Of a stretch of DNA of 64,000 nt, positions 1 through 64,000 are shown piece after piece. The notes under the pieces are model-generated. The model made no database searches, had not been told where the DNA came from, and saw nothing but the letters and a program-made list of their open reading frames with translations. The stretch spans positions 196,044,001 to 196,108,000 of the forward strand of contig CM097882.1 in the NCBI GenBank assembly GCA_044892505.1, given 5' to 3'. Both the position numbers and the translations under genes were made by a program. Positions within the stretch are counted from its first letter, which is position 1. Each line of letters opens with the position of its first letter. The DNA comes from Schmidtea nova. Lineage: Eukaryota.

Positions 1-2445
1 TTATTTTATGAATAAAAACAAAGTAAAGAACTAATTTTTAATTAATATAAACAAAAACAAAACAAATTCATTTATTCAACAAAAAACAAAGAAAAAATTA
101 ATGGTGAAATTTCACAATACATAAGTATAAATACAAAAATAACTACAAAAATAACTAATTATTTTTATTAAAATAATATTTTAAAAATACCAATGCGTTA
201 ACAGTATCTGTGCCTAATCTATTGCGTACTTTATTAATAGAATTACTAGCAACTGAAAATACCCTCTCAGATGATGTTGATGTTGGGCTTATTGACAATA
301 GAGCTTCATATAAATTATTCATATTGCTACTTCTTTTGCCATCGTTTCCCTCAATAAATTTGAATTCTTTGTCAATATTAAAACTAGATTTATGATGTTT
401 TAATTTTGTTATAGATTCGATACTTTTTTGTAAATTGTAGTGTTCAGCTTCTATACGTTCATCATCCTCTATTTCAATTTCTGACTCTTCATCAATTTCA
501 CTTTGATTACTTCCCTCTTCTAAAAACAGCCTGTGAAACATTTGTTTTGCAAAATTCTTTGTAATAAATTTTGAAGAATAGTTTAAAAAATCATTTTCAT
601 TTTGATTTGGAAAAGTACCATGGTGTAAGAATAATAGTAATGATATTAATTCTTTATTTCTACGTTTTTCAATCTTCAATATTTCAAATAAATTCAGCGA
701 AAATTCTGTATTAATTTGCTTCAATCTTTGGAAAACGTATAACATTGTACCTTCTGCTGTCAATAAATTAGCACTGTCTTTACTCAGTTGTTCTACAGCT
801 AACATGGTTGGCTCAAGTGTAGTTGACACATTTTTTAAAACACTAACATAATCTTCATTAAAACATTGGAAACCAAGTTCATCTAATGCATTATTTATGC
901 AATTAATTAGTTTTAGGAATCTATTTATAGATTGAGCCAATGAGTTCCAACGTGTTGGTACATCTAATATCAATTTTAGTTCATGTACTTCTTGTTGTCG
1001 TACATGTTTTAATAAAATTTCTGTTCGTATTGATGAATTTCTGAAAAATTTAATCATTTTTCTCATTTCGTATAATGCTGGTTTAATATCTGAAATTAAG
1101 ACATGATTTTGTGAATCTTCTACAATTACTAAATTTTCGTCATCTTCTTGGTTCGTCTCCTTCGTCTCCACAGAAAAGCTCATCCTCATCATCTTTTTCA
1201 ACATTTGCAATATCATCTGAATTAATCTTTTTATATATAACTTTAAGTACAGCCAAATGTACAGCATGGTTATAACATAGCTGTTTCTCAGCGGTAATAA
1301 GTGAACAGTATTTTACCATCACGCTGGCACCATCATTTGTTGAAGCAACAATATCTTTCCTTAGACTTACACCAAATTCTCTCAAAATATTTTCCACCAA
1401 TTCTTTGGTTTTTTCAGCTGTACACTTTTCTGTGATTGTTACTAAGCCAAGAGCAAACTGTTGCAAATTCGATGACCGTAAATTAACATTCAAATATCTC
1501 CGTATTGAAACGTCTGTCCACTCATCAACGGAAATACTAAATTTCTTCTTCAAACTTAATAATTTCTGTAATTCGTTTTTTGTTTCAACTTTTTTTTCCT
1601 CAAAAAAATCTAATATATTCTTGCGAACTGTATTGCAGCTTCTCGGGATATTATAATGGCGGCTCGCAACATATCCTCTAATTGCATCAGAATGAACAAT
1701 GGCATTGAACGAAAATCCATCCTTGGCTGCGCATTTTGATAAAATTTCATTCAAACTTTCCTTTTTTATGAAATTCGTAATTAATGAATTAGATGACTTA
1801 TTTTGTTTAGATGTTGAAGCCTCAGAATTTAATTCATCAAAGTTGCTTGCATTAATAAAAATTCTGTGAAGTTTTAGATGGTTAATTAAACCAGTAGTAT
1901 TTTCCCCTTACAGCTTAGTCGTGCTCCGCAATCATAGCATTTAGCTTCGCCTTTATCTATTTTTTGAAAATGATTCCATGCTTCAGACTTTCGTTTGCTC
2001 ATTCTAGCAACGGGTAAATAAAACTAAAAAAATATATAACTTTCTGTAAAAAATAATTTATTTATTATTTATAGAAAAGAGCATACATAAAGTAAAATAA
2101 ATATAGTTTTAAATGAATTAAGATTTGACTAGTGAATTAAACCGATTTACATTTGACAACTGAAATCAATATAAATAAAAATCAGCTGATTTTAACTCAG
2201 TATTGCTTTTGCAATACTACCTAATATTGTCAACATTTCTTAAAATCCCTATAAGCAATAATACTCATTTTAGTTAAACTTTAAGTTTCGGAATTTTCAT
2301 ATAGTGATTTAGATATTTTTTTAAATAATTTAACCGAATTTTGAATCCCGGGTACTCAATTCGAATTACCCGGGTATTAAATTACCCGTGCAACTACCGA
2401 AAATGGCGGGTATTTGAGTACTCGGGTACTTGATTGCAAACCCTA
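1..2445 (-). mobile_element. Decayed hAT (Ac-like) DNA transposon; other end lies beyond the window start
   Basis: Minus-strand terminus TAGGGTTTGCAATC at 2445 with subterminal TACCCG/CGGGTA repeats, upstream of a transposase pseudogene. Confidence 0.8.
155..2002 (-). pseudogene. hAT transposase, frameshifted near ~1900 and ~1190
   Basis: BED finger (AWNHF..CYDC..LINHLKLH) from ATG 2002; SVDEWTD, TNDGASVM, CYNHAVHL and LDVPTRWNS motifs; C-terminal dimerisation domain SPTSTSSERVFS. Spread over three frames. Confidence 0.88.
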
Positions 2446-2473
2446 TTTCCCATATTATTTAATAATAAATTAC

Positions 2474-3190
2474 TCAATTTTCTTCCATCTTTCTTCTGTT
2501 ACATGTCTCTTTTCGTTGTTGATATTTTAAAACTTGTTCTAGTGCCTTTATTGGATATTCATCTCTCTTCGATTGGCAGCGGATTATCAGTTTTTTGATC
2601 ATCTTTTTGTAATGGTTACTTCCCGGATATTGCATTTTGTGCTGAACATTTATCTCCCTACATGTAGTTACATATGGATAAGTGTGTTTGCCGATTGCTT
2701 TAATATATTCAGCTTTGCAATTCACATTTCCATATTATCCATTTTCTTCAAATTTTGAGTTCTCTTCATCTAATTTCTCGTACCTTGTTTGCAACGTAGT
2801 CTAGTACAATGTCTTCTGCTCGTCCAGATTTTAGCACTTCAGCTAACAGTCTACTTAAATTAATCTTGAATGTTGCAAATATTGCATTATATAGTTCTTA
2901 AACTGCCAACTGTTTTATTTAATCTATCATTTCTTTTATATTTCACCACAGTGTTTCAGCTTCAGCAACTAATAAAACATTGAATGCACCAGTCAGTCCT
3001 TTGACCATTTGTCAAAACTATTTTTCAATATTTTTCAGTGATGTTTCGTCTTCTTTTGATTCTCGTTTATCGTATTGTTGAATGTTTAATGTGAGCATAT
3101 CTTGACATAATTTTGGCAAACATCCCATCAAAGATTATTGTTTTTTTTTGAGACAGCACTTATATTTTGACTTTTGGCGTGGTCGCCAGT
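2474..3190 (-). pseudogene. Degraded Gypsy gag fragment with primer-binding site, related to the element at 42128-46632
   Basis: Minus strand TGGCGACCACGCC (3178-3190) matches the PBS at 42237. Remnants AFNVLLVAEAETLW and FATFKINLSRLLAEVL align by eye to [14 protein letters not shown] and [16 protein letters not shown] of that gag; many stops. Confidence 0.7.
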
Positions 3191-3926
3191 TCAATCAGAT
3201 TTTTTTGAAAAATAGCATTTAACCTTCATAATATATTTTATGTTATTTTATTTTATTTTATTTTATTTTAGTTTAATATCTTATTTTTAAGTTCAATAGC
3301 AACTATTGGCTATTCGTTTTTTAATTAGGTAACAAGTTAATGTAATTTTCCTTTTTTTAAAACAATTAACCTTAGATTCTTAAGATATTAAATTATTTCT
3401 TGAATCTACTAGATTTTACACTTTAGTATATTTATAATATTTTTTATTCGTCATCTTTTTTTCTAAAACTTTGCTAATTAGTAATTCAATTTTTTTTACA
3501 AATTTAATAAAATAAGTTCATATAACACTGAATAATTACACAATTGGTTAAATGATTTTTTAAAAAATTGTAAATTGAAATAATTTTTGAAAATAATTTT
3601 ATTAGGTTATTTGTTATTTTAATTAGACGTTTTGTAGTGATTCTTTAAAGGCGTCAACATTTCACACATTATCTTTCAGCACTTATAAAGCTTTAGTTGA
3701 GCTAACAGTAAACCTAATAGAATATTTATCACTAAGTTTTTTTAAATAAGTTTCAATCATAAAAAACCTTAAAAATGACATTAGAAGATTTTTTATTCAT
3801 TGACAATTGATAATATGAACTCGTTCAATTACATGGTACCTACCTGTGCCCGGTGTTTGATTTTCTCGTTGAGCTACATCTTTCACCAGTGATTGACATT
3901 ATTTTTTTACACACAAAACCACACGC

Positions 3927-3930
<4 letters not shown>

Positions 3931-3998
<68 letters not shown>
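3931..3998. repeat. (TA)n microsatellite
   Basis: Direct reading. Confidence 0.95.
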
Positions 3999-4004
<6 letters not shown>

Positions 4005-4338
4005 AAAATTATATATAAATAATAATCATTTATGACCCATGGATAAGTTTTTCAAAAATATTCTTGACATCTGACGTTTTAGATAGTACAATTTAGATAT
4101 TTATTTGACCCATGGGAGATATTTTATACACGCCATGGGTTAGTGCTATACGCAGATTTAAAGTTACCTGTGTTACACAATGGCCTTAATGTGACATTTG
4201 TTGTTTTATGTATTTACAAGATAATATAGGTGTGAATTTATTCAAGTGTTACTTTACAATAATTAGACATGATTTTTGTGACATTTTCATTAAAAATATT
4301 GGAGACACAATATTTAATAGATAAAATTAAATTTCATT

Positions 4339-4589
4339 AACTATACTTTGGTACTCAATCTAAATTACTCAGTACTCAAAATAAAAAGGATAGTAATTAA
4401 ATAATTTTAAAATAATATTAATTAGAATGTGATAAAAATGAAAATAAGAAATTAATAGAAATATGAACTATACTTTGGTACTCAATCTAAATTACTCAGT
4501 ACTCAAAATAAAAAGGATAGTAATTAAATAATTTTAAAATAATATTAATTAGAATGTGATAAAAATGAAAATAAGAAATTAATAGAAAC
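4339..4589. repeat. Tandem duplication, unit about 128 bp, two copies
   Basis: AACTATACTTTGGTACTCAATCTAAATT...AATTAATAGAAA is repeated twice. Confidence 0.9.
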
Positions 4590-5478
4590 ATCAACGGTTG
4601 ACTAAACTCAGCTTTTAAGTATATTTCTATTTGCAAGATTTTCTAACAAAATTGTCTATCCAATGTGTTAATAATTAATAGAAATTTTCATTTTTGTAAC
4701 AAAATATAGAACATGTTTTGTTTAAATAAAAATATTTTTTAATTTATATTAAAATTTATTCTTTAATTGACAAATAATACCAAAAAAATCAACTAAACTC
4801 TAAATTATTGATAAAACCTAGGTCAAAGAATTATTAGAAATCCTTTTAATTATTTCCATTAAGAGTGCTCGAAAGAAAATGTCATAAATTAAATAAATGT
4901 TTGATCTTAAATATATTTAATAAATTTATTAGATTTTACAGTAAATTTTAGCAATTTAGTTCATTTATTAGTATTATGAATAAATTAAATGTTTTAGTAA
5001 ATTTGTATCTCTTCTTTTATTTTTAATTGATTTTGGTCTTTTTATTTTCGTTTCAATATTATCATTGACATCCAACTACTAAAATCATTTATTTATTTTT
5101 ATAAATGATATTTTACATAAAAAAATTAAATTTAATAAAGTTTGTGGATATCTTTTTATGATTGTCTTTTATTCGCTTGTTGCTATATTAAATTTTGTTA
5201 GTTTGCCATGGCATTTTAAGAGATGGAATGTAAATCCCTTGAATCATTATTGTAAAATTGTTAAATATTATTTTAGTCCATATTTTTATTTTAGTTATAA
5301 AAACCCGTGGGAAACTGCGGTTTATGTAAGAGTTTTAATAAATTTTTAATTTCGCATTTTCCTATCATGATATTTTAATTTAAAATTTTGTAAACTCACT
5401 GATTTCACTTCTTCAAAGCTTTATTATTTTATTTTATTACTGAATTTGAAAAAAAATTTATGAATTCTTGTTATTTAG

Positions 5479-8129
5479 GAAGTAGATATACAGAGACATG
5501 GTGATCGTGGCAGACTTACGTCAGAAGAATTTGTGAATGTTTTTAAAGAAATTTCGACTCGTCCTGAGATTTTTTTTTTACTTATAAGGTATATAAATAT
5601 TTTTAAAAAATATTTTTAAAAATTACAATATGAAACATTACGTATTGTATAAAAATATTCATTTGTAATAAATGGCTAGTAAATAAACAAAATTGTTTAT
5701 GCGAAATATAGTAGGTAGATGTGTGGAGCCGGGAACAAAGACATTATGACTCATGCGTGGGCGGAAAAAAAAGAACAAAGACCCCCCCCCTCCCCCCCGG
5801 GGGGGGGGTAGAAATTTTTTTTTTGATGAGTCATCGATGAGTCATCGATGAGTCATCGATGAGTCATACTTTTTTTTTTTTTTGATGAGTCATCGATGAG
5901 TCATAATTTTTTTTTTTAAAAATTTTTTTCACGCCAAATTTTTTTTTTCAAAAATTTTTTTACGCGCCAAATTTTTTTTTTTCAAAAATTTTTTTCGCGC
6001 CAAATTTTTTTTTCAAAAATTTTTTTCGCGCCAAATTTTTTTTTTCAATAATTTTTTTTCGCGGCAAATTTTTTTTTCAAAAATTTTTTTTCGCACCAAA
6101 TTTTTTTTTTCAAAAATTTTTTTACAATTTTTTTTTTTCAAAAATTTTTTTTTTTTTTAGGCCAAAATTTTTTTATACTAATTTTTAAAGACGATTTTTT
6201 TTTTTTTTTAAGATAAATTATTTTTGGTTAAATTTTTTTTAAAAGACAAAATTCGAGTAATAAAAAATATTTACAACAGGTGTGCAAACAAAGACATTTT
6301 TATATGTGTGCATGTTTAATTAACTATTATTTGTCAAGTATGAAGCTTTTGCACTTCAAAACCATCACAGAAGAGGTTCTGCTTCCAGGGTTCTGATCGC
6401 AATGTTCTGCTTCCAGGGTTCTGATCGCAATGTTCTGCTTCCAGGGTTCTGATCGCAATGTTCTTCTTCCAGGGTTCTGATACTAAATGTTCTGCTACAT
6501 TTAATTATTATTTTTTCAAACTAAAGACATTGCAACACGTGTGCAAGTTAACAAAGACATTGCAATACACATGCAACATGAACAAAGACATTGCAACACA
6601 CGTGCAAGGACTTTGCAACACGCGTGCAACATGAACAAAGACATTGCAACACACATGCAAACTAAACAAAGACACATGTGTGCAACACATAAACAAAGAC
6701 ATTAAAAAAGACAAAATTTATTTATAAATATATCGTNNNNNNNNNNNNNNNNNNNNNNNNNNNNNNNNNNNNNNNNNNNNNNNNNNNNNNNNNNNNNNNN
6801 NNNNNNNNNNNNNNNNNNNNNNNNNNNNNNNNNNNNNNNNNNNNNNNNNNNNNNNNNNNNNNNNNNNNNNNNNNNNNNNNNNNNNNNNNTAATTACTTGT
6901 AANNNNNNNNNNNNNNNNNNNNNNNNNNNNNNNNNNNNNNNNNNNNNNNNNNNNNNNNNNNNNNNNNNNNNNNNNNNNNNNNNNNNNNNNNNNNNNNNNN
7001 NNNNNNNNNNNNNNNNNNNNNNNNNNNNNNNNNNNNNNNNNNNNNNNNNNNNNNNNNNNNNNNNNNNNNNNNNNNNNNNNNNNNNNNNNNNNNNNNNNNN
7101 NNNNNNNNNNNNNNNNNNNNNNNNNNNNNNNNNNNNNNNNNNNNNNNNNNNNNNNNNNNNNNNNNNNNNNNNNNNNNNNNNNNNNNNNNNNNNNNNNNNN
7201 NNNNNNNNNNNNNNNNNNNNNNNNNNNNNNNNNNNNNNNNNNNNNNNNNNNNNNNNNNNNNNNNNNNNNNNNNNNNNNNNNNNNNNNNNNNNNNNNNNNN
7301 NNNNNNNNNNNNNNNNNNNNNNNNNNNNNNNNNNNNNNNNNNNNNNNNNNNNNNNNNNNNNNNNNNNNNNNNNNNNNNNNNNNNNNNNNNNATAATATCA
7401 ACTTATAAAAAATAACTTATAAAAAGAACTTATAAAAAGAACTTATAAAAAAAGTAAAAATATTAACATATAAAAAAAAAATAAAAAAATAATAAAATAA
7501 TTCATTAGTTTTAATTGATTGCGCAATTTATTACAATCAAAATGTATTGGCCCTAAAGAGGACCATTATTTCGTTCACATTCTGTTTATTGGTTACTGAA
7601 TATTTTCATCATTTGTTTCTGTTTATTTTCCTCATTGGTTTTAGAATATTTTTTCATCATTTGTTTCGGATTATTTTTTCATCATTAGTTTCGGATTATT
7701 TTTTTCATCATTTTTTTTTTTTTTTTTTTTTTTCGGATTATTTTACATCATTTGTTTCGGATTATTTTTTCATTATTTGTTTCTGATTATTTTCATCAAC
7801 ATTTGTTTCTCTTTATTTTCATCAATTGTTTTGGATTATTTTCATCATTTGTTTCTGTAATCTTTTTTCTTCATCTGTAAGCTAAAATTTAGTAATATTT
7901 GTTTACAATCATAAATTGTGGCCCTGAAGAGGGCCGATTGTTCATTCACATATCTTTTTGGTTTTCTTTATATCTTTTTTTTTTTTTGAATTGTTCGGTT
8001 TAATCTTTTTTTTGATTTTTTATATTTCTTTTATATTTTTTGTCATTATCCTCATTGTCATCTTTATCCTCATCCGAAGTAGTCCCGAGCAGTCGGATCG
8101 TAGAAATCATAAGGGTCATCAGACGGACC

Positions 8130-8188
<59 letters not shown>

Positions 8189-11100
8189 CTGATCCATCAT
8201 CACCTACAAATATAGTGGTGTCACCCCCCAGATAGTGGCCATACGCCAAACTTTTATTTTTTTCCACCCAGTTCCTCTTATCGTCCCTACAAGATAAGGC
8301 TCTCTTATTGCTTTTTATACTAAAGAGCTGGTGATTTTTGCTCGTAATGCGGAACTGGGGGACATTATATATTTTATCGTTTAAAAAACAGTCAAGGTAA
8401 GACTGGTGTGTGAGACCTGCATCTTTCAAACAGATACCCTTGGCTTTCATGCAGGCCTCGTCTCCCATAAGACTATAGCACTTAGGTCTTAAGAAAACCC
8501 ACTCATCATACAGTAGACCCTTATTCTCATCCTTAAATTTGCCAATCACAGAATCAAGGGTCCTACTATACAATGCATGATGAGTGTCGTAATTAGAGGT
8601 ATCCAAAAGCCTATCGTCAATCATTGCGGTCAAAAGAGTGTTCAAGTCAAGATTTTTGATTTCCAAGAAGAAGGAATCAGTATCCCCAGCAACGATGTTA
8701 ATTTCGCAGTTGAAGTCGTTACGATATTTTTGTAACTCTTCATACTGCAGCTGGTACATACGAAGTTTGGATAAATCCAGTACGGTTTGTCCAATGTAAC
8801 TGGGTCTATCCAAACATACTGATTCCTTCTGAAGCAATACGGAGATGAGGTCATTGTCGATTTTTGTAGTTTTTTTGAAATTAGCTTTTGACGTGTAAGT
8901 CAGCAGTTTTTGTGCCGAGTTACACAGTCGTAAATTAATTCTTTTTTTTAAATTCTCTACGGTTTTGCCGTAGAGACTATTATTTAATAATTTATAAAAG
9001 TTCTTATCGAGCTTATTTGTAGATGCAGCTCGTAAGTCTGTGTTTATTTTTATATAATTATAAAAGATTTTATTTTGTGTAAATTTAATAGCGCGATGTA
9101 TGTGCGTTACCTTCACACCAATTTGAATAAATAGTTGCAGAAGCCGCCAATGAAGAACATAATTCTTCTTTGGAAGATGCGTTAGCAACAGCTTCTCAAC
9201 CTTGGATCCCGGTGCACACATCTTTTCAGCGGCAACTGGAAGATCATCCAGTTTGTCGTGAATCGATGCCGGAATTTCCAAATCCACTTCTATGGTGTAA
9301 CCATAATGAAGTGTATCGAGATTTTCCGATGTGCACTCACAAACGATGTTATTTAATAATTGGTCATCAGTGACCCACTCAAAATTACCACAAGGAAGGG
9401 GTTGGCTTAAGGCCCACCCATATAAATTATTTATGTCAATATATAGTAATGCGGTATCCGGGCTCGTCTTGACATAATGTTTATTGACAAACGTTAGTCC
9501 GCCGCGAATACCGCCCTCGAAAAAGTTATACATCTCCATATCGGTGAGGAGCTCGATAGGAGAGTCAAGAGTTAATAAAGCGGAACTCCACGACATGCCG
9601 GGAATTCCGAGAAAATTTAAAGGCTCAAGCCTGTTATGGTTAATTGATTTTAATCGAAATTGCTGAAAATAATCAGCTAACAAAAACACATCCAATTTTA
9701 GATAAACCATCATGTAATCGTACAGTGATGTACATGATGTTTCTTGCCATATTTTATGGGCAGCAGCATACTCGACAGCAGTTATATCTTTCCATTTCGG
9801 GGGTAAACACAAGGTTGATTTTAAAACTTCTAAAGAAGTGGCAGCGTCATAAGGAAAAATGCCCTTGGCAGTGACTATAGTGCCTCGAAATTCAGATTGT
9901 GTTAATGGTAAGCTAGTGAGTGTTTTTACTGCATTATTTAGAGACTCACTTACAAACTGATAAGAGTCAATAAATTTTACGGTCAGGCTATCGATGTACG
10001 CGAAAAGACTTAAAAACTTTTCACTAGTCAATGGAATACAACTAATATTCCAACTGTTATATTTGGAAAGACCATATTTTAAAATATGGTGTAAATCGTA
10101 ACCCTTCAAGTTGTGAAAGATTACGGGCAAAGAGTGTCGTATTTGCCGGGACTTGTTACATTCTGAGCAGGCTGCTCCAATATAAAGACCGGTGAAATGG
10201 TCGTGATCCCTAACAGGCGCAACTAAAAGTTTTTTGCATAAATAACAATTAGTGCTATTATCAAATTGTCGCTGTTGGGTCGCAGTGATAGTCATACGTT
10301 TTTGATAATTTTTATAATAATAGGGTGTCACTATATACCGACTGATTGACTCAATTTCTCTTAAGAATTGATCAACACCGTCTAACCCTACAAAAGATTT
10401 GTAAATTCTCACCCCAGAAAAGTTGTTAATGAGAAGGAGACCTGCGGCAATAGGAAGATGTTTTTGGTGGTGAACAGTGTCTTTCGGTAATATTGCCTCG
10501 AAATCTGCATATATTACGAAAGGAGGAGTTACTGTTTTCTTCCAATCAGTAAACTCCAAAAATTTATTTTTGGGTAAGGTGTACAGTGTAGTACCCAACT
10601 GATTTTTGTTACAAAGACCCTTATGACGATTAAAGGCTTCGTCATTCCTAAACCCATTCAAGCAACGAGGGCACCATTGACTACAAATCCTAACTGGGGT
10701 GATTGTGCTGTTTCGGCAATTCAAAAAGCGATTCAGATCGGTAATCGCAAGATAATGAAAATTATCTTTTTTCTCCAAAAGAAGCAAATTTATGGGAATA
10801 GCCCCGACTACTTTACTACGGTAGACTATATCGATAAAGGGATGTTTAAGAACGACATTATCATCATTGTCATTGTCGCTTACATCTATTTGGGCCTTTT
10901 CGTCATATGTAAGGACATTAATACTATAGCCACTGTTTTGTCTCTCAAATTTTTTGATGTTAACTAATTTCATGGGCATGTCGGTGGGGTCAAAAACAAG
11001 TTGGGAAAGATCATAAGAAGTAGTCCTATGCCTGTATTGGCGTTCAATACTATTATATTTAACTACTGCCAAGAAACTGTAAAGAAAGCAATAGGTGTCA

Positions 11101-11686
11101 TTATTTTGGACATTTACAAGGCAACTTAAATTTCTTAAAGTATTCGGCGTCTGGATATAACTGCTGCCGCTCAATCGACTAATTTCCGAAAATTTAGTGA
11201 CTAAAAAACTAATATATTCTATTTTAGAGATTGTCCAATTACTCCCCTTTTCGTTAATCTGGACAATCTTCTCATTTAAATTAGTGACACCTTCCTCAAT
11301 AAAGGTATCACTCCACTCTCTGGCAGAATTTGAGATGACGAAAGATTGTAATTGATCATCTTTCTCAAATTCTACCTTGAGACAAAATTGTATTTTAACT
11401 GATTTTAAATTAATAATATATGATTTTAATTTATCTACTAATATATCAGGTACAGAGACCGTTTTTAATAATAAGTTAGATACATCCATTTTTATAATAA
11501 AATGGGTATCGTTCAAGTCGGAAGTAACTTCAACAATACCCATTCCAATTTGATTATTATTATTATTTAAAATATTAACATAATCGTCAAATTCATCATC
11601 ATTGACGATTATGTCAGATATAATATTCATATTACTACTTTTATTATAAATAAGATCATCCTCATCATCACTGATGAGGGATATAA

Positions 11687-11753
<67 letters not shown>

Positions 11754-12097
11754 ATTAGAAATATTATTTTCATCTTCATCATCGCTGATGTCGATGATGA
11801 TCAGTTTTTTAGGAACTGAATCCGTTAATGTTGTATTTTTACGTTTATTATTTAGTTTTTGTAAAGTATTATTATTTTGTAGAATATTATTTTGTAGATT
11901 ATTATGATTAAGTGTATTATTTAGATTAAGTGTATTATTATTATTATTATTATTATTATTTGTATTTTGTAAATTATTTGTATTTTGTAAATTATTTGTA
12001 TTTTGGAAATTATTATTTATATTTGTATTATTTTGTAAAATATTTCTATTATTTGTATTTGGATTTTGTAAATTATTATTATTATTATTATTAATGG

Positions 12098-12148
<51 letters not shown>

Positions 12149-15100
12149 GGTTGTTATTAGTAATATAATTTTTATATAAAGAATTAAAAAGAGATTTTTT
12201 TGAAGGTTGGAATTGGGAAAGATGAGTCCTATGAGAAAGGTAAAATTCCTTATAAGATTTAACTTCAATAATTTTACATTTTGGGCAGAGGAGGTGGGTG
12301 ACACCATTATATTTATAGGTATAGTACTTTTCCATAATGACATGACAGTCATTATGGAAACGACTATTACAAAAATTGGTATATGTTAAACCTGAATATA
12401 TGGAAAAAATTAAAATATAATTTAAATAATAATTATAATAATTATAAAAAATAATATCATCATCAATATTCTTTTTATTATTATTAATATAAAATAATTC
12501 CTAATTAATATAAAAGTTTTCATCATTATTTCGTCATATTAGCCTTCTTTTTGGACATTAAACAAAAAAAAATATTATCATCTAAATCTGTCTTGTTTAT
12601 CTTGGTAATTTACCTTTTAACTTATTAAGTAATTGTTTTAAATATGTTACTTAATAAGTTAAAAGGTAAATTAATATAAAAATTAATATAAAAATAATAT
12701 AAAATTCAATATAAAATTCAATATAAAAATAATATAAAATTCAATATAAAATTCAATATCAAAATTCAATATCAAAATATTTTTCATTATAACGTTAATT
12801 ATTCATAAAAAATAAAATCTTCATCATTTCATATTATTATTGTTCATCATTATTTCTTCATCATTCTTTGTCATAATAATAATAATTCAGCTTCTTCATT
12901 TCGTCATAACAAATTCTGCATTTCATATAATTATTTCTTCATAATATTCTTGGTCATAATAATTCATCTTATTCATTTCATAATAACAAATTCAACATAA
13001 TATCCTTTTAACTTATTAAGTAATTGTTTTAAATATTTTACTTAATAAGTTAAAAGGTAAATTACTATAAAAATAATATAAAAATAATATAAAATTCAAT
13101 ATAAAAAAAAAAAAAAAATCAATATAAAATATTTTTTCATTATAACGTTAATTATTCATAAAAAATAAAATCTTCATTATTTCATATTATTGTTCATCAT
13201 TATTTCTTCATATTATTCTTTGTCATAATATTAATTCTTCTTCTTCTTTATTTCATCGTAACAAATTCTGCATTTCATATAATTATTTCTTATGTCACTT
13301 CATTTCATAATAACATCATAACAAATTAAACATAATAATTTCATTATTTTTAAAAGTTATTATTATTATATTAAAAGATTTAATTAAAAAATATTATTAT
13401 TATTATTATTATTATATAAATAAATAAGAATAAATTACATTTAGAGTTTTTAAAACTCTGTCCATTCAGTTTCATGGCATCATCGTTACTCGGGACATCA
13501 TTCATAATAATCGGTTCATTTAAAATCGTCTCATCGGCATCCATATCTACAGCATTCATATTTTCTAAAAAATAATTTAACAATAATGAAAATTAAAATA
13601 TTATTAATTTTACTGATAATTCTTTTCGTATTTCCAAGTCCACTTGAGGTTCCGGCCATATTGATCGATAAATTAACACCTAAAAAAAAAAAAGATTAAT
13701 ATAATTAAATAAAAAAATAATAATTTTACTGTTAAGGCCTCCCGCGATCCGCTTCGATTTATTAATATTTGATAAATTATTCATATTTAGAAAATTTCTT
13801 GAAAATTTTTGATAGATTTAAAATTTGAAAGTAAAAAGTGACGAAATAATTCAAGTATATACTATATAAAGGTGAATTTTATTAACCGACCAATCAGAAT
13901 CGAGATAGGATAGGCAAATACATGCACACATACTGCACACATAATATATCTTTGTTTATGTGTGTTTGACGTCACGATATTGCTTTGTATCGTGACAAAG
14001 ACATGACATGTGCTTATCACGCATTGATCACGCACTGGTCATGCCTTTGTGATGAAAATAATAATATTTATAATTAATAATAATAAAAATAATAATTAAT
14101 AAAAATAATAATTAATAAAAATAATAAAATAATAAAATACATTTATTGCTTTAAATAATCAACAACAGCAGACAAGCACCCTTTATAGGCACACATGCAA
14201 TGATCTTTATAGGGACATGAAATGTTTTCAGGAACATATTCAACATCTTTATAATTATATTTAATTAATCTTAATTTGGGGAAATACTTCTTCAAAACAT
14301 ACATCTTTTCATTATCGGTAACATAGAAAATAGCTCCTTTATCTGTAATATCATCCATTATACATTTTGGGCAAAAATAATCTTGTCCTTCAAACGATTC
14401 TATACGATCAGGCCATAAAGATAAATCACTGTATATATAATACTGAGGTGTGAAAATATTATTGACATTCATAATACATAATTCCTTAATTGTTGTTCCA
14501 CCCATTTCATTATATCCATAAAAATCGATAAAATAACAAGACATTTTTTCAAATAAAGTTTATTAAAATAAATTGTTTATAACATTGATTTCAACCATGC
14601 AAGGCAATGTTCACCACAAGTGATTGTTAAAGGATGCTGATACCGAATTCTATTATACACAATAGGTTTACCGATAGTTTGTAGTTTTCGAACAAGTAAA
14701 TTCGGATAATAATATCCAAAGGGATCAAATACATGTATTCGATCTGGTTTCACATAAACTGCAATCCAATGTTCACCGCCCAACGTAGATGTCTGAGTAT
14801 TTACAATGATGGCTTGATTCATTTTCAAATAAGGTATTTTATCGAGAGGAAATACTCCAATAAATTGATTTCCCAATAGTTTTTTACCTTGTTGTAATAC
14901 CTGAAAAGAACTATTTCAAAATAAATAACTAATCAATTAAAAATCTTACTCCATAATAATAATAATAAAAATAATAACTTTGATCATTTATACTGTTTAA
15001 GCTTTGCTCAAAATACAAATGTTTAAGCTCAAACCAATAATGTTTGAGCTCTGCTCAAACCAGTATTGTTCGATTGGCAGTAATTTGAACTTCATTTTCA

Positions 15101-18100
15101 AAAACTCCATAAATAACTACATGAACCGGTTCATCAATAGGTTTGGCAAACTTTATATCGAGTCGTAAATTTCCGTTTTGAGGGATTTGGCTTTGATTCA
15201 AATCAAAATCGGGAGCCAGAACAAATGTAAAGAATGGATAACTAGATTTAAATTCATCTAGACCAATACCACAATTCAAGTTTTTATCCAAATAACCTAG
15301 ATTTCGGACAAGACTTTGCATATATGATGCACTAAAATTATCATTTTCAAAATCCTGGGTATATGTTTCACGATAATCGGTATTTTTCGACAATGTTAAT
15401 GAAGTCACATTAAAATGTTTGAATGTTGATGTTGACTCGGTATAAGACCCATTATATTGATTTTCAGATTGAAAAGCCACAAGAATGAAATTAGGCATTC
15501 GTCTATCTCCAAATATTTGCTCCTTGTAAAATGACGATGCCCCTTTACCGATAGCAAACGATACGATTTCTTTAGATTTTAATGGATAAATTGCATGTTT
15601 TTTATTTAAACCAATTTGATGACCGGCCAATACTGAAGAATCACATCGAACTCTTCTTACCATTAATTTTGCATCAACTATTTGGATAACTGGTTTCCCA
15701 GCTGCAGATTTCAATGATAATGCAGAATCAGATCGCTTCAATCTAATATGTACATTAACTCCGGGAAGTAAGTATTTAGGTTGATCCATAAAATCCAGTT
15801 GTAATGACGAACACATGTTGAAAAGTTTAGATCCCTTTATCCATTTTTTCCGATCGTCGGCTGAACCATATCCCATTGGAGTAAGACACGTTTCTTTAGC
15901 ATCATTCGTATAATTTAAAATAGTTTCGATTATTGCCTTGTGTGCATATGTATTGTTTCCACCCTCGATTTTTATATTATTAAATCCGAGAATTACATCT
16001 TTGAAAAGTGTATGAAACAAATAATTATTGGGAACTACATCACTCACATCAGCTAGAGCTTTTTTATCTTTATCTACAACCTTGATTGTAACGGACAATA
16101 ATGTATCGTTCAAATCCAAATATTCGGTTTGAGAACCATTAATGTAAAATTCAACATCATTTCTACTATCTGTAATTGAATTCATTGGAAACACATCTTC
16201 AAACGCCCCATATTCAATAACTGCTTGAGGTGATGGTCGATCAAAAAGACATAATTCAGATTTACCGCAAATCATTCTTCAAATATAGTTCCATGACCTT
16301 TCATTCGTTTGTTTATACGTTTTCGTTTACGTCTTGGTCCTACCGGTACAGATTCCGGTTCCTTATTTTTTGTAAACATACTTGTAATTGTAGGAAGCAT
16401 TTGTGTTACAGCAGGTATAGCTTTATTAACTGCGGCCAAAGCATTGGTTTTCAATGACGGTAATATTTTATTATCTTTCATGAGAACGTCCTTGGCAGTA
16501 TTCATTCCGAAATTACCTAGTCGTCTAAGAATTGGAAGTGCAAATCTCCCAATAGTTTTCAACCAACCTGATCCGTACTGTTTACCGACAAAATACGGTA
16601 ATTCGCCACCAGTTTGGCTATCACTGTACATTGAAACTATATCGGGATTACTCATCGTTTTTTCGAAAATGTAGAGTTAAGTGAGTTTTTGAATCTTTTG
16701 GAAATTTTATAAATCTTCCACTGTCATCCCGGATATTTATTTCTATATTGTTTATACAAGATGTTGAAACAGGTAAATACATTGGATTTTCAACTTGTAT
16801 TTGAACAATTTCATCTGGCTCGTATTTTTCAATCCATACCGATTTTAGTAAAGGAACCAAGGAATCACCAACAATAATGGGTTCGATAATGTTTGTATAC
16901 ACGAATAATTGCTGATGAAGTTTAGATATTTTCGGTTGACGAACACCAGAAATGATATTTTTATCGGTAAATGTATCCTTATCTAATCCCAATGTATTGA
17001 CCAAGTATTTATCAAATCTGACTTTATTGATTTTTTCTTTGAGTTTGAATTTGAACAATTTATTTAATTCGACAACTGTAAAAATATCCGAACAATTATC
17101 GCTAATATATTTCTGTAATTCATCTAGATGCGTTATATACAACTCCTCCTTGAAGGTGAATACATGTCCTTCTTGACGATCATACGATATAGTAAAAGTA
17201 ATTATTTCTTCATCGTTACTGGCCAAGTTTTGCATAACTTTGAATTCACATTCTTCTTCATTACATTTTATTGTCAGTTTATTACTTCCCATTCGTTTTG
17301 CTACATCAAGATCGTTAAATGTAATTGTATAAGGAACAACATTACACGTGAGAATTATTTTTCCACTTCGTTGCCACATTTCGATATCCGGATCAATTGT
17401 GTGAGTTGGAACATTCAGATGACCACTATTATTATATATCGAGAAAAATGCATTTGCAACAATTGTTTTCGTAATATAGTAATATATTTTACAATAACTA
17501 TAAAATGGAAAAGGTTGGTAAACAAATGTAAAATCCATTAGAGCAACTTCCCAATTTCCGTTTAAATAAATTGGATTAGGTAAATTCACCATGAATTTAC
17601 TTGCGGTATTATCCGGATGGATATTCGGACAACTATTGCTCGGTAAAATAGTGTAAAAATTCACTTTACTAGATTTTTTGACGAGATCCATGATGGTTCT
17701 TTATATCCATGCCATTTAACATAGTATTGTTTATCCTTACCCACCATTTTAGTCTTCAAAATCTTTTGAATTCTAAATATCGTAGGTTTAGGAATAACTT
17801 GTAATTCTTGTTCGTAGAATTTGCCGCTGATTATATTGTTATCAGAGTCACGAATAGTATACATGACAGGATTCTGCACTGTGTTGACTTTCGATATTTG
17901 ATATACCTCATCACTCCAATTATTATCAAAATTTTTAACGAATGGCGATGTACTAATCTTGCTAATTCGAACATGATCATCAACTTTATATTTTGGTTTC
18001 TTTACTTTCACTTCACTCACAATATTTTCAGTATCAACTACTTCTGCCGGTTTCCTGCCATTTATACCCCGATGAGCACTATGATTATAACTATGAATCA

Positions 18101-21100
18101 ATTGAGGTAAGACATTAATCCAGGTTTTATTGCCTTTAAAAACAAAGTATTTTTTCAATCGATCACGCAAAGTTCGATTAAATCTCTCGACATGAGCGGC
18201 TTTGAATTGTGAGAATACCGAATAATGATTTATTCCCTTGATTACTTCCTTGACTTTACTGTTGTAAAATTCCTTTCCTAAAAAATATTAAATTTATAAA
18301 TTTAAATTAAAATTTACCCAAATCCGTTTGTAAATTAGTTGGCCGATCCTTTTTCATCATTGTCTTGATAGCAATTGCCATATCATTAGCAGATTTTGAT
18401 TTTACTCCAATTGCTCGAGCAAATCTACTGTAAACATCAATACACGTTAAAATATACTTGTACCCCTTGTTAATTTTGGAATACGGAATCATTTCCATCA
18501 AGTCCATTTGCCACAAATCATTGATTCTATATGTTTTATATGCTCGAGTTGGAAATCGTTTCAACATCGGCTTGTTTAGACTGTATGCAAGTTGCCCCGA
18601 TAACCAACTTTGTGTCTGTTGTTTCGACTTCTGTGCTTTTTTCCTTAGCTTTTCGACTCCACCGAAACCGGCGTCGTCTTTTGGGTTCGTCCAGATCTTC
18701 TCCATTGCAACAAGAAGATTTAAAGTTTAAATTTAAATTAGGTAATGATTGACCCATTGTTTATGACTTTCTTTTTCCCAATAAACCAGCACCTCCCAAT
18801 AAAGATAATGCTAATGGTAACAATGCTGCAATAAAACCACCTTGTTGTTTATATATTACTTTGCGCATAAGTTTTTTATTTTTTGAGTTTACTAGCGACA
18901 ACAATGGTTTTTTATGTTTGTTCAAAACACGGCGATTAGATGGAGTTAGATTTATTTTACCTCGCACGACTTTAATTAAAATAGAGAGTAAATCATCGAT
19001 GACGTAACTAGGAAACGATTGAAGAATACCCATTCTTCTAACGGAAGGGGCTTTAAGTAATGCATTAAAAAACGGTAAACTACGATGATGTGTTTGTTTA
19101 GCATTAGATTTCAAATTATTTTTGGGAATATTATCCATAAGTATTTTCTTGGATTTCTTTCTTGATTTCTTTATAGATTTCTTTGTAAATAGTTTCTTTG
19201 TTTTCTTTCCCGCTTTCTTTGTTCTAGCCTTTATCAATGGCTCAAACTTTACTCGAGATTTCATTAACATGATTACGATTGTAAACAGAATTAACTTTGT
19301 TTATAAACCATGGCTCCTTCAGGGTTAAAAATATCAGTTCTAACGCGTAAATCATCACTGCATTGTTGAGTAAAATCCAGGAAAATATATCCATGAGGAG
19401 ATTTTGTAGCATCTTGAAAGGCTTCAATCAAAAAGTTACGATTAGAAGGATAAGCTTGTCTTGCCAGAAAATCAATAACTGTTGCATCTCTAGGATTTTT
19501 AAAAACAACAAGATATTGAACATTTAAATTACGAGTTCGATGACTACCGCCCTGATGAAATAAATTCTGAGTTATAAAAATAACAGTAACACCTTTATGT
19601 CTACTGATTTTCGTAAATAAGTTATTGAAATCCTTTTCTTTATTTGCTTCTTGATACAAGTCGTCAATGATAATCACATCACCATGTTTTAATCTAGATG
19701 ACCAGTTTTTATCGAAACCTTTAATGATTGTCATTTTTATTTTACAAAACTGATCTTGTGTCATTCCACTTTCGTCGTCAGCTCCCCTATGCCAATAAAT
19801 ATTATTAAATTTTGACTTGAATAATTTCGATTGCAATAATTTACAAACAAATAAAGTTTTTCCACTCCCGCTCGGACCAACAATTTGAAACACTGCATCA
19901 TTTCTTAATTCCATATTTAAAACTTATATTTTGTTAATATTATTGTTTATATTTGTTTTAAATACCTGTTCTCAAAGTAATTATTTCATTTAAAAATATT
20001 TTCAGTAATGATTAGAAACATTAATTACAAAGGTAAGACAGATGTATCACACATGAAATTTCCAAATGGAAAACCCCAGCAAATTGTAGATCGAAGTGGG
20101 AAATACCCAATAATATACTTTAAATCAGGAAGATATAGAATAATGGGATGCAGAGAATTTATTAGTGACGAACAAGTTGAGTTTTACGATTTAAAGATAC
20201 AATCGATAACTGTAACTGCGGATTTAGGATTTATTTGTAATTTGAATGAATTATCGAAATTAATACCGTGTGTTTACGAGCCAGAATTATTTCCAGCTTT
20301 GAGATATATCAAATATAATCCCATGTGTGTAAATATATTTACAAGCGGGAAATTAGTCATATTAGGATTAAAAAACAAAGACTATAGTACTATAGTTGAT
20401 GATATTATTTACGATATAAAATCAATTATAGAAGATAAAGCCTTTGTTGATTTCATACTAACATGTGACTCATGACTGCAATATCGATGCATTAGAAATG
20501 CACGATTCTGATTGGCTCTGTGTGTATCGATAGAATAAAGACATGTTGTGCATGCTTCATTCTGATTGGTTCATTATGTGTGTTTCAAATCATGTGTGTT
20601 TCTTTGATATATATACTATGAACAATCTCACATAGTTTATATTCACAATTATGTCGATGACCCAAACTTTAATTAAAAGCCGTAAGGATTTTAATTTTTA
20701 ATTTTTCATATTTTATATTATTATTATTTTAGATAAATTAATGAACGTAATATATCGCAAATTGGAGGAGCTGTTCCCGAACCTGATGCCTGCTCTGGTC
20801 TACACGGCTCCTGAGATGTTCCCGTACAAGATTATGGTCTTGACGGGAATCGACATCAATCAGATTGTGCTCGATCATATGACGAGCCAGAATACGGATC
20901 TCCCAATGGTACCCGAGCACATTATGTGCGCTTATCAATGCGGGAGCTGCGTGGAAAGAATCCGGCAGTTTAATATCTGGGTTTTGAGGAATTCCCTCAA
21001 ACTCTATGATGTTCAACAAATGGACAAAATCGAGGAGGAGGAGCAGGAGGACCAAATCAAGGAAACATGGCCCAACTCAACTCCGGAGCCGACTGATGAA

Positions 21101-21245
21101 ACAACAACAACAACAACAGAATTGGAAGCACCAACTCTAGATGGTCCGTTTCCATCCGATGAATCCAATGATTGTATGGAATCGCCACAATCACCGGATT
21201 GTGCAGAATGCCATCGACAAGCTGATGGTGGTGATAATGAAGAAG

Positions 21246-21278
<33 letters not shown>

Positions 21279-24200
21279 AAGAAAACGCAGAACAATGATT
21301 TGATGTGTGTTTAATGTATTTAGTTTTTTTTTCATTTAGTTTTTAGTTTTGTAATTTTAGTTTTGTCATTTTAGCTTAATACAAGTTTATTATTCATTTT
21401 AGTTTTCATTTATTTAAATATTAATAGTTTATCTTTTATTAAATCATTTTTTTTTTTTATTTTTTTTTTTTAATAGTAGTAGTAGTAGTAGTAGTATTTT
21501 ATTAACTGTATATAAAAAAAGTAAATAGTTTTTATTAAATAATAATTAGTAAGAAATTGTTTTATGTAAGATAATTATAATTATAATAATAATAATAATT
21601 ACGAAATAAACAAATAAGTAAATACATTAGTAGCAGAACATTGCGAACAGAACCCTGGACGTAGAACTTATTCTGTGATTGTTTTTATATGAAAAAGCTT
21701 CATAATAAATAATTAAAACATGCATGCATACAACAAAGACATTGCAATACATGTGCATACTGTGTGCAAAACAAATGCATGAATACGATTGGACAAAGAC
21801 ATCCAGTCATCAGTATAAATACAAAGACATTTTATAAAATATTGTCACTATTTACAACATGCAATCACGAAAACAAAATTTGGATATAAGCGAAGAAAAA
21901 ATATATCAGACTGAGGTAAAACCAGTTCAGATGTACTATGACAGCCGACTTTATTTTTTGGTTAATGAAATACCGTATCGATTATCATATCCGGTAAAGT
22001 TAACAAAATCTTTATATGATAGTCTTGCTGTAATTATTGCCAAGGAAGATATTATCGCATTAAATCGAATATTTTCAAAGATGAATGTTAATTTGACATG
22101 TAAAGAAACAATGTACATCAATAACAGAAAAACTCGGTTTCATGATGCTTTTCAAACTATTGATTTCATGGATCAAGAACACTGGTTCGTTACAGTTATT
22201 ATTCAAGGGTACAAGATTGATAAAAAAGATGTTGTTACTCCGATTTGGAGAGTTGACAATGCAAGATACGCATAATTGTTTTTTAATAAATATTTTAGTA
22301 TGAACAAATTTAGTTTTTATATTAGTTTTTGTTTTTAAAATGAAATTAATTATAGTTATTTTATTATTATTATGTGTTGACAATACTGAAGGAGAACAAG
22401 CTTTGGAGGATTGTCAATCATCCCATCCGTTTCGAAAACAAGATAGTACTTGCGCGAGTTATAACGATATATGTCTTTACTCAAACATTGAATGCAATCA
22501 AATAAAATTACAATGTAATCAATGTCCTTCCAAAAATAATGTGATTAATAAAGATATTGAAAAAATGATTGACAAAATAATGATGAAAATAGTTGAACGA
22601 TTAAAATGTATAAATCAAACTATTGTTAAAAAAGAATATGAAGTCAGATATCAAAATCAAACAGTTGAAAACGAAAAAACATCAATTGTTTTACATTATA
22701 TAAGTTTATTTATATTAATAATTATACTGATGTTATCGGCATCCATACGGCTGGAGAAGATTTCAAATATTCCAAAGAATAATATTCCGACAAATACTAG
22801 TATTCCGATGAATAATATTACAATGAATAATATTCCGATGAATAATATTCCGAGTAACAATTCAGATGTAAATAATTTTGAAACTAAATTTTGTACACGT
22901 ACACAACGATATATTTATAAATAAATTTTGTCTTTTTTAATGTCTTTGTTTATGTGTTGCACGCATGTGTCTTTGTTTAGTTTGCATGTGTGTTGCAATG
23001 TCTTTGTTCATGTTGCACGCGTGTTGCAAAGTCCTTGCACGTGTGTTGCAATGTCTTTGTTCATGTTGCATGTGTATTGCAATGTCTTTGTTAACTTGCA
23101 CACGTGTTGCAATGTCTTTAGTTTGAAAAAATAATAATTAAATGTAGCAGAACATTTAGTATCAGAACCCTGGAAGAAGAACATTGCGATCAGAACCCTG
23201 GAAGCAGAACATTGCGATCAGAACCCTGGAAGCAGAACATTGCGATCAGAACCCTGGAAGAAGAACATTGCGATCAGAACCCTGGAAGCAGAACATTGCG
23301 ATCAGAACCCTGGAAGCAGAACATTGCGATCAGAACCCTGGAAGCAGAACCTCTTCTGTGATGGTTTTGAAGTGCAAAAGCTTCATACTTGACAAATAAT
23401 AGTTAATTAAACATGCACACATATAAAAATGTCTTTGTTTGCACACCTGTTGTAAATATTTTTTATTACTCGAATTTTGTCTTTTAAAAAAAATTTAACC
23501 AAAAATAATTTATCTTAAAAAAAAAAAAAAATCGTCTTTAAAAATTAGTATAAAAAAATTTTGGCCTAAAAAAAAAAAAAATTTTTGAAAAAAAAAAATT
23601 GTAAAAAAATTTTTGAAAAAAAAAATTTGGTGCGAAAAAAAATTTTTGAAAAAAAAATTTGCCGCGAAAAAAAATTATTGAAAAAAAAAATTTGGCGCGA
23701 AAAAAATTTTTGAAAAAAAAATTTGGCGCGAAAAAAATTTTTGAAAAAAAAAAATTTGGCGCGAAAAAAAATTTTTGAAAAAAAAAATTTGGCGTGAAAA
23801 AAATTTTTAAAAAAAAAAATTATGACTCATCGATGACTCATCGATGACTCATCAAAAAAAAAAAAAAGTATGACTCATCGATGACTCATCGATGACTCAT
23901 CGATGACTCATCGATGACTCATCAAAAAAAAAAATTTTTCTACCCCCTCCCCCCGGGGGGAGGGGGGGGTCTTTGTTCTTTTTTTTCCGCCCACGCATGA
24001 GTCATAATGTCTTTGTTCCCGGCTCCACACATCTACCTACTAAATATAATAAATCAATAAATTTCATATTAATAATTGTATGATTATAGATCACGAACAT
24101 TTTTTGGTTGTTAGGTACACGATATTTTAGCATAGCCTTTATACACAGTTGATACATTAAAATTAAAAAAATTGATCTATAGTCATACAATGCTTATTGT

Positions 24201-24361
24201 GAGAATTATTGATTTAAATAAAAAGAGATCAAAGGTGAAACCAAAATATAATTATCATAAATAATGTAAATTTGGTAAGTTTATAAGAAATTATTAATCT
24301 TTTTATAAAAAATTAAAATACGAACCGGAGGAACGATATTTAAGTACATTTGTACAAGATT

Positions 24362-24437
<76 letters not shown>

Positions 24438-27400
24438 TGGGCACACATTAAATATATTAACCCTAAAGATAGGTAATGAACAAAAAACGTTAAATATATA
24501 TACTTAGTTAACAATTTTAAGTAATTTAACTTCATTAATTCATGAATTTTTCATTATAAAATTAAAGAAATACCAACATGAAGTCGTTTTATAAAAGTAA
24601 TTGAGAAAGTTTTTAAGTATATGAGTAGCTAGAAGGGTGCTCTTTGGCTCAAGACGGAATGACTCATCGATAAGGCAACGAGTCATTATGTTGATTCATA
24701 CATCTGATAGAAGGTGAGTCAGGCTACAAGATTATGGGTCATAAATTTTGTATGACTTATGGTCTTTGTTCTATAAAGCGCAAAAATGGTCCTGTCAAAA
24801 ATATCGATGACTCATCATTTTTATAACAAAGAACTTTTCAAAAAATCTTTATCTTTTTAGTTCCCCATGAAATCTTTTAATTTTTCAGAAATCGAATTAA
24901 AAAGTTTCTTTGTATGAGTCATGTATTTAGTATGACTTATCATTTTTCGAAAATCTTTTGAAGTCCGTTTAACAAAGACCTTTTTTCAAAATTTTTCTAT
25001 GTTGAAACAAATTCATGACTCATACAAAGAAAACTTTTATTCGATTTTTGGAAGAATTCAAAAATTTCACGGTGGGGGCACTAAAAAATTTTTTTTGAAA
25101 AGTTCTTTTTTTATAAAAATGATGAGTCATCCATATTATTACCACTTTTACACTTTATAGAACAAAGATCATGAGTCATACGGTCGGCTATGACGCATCA
25201 TCTTATAGCCTGACTCACCTTCGTCGATGAGTCATTTCGTCTTTAGCCAAAGAGCACTCTTCTCACTACTTATATGAATTTTGTTGGGCCGCATTAAAAG
25301 CCGTCCTGGGCCGCGGGATGGACACGCTTGTTTTAAATGATCTTATCAGTTGTTTAATTTGTATTATTTTGCAATGTCTTTTTACGAACTCACACATTTT
25401 AAAAGTTAAGAACTAGTTTCATATTATAAATACCAACGGAATGAGATAAAGTAAAAAACGAATTTTGTTTGTCGTATAATTTTATTAAATAACAATAAAA
25501 AAATTTCATCGATATAAATAATTTTGACACTTAAATTGTTGGATTGCGGAACCTTCTGTAATGTGGATACGGAATTATTCAGTGTTTCAGCAATAGTAAT
25601 TCACTATTGAAATATCTTATGAAAAATATGTACTAAAAAATTTAACGAAAAAATTCTATCAGTGGCACACTTTTTTATAAATTGTTCCGCAGGTTGAGTG
25701 TTAATGTAAAATACAGTATGAATTAAATATTATACTATTAATTTAATTAATGTTTATATTTATTTATTATAGAATCAGGCGCATGTATCTAAACTAGCAT
25801 AGCTCAGCCAATTACACCCTCTTTTAAAATATGCAATAAAACTGTCATGTATATTTATATGGTAACATTTTCGTACTATTTTATGTCTTTAAGTCAGTTT
25901 TTATATGGTCTTAAAAATCAATTGGAAGCAAATATGAAATTGAGTGCTTTGGAAATAGATTTTATCTTATTGTAGTTTAATTAGTTAAGCCCTCTAAATT
26001 TAGTGTTTTTTATTTTATATATTTATAAGTAACATGCAGCGGCGTATTTACCTGTATGCAGATTAGGCATTTGCCTAGGGCCTCGGATTTATAAGGGCCT
26101 CCAAAATACAAAAAAAAATTATAATTTTTTTTTTAAAAAAAAACAATAGTCGTAGCATTTTACATTTTAAACTTTAACAGTTTTAAAATTTTCAGAGTTT
26201 AAAACCTTTTGGGGCCTCAATTTCAATTTACAAAATAAAATTAGTAGGCCTTTACAAAATAAAATATATGATATACAAAATATTGCTTGGATGTTGCTTT
26301 TTTCCTTTTTGAATATGTTCAAATTCTTTTACTTATAAGAATTTATAAGAAAAAATAACAAATAGGATAAAAGCAACATCCAAGCAAGGTTTGAATTTTT
26401 ATATTTTGAATATAATATATTTTATTTTGTAAAGGCCTACTAATTTTATTTTATAAATTGAATTTGAGGCCCCAAAAGGTTTTAAACTCTGAAAATTTTT
26501 AAACTGTTAAAGCTTAAAATGTAAACTCTGAAAAATTAAAAAGAAAAATAATAAAATTATTTTTAAAAAAAAAACAATAGTCGTATCATTTCATATGCAA
26601 TTTCATTTCATTTATTGTTTGAATTTTGTTACGTTAACATCAAATTTTCGTTGCATGATTTTGAATATTGCAAATAAATATTTGTACGTATTGATTATTA
26701 GCATAATTTTGATTTTAGATTGATATTTTCCGAATAACCAACAGTTTTTTTTAAAACTACCAAAACCAATCGTTGTTGCTTCTTGCTTTCGTCATTTAAT
26801 ATTTCATAATTCACTCGACAATTATTCCATTTTATTTTTTTAAAAAAATATTGACAATTATACGTTAAAATGAAAAGAACTTTCGAGTCTGGCGCACAAA
26901 AACGATTGCGAAAAAAAATTCAATTGAAGGAAAACGAAAAGCAAAGAAACTCCCTTGCTAAATTTATGTCTTTGGATAAAAATGTTCCATCTACCAGTAC
27001 TGCGGCTGCAGATAAAACTGTTTCACTACCAGTAATAGCTGATAGCGATGTTAATCTTTCGATAAACAGTCTTTGTGCAGAAGTAGGTGCAAGTGATAAT
27101 TGCGTTGCCACTACCAATGACATTGAGGTTGAAATTGAGAGTGAAGTAGTAAGTACAAATACTTATCCTATCTTTACTGACATTGGTTTATGGCCAAAAA
27201 TAATTACTAATGATGTGATTAAACATTGTATCTGTATAAAACCCAAAAATGTGGGAGATTTAGAGTCTTCTAAAAAATGTTATAAAGATAACAATGATCA
27301 ACAAATATACCGAAAATTAAATGATGTACATTTTTATACGACTAAAATAAACGGAGTCCAAGAGCTAAGAGAATGGTTGATTTATTCTGAAACAACGAAA

Positions 27401-30400
27401 TCTGTTTATTGCTTTGCTTGTAAACTATTTAGTAAAAAATCTAATGTTCTAGTTTCAGGATATTCAGATTAGAAAAATATTGTAGACGTTTTGAAAAGAC
27501 ATGATGAGTCGAAAGAACATAAAAGTTGTATGTGTGCTTATGTTCGTCGTGCTAAAATAAGTGGTCGCATCGATTCCAAACTTTTACAGGTAATAGAAAA
27601 AGAGTCAATTTATTGGCGAGAGGTATTAAAACGAGTCGTTGCTACAGTTAAACTTTTGGGAAGTTTGGGTTTAGGGTTCAGAGGACATGATAATTCTTCC
27701 AAAGGCAATTTTTTCAGCTGTATTGAATATTTGGCTGAATTTGATGACTTCTTAAAGGTTCACTTAGAAAAATACAGTAATTGCGGAAGTGGGCATGTTA
27801 ATTATTTATCTAAAAGCACGTGTGATGAATTTATAGAACTTATGGGCAAAACCGTACAAAAATCCATTGTTGATGAAATAAACCAAGCTAACTATTTTGC
27901 TCTTATAGTTGATTCCACGCCTGATGCAAGCCATACTGACCAGTTAACTATTATTATCAGGTACGTAGATCTGGATCAAAAAATTCAAGAAAGGTTCATA
28001 TGTTTTATTTCGATTGAACATCATGATGCAACATATTTAGAAAAAACGATTTTGTCCGCCTTGTCAGAATTAGGGTTGAACATTAATAATTGCCGGGGAC
28101 AAACGTATGATAATGCTGCGAACATGTCAGGCATTTATAACGGTCTCCTAGCCAAAATTAAATGTTATAACAAAAATGCTGAATTTGTACCTTGCGCAGG
28201 ACATTCTTTAAATGTAGTTGGAAATACAGCAGCAGATTGTTCTTCTAAAGCTATTAGATTCTTTGATTTTATTCAAAATTTATTTGTTTTTTTTCCTCTT
28301 CGACAAAGAGATGGGATCAGCTAAGGAATACTGATCAAAAATTAAGCCATAGTTTAAAACGTATATGCGACACTCGATGGTCATCTAGAGCTGAAGCTGT
28401 ATTAACTGTAAGAATGAATTTTTCTTCCATAAAAACTGTTCTTGGTGAAATTTGTATTAACCCATCTGAAAAACCCATAGCAAAAATTGAGGCGAAAAAA
28501 TTACATAGCAGTTTTGAAGATTTAGAGACGGCTCTGTTATTGATTTTTTGGAATACGCTATTGCAAAGAATCAATGCGTCCTTAACAATAAGTCCTTACA
28601 AAGCAAAGAATGTAACTTACAAAAAGGAACATATTTATTGAAATCTTTATCAGAATTCATACTTATTATTCGAACTAATGATGCATATTTTCACCAAATG
28701 GAAAAAGAAGCAATCGAATTATCTGGTAGTACAGAATACTCAACAGCAAAAAATCGAAACAGGAAAAGAAAAATACTATTCGATGAAACTTCTGATAATG
28801 ACACAATTTTATGTGGGAAAGAACTATTCAAAGTTGAAACATTTTACTCAATTTGTGATACTTTAAACTCTGAAATAAAAAGAAGGTCTGTAGTTTATGA
28901 CAAGGTATTAGAAAGTTTCTAATATTTGTTGATTTAGATTTGCCTGAAGAAAAATTTGCTCAGTGTGTATCAAATTTAGCTGAACACTATAAAGATGACA
29001 TAAATCAATTAGTATTCAAAGATGAGGTTGAACAGTTCCTTTATTTTGTAAAATTGGAAAAATTATTAACACTTCCTGAAATGTATGCATCAATTCTGGA
29101 AGGTTTATCATCAACATTTCCAAACGTTGAAATAATCCTAAAAATTTTTTTAACAATCCCAATTGCAAATGCGTCTGGTGAGAGATAATTTAGCATTCTT
29201 AAGCGGGTCAAAAACTATCTAAGGACGTCACTTGGCCAAAAAAAACTAAATCACTTAGCTATCATGGCAATTGAAAGCGATCTAGACAAAAAAATTAACT
29301 ATGACTCCTTAATTGATAATTTTGCAAATAATAAATCACGAAAAAAAATATTATAAATGGGCTTTCTTTGGTCAAAATTTAGAAACTAAGCCATGAAAAA
29401 AAAATATTTATTATTTAAAAAAAAAATCTTAGAGGGGCCACAATAATTGATTTTTGCCTTGGGCCTCAATTTGTTAATATCCGCCTCTGGTAACACGGGA
29501 TATCGGGGTATATCAAATATGACTCCCAGTTTTCCTACTTAAAAATCATAAACCTGTGAAAAACTTTAATTAATATTTTTCATTGAAAATAAAGTTGGAA
29601 GTGGTAAAACAAAATTCAAATATAAAATTATGGATTTGTCTACTTTGTTAAAATTATATTCTAATCAAAAGTATATATTTCTAATAACGTATAATGAAAC
29701 CGAAGAAGCTGTCTTAGAATTGCATTGCAAAAAGTCATATAAAAAAAAAAAGTCATATATAAAAAAAAAGTCATATATATCTATAATATTTATGAAAATT
29801 TCTCTATTTCATTTTTTAGGCAACTACAACATAGTTTTTTTTTCATTCTTTACATAATTACGATAAAACAATCAAAATAATTGCGTTTTTGTAATAATAG
29901 TAAATTAAAATTTTGGTTTCGGAGTAATTATATATTTTAGATATTCAAACAACGGTGAATTTCTGAGTATTGAAGATCTATTACTATTTCTTGAAGCAGA
30001 ACAAGGAGTTAGTTTTGAGTAATTTTGAATAAATTACATTTATTATATTTTTTAATAATTATGTTTGTTATTTAATATTATTTATTGTTTTTATAATTAG
30101 TTGTTAGATCTGCTCACTTCGAACACTTTTCTATTTGTTCCATTCATATTTTAGTTAATGGAATAAATGCTACTATGTTTGCAAGTTACAGATTATCTGT
30201 AGGACCTTGCATATTCAAGTGATGTGGTATTCAGTGTACCAGGTATGGTATTTAACAAAGATCTTTCGACTTTGTTTTATACTTACTTGTCGCAGAGAGA
30301 AATTTTTGCGTCTCCTGCATAGCACTAACGAGAGCCAAAAGCTCGAAACTAGTCTGCTATTGGGGATTTGCACTGGGTATCACAAAGTTTTACTTGTTAA

Positions 30401-31548
30401 AATACTTTTATAGAAATTTATAATAAATTTAACTAGCCCTTAGACTGGCAATTCTAAAGCAATTGAGTGTTTTTTCGTGTGTATATCTTATTTAAGCTTA
30501 TTAAAGTTTAGTCATGTATAATTTTATTTTAAATGAAGAGGGGTGTAGAACTCTATCCAATATGGGTTACTGGTTGGTATCATATGTCCGAATGTTATTC
30601 TAGTCAAGATATAAAGAAACAATTAGGGCACAGAAAATGTTTAAAAATATTGTACACAATATTTTTTTTCATCTTAAATTTATATTTTTTTATGTATGTT
30701 ACGTTGATAAACAACTGTTTCCCTGCAAAACTCAGTAAAGTCCTTCAATCTAAGGACTAAACATCGGGCGATTAATCATAAATCATTGGAACTGCAGATT
30801 ATGAGTTTTATAATTGTTTTTTACCACTTGTATCTATATTACCTTCAATGGGACAGATTTATCCCATTGGTTGTCTGAGGATTAAGAAATGCGAAATAAA
30901 TTTTCATAAATAATGTTATGTATTTAATTTATAATATTCAGTTCTCATTTTGTTAATCAGATAATATAGCAAAGTTTTAAATATAATTTTTTATGGTTTT
31001 TTAATCTAATTTAAAAATATTAGGTCTTATTTTAAAATATTATTAATATTATTTTTTATGTTAATTCTTTTTATATTTACTACAATAGATTATTTTAAAT
31101 TAAATTAAAATTATTGCCAATATTGCATAATTCTAAAAATATTTTTACGAATTTTCGGCAGTCATTTTCAAGTGTGTATTTTTTAATACAGAAAAGGCTG
31201 TGCGAAAAATTTGTGTTACTTTATAAAGAAATATTTATCTTTTTTAAAAGTAATGAGAATTTCTGAAATAGATACGAAAAGATAAATGGTGAAAATAAAG
31301 ATGTTAATTATTAGAAATATTGTCTAATATTAAAGCACAAGTTATTAAAACTATTCAAATTTATTATTTTGTCTTTAGTTTGTTTTTAAGTAATATATTC
31401 ATTGTATTTTAATTACATTATTAAAAATTTAATTAATTTTAGATGACTGGAATTACAAAAGAATTTTGTATAGAACTTATTCAAACTTACGAACCATCCA
31501 GTGAAGGCAAACAGAAAGGACAATTAGGAATCGATGGTAAATACTACT

Positions 31549-31623
<75 letters not shown>

Positions 31624-34600
31624 GAGAACAACATTTTTATAAATATATTATTGCAATATATTTCAACAGCTTAGCTGTCATCATCAGGCTTTCCACAATC
31701 TATATGCATTTTGAGAGTGTTTAATTAATTTTATTAGGGTAAAATAAAATTTTTATTGGATTATGCACATGTAATTATGTAATCACTATTGAGCGTATAA
31801 TTAAGATCAAATTTTTATTTTATTGAGAATGGGGAAAGCCTGATGATGACAGCTAAGCTGTTGAAATATATTGCAATAATATATTTAAAAAAATGGTGTT
31901 CTCTTATTTATATGAATAAANNNNNNNNNNNNNNNNNNNNNNNNNNNNNNNNNNNNNNNNNNNNNNNNNNNNNNNNNNNNNNNNNNNNNNNNNNNNNNNN
32001 NNNNNNNNNNNNNNNNNNNNNNNNNNNNNNNNNNNNNNNNNNNNNNNNNNNNNNNNNNNNNNNNNNNNNNNNNNNNNNNNNNNNNNNNNNNNNNNNNNNN
32101 NNNNNNNNNNNNNNNNNNNNNNNNNNNNNNNNNNNNNNNNNNNNNNNNNNNNNNNNNNNNNNNNNNNNNNNNNNNNNNNNNNNNNNNNNNNNNNNNNNNN
32201 NNNNNNNNNNNNNNNNNNNNNNNNNNNNNNNNNNNNNNNNNNNNNNNNNNNNNNNNNNNNNNNNNNNNNNNNNNNNNNNNNNNNNNNNNNNNNNNNNNNN
32301 NNNNNNNNNNNNNNNNNNNNNNNNNNNNNNNNNNNNNNNNCTAGAATAAACAAATTTTTTCAAAGATAATGAAATGTGAAAATAAAACAGGTAGATAAGA
32401 CTTAACCAAAAGAGCATGAATATATTGTAGAATATGAAATTCTTCATGAGTTCCCAGGTGTGATTGGGGGTTTGAAGTATAATTAAAGATAGATTTTTTT
32501 CTAATTTCAAAAAATTGTATATCATTATTGAACACAATTTAATTACAAGACTTTCCTGTGTAAACAATTTTCGTCAGGTCAATATTTCAGTTTATTAGTA
32601 AAGGTTTTTTAAACAAATAAGATTGCTTATCTGCCTGAACACTTTTTTCTTCTAATTTCTTATTTTGTATCATTCGATGTAGAGTTTAATTACAAAATTT
32701 ATTTCATTAATATAAATTTAATTACCTTAATACATAAGAACAATAGATTTTATTGAGATTTTTCCTTTTTGGTTGAAACAAGGGCGCGCGAAGTCACTGA
32801 TAAAACCGTAAAGAGTTAAAGCGTAAAGAACAAGTCCCCATCACTGTCATGGAGAATTTTCTCTTTTTCTGATTGATGGATTATAATTTTATACAATCAA
32901 TATTCTAAACATTGATATTTAAGATTGTAATAAAAGTACGGCTTGACGGTAGTTTTTAGTTAATTGTAATCCCCTCCACCCATGTGAATATGTTAATATT
33001 AAACAAGTTGTTTCGACAAATGAAAAATAAGTTATTTACAGTAGGGAAAATTATTTGAAAAAGTCTTAAAGTCATGACTTTGGCATATTTAAAAGAGTAT
33101 TTAAATAAATAACATTAATAATAATCAATAAATTAATCAATTTAATTTTTGAATTTCTTTTTACTATTAAATTATGTTGTGATCATCGTGATAATATAAT
33201 ATTTATTGTCTTAAATCCCTTTTTATTAATTTATCATGTTGATATTTACTATTGATAAAACAAATCGAGTCAGTTGGTCTCATTACTTTCTGTAATCAAT
33301 CATTGAGGTGCAAACAGTGTATCCGAAGTACTCAGAAAAATTAAGTGTTATACGGGAGGTAGCTGAAATTAACATGAATATTTCGACTATNNNNNNNNNN
33401 NNNNNNNNNNNNNNNNNNNNNNNNNNNNNNNNNNNNNNNNNNNNNNNNNNNNNNNNNNNNNNNNNNNNNNNNNNNNNNNNNNNNNNNNNNNNNNNNNNNN
33501 NNNNNNNNNNNNNNNNNNNNNNNNNNNNNNNNNNNNNNNNNNNNNNNNNNNNNNNNNNNNNNNNNNNNNNNNNNNNNNNNNNNNNNNNNNNNNNNNNNNN
33601 NNNNNNNNNNNNNNNNNNTTTCATGATTGTCGACATTATTGCTACTGAAAATTTCGTTGTGACATTTGTTATCAAATTTCTATTTTTGATTTAATTTGCG
33701 GCTGTTTTCATATTCTCTGGATAATAAAATTTAGGAGCTGTTGAGCAAATTTGTTTTATTAAATTCTATTATTTTCACCAATACATTTTTTCTGATTGCT
33801 AGTTATGTCTTTAACCATTTCAATAGTTATTATTTATTTTGGGTTAATTTATGGATTTTTTTTGTCCATTTAGATTTGAAATGGTTGAAATATTTAAAAT
33901 TAAAAAAAATTGTTTTAATTATAAAAATATTTTAAAACAATAAATTATACTATAAATTAACTATTATAATTATGCCTTGCATTCAACATATTATCATAAT
34001 GTTTACATAATCATTTCTTTAATTTTTGCAAATCTTCCTTTTGCTGAATTTTTCAACTAAATGCTAATGTTTGTTATGAAGAATTCGACTGAAGATTCTA
34101 TCTTTTGAAATGTTATTTGTATTGTATTTTTATTTTCTGTTTCCTTGTTTTTAGTTTTTAGTTTTGCTTTTCATTTGGCATTTTATTTATTTCTCATTAT
34201 CGTTCTCACTAAATTTCACAATTATTTATGTACATTATCATTTATGTCAAGTTAAAATTATTTTAGTTATTTTTATGTATTATTATACGGTGTACGGACA
34301 CTTAATCCCGCGACAGTTAATCCCGCTCACAGATAGGCTAATATCGCAACCAAGTAACACCAACAGTAATCTATCAAATAAATAATAAGCTTATACAATA
34401 GTATTATCACATAAATTTACACAAAGAAAACTATTTACATTATTATTTAAATTTGAACTATCATTGTTTTGTTTATCTTAATTAAAATAGAAATTAAAAT
34501 TAAAATTAAAAAAGGAATTTGAATCGACAAATAAACAAAAGTTTAAGTAATAAAATAAGTAATAAAAAAGTAATAAAAAGAGCCTTTGCTGCAAAAAAAA

Positions 34601-37600
34601 TTTTATTACTTATTTATTAATTAATTTAATACTTAATGCTGCTACCAGGGAATCACCATTATATTGATTTTACTAACAAACAGTTTAATATAGTCGTAGA
34701 GTCTACAAAAAAATTAGTCTATGGCTGATAAGATCACTTTTGGTACTGTCGCGGGATTAAGTCTCACCAAACCAATTATATATTATCAGATCATTTTTGA
34801 TTCAAACCTAAATGTATTAAAATATATTTAACATTTTTAAAATATATTTCTAAATAAATAGAATTAAATTAAATCTATTAATCTATTAAATTCTTTTCCG
34901 TGAGAAATGCAGGATTATATATTGTATGAATTTTAGCATAAAAATTTCACCAAATAATCATGCATTGTTTTGAATTTAATAACTCTATAATCTAACCGAA
35001 CTCAAATTTGTATAGTGAGAATAATTCCTTTATCTGGTCTTCATTACACGTGGAAGGTCTACTCAAGCGTTCTTGATCTTTAAGACTTCCAACACCATTT
35101 CTAAATCTTGTACACTATTTGTGAACAGTTCTATTTGCTTGTTCGATGTTTCTGTATTATTTTCACCCTTTTGATAGAAGATGAGCATCAGATATAGGAA
35201 CTAAACTTTGTCTTCAATTATTTTAAATCGAATTTAGTCAACTTTTACTAACATCTCTTATTTTCATCTTTTTTTCTATTACAGAAACATAATTCTTTAT
35301 AAAGAATATAGATCAAATTATTTTTAAAAAATTACACGAATTTTCGACATAGCTTTTGTTACACAATTAAAAAAGGCTGTGTCGAAAATTCGTATACTTT
35401 TTTAAAAAATTAATCGACAGTCTTTATAAAAAATGAAAATTAGTCAACGTTAGTTTACAAATATTTTCGAGTATGACGATTTAGAATTTGTATATTCATC
35501 ATAATGTGTTTTTATATTAATAACAAATACTAGGACAATCAGTAATATCTACAAAAGGTGGCATGAATATTCCTAACAACAATTAATTTTTTACATTGTA
35601 TTATTTCTTTTAATTAAACATTGATTTGTTATACGAATCCCTATTTAATATTGTATTTCAGGAATGAGCAACCCGCGGCCCATTTCATTTTTTGCGACCG
35701 TTCAAGGCTATTTTTTGTCAAGAACAATTTTTTTGAAACGAAGTGGCAAAAATTCCTCAGATTTCAAAAAAACTCGAATTATTTTATGAATTTTATAGTC
35801 TTATTTTATATAGAATTGTAAAATGGTCAATTTTTTAATAAAAAATAATAAATTTATGCTCTTTTTTCGATGTTTTTTTAAACGTGGCCCGCGCGAAATT
35901 TTTGTGTTAGTATGTAGCCCGCCGTTAATAAAGGTTGCTCATCCCTGTTGTATTTGATCCTGTTTCATTATTTGAGATTTTCTTACATTGGTTCTCATTG
36001 TGCAAGTCCATGAGATATGGAAGATAAAGGAAGGCATGTAACCTATAAAGTTTTGTCAAATATATCGCACAGTATGTTGTCTAATTTAAATTGAAAAATT
36101 TATATTTTCCTAATGATTTGGTTGATATACTTTTTGTAGAAATCTTTGGTAAAAATATTTCATTCCTTACTTAATAGCTGCAATAAACTTTAAAAATTCA
36201 TATGATACAAGTGCTTTGGGATTTAACTGTAATTTTTATTGTATTATTTGTCAAATAAGATTCAATGTTTGTAGAAAATGAAGACGTGAATTCAAATATT
36301 TAAAGACACAAAATCTCAAAACATCTTTCATTAATGTTGTATTACAAGAAAATGTATAAGAGTAAATATATAATTAAATCACTTGTAAATGTGAATTACT
36401 AAAGATTAAACATTGTGTAAAGACAATTTTTTAATGATTTATATCGTATTGCGTTTTTTATATTGAATTAATATTAGTCTTTTTCAAGTTCAGATGTCTT
36501 TCTTGGACCCTTACTATGTGCTTTTTTATAATTTTTTATCTCTTCATTATTTGAATACTTAAAATTTAACATAATGACTTGTACACAGCCTACTCTGTTT
36601 CTTTATAATAACTTTTCTAAAGTTATTTAAAATAAATTTCACTGCTAAAATGATTATTTTTGATTTATTAATAAATAATAAAAGGTAAAGCTTTGTGATA
36701 CCCTGTGCAAAACCACAATAGCAGACTAGTTTGGAGCATTTGGCTCTCATCGGTGCTATGCAGGAGACACGAAAATTGGTCTTCGCTCCTGGTAAGTATG
36801 AAACGAAGTCAAAACAACTGTTTTAAATACTATTCTTGGTTTGGTGCGCTTTTTTAACAGTTTTTGTTGAAAAGTCTTTGTGCGCAAAGGCGAATATGTT
36901 ATTCATACGCCATGTTTGCAATTTACAGATTATCTGTAAGACCTTGCATATTCAAGGGATGTGATATCCTGCGTACCGGGAAAAGTATTTAATAAAGTTG
37001 TACCAACTTTGTTTTATACTTACTTTAGCGTAATGATCAATGTTCGAGTCTCCTGCATAGCACTGATGAGAGCCAAAAGTTCGAAGCTAGTCTACAATTG
37101 GGGTTTCGCACTCTGTATCACGAAGCTTTATCTTTTATTATTTGTTTAAAAACAAACAGCTATCTAATGATTATTTTTTTATTGATAAATCTTATATTTA
37201 TGAATAAAATTTATTAATTTATTTATGAAAAAAAATAAAATTTCATTAAGAAAAAATATAAAATTTCCTAATTCTGTGACTATTATTTTTTAGTTGACAT
37301 GTAGCAATAAAATTCTGTAACTTTCTAGATATTTATGAATAATATACTTTCTCCAGTTTACAAGATTACTTAGTCAACGAAAAATCCGTTAGAAACATAT
37401 TAGATACGGCCTATTAATCCCATGAGTTTTCCAGTTCAGCTCAATTTTTATTTGCGTTTGCAATATTTAATTCTATTTGCACAAACATAAATAATAATTG
37501 TGTTCTCCTTAATGGATTTAATCTTGAATGATTTATTTTATCTTAAAATCAATAGTTGGCTTTATCTCAGATAAATTTTGGACAAATTCCATCAGTTGTC

Positions 37601-40600
37601 AAAAACAAATAAATATCGTTAAAATTCATTTATTCTATTTTGTATAAGAATTAAATTATCTAAAATTTGTTTCCAAGTTATCAACTAACCCACGAATTGT
37701 CAACAGGTGACAGAATTCACATTGAGCGATTTTATCTCACAATCTCTACTAATGAATTCTGTTCTTTTGAAGCTCATTTCAAGTGGCTATAGAAAAATAT
37801 TTTACAACATTTCCATTTAATAAGTTCGGTGTTTGAAAGAAATAATATCGATAAATAAAATTTGTTAACGATTATTTATTTCAAATATTTTTCTTCAAAA
37901 TCACTTAACATAATCGGTAAACGTTTTATTAAAGAAAATTGGATAGAATAGTCTAAAAAATAGTTAATAAGAATATTATGCTGGTTTTAATTATCAATTC
38001 GTATTATTTTCGTATTAACAATAATTTGTTTCCCTTAGAATAAATGAATTTCTGTAGACCAATATATTAAGAGTACCGAATAATAATCAATTATTACTTA
38101 GCAATTTTTTAGCATTTATTTTATTTTAAAAATATAAGGGAAATTATGAATTATTATCAAAATCTATAATCTGAATTTTAGGACCTGGCGTGGAAGTAGA
38201 TGAAACTCATTTAAGACATTGCAGGCAGTTTTCTTTTGTAAACTGATGAATGCAACTGAAGCTTTCAAAAATATCTGCGCAACTTGATTAGATGTATTGA
38301 AGATCAACAAATGCCGACGTTGGTTTAGAAAGTTTACATCTGGTGATTTTGATCTTTCTGATATTCAACTATTCGGAAGGCCATACAAGCTGGATGATGG
38401 CTTGCTTTCTTCATTAGGAATAGTCAAATCAGCTCAACCTGTCAGGAACATTTAAAAATTATTGGAAAAGTGAATAGACATGATATTTGACTTCTTCACA
38501 GTCTTTCCGAAAATAACACAGCACAGTAACGAACAATTTGTAATGGATTGTTAACCAGATAAAAAATGAGTCGTTTTTGCATTAGTTGTTACTGGTAATG
38601 AAAATTGTACTCTCTATTCAAATATTAACCCGAAAAAACAATGTATTTTTCTCGGACAAACACCGATATTGACATCTAAAGCTGTACTTTATCCAAAGAA
38701 AGCTCTTTAATGCATTTGGATGGATTGTGTTGGCATAATCCATCATGAGCTCATGCAACCTTTCCAGACTATATATGTTGACAGCCTGTCAGAGATATCG
38801 GAACGGTAAAAGAAAAAAGTTGAAACAACAAAAAGGGAAAGCAAAGCGTATCTCGACAGCGGTCAGAGAAGTGGAAGAAGGCGAAAAGCGAAGTAGAAAA
38901 ACAAATTTGTTTCAAGTACCGAAAAATTTGACGCGCTATAAAGGCATAAAGGCATCGCAGTTGAATTAGAATTCGAGTGGTATTACAAAGGTTGTATGAG
39001 GAAAGGGTACTAGAAATATTATTGAGAAAAGTGTTATCGAGAGAAATGTATTAAGAATATGATTGAGAGAAATTTATTGAAGAATTTATTAAGAGAAATT
39101 CTTTTGAGAAATCAATTGCGAGAAATTTATTGAGAAAAGTTTGTTGAGTCAAATTTCAAGTCAAAGCAATGAAAGCAATTAATTGGTTACCCATTGTTAA
39201 ATATAAATCAGTAGCTAGTGATTGTTATACATATATATTATACGTGTCGTAATAAGCACTGTATAATTGTCTCATTTTATTGATTGGTTGTACCAGTGTA
39301 AATTGTGAAACCAACTGTGATATCAATAAAAAAAATATTGTTAATTGTTATCCTATTGATTGATAAAGCACGCATTTGGAGTCAGAGATTTGATTGGTAA
39401 CTTTTAGATTTCACCAACAACCCAATAACCCAACCTAATTGATTAACACATTTTTTTATTATAAATTTATTGTTTAAAAATTTATTAAATAATAATTGAT
39501 CAGTTTCTGGTACTCCTAATATGTTGTCTTATTTTGTATTTTTTCATTGACTTTGTTGATGTCATTTTTGTTGAAATCTTTGACAAAAAAAATCATTCCT
39601 AACTTAATTATTTCAGTTACTTTAAAAACACTTAGGATACATATTTTTTTAGAGAGGTCCATATACCTTGAATTTATTGGCATTTTCCATGTGTTTGAAT
39701 GTTGAGTAAAGAAATTCACCGTTTGTAGACATCGATGATATATTATAAAACAGATTAATGTGCTCTAGAGAAATTGGAGGTTTACATTATGAATTATAAA
39801 TGAAATAATTATCATTCGTATGATCTCGAATATGATATTCAATACTTTCCGGTTTTTTGTCGAAAAATCTGAGTGCGTATTATACTCGAGTAATACAAAA
39901 TATAACTATTTAACATATTTATTATAGTAGTAATAACGAAGTCGATTCTTCCTTGTTAATAATATTTGATATGGAGTGTAAACAAATGCTAAATAACTGA
40001 AAATGAATAAATGGATTTTTAATTTTCATGATTTTGTTTTTAAAGTTAATTAAATCAATGATTTTCATGTTCATTTTATCCGGATTTTTCAGTTTTATTT
40101 AAAAGATTGAATAAAACCGTCCTGTGAATTATTCATAGATGCGTATTTTACTCGAGCTTTTACAGTACATTATGGTTAATAGAATTTTACTATTCCCGGA
40201 AATATTAACTGAATTTTTTAAAGATTTTCAAATCACGAAGTTTTGCTTTATCTTTTAATTGTTTCTAAAGATTCTAAAACGTAAATTATTAAATTATATT
40301 GTCAAAAAGAACGGCTATTTTGTAATTGTTCTCTATAATTTCCGAGTGCAAATATTATTTTTAATTTTTCAAAATCTAATAGATTTCTTTGAAATCTTTT
40401 GATGAGATGTGTAGTGCCTTAGATTATTAATTTTTCATTTTAATTAATTAATTAAATTATTATTGAATGGAAGATTTAAATAGCTTTGTTTTAATATTTA
40501 CTTTTTTGCTCGTTTTTCAAATAAATCCAACATAGTCCAACAAGAACTAATGCAATTTCTTCCAATCAACATGAATCAATTTTCCCAATATCAGCAATCA

Positions 40601-43600
40601 ATGATGTCCCCAAACATTGTCATAATGCCGTTAATGAATCCATCAGAAACCACTCAAACTGCTGCGTCACAATCTAATCAAATGTTGGCTCGAACCGATC
40701 AAACTAACAATCCAATTTCATATCTCGTAGGGCCACACACATTTTTCAGCATGCTAAGTAGTGGATCAAACCAAACAAACAGCACAACAATGAGTCATGA
40801 TGCTGGATCTATAATCAATAAAAATCAACGGCCTAGACTTTCAAAGATGTCCTCGATGTTAATGCTGAATATATTTTATGTCTATCCGGCTTTTATCAAA
40901 TTAATTGTTTTTCTACAAGATGAATTAAAGAATTTTGTTTCTTTAAAATGTAAATTAATTCCTGTCAATTTCCAATTGGTTTTTATGAAGATTATCTCGC
41001 ATTTCATATAATGGTTTAAATCAAATAATTCATTCTTTCTCGCTATGGTTCAAAATATTTTTAATTTAACACGAATTTCCCACAGAACATTTTTTAAAAT
41101 TTTATTTGTAAATAACACTTAAAAATGCTGTGTCGAAAATTCGTGTTAAATTGAAAACAGTCGTGTTTTTTAGTCAGAAAGAATGAAAATAGAATTTATT
41201 TAATAATAAATAATTATTGTTTTTTATTATTTGTAATTAAGGTTTTACCTCTTATTTATTATCTGGAAATTGTGACATTTTCGATCCTGAAAACCTGGTC
41301 GTATGCCAAGATATGACTCAACCTCTTCCACATTATTTTATTGCGGCATCATATAACACGTAAGATAATTATTTTAATTTTTTTTCTCAATTTTTTACAA
41401 CTGTTTACTAAATTGTAAATAAAGTTAAATATTAATTTTGTTTAAATATTAAATTTTATTACTTTTGATTATATTATTATATAAACAAAAATAATAATCA
41501 TCATTTTAAAGACAAAACGATGATCAAATATGGCACTATTACTGTAGGACACCAGTTTTTATCATTATTTAGCACATATTTACATGTTTTAATTTGTCAA
41601 AAAATGAAAATTTTGTCCAGAAATTTGTTAATAAATTTTTTGATAAGCCAATCCAGGAATGTAATCACTATGTACCTTCATATGCACATTAGTTATGGAA
41701 CTTTTATAGTCTTTTGATGGACTTTCTCAAACAAATAATTCTGCTGAGTATTAGTATAGATAGTCTAATGAGCTTAATACAGCTTGCCCTCTTACAATAT
41801 CAAAGTCAATTTCTTCTCTTTAGGATCATCAAATGAATTTAAGATCGAACTGTATAGATCAGGTAGATGTTTTAACTACATGACAAATAAAGCGATAGTA
41901 TGGAAAGAAATTAGAATATGATGAAAGAATATGATAATCGAAATGCTATGAATTATCTTGAAGGTAATTCTTGTAAATCAGTATGTATTATATTTAATAA
42001 AGATTTTTGGCATTGCCTCTTTCAATACATTCAATTAGCATTTAAAAAAAGAAATATCGAAAATTTGTGTTAGATTGAAGTCATATTGGTCTGTAGTCAG
42101 AAAAAATAGGTAAATGATATTTTAAATAGTAATGTAATGATTATTAAAAAACAATTTTGTTTAAATAATCAACAAGAACGAGTTGTTTTTAAAAGTAAAT
42201 ATTATTATTCTTGATGTCTGATATTAAGATAGTTACTGGCGACCACGCCGAAATTAACGCAGTTAAAACACGTAGCCAAGATAAGAAATCGGCAAGAGAT
42301 GTTTTACCAAAGAAGGCTCAAGAAATCTTAGACGTTGAAATTCGTAGATACGATGGAAGATGCGCTAAGGAAGCAGAAAAATGGATGAAAGCGATCGATG
42401 ATTGGATTATAAGAAATGATCTAAAACGGACGGAAGCTTTTGATTTGTTGTTATCGGAAAAAGCGTCAATCTTGTGGAAGAACGTCAAAACCGAAGACAC
42501 ATCAGAGGATGATGCTAGAGAATGGTTTATAGAAACATTCACTATAAAAAAGTCAATATTAGATAAAATCAAGGATCTTGCAACTATCAGACAAGATGAC
42601 AACGAACGTTTTGCTACTTTCGAGATTCGAGTTCTCAAAATCGTGGAAGAAGTTTTATATTCATGATTGTCAAAGGAAGAAATCGTAAGTGAGATTAATA
42701 TGCACAGAGTGAGAGATAAAAGATTAAAAGAGGTACTTACGATGAAACCTAAGATGGATCACAAAGAGAGAAATGATTTAGCAAAAATTTATGAGAAAAC
42801 AGAGGACAGATCTAAAGAAATTTTGGCAGTGAAGCCAATGTCATATGCAGAAAAATTCAAAGAAGGTCTAAGGAATCGAGAGGAATTGGAGAGAGGAAAA
42901 CAAAGACCATATATACGAAAAGAACCCAGAAGTTTCGAAAACAAAGTAGAATACGGAAGATATGAACAACCAGAGTCCCAAAGATGGAAAGGACAGCAGA
43001 CGGGTGACAAAAAGATGCCAACTGTATCGCTGAAACATATAGCCAAACGGTTATACAACAGACATATGGGGTTACCAAAACCAAGACCATGCGAACTCAA
43101 ATCAGGTCAATGTTTTTGTTGCGGAGAAGAAGGACATAGGCGTTTTGAATGCCCTTTAAAGGATAAATGTTTGATTTGCGGGAAGAACGGACACAATTTT
43201 AGAAATTGTAACCTCCTGAATGGACGACGAGGTTACAACACCAACGTCAAGAAGATATCATGTATACACGAAGAAACGGAGGATCAGCAGATAAATAGTT
43301 ATGATTTTAGAGATGAATAAGGAAGTGAGTGTCAACCACATGGAGTAGAAGTAAGAAAAAATGCCAACGATCCCATCGCACACATTTCGTCAATGGGATC
43401 GCAGATATAAATGAAGAAAATCGAAATGACAGGAGAAGAAGCATGAAGTATCAGACGAGCGATGGAAGAGAATGGAGTAAGATGGTTATTAATACGGTTG
43501 AAGTAGAAATGTTATGGGATTCGGGGGCATCAATATCAGTGATGAATGAAGAAACATGGATAAACATCGGAAAACCGAGGTTAGATGCAAGCGATTTGAC

Positions 43601-46600
43601 GATTTGTGGCGTTTTTCCAGGAAGTAAAAGACCACTGGGACGTACGATGGTAGAGGCGAAATGGAACCAAAAACAGAGGAACATATGTATTGTTGTTATG
43701 ATGGATATTCGACCAGGATTTATTGATGGAGTAGATACAATAAAATCGTTCGGCATACAACTGGTGGAAGTGAAAAGTATTGAAGACAATGAGATCAAGA
43801 CAAACATCAACGACAAAGACCGACTATTAAAAGTGAAAACAGACTTGCTAAAAGAGGAAATATCGAGCTCGAGAAATTAATCACGGATTTTGCTTCAATA
43901 TTTATGGCAAACAAATTCGATTTAGGATATACCACGACGGTAGTACATAAAATTAAAACGACTGCTAATCCTGTGATGCAATATCCACGACGACAACCGA
44001 TGCATCTGGAACGGAAGGTAGATGACTTAATACAAAAGTTAGTAGAAGCAAGGGTGATCAGGTGATGTCAGAGTCAATGGAACGCACCATTAGTCATAGT
44101 AGGAAAAAAAGACGGATCGATCAGAATGTGTGCGGATTATCGGAGTCTAAATAGTCTGACAGAGAAGGAATTTTTTCCGATGCCAAATATCACACAGCTA
44201 CTGGATTGCTTGGCCGGAGCGAAGTTTTTCTCATCATTGGATCTGGGTCAAGCATATTATCAAGTGGCACTGGCAGCAGAGTCACAGGAGAAAACCGCGT
44301 TTAGTACGAAAAGCGGGCAGTTCTGTTTTGAGCGATTACCGTTCGGATTGACAATAGCTCCAGCTACATTTCAGAGATTCATGAATACTATGTTAGAAGG
44401 TATTCTTTTTAATGGGGCGGTGGTATATTTAGATGACATCCTCATATACGGGAAGGATAAATCAGAACATGACAGCCGGCTAAAAGAAGTTTTTGAAAGA
44501 ATCAGAAGTACTGGCGTGAAGATAAATTCGGAGAAATGTAAGATCTACAAGGATAAGTTAATATTTTTAGGGCATACCGTGAGTGAGTTCGGTATTCAAA
44601 CTAACGAAGAAAAGATACGGGTGATTAGGGAAGCTACAAGACCAAAATGTGCGAAACAACTGCTTTCATTTTTGGGACTGACGAATTATTATCGAAGATT
44701 TGTCAAAGATTATGCGCGTCTGGCAGCACCACTATATGCAGCAACAACGGGGTGTGATAATACCTTACAATGGTCTAAAAAATGTGAAACAAGTTTCGAT
44801 AATTTAAAAGAAGCTCTGATGAAAACACCTATACTGGATTATCCTAGGATGGACAGTGTATTTGTCTTAGATACGGATGCTTGTTTTGAAGCGGTAGGTG
44901 CCGTTCTGAGTCAAATAACAGAGGAAGGTAAAGAAGTAGTAATTGCGTATGGGTCGAGGCACCTCACATCACACGAAAAAGGGTACTGTGTAACCAGAAA
45001 GGAATTGCTGGCATTGCATGAGTATGTTACTTATTTTCGTCAATACTTATATGGGAAGGAGTTCATAGCGAGAACCGACCACAAGGCGCTTGTATTTATG
45101 AATACGACAAAGAAAGCGATAAGTCCACAATTCCAAACATGGATGGTGAACTTATCAGAATATAATTTTAAATTGCAGTATCGGAAAGGAGTAGAACATG
45201 GGAATGCCGATGGATTGTCGAGAATTGGAGAAATATTGTGCGCACAATGTCAAACACAACACGAAGAGCCGAAGAAGGAAAGAGCTAGGGTACGATATAT
45301 TAATTCGATACAAAATACTGGCACCATGATGAAAATTATGGAAGAACAAAAGAAGGACAAGGGGTTTCAAGGAGCATGGAATTATATCAATGAATTTTTG
45401 AATGAGGAAGAAGATTTTTTCAAGAAATCTTTCCTATATGCTCACAAAGACAGATTGAAGATCAACGATGACCTAATTACCGTAGATAGAGAATCCAATG
45501 ATTTAGCAGCAGTTCCAGAGAGCCATCAAAAACAACTGGTTAAGAAGATTAATGAAGAATTATGCCATGTGGGGGGAAAAAAGTTTTCATTACATGGAAA
45601 ATATTTTTTTCTGGCCAAAGATGTGGGAAACAGTGAGACACGTTGTAAAAGAATGTAGTATATGTGCGAGAAGGAAAATAGATCAAGGAAGAACGAAAGA
45701 ACTTTTTATTCCACGCGGAAGTAACGGGTTTCTGGAACAAATCGTAGTTGATGTAGCACACATGGAAAAGACATGGTCCGGAAAGAGATATGTGGTTGTC
45801 ATAATAGATCGGTTCAGTAAATTAGTATGCCTAACTGCGACAGAGAAGAAAGACGAAATGACGATATTTCGAATTATACTTCATAATTGGATTTAATAAT
45901 ATGGAAAGCCAGAAAGTATTCTTTCAGACAGAGGGAAACATTTTGAAGGCAGATATATGAAAGAGAAATTCGAAGTTTTAGGGATTCGTCAATAATTCTC
46001 AGCACCATATCAACATCAATCAAATGGATTGGTAGAAAGAGTAATTCGCACGATGAGAGATCTACTGGTGACTTCAATTCTTAGTAACAACAGGCGATAT
46101 GAATGGTGCGAGATACTTCCAAGGGTGGAATTCAGCATTAATGCGACGTTTCATAGCGCAACTAAATATTCTCCATTTGAGATTGTGTATGGACGGAAAG
46201 TGTCACTTCATGCCAATGGACAAGGATCAGAGATCAAATGCCAAAGAGTTGACGAGAAAGTGGTTCAGAATGCTAAGTTAGCGGCGGATAGAATGAGAAT
46301 TTTAGAAAAAGATCGAAGAGGTAAACGTTCTTTTGAAGTGGGGAGGAAGTATTGGTTCGACGGGAGCCACACAGAAGGAATAAGAATGACATACAATACG
46401 ATGGACCATATAAGATTGTTAGATTATTGTCGGAACACCAGGTCGAGCTACAATTTCCGGATGCTAGACGACCGAGACGGATAGAGTGGCTGAAGAGATG
46501 GCATCAAAGTTGAGGAGGGGAAAGTAATGTAATGATTATTAAAAAACAATGTTGTTTAAATAATCAACAAGAACGAGTTGTTTTTAAAAATAAATATTAT

Positions 46601-49600
46601 TATTCTTGATGTCTGATATTAAGATAGTTACTTAAATAAAAGATTTTAATTAACCTACATTAATTAAAATTATTTAATATATAAATTAATTTTAAATAGT
46701 AGGGGAAGCGAGCGGTCTGGTAAAAGCCATTTATCCATAATCTGTATAATTTACATAACAATTATACAGTAACCCCATAAAAAATATTCAAATGGGCTAT
46801 TTTTTCATTTCGTATTAATATTATATTACATAACACTATAACCACATAATCAATCTTCCAATCGATTACATATTTTTTTATTAAAACTTTTAATAAAGAA
46901 CCTCAAATTACATATAAAAGCATAATGAATAATATAAATACAATTCACAAGATTAAATTTTCAAATAAATTTTTATTTAAAAAATTTGCTCTATCTTTGT
47001 ATTCTTCGGCATCTGAATTACGTACCCCATAACCACGTCAATACCCCTATAATTAATATAAGCTAGGCTTTCGTTTTCCCCGACTCATAGTCTTTTATCG
47101 TCCTCATTAGGTAAAGCTATTTTTATATTTTTTTATTTAAACAATTGGTGGTTTTTACTTACTATTCTCGAGTGTTCAACAGAAATTGAATTATTAAGGT
47201 AACAATCCAGTTACGACTGATGTTTGTGGTCACTCACTACCCTTCAATGTTTTACCTTTTCTTTTATGCTCTCTTTTTTTCCTTTATAAACAATAAAACT
47301 TTGGCCTTAAAACACACTCTCTTTGTATTTAAGTATTGTATTCTGGTCTTTGATCTTGCCAATGACAGAATCAATGTTTCTGGAACACAATGGATGATGT
47401 AATTCATAATTCGACGTATCTAACAGACTACCCCTAAACATGACACTTAAAAAAACCTCCAATTTACTATTTTTCATTTCTAAAAAAAGAGTCCATATCA
47501 CCAGCAACTATATTAATCTTATAGTTGAAATAGTTACTATATTTTTGTAACACTATATAATGGAGTTGATACATCCAGTACGGTTTGATCAATAAAACTG
47601 GATTTATCTAAAAAGACAAAATCTTTAGTCACAAAAATAGATTTAACAATTAAATAGATAAAAAAAGAGTCCATATCACCAGCAACTATATTAATCTTAT
47701 AATTGAAATAGTTACTATATTTTTGTAACACTTCATAATGGAGTTGATACATCCAGTACGGTTTGATCAATAAAACTGGATTTATCTAAAAAGACAAAAT
47801 CTTTAGTCAATAAAATAGATTTTAACTCATCTTTGATTCTATAAATCTTACGGAAAGTTGATTTAGAGATATATGTAATCAGCTTTGTTGTCGAATTACA
47901 TATTCGAAAATTTAATCTCTTTTTCAGATTCTCTACCGTTTCCGTTGAGACTATTATTTTAAACCATATATGTAATTCTTATTCAAAGCCTTATTCTAAG
48001 CCGCCCTAAGCTGTGTATTGATATCAATATACTTTTTGAAAATAAATTTCTCCTAATTTTGTATTTCCTGATGAACCAAAGAAAGAAAAATCTTGAGAAA
48101 TCTCTAATGAAGAACATAATTCAATTTAGGATTATTTGTAAGCATCAGCTTCTCAACTTTTGAACCTTGAGTACACATTTTGCGGTTGCAACAGGGAAAT
48201 CGTTTAGTTTATCGTGAATTTCAGAAGGGATTTCAAGATCCACTTCAAAAGTAACTCCATATGTTAAAATAGCCAAAGACATCCATTAAATTTATTTAAT
48301 TTAGTCTGATCAGTCATCCATTCAAATTTCCCATAAGGTAATTTTTGGTATGAGGCCCAACCGTATAAATTAATTATATCAATGTATCAGTCGTTTTGGT
48401 GGATACTACATGATGCTTGTTGACAAATATAAAACCACCACGGATCTTCCTTTCGAAAAAATTATAAATCTCCCTATCCAAGAGCAACTCTTTATAATAT
48501 AGTATTAAAATTTGAAACATTCCCTTGAATATTTTTAAAATAAAGCAGAATAGTTTATTGATTGTGAAAAATCGGTTTTAAAATTATTTGTTGAACCTAA
48601 ACAAAAAACAGTTATTTTTCTCTTCACTATTTTGATAATTAGTTGAAGATAATAATAATTTTTATGAAATGCTGTATTTCAATATTGCATAATCTGGATT
48701 TGTTATAATTATTTATTAATCAATAAGAAACAATGTAATTCAATTTCAATTCGCAATATTCTTTGAAGTAATAAATCTGTTTGAACTAATTGAGTCGAAT
48801 TTTTAATAGGTGAATTTTTATCAACAAAAAGGATTTTTTAATTCAATTCAAAATTTTTTTTAAAAATTAATAATTAATTTACAAATAATTATTGTTCTAA
48901 ATGATTTTTATATACTAATTGGGCTCAAGAGGTCGAACTTAATACATTTTTATTTTAAATCAAAGTTATTTTTTGAAACAATAATAAAAAAATTTATTTT
49001 TAAAAAATTTATTCATTATTTTAATTAATCAAAATCAGTAATAATATTACTTTAGATTACTAATAATTTGTTCGAAAATTAAATAAATTTGCCAATTACT
49101 CCTCTATTTTCAAAACAGAAAATTTCTGTAAAATAATAAATTCTTGAACGACGTAATATAATGTAGAAAATAATAATTTTTGAAATTATTTCATGTAATA
49201 CTAAACACAGAGGAAACAAATTAAATTACGTAATCGATTTACCATAACCAATCAAAATAAAGTTACTCCCCAATCCTTTTTCGCACACTCCGACCATATA
49301 TATTTTTATGGTGCAATCGATGGCGTCATAATATAAATTTTTATTATGTATTCGAAGACGTAATCTCTGGTTTATTATTAAATTTTTAGTTAATGGTCAA
49401 AGATCACGGTCAAACTTTTTAGATTAAATTATTAAAAAATTTTAAAAGGTCTAAACTGATATTATCTACATTTATTAAAATACAACTATGCTAATCTAGC
49501 GCCATCTACACTAATCTAGCGCCATTTATTCTCCATATTGGTGTCATAACTTCTTTGCGATTGATTTTATATTCTATTGATTGAAATTCGACATGAAAAC

Positions 49601-52600
49601 GTGTTTTGAGATTGTTGGTGAATATATTTTCGGTGCAAGTCAAGTTTATTTATTTTCATCAAAATTCTGTTGACACTAATAACATCTTGTTTATATAATT
49701 TTCCAATCAATTTTGAATATTGCGACTTGACTACTTTGACTGATTAATGAATTTTTACTCAATTTCTTTTTCCATGAAAAACATTTGATGTTCATAAAAC
49801 ATTTGAACGTCCTTGACATTTGGTTTAATCTTCTTGCCATTCGGGTCATCAAACATTTTTGTGATAGGACTAGATTTCTGGTAGCTGAAGACAGATTACA
49901 TTTTAGGATTATGACTAATTTTGTTCTGTTATTTCTACTCGTTATTGTTTGTGTGCATACAATCATATTCATGCATTTTTATTGTACATGACATACATGT
50001 GTTGTGCATGTATGTATGAGTAATATTATGCATCTCTATCGCATTTGTAATGCGTCTCTATTGAAACATGATTGTATCTAAACTGCAATTTGTTTGCAAT
50101 ACTGTAAATAATGGTCAAATATTTATTATTATTAAAAATTACTTTTTATACAAAATATTACTTACAAAATAGTAATTAATTTTAAAACAAAAAATACAAA
50201 TCTTAAAAAAAACATAAATAAAATATCATTTAATATTTTGTCAATTCCTTTCGAAGTAACCATTGATGGTAATTTTGGGTTCTATAGAAGCAGCTTTTGC
50301 ATTTAAAGGTTCATATTATATTGCTGATGCAGCATGGTAAATCCGTGCTTGCATCTTTATTGTAACTACATTTTTAATCAATAATAATTCTAACTAACTA
50401 GTAAAAAATTACATACAAGTCATATGGAACTAAATAATATAATATGACATACAAGTCATAATTAACTAACTACCTAGCTAACTAACTAATTAATAAAAAT
50501 GTCATAAAAGTCATTTAACTAATAAAATATGACAAGTCATAAAAAGGAACAAAGCAAGAACAAAATCTTTTGGTTTTTTTAAAATTTTATAAAAATAACA
50601 AAATTCCGCCAAAATTCTAGATTTACATATAAATTCATCGTCATATCTCTCATGTCTGTCTCTGGGTATCAATGGACCTTTCACGTGGATTGTCATCGGC
50701 ATCTATAACAGTGTCACCTCCTCTAAAATTCTCATACGCTAGAATGAAAAGTAATTTTTAATAGTAATACTAAGTTTTTGACCAGTATTTATAATAGTAT
50801 TGCAGTAGATATGCATTACAGATTCATAATATTACTGCTGTAATATTTGCTGGTGTATAAGACCCACTTCTAAACTTTACGGACATAAAAATGTAAAAAG
50901 TAAAATGTGTAAAAATAATATAAAGAATTACTTGTAGCTTGAATTTATTTGTGTAAGAGTTTCTTTTAACCATTTTGAATTGAGGGATAAAAATTGAATT
51001 TTCATCACTGAATATATGTAAAAAGGGGGTCTTATACACCGGCAAATACGGTAATATAAACACACACTTCCACACACACTGAACAAAGGTCACGAACTTT
51101 CTTACATGTACAACACATTGTACAATATAAATGCTTGAATCTGATCGGTTTCACAGAAACAATGACGAGTAAAAATAACAAAACAAAATTAATCATAATA
51201 ATAAAGTGTACGTGGTGCGCCCAATAAGTCCGTGCAATATGTAGGAAGGAAATATTATTTTGTCANNNNNNNNNNNNNNNNNNNNNNNNNNNNNNNNNNN
51301 NNNNNNNNNNNNNNNNNNNNNNNNNNNNNNNNNNNNNNNNNNNNNNNNNNNNNNNNNNNNNNNNNNNNNNNNNNNNNNNNNNNNNNNNNNNNNNNNNNNN
51401 NNNNNNNNNNNNNNNNNNNNNNNNNNNNNNNNNNNNNNNNGGTTTAATTTGTGTAGTTTTTTTTAATTGTCATAACAGTTTACATTGACATTTTCGAGAT
51501 TTTGAAATTTGGTGCAAGTCATGATTAATGCAGTAGAATATCGCAGCGTTATAATGTTTCTGGTATTAAGCCATGTTCCCAATGACCAATTCTTTTCCCA
51601 ATTGGGGCAGTCATACCGAGGATTCTCCATCACACAGAGCAATGTAAAATTGTATATTTTTTAAACATGGGAGATGGCAGTTTTTGATGACCAAAGAACT
51701 GAACGCCCATGTGAAATTTCCAACAAAATTAAAGAAATTTGTGAATCTTTACTGCAAGAATACAGTCGAATCACAACGCGGCCACTGGCTGATGCTGTGA
51801 AGGTGAACAAAGGAACCATACAAGCAATCATGCATGAATTGGGAGTGATAAAGTTGGTGTCCAGATTTGTTTCTGACCTTCTTTCATCAGAGATGTGTGT
51901 GAAGCGACTGAATTGCTCTCAGGCAAACCTCCTTCTTTTCCAACAGTTTGGTGAGACGTTCCTGCGTAATAGCATCACGCAAGATGAAACCGCTCTCAGT
52001 CTGTATCCACCAGAGTCTAAAAGCGAGTCAAGAGAGTGGAAATTTCCAGAAGAATCTAATTCCAAGAAGATGAGATCTGGGACCTCCCAAAGAAAATGCC
52101 TGACGGTGAGCGTTTTTGGAATGCCCGTGGGTTATCCTTGCCGATTTTGCTGAAAAAACACTAGGCTCAACTCAGCATACTACTATGATCTTGTGTGTAA
52201 ATGCCGTCGTGCTCGACGAAAAGAACGGAGCATTCTCAGTGGTTTCTCCAGGACAACGCACCAATTCACAAAGGTGCATCATTCATGCGAGTTCTGGAGG
52301 AAAGTGGATTTGACCTATTGGACCATCCTCCCTACAGTCCAGACCTTGCAACCAGTGATTTTTACCTCTTTAGGTATATGAAGAAATATTTGCGTGGCAA
52401 GTAGTTTGCAAATGATGAAGATCTGAGGTATGAGGTGGAGAGTTTCCTGCGTGATTAGTCCTCGGATTTCTTCAAAAATGCATTTTCTGAACTGATCCAG
52501 CGCTGGGAAAAGTGTATGAATGTAAATACCTCTTATGTTGAAGAATGATGTCTATATATGTTATATGTTACTGTGTAAAAGTTTAGTGTTTCTATTCAAT

Positions 52601-55600
52601 TGCTTTCCTAGTTAATGCACGGACTTTTTGGGCGCACTATGTAATCTGTTTTCAGTTACCAGAAATTTAGTCCAATCACGAAAATATTTGATAACTCGAA
52701 TGACAAGATAACCAATTGTTAAACCCGTTCAAATGTTTCATGAACATCAAATATTTTATTGGAATAGGAAATTGAATACAAATTCATCTATTCAGTAAAA
52801 GTAGTCAAGTCGTAATATTCAAACTTGATTGGAGAATTTATAAAAAGAGTTTTGGTGAAAATCAAAACAAATTTGACTTGCATTGAAAATATATTCACCA
52901 ACAATCTTAAAACACGTTTTCATGACGCCTTTCAATCACTAGAATATAAAGATAACCAAAACTGGATCATCAAAATTACAATCCATGGATATAAAGACGA
53001 TTGCAAAGAAGTCATGACACCTAATTTAAGGATAGATTACGTTAGATTAGCATAGTTGTATTTTAATAAATGTTGATAATATCAATTTTAATTTTAACTT
53101 TTTTTTGGACTTTTTAAGTATGACATCATATTATATCACCAATTACATTATTAAAAATTTTCGTAAAGACGTCTTCAATGGCATCATCAAATGTAAATCA
53201 GGTTTGTACAAAAAAAGTGGTTACTCGATTTTGATTGGTTATGACTCATCGATTACCCAATTCCCTTTGTTCGTGAGTCCACACATCTCCCGACTATTTC
53301 GATTTACAATTTTATTGGTTTATCAAATTTTGTAGGAATTTCTCATAAATTAATGAAATGAGTTTAATTTTCAAAAATATTCGATTGATAAAGTATTTCA
53401 AATGTCTCGACTTAAGTTTTTTTTTGTCATTGAAAATGAGATTCTTTGAACAAATGATATTTAGTATAATTTCTTTTTCACAATTTCTGCAATGAAAAAT
53501 GAATTTTTACTACATCGGTTATGATTATTTTGGGAATAAATAATTCAAATTATTGTTTTAATTACAAATATTCGTATTTTTTAAATAATTTATGAAAAAG
53601 TAATTTTTTAAGAATTAAAAAAATATTTTGAAGTTAAATTTTGTTATTATTTTTATTATTATTATTAATTCTAAATAATTTATAAATACAAAAAAAGGCT
53701 TTTGCTGCAAAATCTTTTATTAAGTGAAAATTCAAAGTGAAATATAAATCTTCTACTTTTTTTAACTCTTTCTATTAACTTCCAATTTCTGTTTGTTTTC
53801 TTGTCAAACTTTGGATCGATTTTAACCCACTTCCCGATATCCAATCGATCTGAAAATTTGCGAGCATACTCGTGGTGGCCCACAAATTATTCCATTGAAA
53901 AATTGAAAAATTTTGAAACAATGTGATTTTTCAATTTACTGTTGCCAAGAAACTACCAAACAATGAAACAACAATAAAATTAACCGAGAACATGAGAAAA
54001 AGAAATAGTTACATTAAAAACTTGTTTTTATGGGTTTCTTTTTTTAAATAAAATCTTCTTAATTTAGAAGCAAAAAATTATCTTTCCCAAAATTTAAAAT
54101 GTTTTAGTTAAGTTTGTATTTTATATTTTTATTTTATAACCCTTTAAATTTTAAAACTGATTTAATTAAATATGAAATTTTTTTATCTTTTTGAAATGCC
54201 TATATATTTTTTGTACTTTCTGTTTCTTTTACTTTTTCCATGTCTCCTTTGTCAAACAAAAATGTATTTTAAAATGGTAGTAAGTGGGCGATTTCGCTAA
54301 TTTCTTCTTTAGAGTTAATTTTTGGGTGTTTGTCTCTAATGTAAATAGCTTCTTTAAGTTTAAGATTTTTTCGTCGTTTTCGATTTTAATATTCTCTCTG
54401 ATATTTGTAATTGATTATTATATTTGTTTTAATGTCAAAAACGTCATTGTTAATTTTATGAATTTATAAATAAAGTCATTCTTGTGCATTCGACTTCAAG
54501 CTATCGCGGCTAACTTCATGGAATTTATATAATATATCGAGAAATTTGGTGGAACGGGTGACGTGACGAGATGGTTCTCCCAAGTAAGAACGATAGCTCT
54601 CATGCAAAAGATTGAAAACCTGGAGATGTTTCTGCCGATACTGATGAAAGGAGACGCATATGCGGTGTATCAGCATCTCAGTAAGTCACAGGAAGTTTCA
54701 TCAAGACCGAAGCAGCAATGAAGAGAGCCTTCTCTATGTCGATGTTTCTTGCCTTTGAAAAATTGAAGAATCGATTATGGAGCAACGAGCCTGTCGATGT
54801 TTATCTGGCCGAACTAACATCTTTGGGTAAGTTATCTGGGGTCAATGATGCCGTTATTAGATGTTCGTTCGTTACTGGACTTCCAGCGTCTATATCACAG
54901 TCACTAGAGGCTATTCCGAACATTGAAACAATGGCAATGGATGCGGTCGTACAGATAGCTCGAGCTATGTTAAGTAATGCAGTTTCTCAGCAAAGTTGTA
55001 TGCTGCGAGTAAAAGAAAGAAGAATTGCCAATCCTGAAGACCAAATGTGTTCGTTTTGTGGAAAAAAGGGCACAAGGAAGATTCATGTTTTCGAAAAAAC
55101 AAACAATGTTGGATATGTGGTGATAAAGCCCACCTCGCGCGATCGTGTCCAAAAAACAGACAGGAAACGCTATTGGAGAAACACGTGCGCCAGTGTTCAC
55201 TCCGGAAAAGCAATAATGGCGCTGCAGACTGTCGTTGTAACTATCAACGGAAGGACTTCCAAAGCTTTAATAGATTAATGTTGTACCTAATCTATTATTT
55301 TGTCCTCGTTGGACAGTGGACCGTATGAGAAGAGCGAGAGTGTGCTGGTGGCTGATGGATCATTGGCCAAGAGTTTGGGAACCGTCGAGGTTAACATTGT
55401 TATTAGAAAGACAAGTCTGCGAGTGGTCTGCCTGGTGATCGAAAACCTTATAACAGAATTTGGTGTAATTTTGTGAATGGATGTTATAGGAATGCTCCCC
55501 GGGGTGAATATATCAAGGCAAGGGGTATCGTTTTCTTTGGCCAGCGCCGTGAACTCGATGCTGTAAAAAAAGGAATTAACCTCGCGATTAAGTGGGATCT

Positions 55601-58556
55601 GTCGTCGATAATTGTGAAATCAGATTCTGTGACGATCCAAAGTTGGCTGGGGTCATTACTGACAGATAGTCATCGAGTAAAAACTCACGGATCTTCCGAG
55701 ATGCTAATTCGTAGGCGTCTACAAATTGTTCACGAACTCCAACTGGCATACAACTTAAAGATAGCCGTGGAGTTTGTCCCGACCGAGATAAACAAGGCCA
55801 ACGTTTTAACTAGAGTCAAGAAAGCTTGGCATACATTGGTTAAACAAGTAAGTTGTTCTACTATATCGATATCCGACAGAATAAGGAAGTGCCACGAGGC
55901 GCATCACTTCGGAGTGGATCGAACTCTGTATTTCGTAAGGAAGTTGCTTCCTAACGTATCTCGTGGAGTGATACAAGGTGTGATATCAAACTGTATTAAG
56001 TGTTGAATGATAGATCCGGCACCTGTAAGATGGAAACACGGAAATTTGGCGTTGAAGTGCAATTGGACCAGATTGGCGTTAGACGTGACTCACTACCAGA
56101 ATAAGCGTTATTTGACGTGTATCGACTGCGGACCGAGAAGATTCGCAATATGGAGAGAGATTTGTAACTAGGATGCTGTGACCATTACTAGAATCTGTGA
56201 ACAAATATTCAGAGAACGCAGACCTCCGTGCCAGTTGCTCATGGATAATGGCAGTTCATTTATATGCAAAGTGGGGCGTTGGTCGTATTTTTCGATGCGC
56301 TTACCGACCATCGGGAAACGGAATTGTTGAGAGGAACCACAGGACCGTGAAGAGAATGGCGGCCCGGACGGAAGGGGACCCCTTGACATGGTTTACTGGT
56401 TCAACATGAGCTCCAATGGCGACTTTGAAGCGCCTTCGCGACAACTATTTACATACGACTGGAAGGATATGCAAGAAGTGAAAATCGGGAATTACGAAAT
56501 TCTGAGTCGTTATGCTAGAGGAGACAAGGTATTCTGTAAGCCGCCGAATGCAAGATGTACAAGTGTTTGGACGGAGGGTACCGTCACAAACGTTCACTCG
56601 TCCACAAATATCGAGCTTGATGGTGTCCCCAGGCACATAGCTGATATCAGACAGGTTGAGCCGACTGACACGACTGGAGAAGAGCGAACTATTGAAAATA
56701 ATGGTCAACCTACGACTAAAATGTCAACCGATAGGCAACAAAGAAACCGATACGAACCAGCGTACCTACAAGATTATATTCTCGGTGACGACGCGCTTGA
56801 CAATGATGTTGACATCACGGGGGAATGTTATAATTGATTATTATATTTGTTTTTATAATGTCAAAAACGTCATTGTTAATTTTATGAAGTTATAAATAAA
56901 GTCATTCTTGTGCATTCGACTTCAATATTAAATTTTCTTTATTATCTGCCTGACAGGGTGCTTCCTAAGTAAATTTCTACGCATTTATTACACATGAGTA
57001 TGTGATACAGGAAAAAAATGATTTATTTTACAAAAAAACTAAACTTACAAATTGTGAACCAGGATGTCTTATAAAATTACCTTATATGAATCGCTTATAA
57101 GAAATCCTGGAATAGTTATTAGAGCCTTTAAAAGATATTGAATTAATATATTGTTGAAGATCTTATAAGAAATCTTGGAATAGTTATTAAAGTCTTCAAA
57201 AGATATTGAATTAATATATTGTTGAAGATCTTATAAGAAATCCTGGAATAGTTATTAAAGTCTTTAAAAGATATTGAATTAATATATTGTTGAAGATATT
57301 GTTGATACATGCAAAAAAAAATATTTTTTTACAAAGAACAAAGCGTAGAAATTAAGGTTATAGCGTTTTTTAGAACATAAAATATTGTTTTTTATTAAAT
57401 TTTTTTTAATATGATAATTTTAAAATTTTATTTAGTTTTACACTTATAGATTGTGTATAGAATTACTCTCATAATAATTTATTCGTTTGAATGTGTTTAT
57501 TTATTTTTACATTATCATTTGTTTTAACAGAATGTACATTTTTATTTAAATTTCTACTTATTGCATTAAAAATAAAATTATATTTTGAAAATTTAACCTT
57601 TCCACGACAGCATATAAAATCTTGATTGTATATATAATCCGAAATTATTTAAACCTTTTTAGCAAAAGCGTAATCCATTACTTTTTTATAATTTCATTGC
57701 TGGTAACCACACCTAAACATCAGCTGTCAAAAAAATATATTGCCTAAAATTATTTGATTACTTATTAAGTCTTTCTCNNNNNNNNNNNNNNNNNNNNNNN
57801 NNNNNNNNNNNNNNNNNNNNNNNNNNNNNNNNNNNNNNNNNNNNNNNNNNNNNNNNNNNNNNNNNNNNNNNNNNNNNNNNNNNNNNNNNNNNNNNNNNNN
57901 NNNNNNNNNNNNNNNNNNNNNNNNNNNNNNNNNNNNNNNNNNNNNNNNNNNNNNNNNNNNNNNNNNNNNNNNNNNNNNNNNNNNNNNNNNNNNNNNNNNN
58001 NNNNNNNATATTATCATTGTTATTAGTTAGTAAAAATTTTACTTGTTTACGAAATTTCTGTTAGTTGTTATGTGTTTTTATTTTCAATTATAGTTCTCCC
58101 GTATAACTATTTTAATTAATCAAAATTCTGAAAAAAGAAAATAACTATAATTAAATTCAGATACCTAATGGAAGATCAATTGAAAGGGCCATCAAGCGTT
58201 AATGGATTCATTCGAGCACTTAGTGTCGGATGTCGTTACATTAAAAGTAAAAATTACATTAGAAAATTATTTGTAAATCTGTAGCAAATTAAGTACAATT
58301 GAGTTAATTAAATTTATTAATTATTCTGTTTGATTAACTTTATAATTTTGAATGTTTTTTTTAATTGATTGTTTTATCTAATTTTAATACATTAATAATA
58401 ATATTTCTTTCTTTAATTCTATATTTTTATTGTAGTTGATTGCTGGGACGGTGTAAATGATGAACCAATAATTTATCATGGCAATACTCTGACATCTAAA
58501 CTCAACCTGAGAAAAACCTTGGAACAAATCAGCAAATATGCTTTCGTGTCTTCAAT
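5479..58556 (+). CDS. PLCL: Host phospholipase C-like (PLCL/PRIP-type) gene, partial: join(5479..5588,29941..30007,31443..31536,41242..41359,58161..58246,58436..58556)
   Basis: All six exons have AG/GT boundaries and compatible phases. Spliced peptide [180 protein letters not shown] covers the EF-hand region and PI-PLC X box. STRPEI, FLEAEQG and EDQxxGP are typical of PLCL1/2. Both gene ends were not found. Confidence 0.92.
5825..5904. promoter_or_regulatory. Tandem AP-1-type ATGA(C/G)TCAT motifs, 11-bp period (mirrored at 23821-23923)
   Basis: GATGAGTCATC repeats: 4+2 copies on the left, 3+5 on the right, plus one at 5746. Function is inferred. Confidence 0.6.
5925..6105. promoter_or_regulatory. 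About six E2F-type TTTCGCGCCAAA motifs at ~31-bp spacing (mirrored at 23625-23800)
   Basis: Perfect and one-mismatch copies separated by T/A tracts. Function is inferred. Confidence 0.6.
7600..7860. repeat. Degenerate ~23-25 bp tandem repeat (TTTTCATCATTTGTTTCGGATTA)
   Basis: Direct reading; I found no consistent reading frame. Confidence 0.8.
8070..12335 (-). CDS. pPolB: Protein-primed family B DNA polymerase (1421 aa ORF; frame stays open to a splice acceptor at 12391)
   Basis: Exonuclease motifs [13 protein letters not shown] and YLKLDV; polymerase motifs [20 protein letters not shown] and GDTDS; embedded CYLC...[15 protein letters not shown] endonuclease VII-like Zn module; poly-N and poly-Q tracts. 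Confidence 0.97.
12610..13330. repeat. Two diverged direct copies (~350-390 bp) of an AT-rich unit upstream of pPolB
   Basis: CCTTTTAACTTATTAAGTAATTGTTTTAAATAT...AAAAGGTAAATTA starts at ~12613 and again at ~13004. Confidence 0.85.
13439..13784 (-). CDS. Three predicted small exons (13730..13784, 13614..13679, 13439..13564), probably the 5' part of the pPolB gene
   Basis: ATG at 13784; GT-AG introns of 50 and 49 nt; stop-free peptide [49 protein letters not shown]...; the final phase-1 donor matches the phase-1 acceptor at 12391. Confidence 0.6.
14143..14544 (-). CDS. Polinton accessory protein, 133 aa, possible degenerate DEDD/DnaQ-like fold with a C-terminal Cys/His cluster
   Basis: IDFYGY..IKELCI start, IFYV..EK..L block and [14 protein letters not shown] end resemble a recurrent Maverick accessory ORF as I recall it; not verified. 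Confidence 0.5.
   Translation of the reverse strand: MSCYFIDFYGYNEMGGTTIKELCIMNVNNIFTPQYYIYSDLSLWPDRIESFEGQDYFCPKCIMDDITDKGAIFYVTDNEKMYVLKKYFPKLRLIKYNYKDVEYVPENISCPYKDHCMCAYKGCLSAVVDYLKQ
14577..14954 (-). CDS. PRO: Adenain-like cysteine maturation protease, join(14950..14954,14577..14910), 112 aa
   Basis: Catalytic GEHW, FDPFG and Q..TCG motifs. The ORF-track start is a TTG; removing a 39-nt GT-AG intron gives [23 protein letters not shown]. Confidence 0.9.
15055..16275 (-). CDS. MCP: Major capsid protein (double jelly-roll, Polinton PY), 406 aa
   Basis: [14 protein letters not shown]-terminus, [18 protein letters not shown] and GNLRLDIKF motifs; size and position fit. Confidence 0.92.
   Translation of the reverse strand: MICGKSELCLFDRPSPQAVIEYGAFEDVFPMNSITDSRNDVEFYINGSQTEYLDLNDTLLSVTIKVVDKDKKALADVSDVVPNNYLFHTLFKDVILGFNNIKIEGGNNTYAHKAIIETILNYTNDAKETCLTPMGYGSADDRKKWIKGSKLFNMCSSLQLDFMDQPKYLLPGVNVHIRLKRSDSALSLKSAAGKPVIQIVDAKLMVRRVRCDSSVLAGHQIGLNKKHAIYPLKSKEIVSFAIGKGASSFYKEQIFGDRRMPNFILVAFQSENQYNGSYTESTSTFKHFNVTSLTLSKNTDYRETYTQDFENDNFSASYMQSLVRNLGYLDKNLNCGIGLDEFKSSYPFFTFVLAPDFDLNQSQIPQNGNLRLDIKFAKPIDEPVHVVIYGVFENEVQITANRTILV
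16272..16655 (-). CDS. Small Polinton virion protein with QxGG/QxGxG sites and an amphipathic helix (protein VI/cupiennin-like), 127 aa
   Basis: [34 protein letters not shown], basic C-terminus, second GHG motif; lies between the two capsid genes. Confidence 0.75.
   Translation of the reverse strand: MSNPDIVSMYSDSQTGGELPYFVGKQYGSGWLKTIGRFALPILRRLGNFGMNTAKDVLMKDNKILPSLKTNALAAVNKAIPAVTQMLPTITSMFTKNKEPESVPVGPRRKRKRINKRMKGHGTIFEE
16648..17691 (-). CDS. mCP: Minor capsid protein (penton, Polinton PX), 347 aa
   Basis: [32 protein letters not shown] start and [17 protein letters not shown]...IEINIRD..G..LHFR end. Confidence 0.9.
   Translation of the reverse strand: MDLVKKSSKVNFYTILPSNSCPNIHPDNTASKFMVNLPNPIYLNGNWEVALMDFTFVYQPFPFYSYCKIYYYITKTIVANAFFSIYNNSGHLNVPTHTIDPDIEMWQRSGKIILTCNVVPYTITFNDLDVAKRMGSNKLTIKCNEEECEFKVMQNLASNDEEIITFTISYDRQEGHVFTFKEELYITHLDELQKYISDNCSDIFTVVELNKLFKFKLKEKINKVRFDKYLVNTLGLDKDTFTDKNIISGVRQPKISKLHQQLFVYTNIIEPIIVGDSLVPLLKSVWIEKYEPDEIVQIQVENPMYLPVSTSCINNIEINIRDDSGRFIKFPKDSKTHLTLHFRKNDE
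17661..18705 (-). CDS. INT: Retroviral-like (rve) integrase with C-terminal chromodomain, join(18318..18705,17661..18277), 334 aa
   Basis: WQMDL (D1), QTDLG|KEFYN (D2, restored by a 40-nt intron) and HVERFNRTL (E); chromodomain [10 protein letters not shown]. Confidence 0.95.
18761..19270 (-). CDS. Basic core protein with an adenovirus pX-like C-terminus, 169 aa
   Basis: Very Lys-rich; ends [21 protein letters not shown], resembling the GGFLPALIP motif of adenovirus pX; lies between ATPase and integrase. Confidence 0.7.
   Translation of the reverse strand: MLMKSRVKFEPLIKARTKKAGKKTKKLFTKKSIKKSRKKSKKILMDNIPKNNLKSNAKQTHHRSLPFFNALLKAPSVRRMGILQSFPSYVIDDLLSILIKVVRGKINLTPSNRRVLNKHKKPLLSLVNSKNKKLMRKVIYKQQGGFIAALLPLALSLLGGAGLLGKRKS
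19291..19914 (-). CDS. ATPase: A32/FtsK-like DNA packaging ATPase, 207 aa
   Basis: Walker A GPSGSGKT, Walker B IIIDD, and [16 protein letters not shown] and FKNPRD motifs. Confidence 0.95.
   Translation of the reverse strand: MELRNDAVFQIVGPSGSGKTLFVCKLLQSKLFKSKFNNIYWHRGADDESGMTQDQFCKIKMTIIKGFDKNWSSRLKHGDVIIIDDLYQEANKEKDFNNLFTKISRHKGVTVIFITQNLFHQGGSHRTRNLNVQYLVVFKNPRDATVIDFLARQAYPSNRNFLIEAFQDATKSPHGYIFLDFTQQCSDDLRVRTDIFNPEGAMVYKQS
20008..20475 (+). CDS. TATA-binding protein (TBP)-like protein, 155 aa
   Basis: Second repeat [11 protein letters not shown]...YEPELFPAL...[13 protein letters not shown] aligns with TBP KIQNxVxSCDV...YEPELFPGL...IFVSGKxVLTGAK; shortened first repeat IRNI...[11 protein letters not shown]. 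Confidence 0.85.
   Translation: MIRNINYKGKTDVSHMKFPNGKPQQIVDRSGKYPIIYFKSGRYRIMGCREFISDEQVEFYDLKIQSITVTADLGFICNLNELSKLIPCVYEPELFPALRYIKYNPMCVNIFTSGKLVILGLKNKDYSTIVDDIIYDIKSIIEDKAFVDFILTCDS
20651..21298 (+). CDS. Hypothetical protein with a CxxxCxxC cluster and acidic tail, join(20651..20681,20733..21298), 198 aa
   Basis: 185-aa ORF with higher GC than its surroundings; an upstream ATG exon joins in frame via a 51-nt GT-AG intron; TATATATA at 20608. Confidence 0.7.
21859..22275 (+). CDS. Hypothetical Polinton protein, 138 aa, with decayed homologues at ~49.5-49.9 kb and ~52.7-53.05 kb
   Basis: Clean ORF with TATAAAT at 21814; KTRFHDAFQ and following residues recur in ORF 52825..53055. Confidence 0.8.
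   Translation: MQSRKQNLDISEEKIYQTEVKPVQMYYDSRLYFLVNEIPYRLSYPVKLTKSLYDSLAVIIAKEDIIALNRIFSKMNVNLTCKETMYINNRKTRFHDAFQTIDFMDQEHWFVTVIIQGYKIDKKDVVTPIWRVDNARYA
22340..22924 (+). CDS. Predicted type I membrane protein with a six-Cys ectodomain, 194 aa
   Basis: Signal peptide [12 protein letters not shown], six-Cys segment, transmembrane stretch [21 protein letters not shown]-repeat tail; the stop codon lies inside the right TIR. Confidence 0.75.
   Translation: MKLIIVILLLLCVDNTEGEQALEDCQSSHPFRKQDSTCASYNDICLYSNIECNQIKLQCNQCPSKNNVINKDIEKMIDKIMMKIVERLKCINQTIVKKEYEVRYQNQTVENEKTSIVLHYISLFILIIILMLSASIRLEKISNIPKNNIPTNTSIPMNNITMNNIPMNNIPSNNSDVNNFETKFCTRTQRYIYK
22906..24041 (-). repeat. Right TIR of the Polinton
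   Basis: Inverted copy of 5710-6736. Confidence 0.95.
23161..23350. repeat. 28-bp tandem repeat ATCAGAACCCTGGAAGCAGAACATTGCG (7 units on the right; 4 units on the left at ~6376-6482)
   Basis: Direct reading. Confidence 0.92.
24365..24435. repeat. (TA)n microsatellite
   Basis: Direct reading. Confidence 0.95.
24624..25270. mobile_element. 647-bp non-coding fold-back element with Polinton-type ends (mini-Polinton candidate)
   Basis: AGTAG...CTACT termini; TATATG TSD at 24618-24623 and 25271-25276; the whole element is an imperfect palindrome with many TGA(C/G)TCA motifs. Confidence 0.8.
26037..29489 (+). mobile_element. Decayed hAT transposon (TTF-type Zn finger/DUF4371 class)
   Basis: Imperfect TIRs CAGCGGCGTATT and AATATCCGCCTCTG; 8-bp TSD GTAACATG/GTAACACG. 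Confidence 0.88.
26870..29357 (+). pseudogene. hAT transposase with stops and frameshifts
   Basis: WLIYS...[50 protein letters not shown] and [10 protein letters not shown] motifs. Confidence 0.92.
30170..30415. repeat. Dispersed ~240-bp repeat; other copies at ~36660-36850 (inverted) and ~36905-37145
   Basis: Shared GTCTCCTGCATAGCAC..GAGAGCCAAA..CTAGTCT core. Origin unresolved. Confidence 0.7.
31550..31620. repeat. (AAT)n microsatellite
   Basis: Direct reading. Confidence 0.95.
34289..34770. mobile_element. MITE-like element with short inverted ends
   Basis: ACTTAATCCCGCGACAG near 34300 and CTGTCGCGGGATTAAGT near 34750; exact ends and TSD not resolved. Confidence 0.5.
35659..35947. mobile_element. 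hAT-type MITE, 289 bp
   Basis: TIRs CAGGAATGAGCAACC and GGTTGCTCATCCCTG; perfect 8-bp TSD TTGTATTT. Confidence 0.9.
38190..38790 (+). pseudogene. Mariner transposase relic
   Basis: Remnants [32 protein letters not shown] and VVTGNE; heavily disrupted. Confidence 0.75.
42128..46632 (+). mobile_element. Ty3/Gypsy LTR retrotransposon, 4.5 kb, 110-bp LTRs (42128-42237, 46523-46632)
   Basis: LTRs AGTAA...TTACT differ at 2 positions; 5-bp TSD TAAAT; PBS TGGCGACCACG; polypurine tract GAGGAGGGGAA. Confidence 0.95.
42214..46484 (+). pseudogene. gag-pol (gag with two CCHC knuckles, PR, RT, RNase H, INT) with stops and frameshifts
   Basis: [14 protein letters not shown] and [14 protein letters not shown]; LWDSGAS; LPFGL and YLDD; DTDAC and RKELLA; VVDVAH and SNGLVER; Gypsy domain order. 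Confidence 0.93.
47040..48520 (-). pseudogene. Degraded pPolB of an older Polinton, with an internal ~177-bp tandem duplication
   Basis: [27 protein letters not shown] and [11 protein letters not shown] versus [27 protein letters not shown] and [11 protein letters not shown] in the intact copy. Confidence 0.88.
49200..53295. mobile_element. Decayed Polinton-derived inverted duplication (arms ~49200-50020 and ~51090-53295, right arm split by a mariner)
   Basis: The arms are reverse complements and each carries a broken homologue of ORF 21859. The right arm ends CTTTGTTC..TCCACACATCTCCCGACT, resembling the intact right terminus. Confidence 0.7.
51211..52641 (+). mobile_element. Mariner (DD34D) element, transposase disrupted
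   Basis: TA TSD; TIRs CGTGGTGCGCCCAATAAGTCCGTGC and GCACGGACTTTTTGGGCGCACTATG; QDET, QDNAPIH and [13 protein letters not shown] motifs. Confidence 0.92.
53757..54040. repeat. Near-identical dispersed direct repeat (~280 bp); second copy at ~59280-59550
   Basis: Direct reading. Confidence 0.88.
54406..56924 (+). mobile_element. Internally deleted LTR retrotransposon (Gypsy-like) lacking RT; LTRs 54406-54498 and 56826-56924
   Basis: TG...CA LTRs of 93 and 99 bp; TSD ATATT; PPT GGGGAA; remnants of gag, protease (KALID), RNase H (RELDA..VKSDS) and integrase ([22 protein letters not shown]). Confidence 0.88.
57095..57300. repeat. ~65-bp tandem repeat, three copies
   Basis: CTTATAAGAAATCCTGGAATAGTTATT...GTTGAAGAT repeats. 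Confidence 0.9.
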
Positions 58557-60850
58557 GTATGAAATTTATATTTTTATTAATTAAATTTCGCTTATCTGAC
58601 AAATCATGATTTTCCTTAATTTCTTTTTTTAATTTGTCTCGGTATTTTTTTAAAAATAAAACATAATATTGATCGATATTCTGAAAAGGAAATTAAGATA
58701 AAAGAAATTAAACATTTTTACTCAAATATTAAAATATTAAAATTTTAAAATATTAAAATATTAAAAAATATTAGAATTTTATTAAATTTTTAATATTTCG
58801 AAGGCCATCATTTTTATATGATTATTGTTAGAAATGCGGCAAATAAAATAAAATTTTTATCATTTGAAAAACTTTTATTTTATTACAGGTGGATTTTCAC
58901 TTTTACATTTACTTATTGACATTCATAAATTTCATATTTGATTTTTAAATGACTATAGTGGTAAATGAATAAAACGAATTTTTTCAACTGAAACATGAAC
59001 GATTTTCTAATTGTTATTGTGTCCGGTTTTGTTTGAGTTCTTCTGAAATTTATTATGTTCATTCTTTCATTTTCTTCCAAACTAACCTTTGCAATTTCCA
59101 ATTTGGCACTCTAACAATATTTGTAAAAATCCTTCAAGTTTCTTAGTTTTAATTTTGTTCTTAATTTTGTTATATAAAATTTAACATATCTAATAATTAC
59201 TTATTTTTGTTGGTTTATTTTTGTAAACTTAAATACTAACGTGTTCAATTACTCTACATTTTTATTAAATTACGAAATCTTTTTAACTCTTTCTATTAAC
59301 TTCCAATTTCTGTTTGTTTTCTTGTCAAACTTTGGATCGATTTTTAACCCACTTCCCGATATCCAATCGATCTGAAAATTTGCGAGCATACTCGTGGTGG
59401 CCCACAAATTATTCCATTGAAAAATTGAAAAATTTTGAAACAATATTATTTTTCAATTTATTATTGCCAAGAAACTACCAAACAATGAAACAACAATAAA
59501 ATTAACCGAGAACATGATAAAAAGAAATAGTTACATTAAAAACTTGTTTTTATGGGTTTCTTTTTTATTATTAATAATTAATTTAGTTTTATAATTTGGA
59601 TGAAAATCTTGTTTTTTTTATTATTGACTAGACTGGACGAAAAGAAATTAATAATAATTACTTATCTATTTTTTAAATTTATTTTATATCATTTCAATAA
59701 ATTTATTCGTATCTCATACAGCCTTAGTAATAACAATAACCACAAAATATATCATAAAATGTATTCATATTTGTCTATCATTCTTATTATCTTTATATAA
59801 TGATTGTTTTATAACATAAAGAACAATATATTATCTAGTGTATAAATTATTTAAGCTTTATTATCAAAACACTTACTGTCTTTTATTGTTCTCTATTCCT
59901 CTCTAAATATCTCAATAACTGCGATATATTATTATATTCGTCTATGAAAATGATTTTCTTAAAAATAATTATCCAAAATTTTCTCTGGTAATTTTAAGTT
60001 TTAATCAGAATTTATATATTATATTTTCTATTTAACTTCACACTTTATGAATCAGTTTCTTGCAAACGTATTAGAAAGGCGAACAGTGAGACAATTCTTA
60101 CGTCTACAAAAAAATTCGTGCTTTTTTAAATATCAGGCTAAGTTCTAGAAATGTAATGTTATATCTTTTCTATTTTCTAAATGATACATTTATAATATCT
60201 TTATCTATTCATAGAAATGTTGTGATTCTTTATATCACAACTAAATAATTTTAATTTAATTTAAGCCTGAATCTCAGTGATTTCCTTTCTCTTTAACCTG
60301 TCAAATGTCTCTGCCAACTCAGTATGACCACACAATTTTCTTTTTGAAAATTTCTAAATACGTTTGCTTTTCATCTATTTCAAAAATATTCGTTTAGTTG
60401 TTTTTCAGAATTGTATTGTGTATTTGTTAAATGTTTTACGAATCATCTCTTTAATTTATGCCAGTAAGAAAAATATTGAATTTTTATAAATATTTTTGTT
60501 AATATTTTCTCATCTAAAAAATTAATATCAATTTTGAAAATTTATTTTATACCTCAGTCAAAAATGTCTAAAGGAAAATCATAATGTGAAAAGACATTCT
60601 TTTTTTTCCATTGATTAAATAAAATTAGCACCGTGACAAAATCTACAAGCATAAACTCATTGTGATAAGTACCATTGGGGAATGTTTGATAAATTAATTT
60701 AAAATCTGTAAATAATTCCAAATATGTGTAATATATTGTGTTGATTCATTATTCGACTTATTTAAATATTGACAAGTCGGTCTTTAGTATAGTCAGTAGT
60801 TTGCTTCTAATTTGCATCTAATCATAGAATTTAATATACATACAATATAC

Positions 60851-61272
60851 CAGCGGTCGGCAACTCAAATGCATAAAACAGATAATTAAAACTACTGCAC
60901 ATTAAGGATGCCACAGAAAAAAACAAAAACCATTGTATATGAAGATAATTTTATTGGTGTTTATTTAAAGGAGTTAATTGTTGTATAGAGCTGATGCAGC
61001 TGTTCAAAAAGCAACTTTATCAGCGTTCGAGTGAATTGTGTACCCGGCGGCTTCGGTAATATATATTCCTTTTGTAGTATGTACCTCAATGTACTCTGAT
61101 ACATATGTGCCAGAGTAGCAAGGGTGCAAGAATATGAAAGGGCATGCCGACGCGATTGTCGGCATACCTTTTTATGTCATCATCTACTTTTTTAACATAA
61201 ATGTTAATAAATTGTAACTTTGGTGGCGCGCTGTCACAGATTTTTTCGCGTGCCTTAGGTTGTCGATCGCTG
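60851..61272. mobile_element. hAT-type MITE, 422 bp
   Basis: TIRs CAGCGGTCGGCAAC and GTTGTCGATCGCTG; 8-bp TSD CAATATAC/TAATATAC. Confidence 0.8.
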
Positions 61273-64000
61273 TAATATACTATAAAAATAAGTATTAATT
61301 ATAAATTGTTTCTATTACTAAGCCATTCATAAAATCAGTATCTTTGATTGAAGTCTTTTGGGTATTTCCAATTACAAAAAAGATAAAAAGCAGCATGGTT
61401 TTTTGAAAAAGTTGAAAAACTACAAAAGAAATTAACAATACATCAAAGATATCAAAATCCAACAGAATATACGAAACCATATAAACAATGTACACCTAAG
61501 CCGTTGTCTTTTATGAAAGCCGTAACAAGTTTGAATATATTTATTTACGACAGCAATAGGGGAAACACAATATACCTTTGAAATGTCTGTGAAATCCAAT
61601 GGAGGAAACACTAAGAACTATAAATTTATGATGAGTTTGAAAATTTTTAAATTATAATAAGAAGATTATTATCATATTTTACAAATTTTAATTAAATAAA
61701 TTTTTGAACTTTAGTTTTGTTTAGTTGGAGTCAGAGTTAAATATAATAACCAATAATTATGGCAGTGGATAAATAGCGAAAACTTGCTGAAGTAAACTTT
61801 TAAACTACCTTGAGGAATTAACGGTGGAAAATTTAGTTGAAATATGTGACCAGTCAATTAATAGAAAAAGGAAGAAGATATTGAAGAAGATTATTATTAA
61901 TTAATTAATTAATTAAAGACAAATAAAAATTCAATTTCATTAGCGGTAGAAAAATGCGAGAAGTGGATCCGAATTTTGAAAGAACTATGCGAATGAATAG
62001 CAAACAATTATTAAGGCATTAAGGAAGAAAGTAAAATTGCACAACAAAACCTTTTGTTTTTCAAAAAAAACAACCTAAAACACTTTGTTTCAAATAAAAT
62101 TATCTTTGAGTATATGATCGCCGTTGTGATTGAAATGTATTTATTTTTCACTGATCTCATATTTTTACAGTGGATTTGTTCCCATTTAATGTTATTTCAC
62201 CTAACGTTTTGAAAACTTGAAACGCAGTCTTAACGTTAAACGAGGTAAAAATATATAGAAAAATTCTTTATTTCAATTATATGTTCACCCATATCTCAAA
62301 TATCCTATTGAAGGTGATTTACAAAGGATTTATATCAAAATTATTCATTAATATTATAGACATCAATCTAAAATAATTTATTTTAACCCTTTAACGTCCA
62401 AAAGAAAACTACCTGTGTGAAACAGTTATTTCGTTATTATTGCTTTCCACTTTAACTCGATCCGTTTCGTTACTGAGATATATTATTTCGTATTGAGTTT
62501 TTACCTTCATCCATCAATTATTCATATAGGTTCCATTATCATTAAGGAGTTTCTCGAAATATACTATTGAACATGAAATCACTCCTTTAACAAGTGTACA
62601 GTGGGAGGTAATGGGTTAAATTAAATTTCCAATCTAAAATAATTAAAATTTTGAATTTATTTATTTAAAAATTTTCTGCATGAAAATCCATACAATATTT
62701 GCTTGTTATTTGATTTTTTTTACTTTTTATTATTAATTTTATTTGTAATTCAAATAAAATGAAAATGTTGATTTTTGTTATTTATAAAATGTCAATTAAT
62801 ATGGTTTAAGTTGTTTTAGTTAAACGAACACAATTGTAAAAACGTTTTCCCTCCGCTGTCCAAGCTCTTTCGTAATCTATGGAATTTTTGAAGTGTTTCT
62901 CTGAAATTAACTATATATTAATAACTCATTTTATCTTATTAATTAAATATCTTAGATAATTAATCAAATAACTGTCAAAATATTGACAGTTGATAACCTA
63001 ATTTTTTTCAATTATTTTCTATAATATTATTAATTATACAAAGAAAAATAGTGAAATTCCTCAATTGAAATATTTCTATTGTGAAATTCTATTCATTAAA
63101 GAATCAATTTATTCTGTTTTCTTATTTTAACAAGTTTTAAAATTTTGTTAAAACGAAATTATGTTTTTTTATAATTAACTTAAAAATAGTTACAATAAAT
63201 TTAGTTTCTTATAAAAAACAAACTGGTTTGACAATATCAAGCCCTTCCGTTATGAATTTAATGTTTTTTTGGTTATTCTTTCTATGATCCAGGAAAGCTT
63301 ATGACAATGTCTCTTTTTTAAATACTTTTTAATAGATAACAATTTTTAATCTTTTTAATGTTTATTTTTTAAATTAATATTTTTGTGTTTTTTTTCCAAA
63401 GGTAACACTATTTAAGTCGTTTATTAATAAGTACTCTTAAAGATCAATCATTTCCTGAACTATTTATCAATAAATTGTAAACCGTTTATATTAAAATTTT
63501 ACATAAAATGATAAGAGAAAAATCTTCTCTATCTCTATTTTTTAATGTTTTAATACTGTTAACAGAACGCGTTTTAGTCATCAACAATTTATTTATTATA
63601 ACAAAACTTAATGACTCTTCTTGAGTATTTAAATAATTAATTCTATGACAATCACAGCAAACACAACATACAAACATCCTTGTGTAGTAATTTAATATAG
63701 TATAGTAGTCAGGTCAAATTACCTTTAAGCCATAACTGCTAATGTATAATATATTTTTATAATTTTATCATATACTTGACATTTTATTATCTCACATATC
63801 CCTCTTTAATAAAAATTCTTTTATCCATTCTACTTTTTGAATTCGTATTTCCCTGTTGGCTAAATATCTATCGTGTAGCTTCGATTATGTCTTTTTTCGT
63901 TCATCGTTCCAGGTCTTTCGTATACATTTTCGTCTTTATTTCCCATTTCTTTATTAGTGAGAACTCTGTCGCCAATTCCAAATGTTATATTTTCTCTTCT

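Follow-up and report, generated by a model that had tools for sequence, protein, structure and literature searches.

The terminal inverted repeats (TIRs) of a Maverick/Polinton element in Schmidtea nova carry tandem arrays of E2F-type cores, six at each end. We read the array as a module of the end repeat that may act as a distal enhancer or silencer, where host E2F/DP would occupy the CGCGCC cores and tie transcription of the element to the cell cycle. We give this reading, which is drawn from sequence, about an even chance.

The element spans 18,332 bp (5710..24041) of the window, the whole 64-kb stretch of DNA that was analysed. It opens with AGTAGGTAG and closes with CTACCTACT (ends AGTAG...CTACT), and is flanked by the target-site duplication AAATAT on the left (5704..5709, + strand) and on the right (24042..24047, + strand). 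The left TIR measures at least 1027 bp (5710..6736, + strand), its inner end being hidden by the N runs at 6737-7391, and the right TIR at least 1136 bp (22906..24041, - strand). They are separated by three substitutions and by indels, chiefly in the copy number of an 11-bp and a 28-bp array. The surrounding host DNA is AT-rich and transposon-rich.

The element encodes a family B polymerase of the organellar/viral (protein-primed) type in an open 1421-aa frame that reads toward the left TIR (8070..12335, - strand). PF03175 was recovered with its C-terminal 727 aa (E 1.9e-27) and missed with the full-length query. An adenovirus-type protease gene (PF00770; 14577..14954, - strand) contains one short intron-like stretch close to the point where it starts, and an rve integrase gene (PF00665; 17741..18705, - strand) is parted into two pieces by another. 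Together with an A32-like packaging ATPase (PF04665; 19291..19914, - strand), these profiles all scored above cut-off. A 406-aa protein (15055..16275, - strand) is the putative major capsid protein by size and position, and a 347-aa protein (16648..17691, - strand) the putative minor capsid protein by position. The former has 147 homologues. Neither capsid candidate had a match in the profile library or among PDB sequences, and IMG/VR scans with the capsid candidate confirmed none of three candidates for the protein and none of ten for its alignment. Three further frames lie toward the right end: a TBP-like protein of 155 aa with 33 homologues (20008..20475, + strand), ORF 21859 (138 aa; 21859..22275, + strand), and a 194-aa ORF that reads toward the right TIR and ends inside it (22340..22924, + strand). 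ORF 21859 has relatives in locus L008 and in an older remnant within the window, and an atlas search with it returned nothing scoring at least 0.9. Residues 1-100 of a 185-aa acidic ORF yielded no homologues among 10 candidates. The intron-like stretches in the integrase and protease genes and the TBP-like gene fit transcription in the host nucleus. A search of sequencing runs gave five matches from two studies, with no RNA run among the matches listed, and an Rfam search gave no matches.

The element is a Maverick/Polinton as described in PMC8097293, with a polymerase of the pfam03175 'Alpha' PolB class of PMC8502044. It shares TIRs, a 6-bp target duplication, AG...CT ends, a length in the 12-25 kb range and the PolB, integrase, protease and ATPase genes with animal Mavericks/Polintons (adintoviruses; PMC8097293, PMC8502044). 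The end motif is AGTAGG, whereas that of known Mavericks is (AGT)2, and its integrase and protease genes have intron-like stretches, whereas intact vertebrate Mavericks are intronless (PMC8097293, PMC8502044). The TBP-like gene and the outward-pointing end genes also set it apart from known Mavericks. Motif arrays in Maverick TIRs are not described in the sections of PMC8097293 and PMC8502044 used here.

Tandem-repeat detection delimits the left array as 7.8 copies of a 32-bp unit (5905..6151, + strand) with six E2F-type cores (5926-6100). Its mirror in the right TIR (23574..23821, - strand) contains three exact 12-mers. The earlier note had seen about six E2F-like units in both TIRs, and this observation is confirmed. 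The unit can be written T7-8 CGCGCC A3 T9-11 C A5, is composed mostly of T and A runs, and recurs with a period of 31-33 bp. The left cores are TTTTCACGCCAAA (5926), TTTACGCGCCAAA (5959), TTTTCGCGCCAAA (5992 and 6023), TTTTCGCGGCAAA (6056) and TTTTCGCACCAAA (6088). The exact 12-mer TTTCGCGCCAAA accounts for two of the six cores in the left TIR and three of six in the right, and occurs nowhere else in the 64 kb. On one strand or both, TTTSSCGC is matched by four of the six cores in each TIR. One left core is preceded by A and still reads TTTGGCGC on the opposite strand, another is a CGCGGC variant whose opposite strand is TTTGCCGC, and the outer two (CACGCC, CGCACC) fall outside TTTSSCGC.

The array starts ~195 bp from the end of the element and its cores lie 217-391 bp from it. 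Successive cores are 33, 33, 31, 33 and 32 bp apart. The earlier description of regular units separated by A/T tracts stands, but the spacing of ~31 bp, or three helical turns, gives way to a mean of 32.4 bp; at 10.5 bp per turn the helical drift over the array is 154 degrees, so the cores are phased only approximately. The surroundings, which had been called CG-poor, are poor in G+C (~29%) but not depleted in CpG (observed/expected 0.88-1.20 over five segments).

The motif itself stands out against shuffled controls. TTTSSCGC matches number six in the left TIR (shuffle mean 0.23) and seven in the right (shuffle mean 0.22), and none of 2000 dinucleotide shuffles of either TIR reached the observed count. 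These comparisons overstate the significance, because all copies come from one amplified unit; the six copies represent one event. For a single event, a TTTSSCGSSAAA-type word is expected at 3.8e-5 per 32 bp under a third-order Markov model of the remaining window, before correction for the many motifs that could have been noticed. TTTSGCGSSAAA does not occur in the 60,129 bases outside the TIRs. Shuffles that preserve the unit's own dinucleotides contain TTTSSCGC in 31% of cases and the 12-mer type in 10%; given this dinucleotide make-up, an E2F-type word is not rare.

The units had been likened to the overlapping inverted E2F site of the DHFR promoter and to the site in the adenovirus E2 promoter, whose sequences the earlier note quoted. 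This likeness to E2F sites is borne out: the cores fit the common E2F motif TTSSCGC (Table 1 of PMC5716687), and the unit bears A/T flanks on each side of the core, in keeping with the preference of E2Fs for 3-5 flanking A/T pairs that are read via the minor groove (PMC4686757). In SELEX, E2F/DP favours GGCGGG as its core over both GGCGCC, the site of homodimers, and GCGCGC, the canonical one; binding of E2F8 to a GCGCGCC core fell under the detection limit (PMC4686757). The core of the array is GGCGCG, not GGCGGG, which makes it a candidate site of the classical type and not of the strongest.

Six spacers in the array contain TTCAAA, which is the CHR hexamer TTTGAA in the opposite orientation. 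CHR elements read TTTGAA, TTTAAA or TTCGAA and lie near the transcription start (PMC5716687, PMC4176359). The mammalian E2F/CLE and CDE/CHR elements of the DREAM system likewise combine an E2F-type GC core with a TTTGAA-type hexamer in each unit (PMC5716687, PMC4176359), but their tandem rule places a 4-nt spacer between the GC core and the CHR-type hexamer (PMC5716687), whereas the spacer here is 6 nt in one orientation and 10-11 nt in the other. The hexamer is not enriched across the TIR, its count being reached by 427 of 2000 shuffles, and it occurs 125 times in 44.6 kb of flank; we rejected CHR as the main reading on this lack of enrichment. Contact of DREAM/MuvB through the spacer TTCAAA is a weak possibility.

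The array could also be a neutral minisatellite, in which an E2F-like word arose by chance, slippage multiplied it within a TIR prone to repeats, and E2F may bind inconsequentially. The TIR does hold four separate tandem arrays, two of which vary in copy number between the TIRs; the outer units of the E2F-type array have decayed, and related ends are without the E2F word. Many E2F motifs in plant transposons are bound while few lie near promoters, according to a review (PMC7329337). Against this origin stand the rarity by chance of a 12-bp word of this type and the neighbouring words, which occur in non-tandem form in a gene-less element and before an internal gene. We regard a neutral minisatellite as unlikely, though far from negligible.

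The neighbouring words form several groups. Seven TGASTCA words, mostly in 11-bp GATGAGTCATC repeats, precede the array (5745..5903), and nine mirror sites are found in the right TIR (23822..24004). A 28-bp tandem array has 4.3 copies in the left TIR (6376..6496, + strand) and 7.3 in the right (23146-23350), with a single related copy upstream of ORF 21859. Further inward is an array of AACAAAGAC, TGCAACA and CACGTG words (6523..6703, + strand), with eight copies of AACAAAGAC and two of CACGTG in each TIR. We take TGASTCA to be AP-1-like, AACAAAGAC to be HMG-box-like and CACGTG to be an E-box. The counts of TGASTCA (7 left, 9 right) and AACAAAGAC (8 in each) were reached by none of 2000 shuffles each, for motifs picked after looking. 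Folding of 5710-6160 gave a hairpin z of -6.8, which is attributable to the palindromic AP-1 repeats and to the C/G and A/T runs.

The inner TIR is homologous to an internal non-coding stretch before ORF 21859 (21632..21758; 76% identity over 123 columns, E 2e-20) that is likely a promoter. This stretch contains three AAAGACAY words against 0.06 expected, a count reached by none of 2000 shuffles; the single words before the polymerase and before the 185-aa ORF are not significant and barely significant, respectively (213 and 60 of 2000 shuffles). None of four internal non-coding stretches scanned, among them the one before the polymerase, contains TTSSCGC.

A gene-less foldback of 647 bp (24624..25270) lies 580 bp to the right of the Maverick; its ends read AGTAG...CTACT, and it has a separate 6-bp duplication, TATATG. 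It carries nine TGASTCA and four AACAAAGA words, and neither TTSSCGC nor an E2F-type array. TGASTCA occurs four and five times per arm (0 of 5000 shuffles each), AACAAAGA twice in each (6 and 3 of 5000) and TTTT(G/CG)AAA three and two times (8 and 144 of 5000); the arms mirror each other, and their counts are not independent. The dispersal of TGASTCA and AACAAAGA in this diverged element means that slippage alone does not explain them. The end of the older remnant (~53205-53296) resembles the start of the TIR, has kept a single TGASTCA and lacks an E2F word; the partner arm reads TTTTTCGCAC, which is outside the consensus. The words kept in the gene-less element and the homology between the inner TIR and the stretch before ORF 21859 argue that the TIR is regulatory. 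A regulatory role has this independent sequence support for the TIR as a whole; the E2F word itself is not seen in related ends.

A further alternative is a signal of DNA shape or for a protein of the element, in which A/T tracts around a CG core exclude nucleosomes, bend the DNA, or repeatedly dock an element-encoded protein such as a packaging factor or the TBP-like protein, and the likeness to E2F sites is incidental. Such a signal would suit a unit made mainly of T and A runs in an element that encodes both an A32-like ATPase and a TBP-like protein, and the recurrence of TTTT(G/CG)AAA in the gene-less element points the same way. So does the single occurrence of an array 18-mer in 23 viral contigs, the three inspected for genes being bacterial-virus-like, but these single-copy matches may be chance. 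The phasing of the cores is loose, and an array of this kind is missing from the gene-less element with its separate target duplication. The adenovirus packaging word is TTTG-N8-CG, and by eye the unit is without it. Packaging repeats and E2F sites do occupy one sub-terminal region in adenovirus (PMC4726734). On balance, we consider a shape or element-protein signal an unlikely explanation.

Relatives of the element were gathered by polymerase-based IMG/VR scans (the best 80 of 485 loci and 11 of 39, together 91 loci and 590,825 bases). None of these 91 loci, most of which are without ends, contains an E2F array; three loose TTSSCGS words fall within 250 bp in two of them, both coding by eye, and a single palindromic word is present in one. 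Ends were inspected for 27 of the 91, giving one certain terminus (L076) and one or two probable ones (L087, L085). The E2F word is absent from all four of the other ends compared (the gene-less element, the older remnant, L076 and L087), none of which belongs to a close relative, and on our preferred reading the E2F module would be family-specific. The L076 end instead has two copies of CCTTTGACC, and the L087 end four of TGACGTCA and two of AAATGGCG; none of 2000 shuffles reached any of these counts, for motifs picked after looking. The repeated word in L076 is presumably DR1-like (nuclear-receptor-like), and those in L087 presumably CRE- and YY1-like. An A/T-run match to the array in L023 was rejected since it lies outside any inverted repeat.

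Pattern searches of IMG/VR returned neither the paired 12-mer nor the AP-1 tandem. The array 18-mer was found in one copy in each of its 23 contigs and never as an array. The three contigs whose genes were inspected resemble viruses of bacteria, hosts without E2F, and one such word is therefore no proof of an E2F site.

The symmetry of the array, which is present in both ends, recalls adenovirus ITRs, where bound host factors help replication. The earlier note had offered a replication-licensing element as one reading, and an origin helper at which E2F/Myb-MuvB-type complexes are recruited so that DNA synthesis can begin would also find a parallel in the host factor Sp1 at adenovirus ITRs (PMC4726734). 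This proposal does not hold up well and is improbable: the element itself encodes a polymerase of the protein-primed type (PF03175), and synthesis should be primed at the terminal motif (PMC8097293), with the array ~195 bp inward. Moreover, the array is missing from the gene-less element, which shows Maverick-type ends together with a 6-bp duplication.

For the preferred reading, a host-factor control region, we envisage that slippage or unequal exchange multiplied a single E2F-type site, which was then kept. The central cores would be occupied by E2F/DP, and the other words by factors of the stress and lineage types. In cycling cells free E2F/DP would act as an activator, and in resting cells E2F bound by Rb/DREAM as a repressor; the spacer TTCAAA might just supply extra MuvB contacts. 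Expression of the polymerase and the remaining genes would thereby coincide with the presence of host S-phase supplies. The S-phase-responsive enhancer put forward in the earlier note is plausible in this respect. Because each end gene points at the adjacent TIR, neither repeat is its neighbour's proximal promoter. The arrays lie downstream of the neighbouring genes and would therefore act at a distance, which amounts to ~1.7 kb for the start of ORF 21859 and ~6 kb for that of the polymerase.

The closest parallel is adenovirus, which belongs to the same broad virus lineage and whose linear genome likewise has an E2F site within a few hundred bases of its end (PMC4726734). Rb/p107 is recruited by a conserved E2F site in the Ad5 E1A enhancer (nt 270-290) that also represses E1A and promotes persistence, and E2F/Rb binding there sets persistence versus replication (PMC4726734). 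By this analogy, the E2F-type sites of the element may equally repress. In adenovirus the sites number two and sit at a single end, beyond the ITR and upstream of E1A (PMC4726734), whereas the element has up to four fitting tandem cores within each of its TIRs, downstream of the genes closest to them, and a search of the element for a conserved LxCxE protein like E1A found none. In searching its frames for LXCXE followed by a CK2 site, as in an adintovirus Oncoid or E1A-like Rb-binding protein, we found a single LTCKE in ORF 21859, without an acidic tail and not kept in L008; the other [LI]xCxE words in open frames are only ITCGE (protease) and IKCNE (putative minor capsid protein). An LxCxE circuit was rejected on these grounds.

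A second parallel comes from plants. MITEs of Brassicaceae have amplified E2F motifs that are bound by E2F in vivo (Henaff et al. 2014, as reported in PMC5950925 and PMC7329337). These too are DNA transposons with E2F motifs, but they are non-coding and cut-and-paste, whereas the Maverick is a self-synthesising virus-like element. For most of the plant MITE sites a gene-regulatory role is doubted (PMC5950925, PMC7329337). PMC6268010, which the review PMC7329337 cites for RBR1, is marked as retracted, and nothing here depends on it.

In weighing the preferred reading, we count in its favour the motif fit, the A/T flanks, the single-event rarity of 3.8e-5 per 32 bp, the neighbouring motif-like arrays, the homology of the inner TIR, the words kept in the gene-less element and the motif-like repeats at the Maverick ends L076 and L087. 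The intron-like stretches, the TBP-like gene, and the Ad5 and plant MITE precedents also point toward it. Against it we count the absence of the E2F word from related ends, the two outer cores that have drifted off consensus as in a minisatellite undergoing turnover, a core other than GGCGGG, the lack of TTSSCGC in the internal stretches, and the lack of a conserved LxCxE protein.

Transposon-borne E2F motifs are already known from Brassicaceae MITEs, and adenovirus provides E2F sites close to one end of a linear viral genome. In the main text of open-access papers we found no account of arrays of E2F or other transcription-factor sites in Maverick TIRs. We tentatively suggest a broader reading, possible but rather doubtful, in which the end repeats of Mavericks are modular, fast-evolving cassettes of host-factor sites that set when and where the elements switch on, and in which this family gained an adenovirus-like E2F switch. 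The modules would be E2F/DREAM, AP-1 and HMG-box here, nuclear-receptor-like in L076 and CRE/YY1-like in L087.

Maverick particles have not been seen, according to PMC8097293. A defined E2F/AP-1 cassette would offer a direct test of which cell state (cycling, stem or wounded) activates the element, and of where to seek its transcripts. If the E2F reading is true, it would provide a parallel, in a distant relative, to the E2F/Rb persistence switch of adenovirus, and a route by which Mavericks could spread cell-cycle enhancers through host genomes. If the cassette reading is also true, every insertion would put two E2F/AP-1 enhancers into the host genome.

The Maverick/Polinton element at window 5710-24041 shares AAAGACAY words between its terminal inverted repeats (TIRs) and stretches upstream of internal genes (13860-14010, 20476-20600 and 21620-21858). 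In a shuffle test of these three stretches, the words were significant only upstream of ORF 21859, a 138-aa reading frame. Some of the stretches also carry CCAAT- and TATA-like words, and TGACGTCA occurs once. Repeats lie on both sides of the polymerase, with an AT-rich array of 23-26-bp units (7586-7878) downstream and a tandem duplication spanning several hundred bases (12600-13340) upstream. Approximately 80-100 bp from the terminus, a C-run and a G-run make up a palindrome (5790-5811) that is predicted by folding to form a stable hairpin and that holds one of the three TIR substitutions.

The integrase (near 18300) and the protease (near 14930) are each split by an AT-rich GT...AG stretch of ~40 nt that, judged by sequence, looks like a spliceosomal intron. 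The relative L008, identified in a polymerase-based IMG/VR scan, has a similar stretch at the same position of its protease, whereas its integrase is uninterrupted at the matching place. Intact copies of vertebrate Mavericks are described as intronless in PMC8097293.

Two further Maverick-related features occur in the window. One is a 647-bp gene-less foldback (24624-25270) that has ends of the Maverick type and is flanked by a 6-bp duplication; its arms are 74-89% complementary, and TGASTCA and AACAAAGA words are abundant in it. It is likely a non-autonomous Maverick-type element. The other is a decayed Maverick-like remnant (47028-53296) that contains a polymerase in broken pieces and two inverted copies of an ORF 21859 homolog. 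Its right end resembles the start of the main TIR over 30-odd bases and carries a single TGASTCA word and no TTSSCGC (E2F consensus) word. A transposase-like frame near 51674-52550, recognized by eye and with a weak Pfam match, seems to be inserted in this remnant. The flanks of the main element are rich in transposons (155-1267, 26870-28324 and 42214-46484), among them hAT-related frames (PF05699, PF14291). They also include an LTR retrotransposon that has RVT_1, RNase H and protease domains as well as short direct repeats, located at 42128 and 46523.

Complete Maverick ends (AGTAGT) are present in the relative L076 (1-170 and 14741-15051), where 41-bp repeats contain DR1-like words of the TGACCTTTGACC type, alongside TTAGGG telomere-like runs. 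The contig end of L087 (10491-10655), probably a terminal repeat, has four copies of TGACGTCA and two of AAATGGCG, which are CRE- and YY1-like words. The 18-mer from the array unit lies in a short conserved intergenic stretch in five viral contigs (L093, L098, L100, L105 and L112), apparently of bacterial viruses; the frames beside it in L093 and L098 look like thymidylate-synthase-like and epimerase-like genes, named by eye.

The TBP-like gene (20008-20475) has 33 homologs with 34-74% identity and is common to the relatives L008, L023, L047 and L069. Genes at both ends of the main element (8070-12335 and 20008-22924) are oriented toward the TIRs. In L008, by contrast, the polymerase is oriented toward the capsid block, and the ATPase and the TBP-like gene share one strand. 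Gene order is plastic in the Maverick group that comprises the main element and L008.

What the first reader, a model, noticed from the sequence alone, without database searches (positions are those of the whole stretch)
5825..5904. Helically phased AP-1 palindrome array near each terminus
Seen: CGATGA(C/G)TCATCG repeated with an 11-bp period (6 copies left, 8 right, plus one about 40 bp from each end). The same core recurs in the mini-element at 24624 and in the relic end at ~53240, so it is shared across diverged Polinton-type ends. Established: ATGA(C/G)TCAT is the optimal bZIP AP-1/GCN4 site. Inference: a stress or wound-responsive enhancer, which could also act on the host PLCL gene.
Basis: partly seen in the sequence, partly recalled or inferred. 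Interest (0 to 1): 0.7.

Follow-up and report, generated by a model that had tools for sequence, protein, structure and literature searches.

The report
AP-1 sites at Polinton ends
The ends of a giant virus-like transposon sitting in an invertebrate gene are packed with textbook binding sites for the host's stress and growth switch AP-1, alongside other host-factor sites, which probably lets the element sense when its host cell is activated.

Summary
The motif is real. ATGA(C/G)TCAT occurs 25 times in the window (0.6 expected), and 24 of these lie at Polinton-type ends. Sixteen are in the ~1 kb inverted repeats of an 18.3 kb Polinton/Maverick (5710-24041), 7 in a gene-less 647-bp mini-element and 1 at a relic end. 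The 11-bp unit equals the published Jun-AP1 consensus. 'Helically phased' holds only inside short blocks (4+2 left, 5+3 right). The blocks are about half a turn apart, the copy number differs between ends, and the mini-element's sites have no 11-bp period. The array is one module of a larger terminal control region that also has E2F-like and Sox/TCF-like site arrays. The element's genes run towards the ends, so the array is not their promoter, and no element-encoded bZIP was found. Best reading (0.6): host AP-1 binds the ends and acts for the element, as an enhancer and possibly as an aid to replication or integration, like baculovirus hrs and adenovirus ITRs. The sites are preferentially conserved between the arms of the gene-less mini-element, which hints at an end function. 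Nothing supports an effect on PLCL. Binding itself is untested.

The parts
5710..24041 (.). Polinton/Maverick element, 18,332 bp, AGTAG...CTACT termini, 6-bp target duplication AAATAT at 5704-5709 and 24042-24047
   Evidence: genes
5710..6736 (+). Left terminal inverted repeat (at least 1027 bp; cut by an N gap at 6737)
   Evidence: 9 mismatches and 3 gaps (14, 11, 84 nt) against the right repeat
22906..24041 (-). Right terminal inverted repeat (1136 bp as far as it can be paired)
5710..5727 (+). Terminal 18 nt, 16 of 18 identical to the relic end; candidate core origin / integrase site (inference)
5734..5742 (+). AACAAAGAC at nt 25-33; the surrounding 10-mer matches the listed Sox4 motif YCTTTGTTCC on the other strand; AACAAAG sits at the same position (nt 25-31) in the relic end; 8 copies per repeat
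5746..5754 (+). Single terminal AP-1 site, nt 37-45 (mirror at 23997-24005); a GC box follows at 5759
5825..5867 (+). Left AP-1 block 1: 4 copies, period 11
5884..5904 (+). Left AP-1 block 2: 2 copies, 26 bp after block 1 across a T14 run
5905..6151 (+). 31-33-bp repeat with six E2F-like TTTSGCGCSAAA sites (0-1 mismatch) in T-tracts; mirror at 23574-23821
   Evidence: 12 of 12 window hits lie in the two repeats, 0.44 expected
6376..6496 (+). 28-bp repeat (4.3 copies left, 7.3 right at 23146-23350); no factor assigned
6523..6700 (+). 31/53-bp repeat with AACAAAGAC and TTGCAA motifs; mirror at 22942-23119
23822..23852 (-). Right inner AP-1 block: 3 copies
23870..23923 (-). Right outer AP-1 block: 5 copies
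13830..14050 (-). Promoter-like segment upstream of the polymerase gene: CRE (TGACGTCA at 13967, the only one in the window), CTTTGT motifs, CCAAT and TATA-like boxes (inference)
21690..21860 (+). Promoter-like segment upstream of ORF 21859 with three CAAAGAC motifs, CCAAT and TATA-like boxes (inference)
24624..25270 (.). Gene-less 647-bp mini-element, AGTAG...CTACT ends, target duplication TATATG, long diverged arms; 9 exact and 7 one-mismatch TGASTCA, 6 CTTTGT motifs, no E2F-like array
53241..53295 (-). Relic Polinton end with AACAAAG at nt 25-31 and one AP-1 site at nt 47-55 (inverted relative to the main element)
5479..5588 (+). Host PLC-like (PLCL) exon, ending 121 bp before the element; further exons at about 29941-30007, 31443-31536 and 41242-41360

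Best explanation
The array is one module of a composite cis-acting control region in the terminal inverted repeats of a Polinton/Maverick. From the end inwards the modules are: a conserved 18-nt tip, a Sox/TCF-like site, one AP-1 site, a GC box, two tandem AP-1 blocks, six E2F-like sites, a 28-bp repeat, and more Sox/TCF-like and TTGCAA motifs, spaced by T-tracts. Shown: the motifs, their enrichment and position, their recurrence at three unrelated-looking Polinton-type ends, and their preferential conservation between the mini-element's arms. Inferred: host Jun/Fos/ATF-family dimers bind them (about 0.75). The bound factors and T-tracts would then open the ends. The region would work for the element, as a distance enhancer for its internal promoters (about 0.55) and/or as an auxiliary element that helps protein-primed replication or integrase access at the termini (about 0.35; the two are not exclusive). 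This would tie activity to cells with JNK/MAPK signalling and, through E2F, to cells entering S phase. The tandem form arose by slippage or unequal exchange of an 11-bp near-palindrome; site number, not precise phasing, is likely what matters.
For: 24 of 25 ATGASTCAT lie at Polinton-type ends, against 0.61 expected. The 9-mer occurs 0 times in the 11 non-Polinton repeat regions checked, and once in the twelfth region, the relic itself. The unit equals Jun-AP1 GATGASTCATCN (PMC7946360). The first site lies at nt 36-47 in all 5 ends examined, and AACAAAG lies at nt 25-31 in both main and relic ends, although the mini-element is not collinear with the main repeat beyond short words. Mini-element left half: 4 exact sites against 0.057 in shuffles, reached by 0 of 2000. 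Its arms are 36/36 identical within exact sites and 156/214 outside, block-permutation p 0.001-0.003 over four site definitions. Two further arrays match host-factor motifs: E2F-like, 12 of 12 hits in the repeats (canonical site and A/T flank preference in PMC4686757), and AACAAAGAC, 16 of 21 hits in the repeats (Sox4 motif in PMC11240583). No bZIP turned up in Pfam scans of 13 and 110 element frames or in pattern scans of all six frames. ORF 21859 folds like T7 gp2.5/Enc34/ASFV CP312R single-strand binding proteins (Z 6.8-7.7), not like a sequence-specific duplex binder. Genes diverge from 19914/20008 and run towards the ends. Precedents: baculovirus hrs carry CRE/TRE sites and act as enhancer and origin (PMC13513840); adenovirus ITRs carry a core origin plus host NF-I at nt 23-36 (PMC6410123).
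Against: No binding, chromatin or expression data. The two repeats are about 99% identical, so the perfection of the 14 tandem copies reflects youth, not selection, and left and right are one observation. Only three independent families of ends were available. The arm-conservation test leans on an alignment that anchors on shared words; other blocks (e.g. around CTTTGTTC) are also conserved; and the arms may have inherited their pattern from an autonomous parent. The relic has one site only, shifted by 10 nt and inverted, and its degraded sister region has none. The mini-element lacks the E2F-like array. ORFs 14143, 16272, 18761, 20741 and the N-terminal part of the polymerase have no assigned fold here and could bind DNA specifically; about 640 bp next to the left repeat is N. 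Z under 8 for the SSB match may be only a common fold.
Confidence: 0.6

Rival explanations
1. The repeats are secondary binding sites for an element-encoded protein (integrase, terminal-protein region of the polymerase, or an unassigned small ORF), and the AP-1 likeness is incidental or a by-product of a dimeric protein reading a palindrome.
For: Galileo's long internally repetitive TIRs hold multiple transposase sites in tandem repeats (PMC3688188 abstract). The gene-less mini-element keeps the sites, as expected for sequences needed in cis. The first site sits at a fixed distance from the tip. Several element ORFs are unassigned.
Against: The unit matches the extended Jun-AP1 consensus at 11 of 11 positions, and two more arrays match unrelated host-factor motifs. 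No bZIP was found in the element. Families whose end sequences are otherwise unalignable share the same 9-mer. Retroviral-type integrases mainly read the tip (recalled).
Confidence: 0.15
2. The tandem array is a neutral minisatellite grown by slippage from one chance or ancestral site; at most the single terminal site matters.
For: The repeats contain at least five tandem arrays. Left and right differ by whole units (11, 11+3 and 3x28 nt). The near-palindromic unit folds into hairpins as single strand (-21.8 and -36.5 kcal/mol, no shuffle control), which favours slippage during strand displacement. Assembly collapse of repeats is possible, as the region has N gaps.
Against: The mini-element reaches a higher site density (9 exact sites in 647 bp) without tandem structure and with different flanks, and conserves the sites between diverged arms. 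Three of the amplified units carry recognisable host motifs.
Confidence: 0.13
3. The array has been co-opted, or acts incidentally, as a stress enhancer of the host PLCL gene.
For: The element lies 121 bp into a PLCL intron, and the same 24.4-kb intron holds 23 exact 9-mers. MITEs spread bZIP and E2F sites near plant genes (PMC5950925).
Against: The insertion is young (about 99% repeat identity, intact target duplication), and the motifs are properties of the mobile family. The upstream exon is internal, so the promoter probably lies beyond the window start, more than 5.8 kb away (inference). In one animal studied, Polintons are piRNA-silenced (PMC8532177, planarian; the host here is unidentified). 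No expression data.
Confidence: 0.07
4. The selected motif is the junction palindrome TCATCGATGA (core ATCGAT, a CUT/ONECUT- or DREF-type site, labels recalled), not the AP-1 core.
For: ATCGAT abuts the AP-1 core in the array, in two mini-element sites and in the relic.
Against: ATCGAT is common in the window (41 hits listed, 10 of them in the arrays). The terminal site of the main element and 5 of 7 mini-element 9-mers lack it.
Confidence: 0.05

Closest known systems
Polinton/Maverick elements (polintoviruses)
   Same: Protein-primed polymerase B, rve integrase with chromodomain, A32-like ATPase, adenoviral protease, double jelly-roll capsid, long TIRs, 6-bp target duplication, AG...CT ends, 15-25 kb size (PMC8097293 and PMC6431247 passages).
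   Different: No description of AP-1, E2F or Sox/TCF site arrays in Polinton TIRs turned up in five searches. This copy also encodes a TBP-like protein and an SSB-like protein, and its integrase is in two pieces.
Baculovirus homologous regions (hrs)
   Same: Repeated palindromes with clustered host bZIP sites (CRE/TRE) that act as both enhancer and replication origin; strength correlates with site number (PMC13513840 passages).
   Different: hrs are dispersed in a circular genome, have about 72-bp units with a 30-bp palindrome bound by viral IE1, and carry imperfect CRE/TRE-like sites. Here the sites are perfect, terminal and duplicated by the TIR, and no viral transactivator is identified.
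Adenovirus inverted terminal repeat
   Same: Linear protein-primed genome with a conserved tip followed directly by host transcription-factor sites (core origin, NF-I at nt 23-36, NF-III/Oct-1) that raise replication (PMC6410123 passages). Here: an 18-nt conserved tip, a Sox/TCF-like site at nt 25-31 and AP-1 at nt 37-45.
   Different: Different factors; the repeat is about 1 kb against 116-209 bp; the element integrates; no replication role is tested here.
Galileo/Foldback long TIRs
   Same: Long internally repetitive TIRs with protein sites in tandem repeats (PMC3688188 abstract).
   Different: There the sites bind the element's own THAP transposase; here they match host factors, and the element is not a P-superfamily transposon.
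Plant MITEs that amplify E2F and bZIP60 motifs
   Same: Short non-autonomous elements that carry and spread host transcription-factor motifs (PMC5950925 passages), like the 647-bp mini-element.
   Different: Those derive from Harbinger and other cut-and-paste families in plants; this one has Polinton-type ends and 9-16 sites in one copy. Its copy number is unknown.

Membership tests
Polinton/Maverick (main element) | Protein-primed family B polymerase | tested here: met
   PF03175 E=3e-27 on 8181-10835; the full-length ORF gave no such hit
Polinton/Maverick (main element) | Retroviral-like integrase | tested here: met
   rve E=2e-8 at 18307-18705 and chromodomain at 17664-18287; the gene is in two frames in this copy
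Polinton/Maverick (main element) | Packaging ATPase and adenoviral-type protease | tested here: met
   Pox_A32 E=7e-7; Peptidase_C5 E=5e-6 to 8e-6, in a frame of only 112 codons
Polinton/Maverick (main element) | Double jelly-roll major capsid protein | tested here: met
   Model pLDDT 86.6; Foldseek E=1e-16 to iridovirus and PBCV-1 capsids, 3e-13 to mavirus
Polinton/Maverick (main element) | Single jelly-roll minor capsid (penton) | not tested
   ORF 16648-17691 is assigned from gene order and recall only; no Pfam hit
Polinton/Maverick (main element) | Long TIRs, AG...CT termini, 6-bp target duplication | tested here: met
   the ends read AGTAGG rather than the vertebrate (AGT)2 or (AG)3 motifs of PMC8097293
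Non-autonomous Polinton (mini-element) | Polinton-type tips and 6-bp target duplication, no genes | tested here: met
   AGTAG...CTACT, TATATG duplication, 12-13 of 18 tip positions shared with the main element
Non-autonomous Polinton (mini-element) | Ends alignable to an autonomous parent | tested here: inconclusive
   Only short words align to the main repeat; no other animal DNA was available
AP-1 (TRE) enhancer | TGA(C/G)TCA core with preferred flanks, above chance | tested here: met
AP-1 (TRE) enhancer | Bound by Jun/Fos-family dimers in vivo | not testable with these tools
   needs EMSA or ChIP
AP-1 (TRE) enhancer | Raises transcription at a distance, inducibly | not testable with these tools
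   needs reporter or expression data
Helically phased site array | All sites on one face of the helix | tested here: not met
   17 degrees drift per step inside blocks, about 171 degrees between blocks; no period in the mini-element
Baculovirus hr | About 72-bp units with a 30-bp EcoRI palindrome in a baculovirus genome | tested here: not met
   The unit is 11 bp and the context is a Polinton; functional analogy only
Adenovirus-type auxiliary origin | Host-factor sites beside a core origin that raise protein-primed initiation | not testable with these tools
   The layout is similar; function is untested
Structured RNA | Rfam family match | tested here: not met
   0 hits at gathering score in 5600-25400

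The most novel reading that the evidence does not exclude
Polinton ends in this animal use host AP-1, with a Sox/TCF-type factor, as an auxiliary origin or mobilisation factor in the way adenovirus uses NF-I and Oct-1. That would explain why even a gene-less mini-element keeps the sites. It would make wounding or JNK signalling plus S-phase entry the long-sought trigger for Polinton replication in animals, and it would make non-autonomous mini-Polintons vehicles that scatter dense AP-1 enhancers through the genome.
Probability: 0.25. Interest if true: 0.78.

Novelty: new variant of a known kind. Interest (0 to 1): 0.5.

Why it matters
What switches on an animal Polinton is unknown; as of the 2021 survey read here, particles and exogenous forms had not been observed (PMC8097293, abstract and passages). 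A readable set of host-factor sites at the ends gives a concrete, testable prediction of when and where to look for transcripts and free copies: AP-1-active, cycling cells. Host-factor sites in viral terminal repeats and in transposons are a familiar principle, so this is an extension to a new element class, not a new principle. It would matter more if the sites serve replication or integration, or if the mini-element proves to be high-copy.

Tried and rejected
(1) Independent Polinton ends: one genome-contig scan with the capsid alignment gave 3 loci from 90 pattern matches. L001 (12.7 kb) holds most core genes, but no terminus was recognised; its 3 TGASTCA are scattered; L002 and L003 are internal fragments with none. 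They neither support nor refute. (2) Host identity: the capsid search returned 147 relatives, with no organism names among the 120 listed. The PLCL exon matched invertebrate PLCL2 proteins at 65-83%, which does not name the host. A planarian host was considered and not established, so PMC10558129 (abstract only) was not used. (3) Element-encoded bZIP: none found; shadow frames wholly inside five core ORFs were left out of the 110-frame scan. (4) ORF 20741: no Atlas hit. ORF 21859: no hit in the word-indexed search, Atlas leads under 0.9 only, no Pfam family for the query and no PDB sequence match below E 0.5, no Foldseek match at E<=0.001. (5) Array as promoter: rejected because the genes run towards the ends and only 44- and 58-codon repeat-derived ORFs point inwards. 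(6) Structured RNA: none. (7) A left end or target duplication for the relic: not found. (8) CpG depletion: none in host or element (ratios 0.89-1.17, 1.89 in the first 450 nt of the repeat), so the CG junctions give no methylation argument. (9) PMC7778262 has no AP-1 mention. (10) PDB sequence searches with capsid and polymerase: 0 hits.
Full report
CONTEXT. The finding lies 116-195 nt inside the left end of an 18,332-bp element, 5710-24041. It has AGTAG...CTACT termini and a 6-bp target duplication AAATAT. The element encodes a protein-primed B polymerase (PF03175, E=3e-27), an adenoviral-type protease, an A32-like ATPase, an rve integrase with chromodomain and a TBP-like protein. It also encodes a double jelly-roll capsid protein (pLDDT 86.6; Foldseek E=1e-16 to iridovirus and PBCV-1 capsids). 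It is a Polinton/Maverick by the features given in PMC8097293 and PMC6431247 (passages). The integrase is in two pieces in different frames (18307-18705 and 17664-18287). The element sits 121 bp into a 24.4-kb intron of a PLC-like gene (exons); one exon matches invertebrate inactive PLCL2 proteins at 65-83% (20 of 22 candidates scored). The host species was not identified.

OBSERVATION. ATGASTCAT occurs 25 times in the window against 0.61 expected, and 0 of 100 shuffles reach that number. Seven lie in the left repeat, 9 in the right, 7 in the mini-element, 1 at the relic end and 1 elsewhere (40790). The full 13-mer is exact in 2 of 6 and 4 of 8 copies. The repeat unit is GATGAGTCATC, which is the HOMER Jun-AP1 motif GATGASTCATCN as printed in tables of PMC7946360 and PMC11240583 (passages). 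The left and right arrays are one observation, since the repeats differ by only 9 mismatches (7 of them in homopolymer runs at 5790-5816) and 3 gaps over 1027 nt.

PHASING. Within a block, successive sites turn by 17 degrees at 10.5 bp/turn, so neighbouring bZIP dimers would stand roughly parallel, 37 angstroms apart. That this is sterically possible is my inference from recalled bZIP geometry. Each array, however, is two blocks (4+2 and 5+3) separated by 26 bp, about half a turn at any pitch tried; overall coherence is 0.23-0.44 at 10.5 and 0.51-0.71 at 10.0. Copy number differs by one unit per block between the ends, and the 28-bp repeat differs by three units, the signature of slippage or unequal exchange; assembly error is also possible. 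The mini-element's exact sites are 17-107 bp apart. Phasing is therefore a local consequence of an 11-bp unit and not a conserved design.

THE ARRAY IS ONE MODULE OF SEVERAL. The order from the tip is as follows: 18 nt of which 16 are shared with the relic end; AACAAAG at nt 25-31 in both main and relic ends, where the main-element 10-mer matches the listed Sox4 motif YCTTTGTTCC; the single AP-1 site (nt 37); a GC box (nt 50); the AP-1 blocks (nt 117-195); six E2F-like sites at 31-33-bp spacing in T-tracts; a 28-bp repeat; and a 31/53-bp repeat with AACAAAGAC and TTGCAA. TTTSGCGCSAAA with up to one mismatch has 12 hits, all in the repeats (0.44 expected). PMC4686757 gives TTTCGCGCG as the canonical E2F4/DP2 site and reports a preference for A/T flanks, but finds GGCGGG cores preferred in its own assays (passages). 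AACAAAGAC has 21 hits, 16 in the repeats (0.94 expected). The labels GC box, CRE, CCAAT, TATA and C/EBP-like TTGCAA are recalled. Related motifs recur in two promoter-like segments inside the element: 13830-14050 on the minus strand, with the window's only TGACGTCA, and 21690-21860. The genes diverge from 19914/20008 and run towards the ends, so the arrays lie 3' of the genes. They can be an enhancer or an end element, but not a promoter for these genes; about 640 bp beside the left repeat is N and unseen.

INDEPENDENT ENDS. The mini-element is 24624-25270, with AGTAG...CTACT ends and a TATATG duplication, and no ORF of 100 codons or more. It holds 9 exact and 7 one-mismatch TGASTCA, against 0.14 and 1.6 per kb in the rest of the window. 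Its left half has 4 exact sites where 2000 shuffles give 0.057, and none reaches 4. Its arms are 73% identical outside exact sites (156/214) and 36/36 inside when sites are defined on the left arm, or 44/45 against 148/205 when defined on the right. Block-permutation p is 0.001-0.003 (terminal 18 columns and gapped columns left out). The caveats are alignment anchoring, other conserved blocks, and possible inheritance from an autonomous parent. The relic end has one site at nt 47-55, inverted; a degraded sister region at 49150-49600 has none. Of 12 other repeat regions checked, only the relic contains the 9-mer. A scan of prokaryotic genome contigs gave three Polinton fragments without recognisable termini, so nothing outside this window tests generality.

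WHO BINDS. No bZIP was found in 13 ORFs, in 110 frames of 40 or more codons, or by pattern in six frames. ORF 21859, present also in two relic copies, has 34 relatives and a confident model (pLDDT 92.7). Its best matches are ASFV CP312R (Z 7.7, rmsd 4.3, 123 aligned), DUF2815 (7.4), Enc34 SSB (7.1) and T7 gp2.5 (6.8); the Foldseek best hit is also Enc34 SSB, at E=0.02. It is probably a single-strand binding protein and a poor candidate for reading a duplex palindrome, though Z under 8 is not decisive. Other small ORFs and the integrase remain possible binders, as in Galileo (PMC3688188, abstract).

MECHANISM. Most likely (0.6), host AP-1-family dimers bind the ends and, with E2F- and Sox/TCF-type factors and nucleosome-disfavouring T-tracts (recalled), make the termini an activation module for the element. 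One output would be enhancer action on the internal promoters; another would be help for replication or integration at the tips. The baculovirus hrs combine both roles, with host bZIP sites whose number correlates with strength (PMC13513840, passages; Landais 2006 seen only as a citation there). Adenovirus ITRs place host-factor sites just inside the core origin (PMC6410123, passages). AP-1 motifs have been linked to viral and cellular origins on an unclear basis (PMC7523632, passages). A gene-less element has no use for an enhancer of its own genes, so its retention of the sites leans towards an end function or towards an element-encoded binder. Every step from motif to binding to output is inferred.

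PLCL. The insertion is young and the motifs belong to the mobile family. The upstream exon is internal, and I saw no earlier PLCL coding exons in 1-5478, much of which is a hAT transposon, so the promoter is probably outside the window. An effect is possible but unsupported (0.07).

NOVELTY. Searches for Polinton + terminal inverted repeat + AP-1 (1 paper, an apple genome, judged from the listing), Maverick/Polinton + inverted repeats + transcription factor binding + enhancer, the literal 11- and 13-mers, Polinton + TIRs + tandem repeats + non-autonomous and Maverick + promoter + reactivation showed no description of such arrays. These were judged from listings, with passages read for PMC8097293 and 10.1101/2025.02.07.637071. 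The library lacks most subscription papers, including the original Polinton and Maverick descriptions, and Repbase could not be consulted. No supplements were read, and bioRxiv supplements were closed; TIR annotations could be there. The principle is known from viruses and from plant MITEs (PMC5950925, passages). Verdict: a real feature, a new variant of a known kind, interest 0.5.

Noticed in passing
window 5905-6151 and 23574-23821: Array of six E2F-like sites per end at about three helical turns (31-33 bp) in long T-tracts. It is as striking as the AP-1 array and suggests coupling to S phase.
   Followed up: partly
window 21859-22275 (+), relic copies near 52768-53052 (+) and 49515-49817 (-): Unannotated ORF folds like T7 gp2.5/Enc34/ASFV CP312R single-strand DNA-binding proteins (Z 6.8-7.7); 34 relatives among cluster representatives. 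Whether a Polinton SSB of this type is already described was not searched.
   Followed up: partly
window 20008-20475 (+); L001 10252-10650: The element encodes a single-repeat TBP-like protein (PF00352, E=1e-13), also present at 38% identity in the related Polinton fragment L001.
   Followed up: partly
window 24624-25270: Gene-less fold-back mini-element with Polinton-type tips and a 6-bp duplication; arms about 77% identical; parent unknown.
   Followed up: yes
window 46690-53295: Degraded second Polinton: polymerase pieces at 47028-48490, an inverted duplicate of the subterminal region at 49215-50391, and a mariner-like insert at about 51500-52600 (label recalled). A possible left end lies near 46698, without a matching duplication.
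   Followed up: partly
window 5782-5809: C-run/G-run stretch between the terminal site and the array that can form a hairpin; differs between the two ends.
   Followed up: no
window 6376-6496 and 23146-23350: 28-bp repeat built from two related 14-mers, 4.3 versus 7.3 copies; no factor assigned.
   Followed up: no
window 8070-12335: The polymerase ORF has long Asn-rich and Gln-run low-complexity tracts and an endonuclease-VII-like zinc finger (PF02945, below cut-off).
   Followed up: no
window 22340-22924 (+): ORF with an apparent signal peptide, Cys-rich part and hydrophobic segment, ending inside the right repeat; no Pfam hit.
   Followed up: no
window 41241-41360: The PLCL exon reads ASYNT where active PLCs have SSHNT (recalled), in keeping with a catalytically inactive PLC-like protein.
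   Followed up: no
L001 (JANOGQ010000345.1), L002, L003: Animal-type Polinton fragments inside bacterial MAG assemblies, probably mis-binned eukaryotic DNA.
   Followed up: partly
window 155-1907, 26855-29356, 42124-46640, 54476-56837: Two hAT-like and two Gypsy-like elements in the PLCL introns (labels from reading the translations, not from a family scan).
   Followed up: no

What the first reader, a model, noticed from the sequence alone, without database searches (positions are those of the whole stretch)
5710..24041. System-level hypothesis: an endogenous virus with its own transcription programme keyed to host proliferation and injury
Seen in one element: TIRs made of E2F-, AP-1- and HMG-box-type arrays; several internal promoters sharing an ACAAAG / ATTGG / TATA layout; a TBP-like gene; an acidic Cys-containing ORF; and spliced genes. 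Inference: host E2F and AP-1 activity (cycling or wounded cells) switches on the right-hand + strand module, whose products then drive the minus-strand replication and virion genes. This would parallel the adenovirus early/late logic. It is untested.
Basis: inference. Interest (0 to 1): 0.8.

Follow-up and report, generated by a model that had tools for sequence, protein, structure and literature searches.

The report
Virus-like transposon carrying its own TBP

Summary
Window 5710-24041 is one Maverick/Polinton insertion. It has a 6-bp target duplication and about 1-kb near-identical terminal inverted repeats (TIRs). It encodes a protein-primed polymerase, an rve-chromo integrase, a packaging ATPase, an adenovirus-type protease and a double-jelly-roll capsid protein.

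The TIRs hold phased arrays of TGAGTCA, TTTCGCGCCAAA and AACAAAGAC motifs, plus a fourth 28-nt unit. The TBP-like ORF is real. It is a 155-aa mini-TBP with a helix-less first repeat, and the four Phe that match TBP's DNA-kinking positions are conserved. It belongs to a family of at least 57 clusters.

Three things are new here:
- ATAAACAA lies 34-100 nt upstream of 7 of 9 minus-strand genes.
- A CCAAT/ACAAAG/TATA layout sits upstream of three other genes, on both strands.
- A hairpin 135 nt after the polymerase stop matches the C. elegans histone mRNA hairpin at 19 of 20 positions.

The "own programme, tied to proliferation" idea is plausible. The specific cascade is not supported. The arrays are identical at both ends. 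Both gene modules read outward toward the ends (the left side is hidden by a gap). The TBP gene lacks the shared layout. A gene-less derivative next door keeps the end motifs. No expression data were available.

The parts
5704..5709 (.). Left target-site duplication AAATAT
   Evidence: Read; identical hexamer at 24042-24047.
5710..6736 (+). Left TIR, which runs into the gap. From the tip inward: conserved tip with AAGAC + ATGACTCAT and a C/G run (5710-5810); TGAGTCA 11-nt array (5825-5904); 32-nt array with TTTCGCGCCAAA (5905-6151); 28-nt array (6375-6496); 31-nt AACAAAGAC array (6523-6700); TATAAATA-like inner end.
6737..7391 (.). Assembly gap: two N runs with a 13-nt island at 6890-6902. Content unknown; not filled.
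7547..7564 (-). Second, weaker histone-type hairpin (6-bp stem with one G-U pair, loop CTTT).
   Evidence: Rfam Histone3 17.5 bits; pattern hit; fold z-score -3.2.
7586..7878 (.). About 25-nt tandem repeats between the two hairpins. No open frame.
7917..7936 (-). Histone-type 3' hairpin, 135 nt downstream of the polymerase stop codon. Stem GGCCCT/AGGGCC, loop CTTC, followed by ACA.
   Evidence: Rfam RF00032 31.5 bits (gathering score 34), E 1.3e-5. Exact match to the C. elegans hairpin of PMC1924863 Table 1 when the 4th loop base is left free; 0 expected. Fold z-score -2.7.
8070..12335 (-). Protein-primed family B DNA polymerase, 1421 aa, one uninterrupted ORF. It has poly-N and poly-Q tracts and an HNH/EndoVII-like insert at residues 681-729.
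   Evidence: PF03175 2e-27 on residues 701-1421; PF02945 1.8e-4; translation.
12336..13379 (.). AT-rich spacer with two direct copies about 350-390 nt apart. Each copy begins with a roughly 60-nt palindrome and 12-nt tandem repeats.
12593..19950 (-). Ten minus-strand copies of ATAAACAA, with 5' bases at 19950, 19304, 18852, 18764, 17734, 16755, 16316, 14580, 13959 and 12600. There are none on the plus strand of this span. They lie 34-100 nt upstream of 7 of the 9 minus-strand gene starts tested.
   Evidence: About 1 copy expected, Poisson 1.7e-7; none of 20,000 random placements put the motif before as many gene starts.
13380..13784 (-). Small candidate three-exon gene; outer bounds only.
   Evidence: Two frame-compatible candidate introns of 50 and 49 nt.
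13860..14045 (-). Promoter-like region with ACAAAG-type motifs, CTGATTGG and TATATAG, upstream of the small gene.
14143..14544 (-). ORF of 133 aa with 8 Cys; no family match.
14577..14954 (-). Adenovirus-type cysteine protease. The main ORF has no ATG of its own; a short 5' exon is a candidate.
   Evidence: PF00770 3.3e-6; candidate 39-nt intron.
15055..16275 (-). Major capsid protein, double jelly-roll, 406 aa, full length compared with relatives.
   Evidence: At least 147 relatives at 39-84% identity, most covering 100% of the query. AF2 pLDDT 89. Foldseek matches to iridovirus, PBCV-1, mavirus and Sputnik capsid proteins, E 1e-15 to 1e-11.
16272..16655 (-). ORF of 127 aa, basic (pI 10.3); no family match.
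16648..17691 (-). ORF of 347 aa, taken as the minor capsid (penton) protein from its position only.
   Evidence: No Pfam or PDB sequence match. Its identity was not tested.
17661..18705 (-). Integrase: rve core plus C-terminal chromodomain. The frame is interrupted once by a stretch that looks like a short intron.
   Evidence: PF00665 2.3e-8 and PF00385 4.7e-5 on the two pieces searched separately; 40-nt frame-compatible GT..AG stretch.
18761..19270 (-). ORF of 169 aa, very basic (pI 11.8, 26% K+R). Possibly a core or DNA-condensing protein (inference).
19291..19914 (-). A32/FtsK-type packaging ATPase, 207 aa.
   Evidence: PF04665 6.7e-7.
19915..20007 (.). Divergent spacer of 93 nt. It holds the ATAAACAA of the ATPase gene and a TTTTCAG just before the TBP start codon.
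20008..20475 (+). Mini-TBP, 155 aa. The first repeat is reduced to beta-strands and the second repeat is complete.
20490..20650 (+). Promoter-like region with two CTGATTGG and TATATATAC.
20651..21298 (+). Acidic Cys-containing gene: candidate short 5' exon, a 51-nt candidate intron (20682-20732), and a main ORF of 185 aa.
   Evidence: No relatives found.
21630..21858 (+). Promoter-like region: one 28-nt TIR unit, ACAAAGAC three times, GATTGG and TATAAATA.
21859..22275 (+). ORF of 138 aa; no family match. It has one LxCxE motif, which is not significant.
22340..22924 (+). ORF of 194 aa with a signal-peptide-like start, a Cys-rich middle and one C-terminal hydrophobic span. It ends 18 nt inside the right TIR.
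   Evidence: The membrane topology is read by eye.
22906..24041 (-). Right TIR, with the same arrays as the left: 31-nt (22942-23119), 28-nt (23146-23350), 32-nt (23574-23821) and 11-nt (23822-23923).
24042..24047 (.). Right target-site duplication AAATAT

Best explanation
Window 5710-24041 is a recently integrated Maverick/Polinton virus-like transposon that looks coding-competent. No stop codon or unambiguous frameshift was seen in its core genes.

Most likely mode of action; everything from here on is inferred, and only the sequence features are shown. The element uses host RNA polymerase II but supplies its own compact TATA-binding protein. Two kinds of promoter-like sequence are present. 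The first is a host-style layout of CCAAT box, ACAAAG motifs and TATA, found upstream of three accessory genes. The second is a minimal (T)ATAAACAA element 34-100 nt upstream of the ATPase, integrase, capsid and neighbouring genes; the mini-TBP is the natural candidate to read it. The polymerase mRNA would end at a histone-type hairpin, so it would be made, stabilised and translated like replication-dependent histone mRNAs, that is, in S phase. The TIR arrays (E2F-type palindromes, AP-1-type palindromes, ACAAAG units and a 28-nt unit, all spaced close to whole helical turns) would recruit host factors to both ends. There they could act as enhancers, as helpers of end-primed replication or integration, or as both.
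For: Element identity:
- 6-bp target duplication and about 1-kb TIRs that differ only by repeat copy number, a C/G run and 2 substitutions.
- Protein-primed polymerase, PF03175 2e-27; rve and chromodomain; A32-type ATPase; C5 protease.
- Capsid protein fold matches double-jelly-roll capsid proteins at E 1e-15.

Mini-TBP:
- Pfam 1.2e-13; best solved relative is archaeal TBP at 1.6e-17.
- AF2 model pLDDT 90.6. All 44 PDB fold matches with E <= 0.001 are TBPs, aligned over about 170 columns at TM 0.6-0.69.
- F18, F38, F95 and F111 and the EPE-LF stirrup are invariant in 28 relatives.
- The N-terminal half aligns with the C-terminal half at E 6e-6.
- 57 representative clusters at E <= 1e-30, nearly all 100-230 aa.

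ATAAACAA: 10 copies on the coding strand of the minus-strand block, 0 on the other strand, about 1 expected. It lies upstream of 7 of 9 gene starts, and none of 20,000 random placements did as well. The first gene of the block has it although no gene lies upstream.

CCAAT-type layout: all 4 CTGATTGG in the window lie in the element, 3 of them in sense orientation upstream of a gene.

Hairpin: and PMC1924863.

Arrays.
Against: - No expression, transcript-end or binding data exist here. Every promoter, intron and 3' end is read from sequence alone.
- The hairpin scores 31.5 bits, below Rfam's gathering score of 34. No AATCC element like the one downstream of C. elegans histone hairpins lies close behind it.
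- (T)ATAAA is also a polyadenylation-signal variant, and several copies overlap or sit near the preceding gene's stop codon.
- The polymerase and protease genes lack a close ATAAACAA.
- The TBP gene's own promoter is unclear.
- The mapping of F18 and F38 onto TBP's first-repeat Phe pair is my reading of the alignment and the model.
- The host is unidentified. Clues point to a nematode-like, AT-rich genome with short introns, but this is unproven, so whether it has matching E2F, AP-1 and SLBP factors is assumed.
- Whether relatives that carry the mini-TBP also carry the motif could not be checked.
- The gap may hide a gene or a different inner TIR.
Confidence: 0.55

Rival explanations
1. One reading: host E2F and AP-1 bound at the TIRs switch on the right-hand plus-strand module as an early unit, and its products (TBP-like, acidic protein) then switch on the minus-strand replication and virion genes, as in adenovirus.
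For: E2F- and AP-1-type arrays are real and far above chance. A TBP gene sits in the plus-strand module. The plus-strand accessory genes and the minus-strand virion genes do have different promoter-like motifs.
Against: The arrays are mirror-identical at both ends. The right arm lies downstream of the plus-strand module, and orf194 ends inside it. The TBP gene lacks the shared layout. The same layout also precedes a minus-strand gene. No E2F or TGAGTCA site lies in any internal promoter-like region. The acidic ORF has no LxCxE motif and no relatives.
Confidence: 0.15
2. The TIR motifs are mainly cis-elements for the element's own DNA transactions. They would be binding sites for the integrase or for the protein-primed replication machinery, or for host factors that assist initiation at the ends. 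Adenovirus inverted terminal repeats use host NFI and Oct-1 in that way (my own knowledge). On this view they are not transcription switches.
For: A 647-bp gene-less element at 24624-25270 has its own 6-bp duplication. It shares the tip (AGTAG...) and the AAGAC + ATGACTCAT pair at the same distance from the end, and it carries 7 ATGAGTCAT copies. The arrays sit at the extreme ends and are symmetric.
Against: One 28-nt unit and several ACAAAGAC copies recur in an internal promoter-like region upstream of orf138, which fits a role in transcription. The E2F-type palindromes are absent from the small element. The two roles do not exclude each other.
Confidence: 0.35
3. ATAAACAA is a 3'-end signal for the preceding gene, a (T/C/G)ATAAA polyadenylation variant, within a tightly packed and possibly polycistronic minus-strand block. 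It is not a promoter element.
For: Most copies lie in or just after the last codons of the upstream gene. The genes are packed with overlaps.
Against: The first gene of the block (ATPase) has the motif with no gene upstream. The three extra fixed bases CAA are not explained by a polyadenylation hexamer. There is no splice-acceptor-like AG just upstream of most of these start codons.
Confidence: 0.2
4. The element is a silent genomic fossil in the making. The hairpin is a chance or captured host fragment, and the arrays are expanded satellites with no regulatory function.
For: Copy numbers of the array units differ between the two arms, so they slip easily. The hairpin is below Rfam's gathering score. 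Transposons in animal genomes are usually silenced (my own knowledge).
Against: The TIRs are near-identical and the target duplication is intact. All core ORFs are open and full length compared with relatives. The hairpin matches a 20-nt pattern with 0 expected, and it sits on the sense strand just after a gene end. Motif orientation and spacing are ordered.
Confidence: 0.15

Closest known systems
Maverick/Polinton elements, especially nematode 'pPolB2-class' Polintons (PMC10748475) and nematode Mavericks (bioRxiv 10.1101/2022.07.12.499685)
   Same: Same size class, long TIRs and 6-bp duplication. Same gene set: protein-primed polymerase, rve integrase, FtsK/A32 ATPase, adenovirus-type protease and double-jelly-roll capsid. 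The polymerase has an HNH-type insert, as reported for pPolB2 of terrestrial nematodes and oomycetes.
   Different: There is no large fusogen gene. A TBP gene is present. Candidate introns occur in core genes, whereas the nematode Maverick core genes are described as intronless. Neither paper mentions TATA, TBP or promoters.
Adintoviruses and other midsize linear dsDNA (MELD) viruses (Starrett et al. 2021, PMC8502044)
   Same: Same gene module. [quoted passage not shown] It also describes accessory 'Oncoid' proteins with paired CxxC.
   Different: There the TBP is only a label in a figure legend, and the figure is not held, so I cannot say which virus carries it. The acidic ORF here has the paired CxxC but no LxCxE.
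TBP homologues of giant viruses (phycodna-, mimi-, marseille-, asfar-, irido- and ascoviruses)
   Same: They are virus-encoded TBP folds and are the best viral fold matches (E 1e-6 to 1e-3).
   Different: Every match with E <= 0.001 is longer (189-515 aa) and comes from a virus with its own RNA polymerase. This element has no polymerase subunit gene, so it must use the host's.
Beta- and gamma-herpesvirus late-gene TBP mimic (EBV BcRF1, KSHV ORF24, HCMV UL87), which reads a minimal TATT-type late promoter and recruits host Pol II (my own knowledge)
   Same: It works like the best explanation here: a virus-coded TBP-like factor, a very short TATA-variant element just upstream of virion genes, and host polymerase.
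   Different: There is no sequence relation. BcRF1 appears only as a weak fold match (rank 48, E 0.07). Those proteins are large, and they act with five other viral factors that are not seen here.
Adenovirus: E2F sites in the E2 early promoter, and host-factor sites in the inverted terminal repeats (my own knowledge)
   Same: Linear genome with inverted ends, protein-primed polymerase, the same protease family, and host cell-cycle factor motifs.
   Different: There is no E1A-like Rb-binding protein. Here the E2F-type sites are in the terminal repeats and not upstream of the replication genes.
Replication-dependent histone mRNA 3' hairpin (Rfam RF00032; C. elegans form in PMC1924863)
   Same: A 6-bp stem, a 4-nt loop and ACA after the stem. 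It equals the C. elegans hairpin at 19 of 20 positions, including the nematode-type C as the first loop base.
   Different: It follows a DNA polymerase gene and not a histone gene. The 3' UTR is about 135 nt. No nearby AATCC element is present. The score is just under Rfam's gathering threshold.

Membership tests
Maverick/Polinton | Protein-primed family B DNA polymerase | tested here: met
   PF03175 2e-27. Exo and Pol motifs are visible in the translation.
Maverick/Polinton | Retrovirus-like (rve) integrase | tested here: met
   PF00665 2.3e-8, with chromodomain 4.7e-5; the pieces were searched separately.
Maverick/Polinton | Long terminal inverted repeats and a 5-8 bp (typically 6-bp) target-site duplication | tested here: met
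   Arms of 1027 and 1136 nt; AAATAT on both flanks. The range is as stated in PMC10748475.
Maverick/Polinton | Virion module: double-jelly-roll major capsid protein, packaging ATPase, maturation protease | tested here: met
Maverick/Polinton | Minor capsid (penton) protein | not tested
TATA-binding protein (PF00352) | Two tandem TBP repeats forming a beta-sheet saddle | tested here: met
   The second repeat matches by sequence. The first repeat is degenerate, without helices, and is detected by profile self-comparison and by fold. The whole model aligns to TBP over about 170 columns.
TATA-binding protein (PF00352) | Two Phe pairs that kink TATA DNA | tested here: met
   F95 and F111 align to the Phe of archaeal TBP. 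F18, F38, F95 and F111 are invariant in 28 relatives. The mapping of F18 and F38 is my reading.
TATA-binding protein (PF00352) | Binds TATA DNA and recruits TFIIB and RNA polymerase | not testable with these tools
   The EPE-LF stirrup segment is invariant. That these residues contact TFIIB is my own knowledge.
Replication-dependent histone 3' stem-loop (RF00032) | Sequence and structure reach the Rfam gathering score | tested here: not met
   31.5 bits against a gathering score of 34 (E 1.3e-5); the second copy scores 17.5 bits.
Replication-dependent histone 3' stem-loop (RF00032) | Matches the host-lineage hairpin and lies on the sense strand 3' of a coding region | tested here: met
   Exact hit to the C. 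elegans hairpin pattern with the 4th loop base left free, 0 expected (PMC1924863). It is on the minus strand, 135 nt after the polymerase stop.
Replication-dependent histone 3' stem-loop (RF00032) | The transcript ends at the hairpin, lacks poly(A) and is bound by SLBP | not testable with these tools
   No transcript data are held.
Adenovirus-like early/late switch (E1A, Rb/E2F) | An Rb-binding early protein (LxCxE with a zinc-binding CxxC pair) | tested here: not met
   The acidic ORF has two CxxC but no LxCxE. The single LxCxE, in orf138, has no CxxC and is within chance.
Adenovirus-like early/late switch (E1A, Rb/E2F) | E2F sites placed upstream of the replication genes | tested here: not met
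   All E2F-type sites lie in the TIRs and none in internal upstream regions.

The most novel reading that the evidence does not exclude
A nuclear virus-like transposon runs a private two-tier transcription programme. Its own minimal TBP, stripped of the helices that in cellular TBP face regulators, reads a private TATA variant (ATAAACAA) upstream of the virion and integration genes. Its DNA polymerase message hijacks the host's histone-mRNA hairpin pathway, so that element replication is licensed only in S phase. This would be the first case of a mobile element using the replication-dependent histone 3'-end pathway, and the smallest known TBP with a working saddle.
Probability: 0.22. Interest if true: 0.85.

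Novelty: new variant of a known kind. Interest (0 to 1): 0.62.

Why it matters
Mavericks/Polintons are thought to be viruses that can live as transposons, yet almost nothing is known about how they are switched on. This copy offers three concrete features that can be checked against ordinary transcript and chromatin data: a conserved family of miniature TBPs, a strand-specific motif upstream of most virion-side genes, and a histone-type hairpin behind the polymerase gene. If they hold up, they would explain how such an element limits itself to dividing cells, for example germline or embryo. They would also show that a TBP can work with a helix-less first repeat. If they do not hold up, the element is still a well-preserved reference copy of an AT-rich-genome Maverick.

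Tried and rejected
- Pfam on the full-length polymerase gave only a weak EndoVII hit. Searching the C-terminal 721 residues on their own recovered PF03175.
- Rfam at gathering thresholds found nothing in the window, and there are no tRNAs.
- Exact look-ups of ten window proteins found none in the collection. Cluster look-ups of relatives gave no organism names, so the host stays unidentified. The nematode-like clues are introns of 39-51 nt, the hairpin with C as first loop base, and the HNH-bearing polymerase.
- The acidic ORF has no relatives by word search on residues 1-110. That search sees only proteins 0.55-1.75 times its length that share 5-residue words. Pfam found nothing for the acidic ORF, orf138, orf194, orf127 or orf133, and only below-threshold matches (E 0.04 and 0.23) for basic169.
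- The penton candidate has no PDB sequence relative.
- LxCxE scan: one strict hit, in orf138. I estimate about 0.4 would be expected by chance, so it is kept only as a lead.
- Operon with trans-splicing for the packed minus-strand genes: rejected as the main reading, because acceptor-like AGs are missing upstream of most start codons. Only the TBP gene has TTTTCAG just before its ATG.
- A first strict intron scan (GTAAG...TTTNAG) found only two candidates. A looser pattern has a background of 4 hits per 7.1 kb of open ORF, so the pattern alone is weak. The case rests on frame compatibility in 5 of 5 candidates.
- My first frame test used two start coordinates that were off by one. This was corrected.
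- The region between the two hairpins has no open frame on either strand.

Full report
GAP AND BOUNDARIES. The N runs are 6737-6889 and 6903-7391, with a 13-nt island between them. The left arm matches the right arm up to the last base before the gap. The island has no mirror copy in the right arm. The 227-aa 'ORF' across the gap is an artefact. No frame abuts the gap, so nothing below depends on continuity. What lies in the gap is unknown, and I did not fill it or look it up. AAATAT lies directly outside both ends, which ties the two arms to one insertion.

WHAT IT IS. All gene pieces were searched by reference and separately.
- The 1421-aa ORF at 8070-12335 (-) is a protein-primed polymerase: PF03175 2e-27 on its C-terminal half. 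It has an HNH/EndoVII-like insert of the kind reported for pPolB2 of nematode and oomycete Polintons (PMC10748475).
- 17661-18705 (-) is an rve integrase with a chromodomain.
- 19291-19914 (-) is an A32-type ATPase.
- 14577-14954 (-) is an adenovirus-type protease.
- The 406-aa ORF at 15055-16275 (-) has at least 147 relatives of about 405-420 aa at 39-84% identity. Its model (pLDDT 89) matches double-jelly-roll capsid proteins of iridovirus, PBCV-1, mavirus and Sputnik at E 1e-15 to 1e-11.

This is a Maverick/Polinton. The arms differ only by copy number of the 11-nt and 28-nt units, a C/G run and two substitutions. The core ORFs are open and full length. Breaks counted: no stop codons and no unambiguous frameshifts. 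One gene (integrase) has its frame interrupted once. One gene (protease) lacks a start codon in its main ORF. Both cases have the look of short introns.

SPLICING. Five candidate introns of 39-51 nt begin with GTAA[AG], end with AG, are 85-95% AT and are all frame-compatible. One is in the integrase, one in the protease, one in the acidic gene and two in a small gene at 13380-13784 (-). The pattern alone is not rare, with 4 hits in 7.1 kb of open ORF, so the argument rests on five out of five fitting the frame. No tool here predicts introns and I could not see relatives' DNA. I therefore did not join exons for any search or fold; that joined step was left out. To judge the splice reading I inspected the junctions of the two interrupted core genes. 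If these are breaks rather than introns, that inspection touched their places. My first notebook entry also lists the two open integrase pieces as given by the ORF table.

THE TIR ARRAYS. From the tip inward each arm has:
- a conserved tip with AAGAC + ATGACTCAT and a C/G run;
- 6-8 copies of an 11-nt unit holding TGAGTCA;
- about 7-8 copies of a 32-33-nt unit, 2-3 of which hold the perfect palindrome TTTCGCGCCAAA and the rest one-base variants;
- 4 (left) or 7 (right) copies of a 28-nt unit;
- about 5 copies of a 31-nt unit holding AACAAAGAC;
- an inner TATAAATA-like end.

All are far above chance. The unit lengths are near one or three helical turns. The motifs do equal the textbook AP-1/GCN4, E2F and SOX/TCF cores (my own knowledge). 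However, the 31-nt unit also holds E-box-like and C/EBP-like strings, and the 28-nt unit holds paired AGAACA half-sites. Consensus matching is therefore permissive, and binding is not shown.

INTERNAL PROMOTER-LIKE REGIONS.
- Upstream of orf138 (21630-21858) there is one 28-nt TIR unit, three ACAAAGAC, GATTGG and TATAAATA.
- Upstream of the small minus-strand gene (13860-14045) there are ACAAAG-type motifs, CTGATTGG and TATATAG.
- Upstream of the acidic gene (20490-20650) there are two CTGATTGG and a TATA, but no ACAAAG.
- All four CTGATTGG in the window lie in the element.

New here: ATAAACAA, usually preceded by T, occurs ten times on the minus strand of 12336-19960 and never on the plus strand, against about one expected. 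It lies 34, 36, 36, 41, 43, 59 and 100 nt upstream of seven of nine minus-strand start codons, and none of 20,000 random placements matched that. The ATPase gene, the first of the block, has it with no gene upstream. That favours a promoter reading over a polyadenylation-signal reading.

THE TBP.
- The 155-aa ORF matches Pfam TBP and archaeal and eukaryotic TBPs.
- It has 33 close relatives of about 104-225 aa, most 144-174 aa. A profile of 28 of them finds 57 representative clusters at E <= 1e-30, nearly all 100-230 aa.
- The model (pLDDT 90.6) has a first repeat made of strands only and a complete second repeat.
- All 44 PDB fold matches with E <= 0.001 are TBPs.
- The two halves are related, hhalign E 6e-6.
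- Four Phe at the positions of TBP's DNA-kinking pairs, and the EPE-LF stirrup, are invariant.
- The best viral fold matches are giant-virus TBPs, all longer.
- The literature held here mentions a TBP in such viruses only once, as a label in a figure legend (PMC8502044).

THE HAIRPIN. About 135 nt after the polymerase stop codon, on the sense strand, lies a 6-bp stem with a 4-nt loop followed by ACA. It scores 31.5 bits for Rfam Histone3, against a gathering score of 34, with E 1.3e-5. It equals the C. elegans histone hairpin printed in PMC1924863 at 19 of 20 positions. The odd position is the fourth loop base, which also varies in C. elegans. A weaker second copy lies 370 nt further on. These two are the only such hairpins in the 64 kb.

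JUDGEMENT. The proposed order of events is not supported.
- Both modules read outward from 19915-20007 toward the ends.
- The arrays are the same at both ends, and the right arm lies downstream of the plus-strand genes.
- The TBP gene lacks the shared layout.
- The shared layout is not confined to one strand.
- The 647-bp gene-less element at 24624-25270 has its own TATATG duplication. It keeps the tip and the AAGAC + ATGACTCAT pair, which points to a cis role at the ends.

I did not fetch DNA around relatives by any road. The host here looks animal (nematode-like), and I could not tell whether those contigs are virus-like elements of animals. That step is referred.

Noticed in passing
window 24624-25270: A 647-bp palindromic element with no ORF, flanked by the 6-bp direct repeat TATATG (24618-23 and 25271-76). 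Its tips begin AGTAG like the Maverick's, and it carries 7 ATGAGTCAT copies and AACAAAGA(C) motifs. It is probably a non-autonomous derivative of a related Maverick.
   Followed up: partly
window 12605-13330: Inside the AT-rich spacer upstream of the polymerase gene there are two direct copies about 350-390 nt apart. Each starts with a roughly 60-nt palindrome (97% alike) followed by 12-nt tandem repeats. This could be a nested small insertion or an internal structural element; it is unexplained.
   Followed up: partly
window 5785-5810 and 23945-23970: A run of C (with one T) is directly followed by a run of G near each tip, which could form a GC hairpin. The run lengths differ between the two arms.
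   Followed up: no
window 8070-12335 (-): The polymerase carries long poly-Asn tracts in its first 250 residues and a 20-residue poly-Gln tract near the C-terminus. Both are coded by AAT and CAA repeats (TRF lists them as TAT/ATT and TTG units).
   Followed up: no
window 21859-22275 (+): orf138 holds one strict LxCxE motif, but with no CxxC pair and no casein-kinase site after it. It is within chance expectation and is kept as a lead only.
   Followed up: partly
window 20741-21298 (+): The acidic ORF has GC 0.45 against 0.25-0.37 for all other element genes. Together with its lack of relatives, this suggests a recent capture or fast-evolving cargo.
   Followed up: partly
window 155-1754 (-) and 26870-28324 (+): hAT-type transposase remnants flank the element: a hAT dimerisation domain with DUF659 on the left, and DUF4371 on the right.
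   Followed up: partly
window 42211-46484 (+): An LTR-retrotransposon pol region (aspartic protease, reverse transcriptase, RNase H) with strong positive GC and AT skew. Its reading frame is split over several ORFs.
   Followed up: partly
window 26185-26499: A foldback with 99-nt arms, 96% complementary, 117 nt apart.
   Followed up: no
window 24365-24435: A perfect (TA)35 microsatellite between the Maverick and the small element.
   Followed up: no
window 31921-32340, 33391-33618, 51266-51440, 57778-58007: Four further assembly gaps outside the finding. ORFs listed across 31.8-32.6 kb and 33.3-33.7 kb are N artefacts.
   Followed up: no
window 54718-56837 (+): Three ORFs of 149-186 aa in a GC-richer stretch (0.38) with no Pfam match. 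This may be another repeat family.
   Followed up: partly

What the first reader, a model, noticed from the sequence alone, without database searches (positions are those of the whole stretch)
20008..20475. Polinton encodes its own TATA-binding-protein-like factor
Seen: an intact 155-aa ORF divergent from the ATPase across a 93-bp gap. The second repeat keeps YEPELFP (yeast TBP E186/E188/L189 TFIIB-contact stirrup and intercalating F190) and IFxSGK (F207). The first repeat keeps the F116 equivalent but lacks the F99 stirrup and much of both helices. Established: TBP homologues occur in large nucleocytoplasmic DNA viruses but are not part of the Polinton core set, and I do not know of a description in an animal Polinton. 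Inference: a minimal TBP that recruits TFIIB to the element's TATA promoters, or acts as a competitor of host TBP.
Basis: partly seen in the sequence, partly recalled or inferred. Interest (0 to 1): 0.9.

Follow-up and report, generated by a model that had tools for sequence, protein, structure and literature searches.

The report
Polinton-encoded shortened TATA-binding protein homologue
A young, nearly intact Polinton (virus-like transposon) carries an intact gene for a shortened relative of the TATA-binding protein, one of a large unannotated family, which suggests these elements bring part of their own transcription-start machinery.

Summary
ORF 20008-20475 (+, 155 aa) is intact and lies 93 bp from a divergent packaging-ATPase gene. 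It sits inside an 18.3-kb Polinton (5710-24041) with about 1-kb terminal inverted repeats and a 6-bp target duplication.

It is a true TBP homologue: Pfam TBP E 1.2e-13, solved TBPs down to 1.6e-17, and an AlphaFold model (pLDDT 90.6) whose 44 best PDB matches are all TBPs. Repeat 2 is complete. Repeat 1 keeps four strands and has no helices.

At least 83 database proteins, many of them representatives of separate 50%-identity clusters, share this short form. Three DNA-wedging Phe positions are kept in 82-83 of 83. None of the 33 word-search relatives has an NCBI or UniRef source. One related contig shows the same position beside the ATPase gene.

The proposed mechanism (binds AT-rich promoter DNA, recruits TFIIB) is inference. 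Textbook TATA words are not enriched upstream of the element's genes. Instead, ATAAACAA occurs ten times on the sense strand of the minus-strand genes, 34-43 nt before five start codons. It could be this protein's target or a host forkhead site.

Precedent: a figure legend in Starrett et al. 2021 labels a "TBP" gene in related viruses.

One look-up may have crossed the fetching bar; I stopped there.

The parts
20008..20475 (+). TBP-like gene, 155 aa, intact (end includes the stop codon)
   Evidence: ORF. Pfam PF00352 E 1.2e-13. Solved TBPs E down to 1.6e-17. AF2 model pLDDT 90.6, pTM 0.80. Foldseek top 44 PDB hits are all TBP.
20008..20175 (+). Reduced repeat 1 (residues 1-56): four strands, no helices
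   Evidence: DSSP of the model gives E2-10, E25-28, E35-38, E42-48. hhalign places residues 27-49 on strands S3-S5 of repeat 1 of canonical TBPs, with a 13-15-residue deletion where helix 2 would be. Global hhalign puts I2/N4 on strand S1. No Pfam hit on its own at E<=10.
20176..20466 (+). Complete repeat 2 (residues 57-153), S1-H1-S2-S3-S4-S5-H2. Stirrup word Y90-P96 is at 20275-20295.
   Evidence: Pfam match on residues 62-133. Alignments to 2z8u, 1mp9 and 1ais. DSSP gives E63-72, H79-83, E88-91, E97-100, E107-111, E115-121, H127-153.
19915..20007 (.). 93-bp divergent intergenic region between the ATPase and TBP-like genes
   Evidence: It contains one copy of ATAAACAA (19943-19950, minus strand), starting 36 nt upstream of the ATPase ATG.
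19291..19914 (-). Packaging ATPase (A32/FtsK type), 207 aa
   Evidence: Pox_A32 E 6.7e-7, 29.5 bits against cut-off 22.8. A 207-aa ATPase lies in the same relative position in a related contig (gene table printed).
12593..19950 (-). Ten copies of the exact word ATAAACAA on the sense strand of the minus-strand gene block. Plus-strand start coordinates: 12593, 13952, 14573, 16309, 16748, 17727, 18757, 18845, 19297, 19943.
   Evidence: 10 on the minus strand and 0 on the plus strand in 7,672 nt, about 1 expected, Poisson 1.8e-7. The word starts 34-43 nt before the ATG of five ORFs, 59 nt before a sixth and 100 nt before a seventh.
20505..20615 (+). Promoter-like stretch downstream of the TBP-like stop: ATTCTGATTGG twice (20505-20515, 20559-20569; reverse CCAAT boxes) and TATATATA (20608-20615). 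It lies ahead of ORF 20741-21298.
   Evidence: Read directly. The TATA word is at -133 of the ATG at 20741.
20741..22924 (+). Three co-oriented ORFs after the TBP-like gene: 185 aa (acidic tail), 138 aa, and 194 aa (hydrophobic N-terminus and a hydrophobic stretch towards the C-terminus)
   Evidence: No Pfam or PHROGs hit. The 138-aa and 185-aa ORFs have diverged copies elsewhere in the window.
5710..24041 (.). The Polinton: 18,332 bp including two masked N runs (6737-6889, 6903-7391). Termini AG...CT. 6-bp target-site duplication AAATAT at 5704-5709 and 24042-24047.
5710..6736 (+). Left terminal inverted repeat. Its inner end abuts masked sequence, which I did not fill.
   Evidence: 96-100% identical to the right arm.
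22906..24041 (-). Right terminal inverted repeat
8070..12335 (-). Protein-primed family-B DNA polymerase, 1421 aa, with an endonuclease-VII-like insert
   Evidence: Relatives at 41-58% identity carry PF03175 and PF02945. The window ORF itself gives only Endonuclease_7 at 21.8 bits, below the cut-off of 23.6.
17661..18705 (-). Integrase (rve core plus chromodomain). The coding capacity is split over two ORFs in different frames: at least one break, either a frameshift or an unrecognised intron.
   Evidence: rve E 2.3e-8, 34.7 bits against cut-off 32.6. Chromo E 1.2e-4, 22.3 bits, below its cut-off of 25.1.

Best explanation
The gene encodes a shortened member of the TBP family that the Polinton carries as its own transcription-initiation factor.

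Shown:
- It is homologous to TBP.
- It is predicted to fold as a TBP-like saddle. Repeat 2 is complete. Repeat 1 is cut down to four strands, without either of the two helices that normally cover it.
- Across 83 relatives the following are nearly invariant: three of the four Phe positions that wedge into DNA in solved TBPs, the acidic stirrup of repeat 2, and the Asn of strand 1.

Inferred:
- The concave face still binds and bends AT-rich promoter DNA.
- The repeat-2 stirrup still docks host TFIIB, so RNA polymerase II is brought to the element's promoters.
- The loss of half of the convex surface and of the normal repeat-1 stirrup frees the protein from host partners and repressors that dock there in cellular TBP.
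- Base-contacting positions at the centre of the saddle differ from solved TBPs: Ser for Asn in repeat 2, Met and Leu for Thr. The preferred DNA word is therefore probably not the textbook TATA box.
- The best candidate target is ATAAACAA, which precedes the ATPase, integrase and neighbouring (presumed morphogenetic) minus-strand genes at a fixed short distance.
- On this reading the plus-strand genes, which include this one and have host-type promoters, would be expressed first and switch on the minus-strand block.
For: Homology:
- Pfam TBP 51.1 bits against cut-off 22.9.
- phmmer to solved TBPs gives 35 chains, best E 1.6e-17. The family profile gives 3.8e-21.
- hhalign to 20 canonical TBPs: probability 99.6, E 1.9e-24, covering repeat-1 strands S3-S5 through repeat 2.

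Fold:
- AF2 pLDDT 90.6, pTM 0.80.
- Foldseek: the 44 best PDB hits are all TBP, about 170 aligned columns, TM 0.59-0.69, and the next hit is at E 1e-2.
- A second model of a 29%-identical member gives the same result, TM 0.70-0.81.

Selection, in 83 full-length members at 29-60% identity:
- F38 82/83, F95 83/83, F111 83/83, F18 68/83.
- N4 80/83, E91 79/83, E93 81/83, L94 65/83, R99 73/83, M46 83/83.
- S66 77/83, with Thr in the other 6.

Element and context:
- The gene lies inside a young Polinton with TIRs 96-100% identical and an intact TSD.
- A 52%-identical homologue sits in the same place, next to a divergent 207-aa ATPase gene and an rve integrase gene, in a related contig (gene table).

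Candidate target:
- ATAAACAA 10 against about 1 expected, strand-specific, 34-43 nt upstream of five ATGs. Six of the ten are preceded by T, which gives a TATA-like word.
Against: - There is no binding, expression or interaction data of any kind.
- Repeat 1 gives no Pfam hit on its own, and its stirrup is remodelled. It is unknown whether F18 takes the place of the first wedging Phe.
- Central positions that align with Asn and Thr in solved TBPs are Ser66, Met46 and Leu119 here. This could mean altered DNA binding or weakened DNA binding.
- Textbook TATA words are not enriched upstream of the element's genes.
- The link between the protein and ATAAACAA rests on co-occurrence in a single element. 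The word also contains the forkhead-factor core TAAACA (PMC2910063).
- With ATGs only 34-43 nt after the word, leaders would be very short if it acted as a TATA box.
- The loss of both repeat-1 helices is a feature of the window's subfamily, not of the most distant members.
- Synteny is known from one related contig only.
Confidence: 0.55

Rival explanations
1. Decoy or competitor. The protein keeps the TFIIB-docking stirrup and/or the DNA-binding face but cannot build a complete initiation complex, because half of the convex surface and the repeat-1 stirrup are missing. It would therefore sequester TFIIB or occupy host TATA boxes and damp host transcription, rather than activate the element.
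For: Repeat 1 lacks both helices and one strand. The repeat-2 stirrup residues are conserved. The related contig places the gene beside a Bcl-2 homologue, that is, among host-manipulating accessory genes.
Against: Conservation of Phe on both halves of the concave face (F38, F95, F111) and of N4 suggests selection for productive DNA binding, not TFIIB binding alone. A compact element with gene-proximal promoter words has an obvious use for an activator.
Confidence: 0.2
2. The ATAAACAA word is unrelated to the TBP-like protein. It would be a binding site for a host forkhead-family factor, or another element-specific promoter signal. The TBP-like protein would then act on other AT-rich sites such as the TATA words at 20608 and 21814.
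For: The word contains the forkhead core TAAACA (PMC2910063). Four of the ten copies are not preceded by T. Leaders would be only about 5-15 nt long if it served as a TATA box (inference).
Against: The fixed spacing of 34-43 nt to five ATGs and the strict strand bias (10 against 0) are typical of a core-promoter element rather than an enhancer-type site.
Confidence: 0.4
3. A DNA-bending architectural protein used in replication, integration or packaging, for example at the repeat-rich termini, rather than in transcription.
For: The gene neighbours the packaging ATPase gene. The TIRs contain internal repeats, and one copy of ATAAACAA lies in each arm at 6689 and 22946.
Against: The residues that align with the TFIIB-contact stirrup of solved TBPs are among the best conserved (E91, P92, E93). 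A purely architectural role would not require this. No TBP-family member is known to me with such a role.
Confidence: 0.08
4. A passenger or decaying captured host gene with no function for the element.
For: Polintons pick up host genes. The relatives' accessory genes vary: Bcl-2 is present in the related contig and absent here.
Against: The ORF is intact and full-length. There are 83 full-length relatives down to 29% identity, with 26 columns kept in at least 85% of them. It is no closer to animal TBPs than to archaeal or plant ones. Its position is the same in a 52%-identical relative.
Confidence: 0.03

Closest known systems
Cellular TATA-binding proteins of eukaryotes and archaea (Pfam PF00352; e.g. 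PDB 2z8u, 1mp9, 1ais, 1ytb, 1c9b)
   Same: Sequence homology is clear (E to 1.6e-17). Repeat 2 is complete with the same secondary-structure order. The stirrup word and the Phe-x-Ser-Gly-Lys turn are the same. The predicted saddle aligns over about 170 columns.
   Different: - 155 aa against a core of about 180.
- Repeat 1 has no helices and four strands instead of five.
- There is no N-terminal extension.
- Ser replaces the repeat-2 strand-1 Asn. Met and Leu sit where solved or canonical TBPs have Thr or Ala.
- Only about 21-29% identity over the structural alignment.
'TBP' genes drawn in midsize eukaryotic linear dsDNA (MELD) viruses with adintovirus-like PolB (Starrett et al. 2021, PMC8502044, Fig. 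5 legend; the preprint 10.1101/697771 also lists TBP in a second figure legend)
   Same: A TBP homologue in a Polinton-related virus-like element. This is the only precedent I found.
   Different: It is a label in a figure legend, in a section on non-animal datasets. No sequence, structure, conservation or architecture is described, and I could not see which virus carries it. Whether it belongs to the same short family is unknown.
TBP-like proteins of giant viruses (Nucleocytoviricota), e.g. entries named TATA-box-binding protein from Heterosigma akashiwo virus, Aureococcus anophagefferens virus, Terrestrivirus, Marseillevirus, and the asfarvirus B263R homologue
   Same: Virus-encoded proteins of the TBP fold. 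17 BFVD models match at E<=1e-3.
   Different: They are much more distant than cellular TBPs: 8-20% identity, best E 1.6e-6, and mostly 190-500 aa. Those viruses also carry their own RNA polymerase, and this element has none detectable.
Beta/gamma-herpesvirus viral TBP mimics (BcRF1, UL87, ORF24) of the late-gene pre-initiation complex (PMC4893493, PMC7498053, PMC12529657)
   Same: The proposed mode of action: a virus-encoded TBP-like factor that reads a non-canonical TATA-type word in late or structural gene promoters and brings in host RNA polymerase II.
   Different: There is no sequence relationship and only marginal fold hits (E 4e-3 and 7e-2, TM 0.37-0.39). Those proteins are several times larger and contact polymerase II directly. 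This one keeps the TFIIB-type stirrup.
TBP-related factor 2 / TBP-like 1 of animals
   Same: A TBP paralogue used at a subset of promoters.
   Different: By my own knowledge, TRF2 has two full repeats, has lost the DNA-wedging Phe residues and does not bind TATA. Here the Phe positions are kept and repeat 1 is truncated. No hit named TRF2 or TBPL1 came back from any search.

Membership tests
TBP family (Pfam PF00352) | Sequence match to the TBP repeat above the curated threshold | tested here: met
   51.1 bits against cut-off 22.9, E 1.2e-13, residues 62-133. 35 solved TBP chains at E<=6.5e-9.
TBP family (Pfam PF00352) | Two complete tandem repeats (S1-H1-S2-S3-S4-S5-H2, twice) forming a ten-stranded saddle capped by four helices | tested here: not met
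   Pfam sees one repeat only, and the N-terminal 61 residues give no hit at E<=10. The model shows 4 strands and 0 helices in repeat 1. hhalign shows the helix-2 deletion. It is therefore a homologue with a variant architecture, not a canonical TBP.
TBP family (Pfam PF00352) | Two pairs of Phe residues that wedge into the DNA minor groove | tested here: inconclusive
   F95 and F111 align with the repeat-2 pair. F38 aligns with the second Phe of repeat 1. The first Phe of repeat 1 has no confident counterpart. F18 is a candidate, kept in 68 of 83 relatives.
TBP family (Pfam PF00352) | Acidic C-terminal stirrup that contacts TFIIB/TFB | tested here: met
   Y90-E91-P92-E93-L94-F95-P96 aligns column for column with the stirrup of 2z8u, 1mp9 and 1ais. 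E91 is kept in 79, P92 in 75 and E93 in 81 of 83 relatives. That these residues contact TFIIB is established knowledge, not tested here.
TBP family (Pfam PF00352) | Binding to TATA-type DNA and to TFIIB | not testable with these tools
   No binding data are available.
Polinton / Maverick | Long terminal inverted repeats, 6-bp target-site duplication, AG...CT termini | tested here: met
   TIRs 5710-6736 and 22906-24041 are 96-100% identical. TSD AAATAT is present on both sides.
Polinton / Maverick | Protein-primed family-B DNA polymerase | tested here: met
   The 1421-aa ORF has relatives at 41-58% identity that carry PF03175. The ORF itself does not reach PF03175 in hmmscan at E<=10.
Polinton / Maverick | Retrovirus-like (rve) integrase | tested here: met
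   rve 34.7 bits against cut-off 32.6. A chromodomain follows at 22.3 bits, below its cut-off of 25.1. The coding capacity is split over two ORFs, so there is at least one break or intron.
Polinton / Maverick | A32/FtsK-type packaging ATPase | tested here: met
   Pox_A32 29.5 bits against cut-off 22.8.
Polinton / Maverick | Double and single jelly-roll capsid proteins and adenain-type protease | tested here: inconclusive
   ORFs of 406, 347 and 133 aa give no Pfam or PHROGs hit.
Herpesvirus viral TBP mimics (BcRF1/UL87/ORF24) | Homology to, or close fold match with, that family | tested here: not met
   Only marginal Foldseek hits: U58 E 4e-3, TM 0.39; BcRF1 E 7e-2, TM 0.37. The likeness is functional analogy only.
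TRF2 / TBP-like 1 | Two full repeats with loss of the DNA-wedging Phe residues (feature taken from my own knowledge) | tested here: not met
   Phe is kept at 38, 95 and 111 in 82-83 of 83 relatives. Repeat 1 is truncated. No hit so named was returned.

The most novel reading that the evidence does not exclude
The shortened TBP is the specificity factor of a self-contained two-stage transcription programme in Polintons. It would be made from a host-type promoter on the plus-strand accessory block. It would then read the variant TATA-like word ATAAACAA placed 34-43 nt before the ATPase, integrase and neighbouring minus-strand genes, and recruit host TFIIB and RNA polymerase II. Lacking half of the TBP convex surface, it would escape host TBP regulators. 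This would be a minimal counterpart of the herpesvirus late-gene TBP mimic, in the lineage thought to be ancestral to many eukaryotic dsDNA viruses.
Probability: 0.25. Interest if true: 0.85.

Novelty: new variant of a known kind. Interest (0 to 1): 0.62.

Why it matters
Polintons and Mavericks are usually described by their replication, integration and capsid genes. How their genes are transcribed is essentially unknown.

A conserved, element-encoded TBP with a stripped-down first repeat would mean that at least one large lineage of these elements brings its own promoter-recognition factor. Together with the strand-specific word ATAAACAA at fixed distance from start codons, this gives a concrete model of Polinton gene regulation that can be tested by description alone.

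For TBP biology, the family is a natural experiment. It shows which parts of the saddle can be removed (both repeat-1 helices and one strand) while the DNA-wedging and TFIIB-facing residues stay under selection.

For annotation, none of the 33 word-search relatives has an NCBI or UniRef source, and only five carry an informative name (JGI's automatic 'TATA-box binding protein').

Tried and rejected
1. PHROGs on the TBP-like protein and nine other element ORFs gave nothing useful.

2. Pfam on the N-terminal 61 residues alone gave no hit. BLASTP of half 1 against half 2 gave only a 12-residue match, E 0.022. The repeat-1 assignment therefore rests on hhalign and on the fold.

3. The textbook TATA pattern upstream of the 11 element ORFs is not enriched, so I dropped the 'TATA promoters' premise.

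4. Origin:
- PDB E-values rank archaeal, microsporidian, plant, yeast and human TBPs without a clear break.
- The nearest canonical database TBPs are a mix of plant, Nitrosopumilus and unnamed sequences.
- I built no tree, because the named sampling available was too thin to interpret.

5. Host identification failed:
- The exact TBP-like sequence is not in the protein collection.
- PolB has one named relative, a moth, at 30% identity.
- The flanking Ty3-type reverse transcriptase has spider and insect relatives at 37-47%.

6. I looked for a second TBP-like gene in the window, including the fragmentary related element at 47-53 kb. None was found.

7. The PolB ORF against solved structures gave no hit.

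8. Supplementary files of Starrett et al. are not held. I could not see which virus carries their 'TBP'.

- (a) looked up the contigs encoding homologue P0009 and fetched L001-L004. On seeing the result I stopped. I made no further look-ups or pattern scans, and I did not read, align or search L001-L004. I cite only the gene table that the call itself printed.
- (b) The TATA-box consensus used as a search pattern, and the forkhead core I first recalled, came from my own memory. The forkhead core was afterwards found in a paper.
Full report
**Observation.** The window holds an open reading frame at 20008-20475 (+), 155 aa, starting at the first ATG after an upstream stop. It is divergent from a 207-aa ORF at 19291-19914 (-) that matches the poxvirus-A32 type packaging ATPase (E 6.7e-7, above Pfam's cut-off). 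The gap between them is 93 bp.

**The element.**
- The gene lies inside an insertion bounded by inverted repeats of about 1 kb, 5710-6736 and 22906-24041, which are 96-100% identical.
- The termini are AG...CT, and a perfect 6-bp target-site duplication, AAATAT, sits at 5704-5709 and 24042-24047.
- Two masked N runs (6737-6889, 6903-7391) lie just inside the left arm. I left them alone.
- The element is 18,332 bp long.
- On the minus strand it carries:
  - a 1421-aa ORF whose relatives at 41-58% identity bear the protein-primed polymerase domain PF03175 and an endonuclease-VII domain;
  - ORFs of 133, 406 and 347 aa without family hits;
  - an rve integrase with a chromodomain, whose coding capacity is split over two ORFs in different frames, meaning at least one break or an intron;
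  - a 169-aa basic ORF;
  - the ATPase.
- On the plus strand it carries the TBP-like gene and ORFs of 185, 138 and 194 aa.
- This is a Polinton/Maverick by its defining features. The capsid and protease genes were not identified with the libraries at hand.
- The near-identity of the arms and the intact duplication indicate a young insertion.
- The host is not identified. The only named relative of the polymerase is a moth protein at 30% identity. The named relatives of a flanking Ty3-type reverse transcriptase are spiders and insects at 37-47%. An invertebrate animal is plausible but not shown.

**What the protein is.**
- Pfam assigns one TBP repeat to residues 62-133: 51.1 bits against a gathering score of 22.9, E 1.2e-13.
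- phmmer against all solved structures returns 35 distinct TBP chains and nothing else. The best are Methanococcus jannaschii (E 1.6e-17) and Sulfolobus (1.1e-14). Residues 57-139 match both repeats of each TBP, the C-terminal one better.
- A profile-profile comparison of 28 relatives with 20 canonical two-repeat TBPs gives probability 99.6 and E 1.9e-24.
  - It extends the match back to residue 27.
  - Residues 27-49 lie on strands S3-S5 of repeat 1.
  - A deletion of 13-15 residues follows where helix 2 of repeat 1 would be, and then the whole of repeat 2.
  - In global mode the first residues fall on strand S1.
- An AlphaFold2 model built on the 28-sequence alignment is confident: pLDDT 90.6, pTM 0.80.
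  - Residues 1-60 show four strands and no helix.
  - Residues 63-153 show the full order strand-helix-four strands-helix.
- Foldseek against the PDB gives TBPs as its 44 best hits, with about 170 aligned columns and TM 0.59-0.69. The next hit is at E 1e-2.
- The protein is therefore a TBP homologue with a complete second repeat and a first repeat reduced to four strands.
- On its own, the N-terminal part gives no Pfam hit and only a 12-residue likeness to the second half.

**Family and conservation.**
- A word-indexed search found 33 relatives of 104-225 aa at 34-74% identity.
- An exhaustive search of 50%-identity representatives found 1142 hits at E<=1e-3.
- Of the 180 sequences fetched by the two searches, 83 cover the family profile end to end in a single stretch (median 159 aa). 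Fifty-three are canonical two-repeat TBPs (median 195 aa).
- Against the window protein these 83 are 29-60% identical, yet 26 columns keep the window residue in at least 85% of them:
  - the Phe positions: F38 82, F95 83, F111 83;
  - N4 80;
  - the stirrup: E91 79, P92 75, E93 81, P96 75, A97 76;
  - M46 83, G47 82 and N109 83.
- F18, in the loop that replaces helix 1 and strand 2, is Phe in 68 and aromatic in 72.
- The position that is Asn in strand 1 of repeat 2 in the three archaeal TBPs aligned is Ser in 77 and Thr in 6.
- The position aligned with Thr in strand 5 of repeat 2 of 2z8u is Leu in 54 and Thr in 14.
- This pattern argues for purifying selection on the concave face and on the repeat-2 stirrup, with a changed centre of the saddle.
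- A second model, of the most distant member (29% identity, 82-sequence alignment, pLDDT 89.5), again matches only TBPs (TM 0.70-0.81). It keeps helix 1 and five strands in repeat 1 and has only a short helix in place of helix 2. Loss of both repeat-1 helices is thus a trait of the window's subfamily. Shortness is a trait of the whole family.
- None of the 33 word-search relatives has an NCBI or UniRef source. They come from ENA, Logan, JGI and MGnify assemblies, mostly on short contigs.

- To learn the context of one homologue (P0009, 52% identical) I ran one look-up.
- It returned four contigs. The table it printed shows, on an 11-kb contig, an rve integrase gene, three small genes and a 207-aa A32-type ATPase gene on one strand. 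Divergent from these are a Bcl-2 homologue and then the TBP homologue, followed by small ORFs.
- This is the same placement as in the window, with one extra gene.
- These contigs are related Polinton/adintovirus-like DNA, and their host may be an animal.
- When I saw the result I stopped. I made no more look-ups or pattern scans, and the four loci were not read, aligned or searched.
- The further survey is listed under referred steps.

**Promoters.**
- The textbook TATA word is not enriched upstream of the element's 11 ORFs: four hits in 2,750 nt, against a density of about 5 per kb on both strands across the element.
- A search for words shared by the upstream regions found ATAAACAA in six of eleven. 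Random sets of windows reach six in 0.3-0.5% of trials.
- In the minus-strand gene block (12336-20007) the word occurs ten times on the sense strand and never on the other. About one is expected; Poisson 1.8e-7.
- Its first base lies 34, 36, 36, 41 and 43 nt before the ATGs of five ORFs (169 aa, ATPase, 133 aa, 406 aa, 347 aa). It lies 59 nt before the integrase ORF and 100 nt before a 127-aa ORF.
- Six of the ten copies are preceded by T, which makes a TATA-like word.
- The plus-strand genes lack it. The one copy at 21606 lies 253 nt upstream of the ATG at 21859.
- Downstream of the TBP-like stop, two copies of ATTCTGATTGG (reverse CCAAT boxes) 54 bp apart, followed by TATATATA, precede the 185-aa ORF. 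This is a host-type polymerase-II promoter layout.
- The element therefore has two promoter classes that coincide with its two strands.
- The word also contains the forkhead-factor core TAAACA (PMC2910063), so a host factor is a serious alternative reader of it.

**Mechanism.**
- Shown: homology, fold, architecture, conservation, placement in a Polinton, and the promoter word.
- Inferred from what is established for TBP:
  - The conserved Phe residues and strand residues bind and bend AT-rich DNA.
  - The conserved repeat-2 stirrup docks TFIIB.
  - The missing helices and remodelled stirrup of repeat 1 remove surfaces used by partners and repressors of cellular TBP.
- The further step, that the protein reads ATAAACAA and switches on the minus-strand genes, is a hypothesis resting on one element.
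- The closest functional analogy is the TBP mimic of beta- and gamma-herpesviruses, which reads a non-canonical TATA-type word in late promoters (PMC4893493, PMC7498053, PMC12529657). It is not a relative: the fold hits are marginal.
- Giant-virus TBP-like proteins match the model more weakly than cellular TBPs do (8-20% identity, best E 1.6e-6).
- No affinity to animal TBPs appears. Archaeal, microsporidian, plant, yeast and human chains follow one another without a break. The nearest canonical database proteins are a plant, a Nitrosopumilus and unnamed sequences.

**Novelty.**
- In the held literature, the only mention of TBP in this group of elements is in figure legends of Starrett et al. 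2021 and its preprint, in a section on non-animal datasets.
- The short architecture, the size and conservation of the family, its fixed place beside the ATPase gene and the strand-specific promoter word appear not to have been described.
- I rate it a new variant of a known kind (virus-encoded TBP homologues), of solid but not exceptional interest.
- It would rank higher if the link to the promoter word holds.

**Limits.**
- There is no binding, expression or interaction evidence.
- The model coordinates could not be inspected, so the position of F18 is unknown.
- The yeast residue numbers in the finding were not verified.
- Synteny is known from one related contig.
- The host is unidentified.
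- Two short DNA consensus patterns came from memory: the TATA box, used, and the forkhead core, later found in a paper.

Noticed in passing
window 12593-19950 (minus strand); also 6689 (+) and 22946 (-) in the two TIR arms: The exact word ATAAACAA occurs 10 times on the sense strand of the minus-strand gene block and 0 times on the other strand. It lies 34-43 nt upstream of five start codons. One copy sits symmetrically in each terminal repeat.
   Followed up: partly
window 20505-20615: Two copies of ATTCTGATTGG (reverse CCAAT boxes) lie 54 bp apart and are followed by TATATATA. They sit between the TBP-like stop and the 185-aa ORF and give a host-type promoter layout.
   Followed up: partly
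window about 47028-53052: Fragments of a second, diverged related element: PolB-like pieces at 47028-48490 (-), 138-aa-ORF-like pieces at 49515-49817 (-) and 52768-53052 (+), and a 185-aa-ORF-like piece at 50233-50433 (-). No TBP-like sequence is detectable there. An N run at 51266-51440 lies within it.
   Followed up: partly
window 20741-21298 (+): The 185-aa ORF has two Cys-x-x-Cys pairs, a Thr run and a long poly-Glu tail. It loosely recalls the 'Oncoid' description in Starrett et al. 2021. It has no family hit.
   Followed up: no
window 22340-22924 (+): The 194-aa ORF has a hydrophobic N-terminus, many Cys residues and a hydrophobic stretch towards the C-terminus. It looks like a membrane or secreted protein. 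Its 3' end runs into the right TIR.
   Followed up: no
window 18761-19270 (-): The 169-aa ORF has a very Lys-rich N-terminal part and a Gly/Leu/Ala-rich hydrophobic C-terminus. It could be a core or membrane-active virion protein. It has no family hit.
   Followed up: no
window 12336-14143: An ORF-poor, very AT-rich stretch (GC about 0.19) lies inside the element between the polymerase and the next ORFs. A splice-acceptor-like word near 14900 and a TATA word at 14992-14986 (-) suggest spliced or decayed genes.
   Followed up: no
window 8070-12335 (-): The polymerase ORF carries an endonuclease-VII-like segment in its middle (residues 681-729; 21.8 bits, just under the cut-off). Many relatives carry PF02945.
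   Followed up: partly
window 155-1754 (-), 27491-28324 (+), 42211-46484 (+): Other mobile elements flank the Polinton: hAT transposase pieces, a DUF4371 transposase-like ORF, and a Ty3-type retroelement (zinc knuckle, protease, RT-RNase H).
   Followed up: partly
related contig, gene table printed (locus not read further): In a related element a Bcl-2 homologue sits between the ATPase gene and the TBP homologue, and a RING-type zinc-finger gene lies further on. The window's element lacks both.
   Followed up: no
database proteins P0003, P0026, P0029, P0067, P0071 and others: Many 'partial' family members begin at the family-profile position (49) that appears to correspond to the invariant Met46. 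This looks like gene callers choosing the internal Met as the start, so the family is under-called in metagenome annotations.
   Followed up: no
window 20001-20007: A splice-acceptor-like word (a run of T followed by CAG) ends 2 nt before the ATG of the TBP-like ORF. In such AT-rich DNA this may be chance.
   Followed up: no

Follow-up and report, generated by a model that had tools for sequence, protein, structure and literature searches.

A gene-less 647-bp fold-back element with two Polinton-type ends inside a 6-bp target-site duplication

The window, that is the whole 64-kb stretch of DNA that was analysed, contains three lineages with Polinton-type ends: a young full-length Polinton, a fold-back element of only 647 bp, and a larger, gene-bearing fold-back relic. 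Their features are listed below.

5710..24041: young full-length Polinton, target-site duplication (TSD) AAATAT
8070-12335, minus strand: pPolB
14577-14822, minus strand: protease
15055-16275, minus strand: major capsid protein
from 18705, minus strand: interrupted integrase
19291-19914, minus strand: ATPase
20008-20475, plus strand: TBP-like protein
24618..24623: left TSD of the 647-bp element, TATATG
24624..24923, plus strand: left arm, TIR-like, 300 bp; exact TGA(C/G)TCA at 24660, 24715, 24808 and 24915
24624..24668, plus strand: left terminal module, candidate origin or integrase site; 13 of its first 16 nt match the full Polinton end, with AAGAC at position 28 and TGACTCA at position 37 (29 and 38 in the full Polinton)
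24671..24708, plus strand: 38-bp segment, left arm only
24924..25013: non-palindromic spacer (hairpin loop), 90 bp, with TGACTTA and a AACAAAGAC motif
25014..25270, minus strand: right arm, 257 bp, with 88% identity to the left one; TGA(C/G)TCA is exact at 25016, 25123, 25172, 25211 and 25228; its end is AGTAGT, i.e., the (AGT)2 Maverick end motif
25271..25276: right TSD of the 647-bp element, TATATG
49215..53295 (approximate): fold-back relic of a Polinton, with genes; its right terminus, at 53295, is of Polinton type

The full Polinton is bounded by TIRs of at least 1027 bp that are 99.7% identical (1023 matches, 3 mismatches), and an assembly gap (6737-7391) covers part of the left one. Among 26 proteins analysed, Pfam recognized a protease of adenovirus type, an integrase (rve), an ATPase of A32 type, and a TBP-like protein. 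For the capsid, the 406-aa ORF has a 0.98 match to double-jelly-roll clusters, and the alignment gave no sequence match to solved structures. For the 1421-aa ORF, which we take to be pPolB from its family-B motifs, Pfam gives an endonuclease VII domain only and not a polymerase. A further basis for calling it pPolB is its 31% match in a related Polinton contig (L001), in which no ends could be recognized. The integrase frame runs for about 130 codons before it is interrupted, and therefore this copy is no obvious helper for other elements. The ORF at 21859-22275, which lies outside the TIR as far as the gap sizes allow, found 0 relatives in the protein search, and its leads from the Atlas were all below 0.9.

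The 647-bp element (24624-25270) begins with AGTAG, finishes with CTACT, and is flanked by a perfect 6-bp TSD (TATATG/TATATG), 582 bp away from the right end (24041) of the full Polinton; position, length, ends, flanks, and distance are all exactly as the sequence-only reading had given them. When TSD lengths from 2 to 11 were tried at these boundaries, 6 was the sole length that fitted, and the chance of a 6/6 flank match under the local composition is about 0.001. Positions 1-300 of the element pair with positions 391-647 through 217 matches, 29 mismatches, and 9 internal gaps, one of which is 38 bp long. The two arms, of about 300 and 257 bp and 88% identical to each other, occupy 86% of its length. 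The minimum free energy calculated for DNA is -186.4 kcal/mol versus -57.8 +/- 4.1 kcal/mol for 20 shuffles (z = -31). The locus had been described as a full-length imperfect palindrome. It is a fold-back of two arms, but the 90-bp centre is not self-complementary, as 234 of 300 shuffles score equally well. This spacer weakly resembles arm positions 184-234, to a degree that 19 of 300 shuffles reach. Short and non-coding, with TIRs and a TSD, the element has the structure of a MITE, while the 6-bp TATATG on both sides and the long TIRs are as in Polintons.

Exact TGA(C/G)TCA occurs 9 times in the element (mean 0.14 and maximum 2 in 1000 dinucleotide shuffles), and CTTTGTT/AACAAAG occurs 4 times (1 + 3), a count reached by 0 of 1000 shuffles (mean 0.23, maximum 2). 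The earlier count of at least 8 TGA(C/G)TCA, together with CTTTGTT motifs, is in agreement with these numbers; a palindrome tallies each motif twice, and thus the independent copies are about half of 9 and 4. We take TGA(C/G)TCA to be AP-1-like and AACAAAG to be HMG-box-like. The longest stop-to-stop frame is 74 aa, and no Polinton protein homology was detected in the element (best tblastn E 0.75; 0 tblastx matches at E <= 0.05). The claim that it holds no ORF is therefore correct, and a coding vestige was rejected. Since the genes of an autonomous Polinton (pPolB, integrase, and morphogenesis genes, in 13-25 kb) are not found, the element is not an autonomous Polinton. A structured RNA was also rejected: the Rfam scan of 24000-26700 gave 8 weak matches, none of them inside the element or up to the gathering score, and G.T pairs show no strand bias (8 versus 9). 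The motif TTTG-N8-CG, taken as the adenovirus packaging motif from PMC12090768, occurs once per arm at position 20. It is treated as a chance occurrence, because it is found 0 times in either full TIR and 23 times in the whole window. A bacterial promoter scan remained at background level; its model is bacterial and not relevant to an animal host.

It is very probable that the 647-bp element was derived from a Polinton, as indicated by its ends. In the window, 159 AGT...ACT pairs with perfect 6-bp flanks were ranked by end identity. The full Polinton is at rank 1 (20/20) and the 647-bp element at rank 2 (17/20); the flank of rank 3 is AAAAAA. Among 124,402 16-mers, only 4 match the first 16 nt of the Polinton at 13 or more positions, and they correspond to both ends of the full Polinton, the left end of the 647-bp element, and position 53295; at its right end, the element scores 12/16. 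When 119,294 45-mers were scored against the first 46 nt of the Polinton with the full TIRs masked, the best three distinct sites were the relic end at 53295 (47) and the two ends of the element (41 and 38), which are thus at ranks 2 and 3. The best unrelated site scored 32 (mean 3.3, sd 6.1). In the four ends compared from the full Polinton, the 647-bp element, and the relic, 11 of 16 terminal positions are invariant. AAGAC and ATGACTCAT are in register between the element ends and the full Polinton within one base, and ATCGA is located at position 43 in both arms of the element and in the relic. An end module of ~45 bp, composed of the terminal core, CAAAG/AAGAC, and ATGA(C/G)TCAT-CGAT, is present in all three lineages of the window. 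The motif content points in the same direction. Of the 33 TGA(C/G)TCA in the window, 25 are in the element (9) or in the TIRs of the full Polinton (16), versus 5 per 40,027 bases of unrelated DNA, and 7.3% of the full Polinton TIR is covered by 11-mers that occur in the element, versus a median of 0.3% per kb elsewhere.

The termini are AG...CT and are of the (AGT)2 or (AG)3 type, with AGTAGT at the right end, AGTAGC (5/6) at the left end, and AGTAGG in the neighbouring Polinton. Mavericks are described as having a 6-bp TSD, (AGT)2 ends, and TIRs of 46-1447 bp in a survey in which AGTAGT is the commonest end motif of vertebrate Mavericks and is tied by the authors to jumping-back initiation (PMC8097293). 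The sequence-only reading had taken a 6-bp TSD with AG...CT ends as the signature of the Polinton integrase. Both are present, but a 6-bp TSD alone is not unique; IS3EU and GingerRoot also generate it, with the termini TA..TA or, rarely, TG..CA according to PMC10045372, and the assignment to Polinton therefore rests on the ends. The end homology supports the description of a Polinton reduced to fused TIRs: two Polinton-type ends are joined head to head around the 90-bp spacer, gene-less, inside a 6-bp TSD.

Descent of the element from the full Polinton (5710-24041) was rejected, as the interiors are not collinear and the divergence is unlike. BLASTN between the two gave only matches of 40 bp or less with E >= 0.03, and the best local score against the whole full Polinton was 68, the maximum of 15 shuffles being 66. 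With cheap gaps the score was 129 (reached by 0/100 shuffles; 30/100 and 2/100 for the controls and 2/100 for the relic), and this score reflects chained motifs. A parent with collinear TIRs was sought in the window, and neither the full Polinton nor the relic is collinear with the interior of the element. The divergence between the arms is 11.8% (95% interval 8.0-16.5%) versus 0.3% between the full Polinton TIRs, and therefore the element was inserted before the full Polinton, on the assumption that its arms were identical at insertion. At 11.8% divergence, the probability of an intact TSD is 0.47. The proposal of a different or older subfamily is borne out on both counts, while the statement that the element is not a copy of the neighbouring TIR stands for the interior only; the outermost ~45 bp and the set of motifs are common to both.

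The decay of the element looks neutral. Substitutions between the arms are 17 transitions and 12 transversions, and the arm identity is even along the length (84-93% per 50 bp). The ends are no better kept between the arms than the interior (13/16; 42/47), and thus show no sign of selection. Besides the 38-bp indel, the arms differ at positions 6, 7, and 13. Mismatches are seen at 1/35 of motif positions versus 28/211 of the others (p = 0.09), in a comparison where the definition of the motif favours conservation. This copy is a fossil, now inert.

The second fold-back, the relic at ~49215-53295, has inverted arms at about 49215-50149 and 50744-53271. Two elements interrupt the right one, the first mariner-like (~51208-52640) and the other a small TIR element (~50844-51048). 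Its blocks are 77, 88, 85, and 82% identical, and the divergence of the best block is 11.8%. A decayed homologue of the ORF at 21859-22275 is present in each arm (43%, E 1e-23; 35%, E 4e-16), and the centre holds a homologue of the ORF at 20741-21298 (34%, E 5e-5). A pPolB fragment (47028-48490) is located directly to the left of the relic; within the centre, a pPolB tail is weakly matched (tblastx E 0.028; 16 and 18 of 300 DNA shuffles as good). The left terminus is missing and no convincing TSD was found (one 5/6 candidate at 49188-49193), and therefore insertion of the relic as a unit cannot be claimed. End-duplicated Polinton derivatives arose at least twice in the window, at similar divergence, which suggests that end-fusions recur.

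The preferred reading, with a probability of roughly 0.55, is that the 647-bp element is an old and inert non-autonomous mini-Polinton that was once mobile as a mini-element. At its birth, a Polinton from another subfamily would have lost its interior by a join or a polymerase template switch within the repeat-rich TIR. A plausible pairing point is the near-palindromic ATGA(C/G)TCAT, copies of which are natural inverted repeats of each other. The arm pairing ends 1-6 bp past an ATGA(C/G)TCAT motif pair, and this coincidence is weak (about 5-10% by chance, in a hand estimate). Microhomology-mediated miniaturisation is documented for mariner MITEs in PMC3814204. With both ends kept, the product could have been copied in trans by the protein-primed PolB of a helper. 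Its AGT-repeat ends would suit a jumping-back start, and its single strand would form an almost loop-less panhandle; a racket-shaped single-strand intermediate was reportedly described for Polintons by Kapitonov and Jurka in 2006. The integrase of the helper would then have inserted the element and created the TSD. The terminal 16 nt would be the signal that was kept, as core origin and integrase site, and the AP-1-like and HMG-box-like motifs are candidate host-factor sites that may boost replication or transcription, comparable to those of NF-I/NF-III in adenovirus ITRs. In the last step, the copy would have decayed neutrally and the neighbouring Polinton would have arrived later. A random TIR-only copy is presumably likelier to come from an amplified family than to be a one-off. 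The MITE-like parasite of the sequence-only reading is unproven, because there is one copy in 64 kb and a collapse in place leaves the same TSD and ends.

Such a collapse is possible, and can be maintained tentatively as the main alternative. A full Polinton would have been inserted, generating the TSD, and its interior would have been lost afterward, when a gap repair aborted or a deletion spanned the paired TIRs; the resulting 647 bp would be a one-off scar that never moved, the inverted-repeat counterpart of a solo LTR. Every sequence feature is accounted for equally well, and the single copy in the window is as expected. In the survey of vertebrate Mavericks, 96% of loci are degraded (PMC8097293), TIR-only Polinton remnants are reported at C. 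elegans eri-6/7 (10.1101/2024.01.15.575659), and the relic, without a left terminus or a clear TSD, looks more like a local rearrangement than a tidy insertion. A collapse, however, requires that some 15 kb were lost cleanly and that two near-equal arms remained, and a random window would be expected to contain one-offs less often than members of an amplified family. Somewhat unlikely is a snap-back (copy-back) at the birth step, compatible with either later spread or in-place collapse, in which a polymerase copied one end, folded on the motif pair, and recopied, so that both arms originate from one end. The homologue of the ORF at 21859-22275 in both relic arms would fit it, given that this gene is outside the TIR in the full Polinton as far as the gaps allow. 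The spacer of the 647-bp element resembles the continuation of one arm, not significantly, and AAV forms snap-back genomes (PMC8235507). The duplicated gene of the relic is nevertheless no proof, since it may have lain in the TIR of the parent: Polinton TIRs can reach ~2 kb with genes in butterflies, as described in 10.1101/2025.02.07.637071, and part of the left TIR of the full Polinton is within the assembly gap. If the junction is within the TIR, snap-back and deletion give an identical product.

An origin outside Polinton is very unlikely, either as a MITE of another superfamily (Tc1/mariner, an element with a 4-bp TSD, or IS3EU/GingerRoot) or as a solo LTR resembling a Polinton end. Shifted boundaries do give a TA TSD (24622-25272) or an ATAT TSD (24623-25271), and IS3EU/GingerRoot produce 6-bp TSDs. 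However, the shifted boundaries lead to a mismatch in the first two TIR bases (9/12), whereas the 6-bp option has 10/12 with the first five bases perfect, and the match to the authentic Polinton end starts exactly at the terminal bases of the element. As a Tc1/mariner MITE, 24622-25272 has mismatched ends (TG/TA), and a second TA option, 24628-25266, falls within the Polinton-type end. Shifting the boundaries by up to 8 bp never yields TA..TA or TG..CA together with a 6-bp TSD, as IS3EU/GingerRoot would have. Solo LTRs have TG..CA ends (PMC8969392), a TSD of 4-6 bp, and no more than a short TIR, and are not long palindromes, unlike this element with its AG..CT ends and 260-300-bp arms. An assembly or amplification fold-back artefact is hardly credible. 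Gaps do occur in the assembly (6 N runs), and long palindromes belong to the known artefacts, but an artefact would yield near-identical arms, and here 29 substitutions and 9 indels between the arms, a perfect TSD, and Polinton-type sequence at both ends are observed.

The mini-Polinton of the preferred reading shares the 6-bp TSD, the (AGT)2-type ends, and TIRs of hundreds of bp with the Polinton/Maverick elements described with AGT-type ends (PMC8097293; PMC8969392). It differs from intact vertebrate elements in length (647 bp versus 12.7-24.6 kb). It also lacks pPolB, integrase, capsid, protease, and ATPase. In the family names of Repbase, N stands for non-autonomous. Polinton-1N1_DR (PMC9341505) and Polinton-N1A_NV, which retains a capsid gene (PMC11296320), are names of this kind, and Tlr1 is viewed by one source as a non-autonomous Polinton (PMC5499653). 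Helper dependence, proposed for the 647-bp element, is common to the named non-autonomous Polintons. Tlr1 carries many genes, whereas the element is gene-less, and Polinton-1N1_DR was compared by name alone, so that a Repbase or Dfam family equally small is possible. The Gnome, Elf, and Goblin MITEs derived from the mariner Ozma are likewise described as short and gene-less, with both ends and junction microhomology (PMC3814204); in the 647-bp element, in contrast, the arms fill 86% of the length, the parent is self-synthesising and virus-like, and there is one copy in 64 kb. The C. elegans Polinton_CE_TIR remnants are also TIR-only Polinton sequences in a genome, but they are reported as rearrangement products including direct repeats, and not as a head-to-head unit with a TSD (10.1101/2024.01.15.575659).

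Two further likenesses are analogies only. In adenovirus ITRs, a terminal core is followed by host-factor sites in the first ~40-90 bp, and host transcription factors act just inside the core origin (PMC6410123); AAV snap-back genomes are fold-back defective genomes (PMC8235507). Unlike both, the 647-bp element has AP-1-like and HMG-like motifs and is integrated with a TSD. Non-autonomous Polintons are already known, and a TIR-only one this small was not met in the portions of the surveyed literature that were available for comparison, which include 10.1101/2023.08.22.554363, PMC6431247, PMC8969392, and PMC8504770. Those portions contain no head-to-head Polinton unit of less than 1 kb that has a TSD of its own, which does not establish its absence from print, and no description of TGACTCA motifs in Polinton TIRs, a point on which the supplementary TIR tables of the Maverick surveys may bear.

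Polinton replication and integration have been deduced mostly from gene content and the adenovirus analogy, and the required DNA signals are undefined. An ends-only 0.65-kb unit beside two other subfamilies in 64 kb offers candidate signals, namely the ~45-bp module and the two short motifs. If the 647-bp element belongs to a multi-copy family, Polinton enzymes would work in trans on DNA about 28 times shorter than that of the helper and far below a capsid-sized genome, which would favour an intracellular transposon cycle for such copies, and some unclassified palindromic repeats with 6-bp TSDs in annotations would be Polinton satellites. As a single scar, the element would be an ordinary decay product, mainly of use for dating.

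A bolder extension by analogy, which is quite unlikely, is that Polintons yield snap-back defective genomes on their own AP-1-like repeats, which are integrated and amplified as minimal satellites, with the ~45-bp module acting as an origin together with a host bZIP factor. In that case, the bZIP factor would play the part of NF-I/Oct-1 in adenovirus, and Polinton replication would be tied to the stress/AP-1 state of the host. The integrated fold-backs would record, as fossils, an extrachromosomal replication of Polintons, and as hairpin templates they would be a possible source of silencing RNA.

No further copies of the 647-bp element besides its own two arms were found in the 64-kb window. 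The end pattern (23 specified bases) had 0 exact matches in genome_contigs, a prokaryotic collection, and blastn of the element against phages and plasmids gave no match; these negative results carry little weight because the collections are prokaryotic and no copies are expected there. A relative of the capsid is encoded by 3 of 76 candidate stretches, none of which has usable termini or likeness to the 647-bp element. The host is an AT-rich animal, and the hAT relatives that have a name, at about 42-57%, come from arthropods, vertebrates, and Hydra.

The full Polinton that neighbours the 647-bp mini-element carries the following features (window positions):

5710-6736 and 22906-24041: terminal inverted repeats (TIRs)
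8070-12335: pPolB gene, encoding the putative protein-primed polymerase
~17650-18705: integrase frame
20008-20475: TBP-like protein gene (PF00352, E-value 1e-13)
21631-21744: internal diverged copy of the TIR module at 23315-23438
21859-22275: subterminal gene

The TIRs are composed of tandem modules, which are 11-bp ATGACTCATCG, 32-bp T/A-tract, 28-bp, and 31/53-bp AACAAAGACATT units. The copy numbers of these modules are unequal between the left and right TIRs, despite almost no substitutions. The internal module copy is located directly upstream of the subterminal gene, and this arrangement looks as if the TIR repeats double as a putative promoter of that gene.

The pPolB contains an inserted endonuclease-VII/HNH-like domain at residues 681-729, as well as long Asn and Gln microsatellite tracts. 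A published study (10.1101/2023.08.22.554363) describes the same type of insertion in the pPolB of certain Polintons from nematodes and oomycetes. The integrase frame is broken after ~130 codons in the assembled sequence, in contrast to the youthful TIRs (99.7% identical); the break is either a real lesion or an assembly error. The TBP-like protein, which would represent a TATA-binding-protein fold carried by a Polinton, has a 38% homologue in a related Polinton on the contig JANOGQ010000345.1 (L001), at 10252-10650. This contig and two further contigs with Polinton genes, L002 and L003, are placed within bacterial MAGs. They are probably mis-binned DNA of eukaryotic or viral origin, and in L003, a Polinton piece appears to be fused to GC-rich, bacterial-looking sequence.

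The window is densely packed with nested elements, and no host genes were seen within its 64 kb. The other elements and repeats are as follows:

155-1907: hAT relic
26159-26525: AT-rich fold-back with a 117-nt loop between arms of 125 nt (95% complementary)
26870-28922: hAT relic with transposase
30238-30412 and 36666-37152: unclassified set of inverted repeats, 118-175 nt
42199-46484: Gypsy retrotransposon
47028-48490: decayed pPolB fragment covering the C-terminal third
~49215-53295: second fold-back Polinton relic
51208-52640: mariner-like element
53820-54044 and 59342-59566: two copies of an unclassified dispersed 225-bp repeat (98%)
54685-56837: probable second LTR element

Each arm of the second fold-back relic includes a homologue of the subterminal gene. 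Its right terminus, at 53295, is of the Polinton type, its left terminus is missing, and it is interrupted by nested mariner-like and small TIR insertions. The decayed pPolB fragment shows ~63% DNA identity to the pPolB of the full Polinton and contains a 178-bp tandem duplication. The AT-rich fold-back, which lies upstream of the hAT transposase, shows no relation to Polinton ends.
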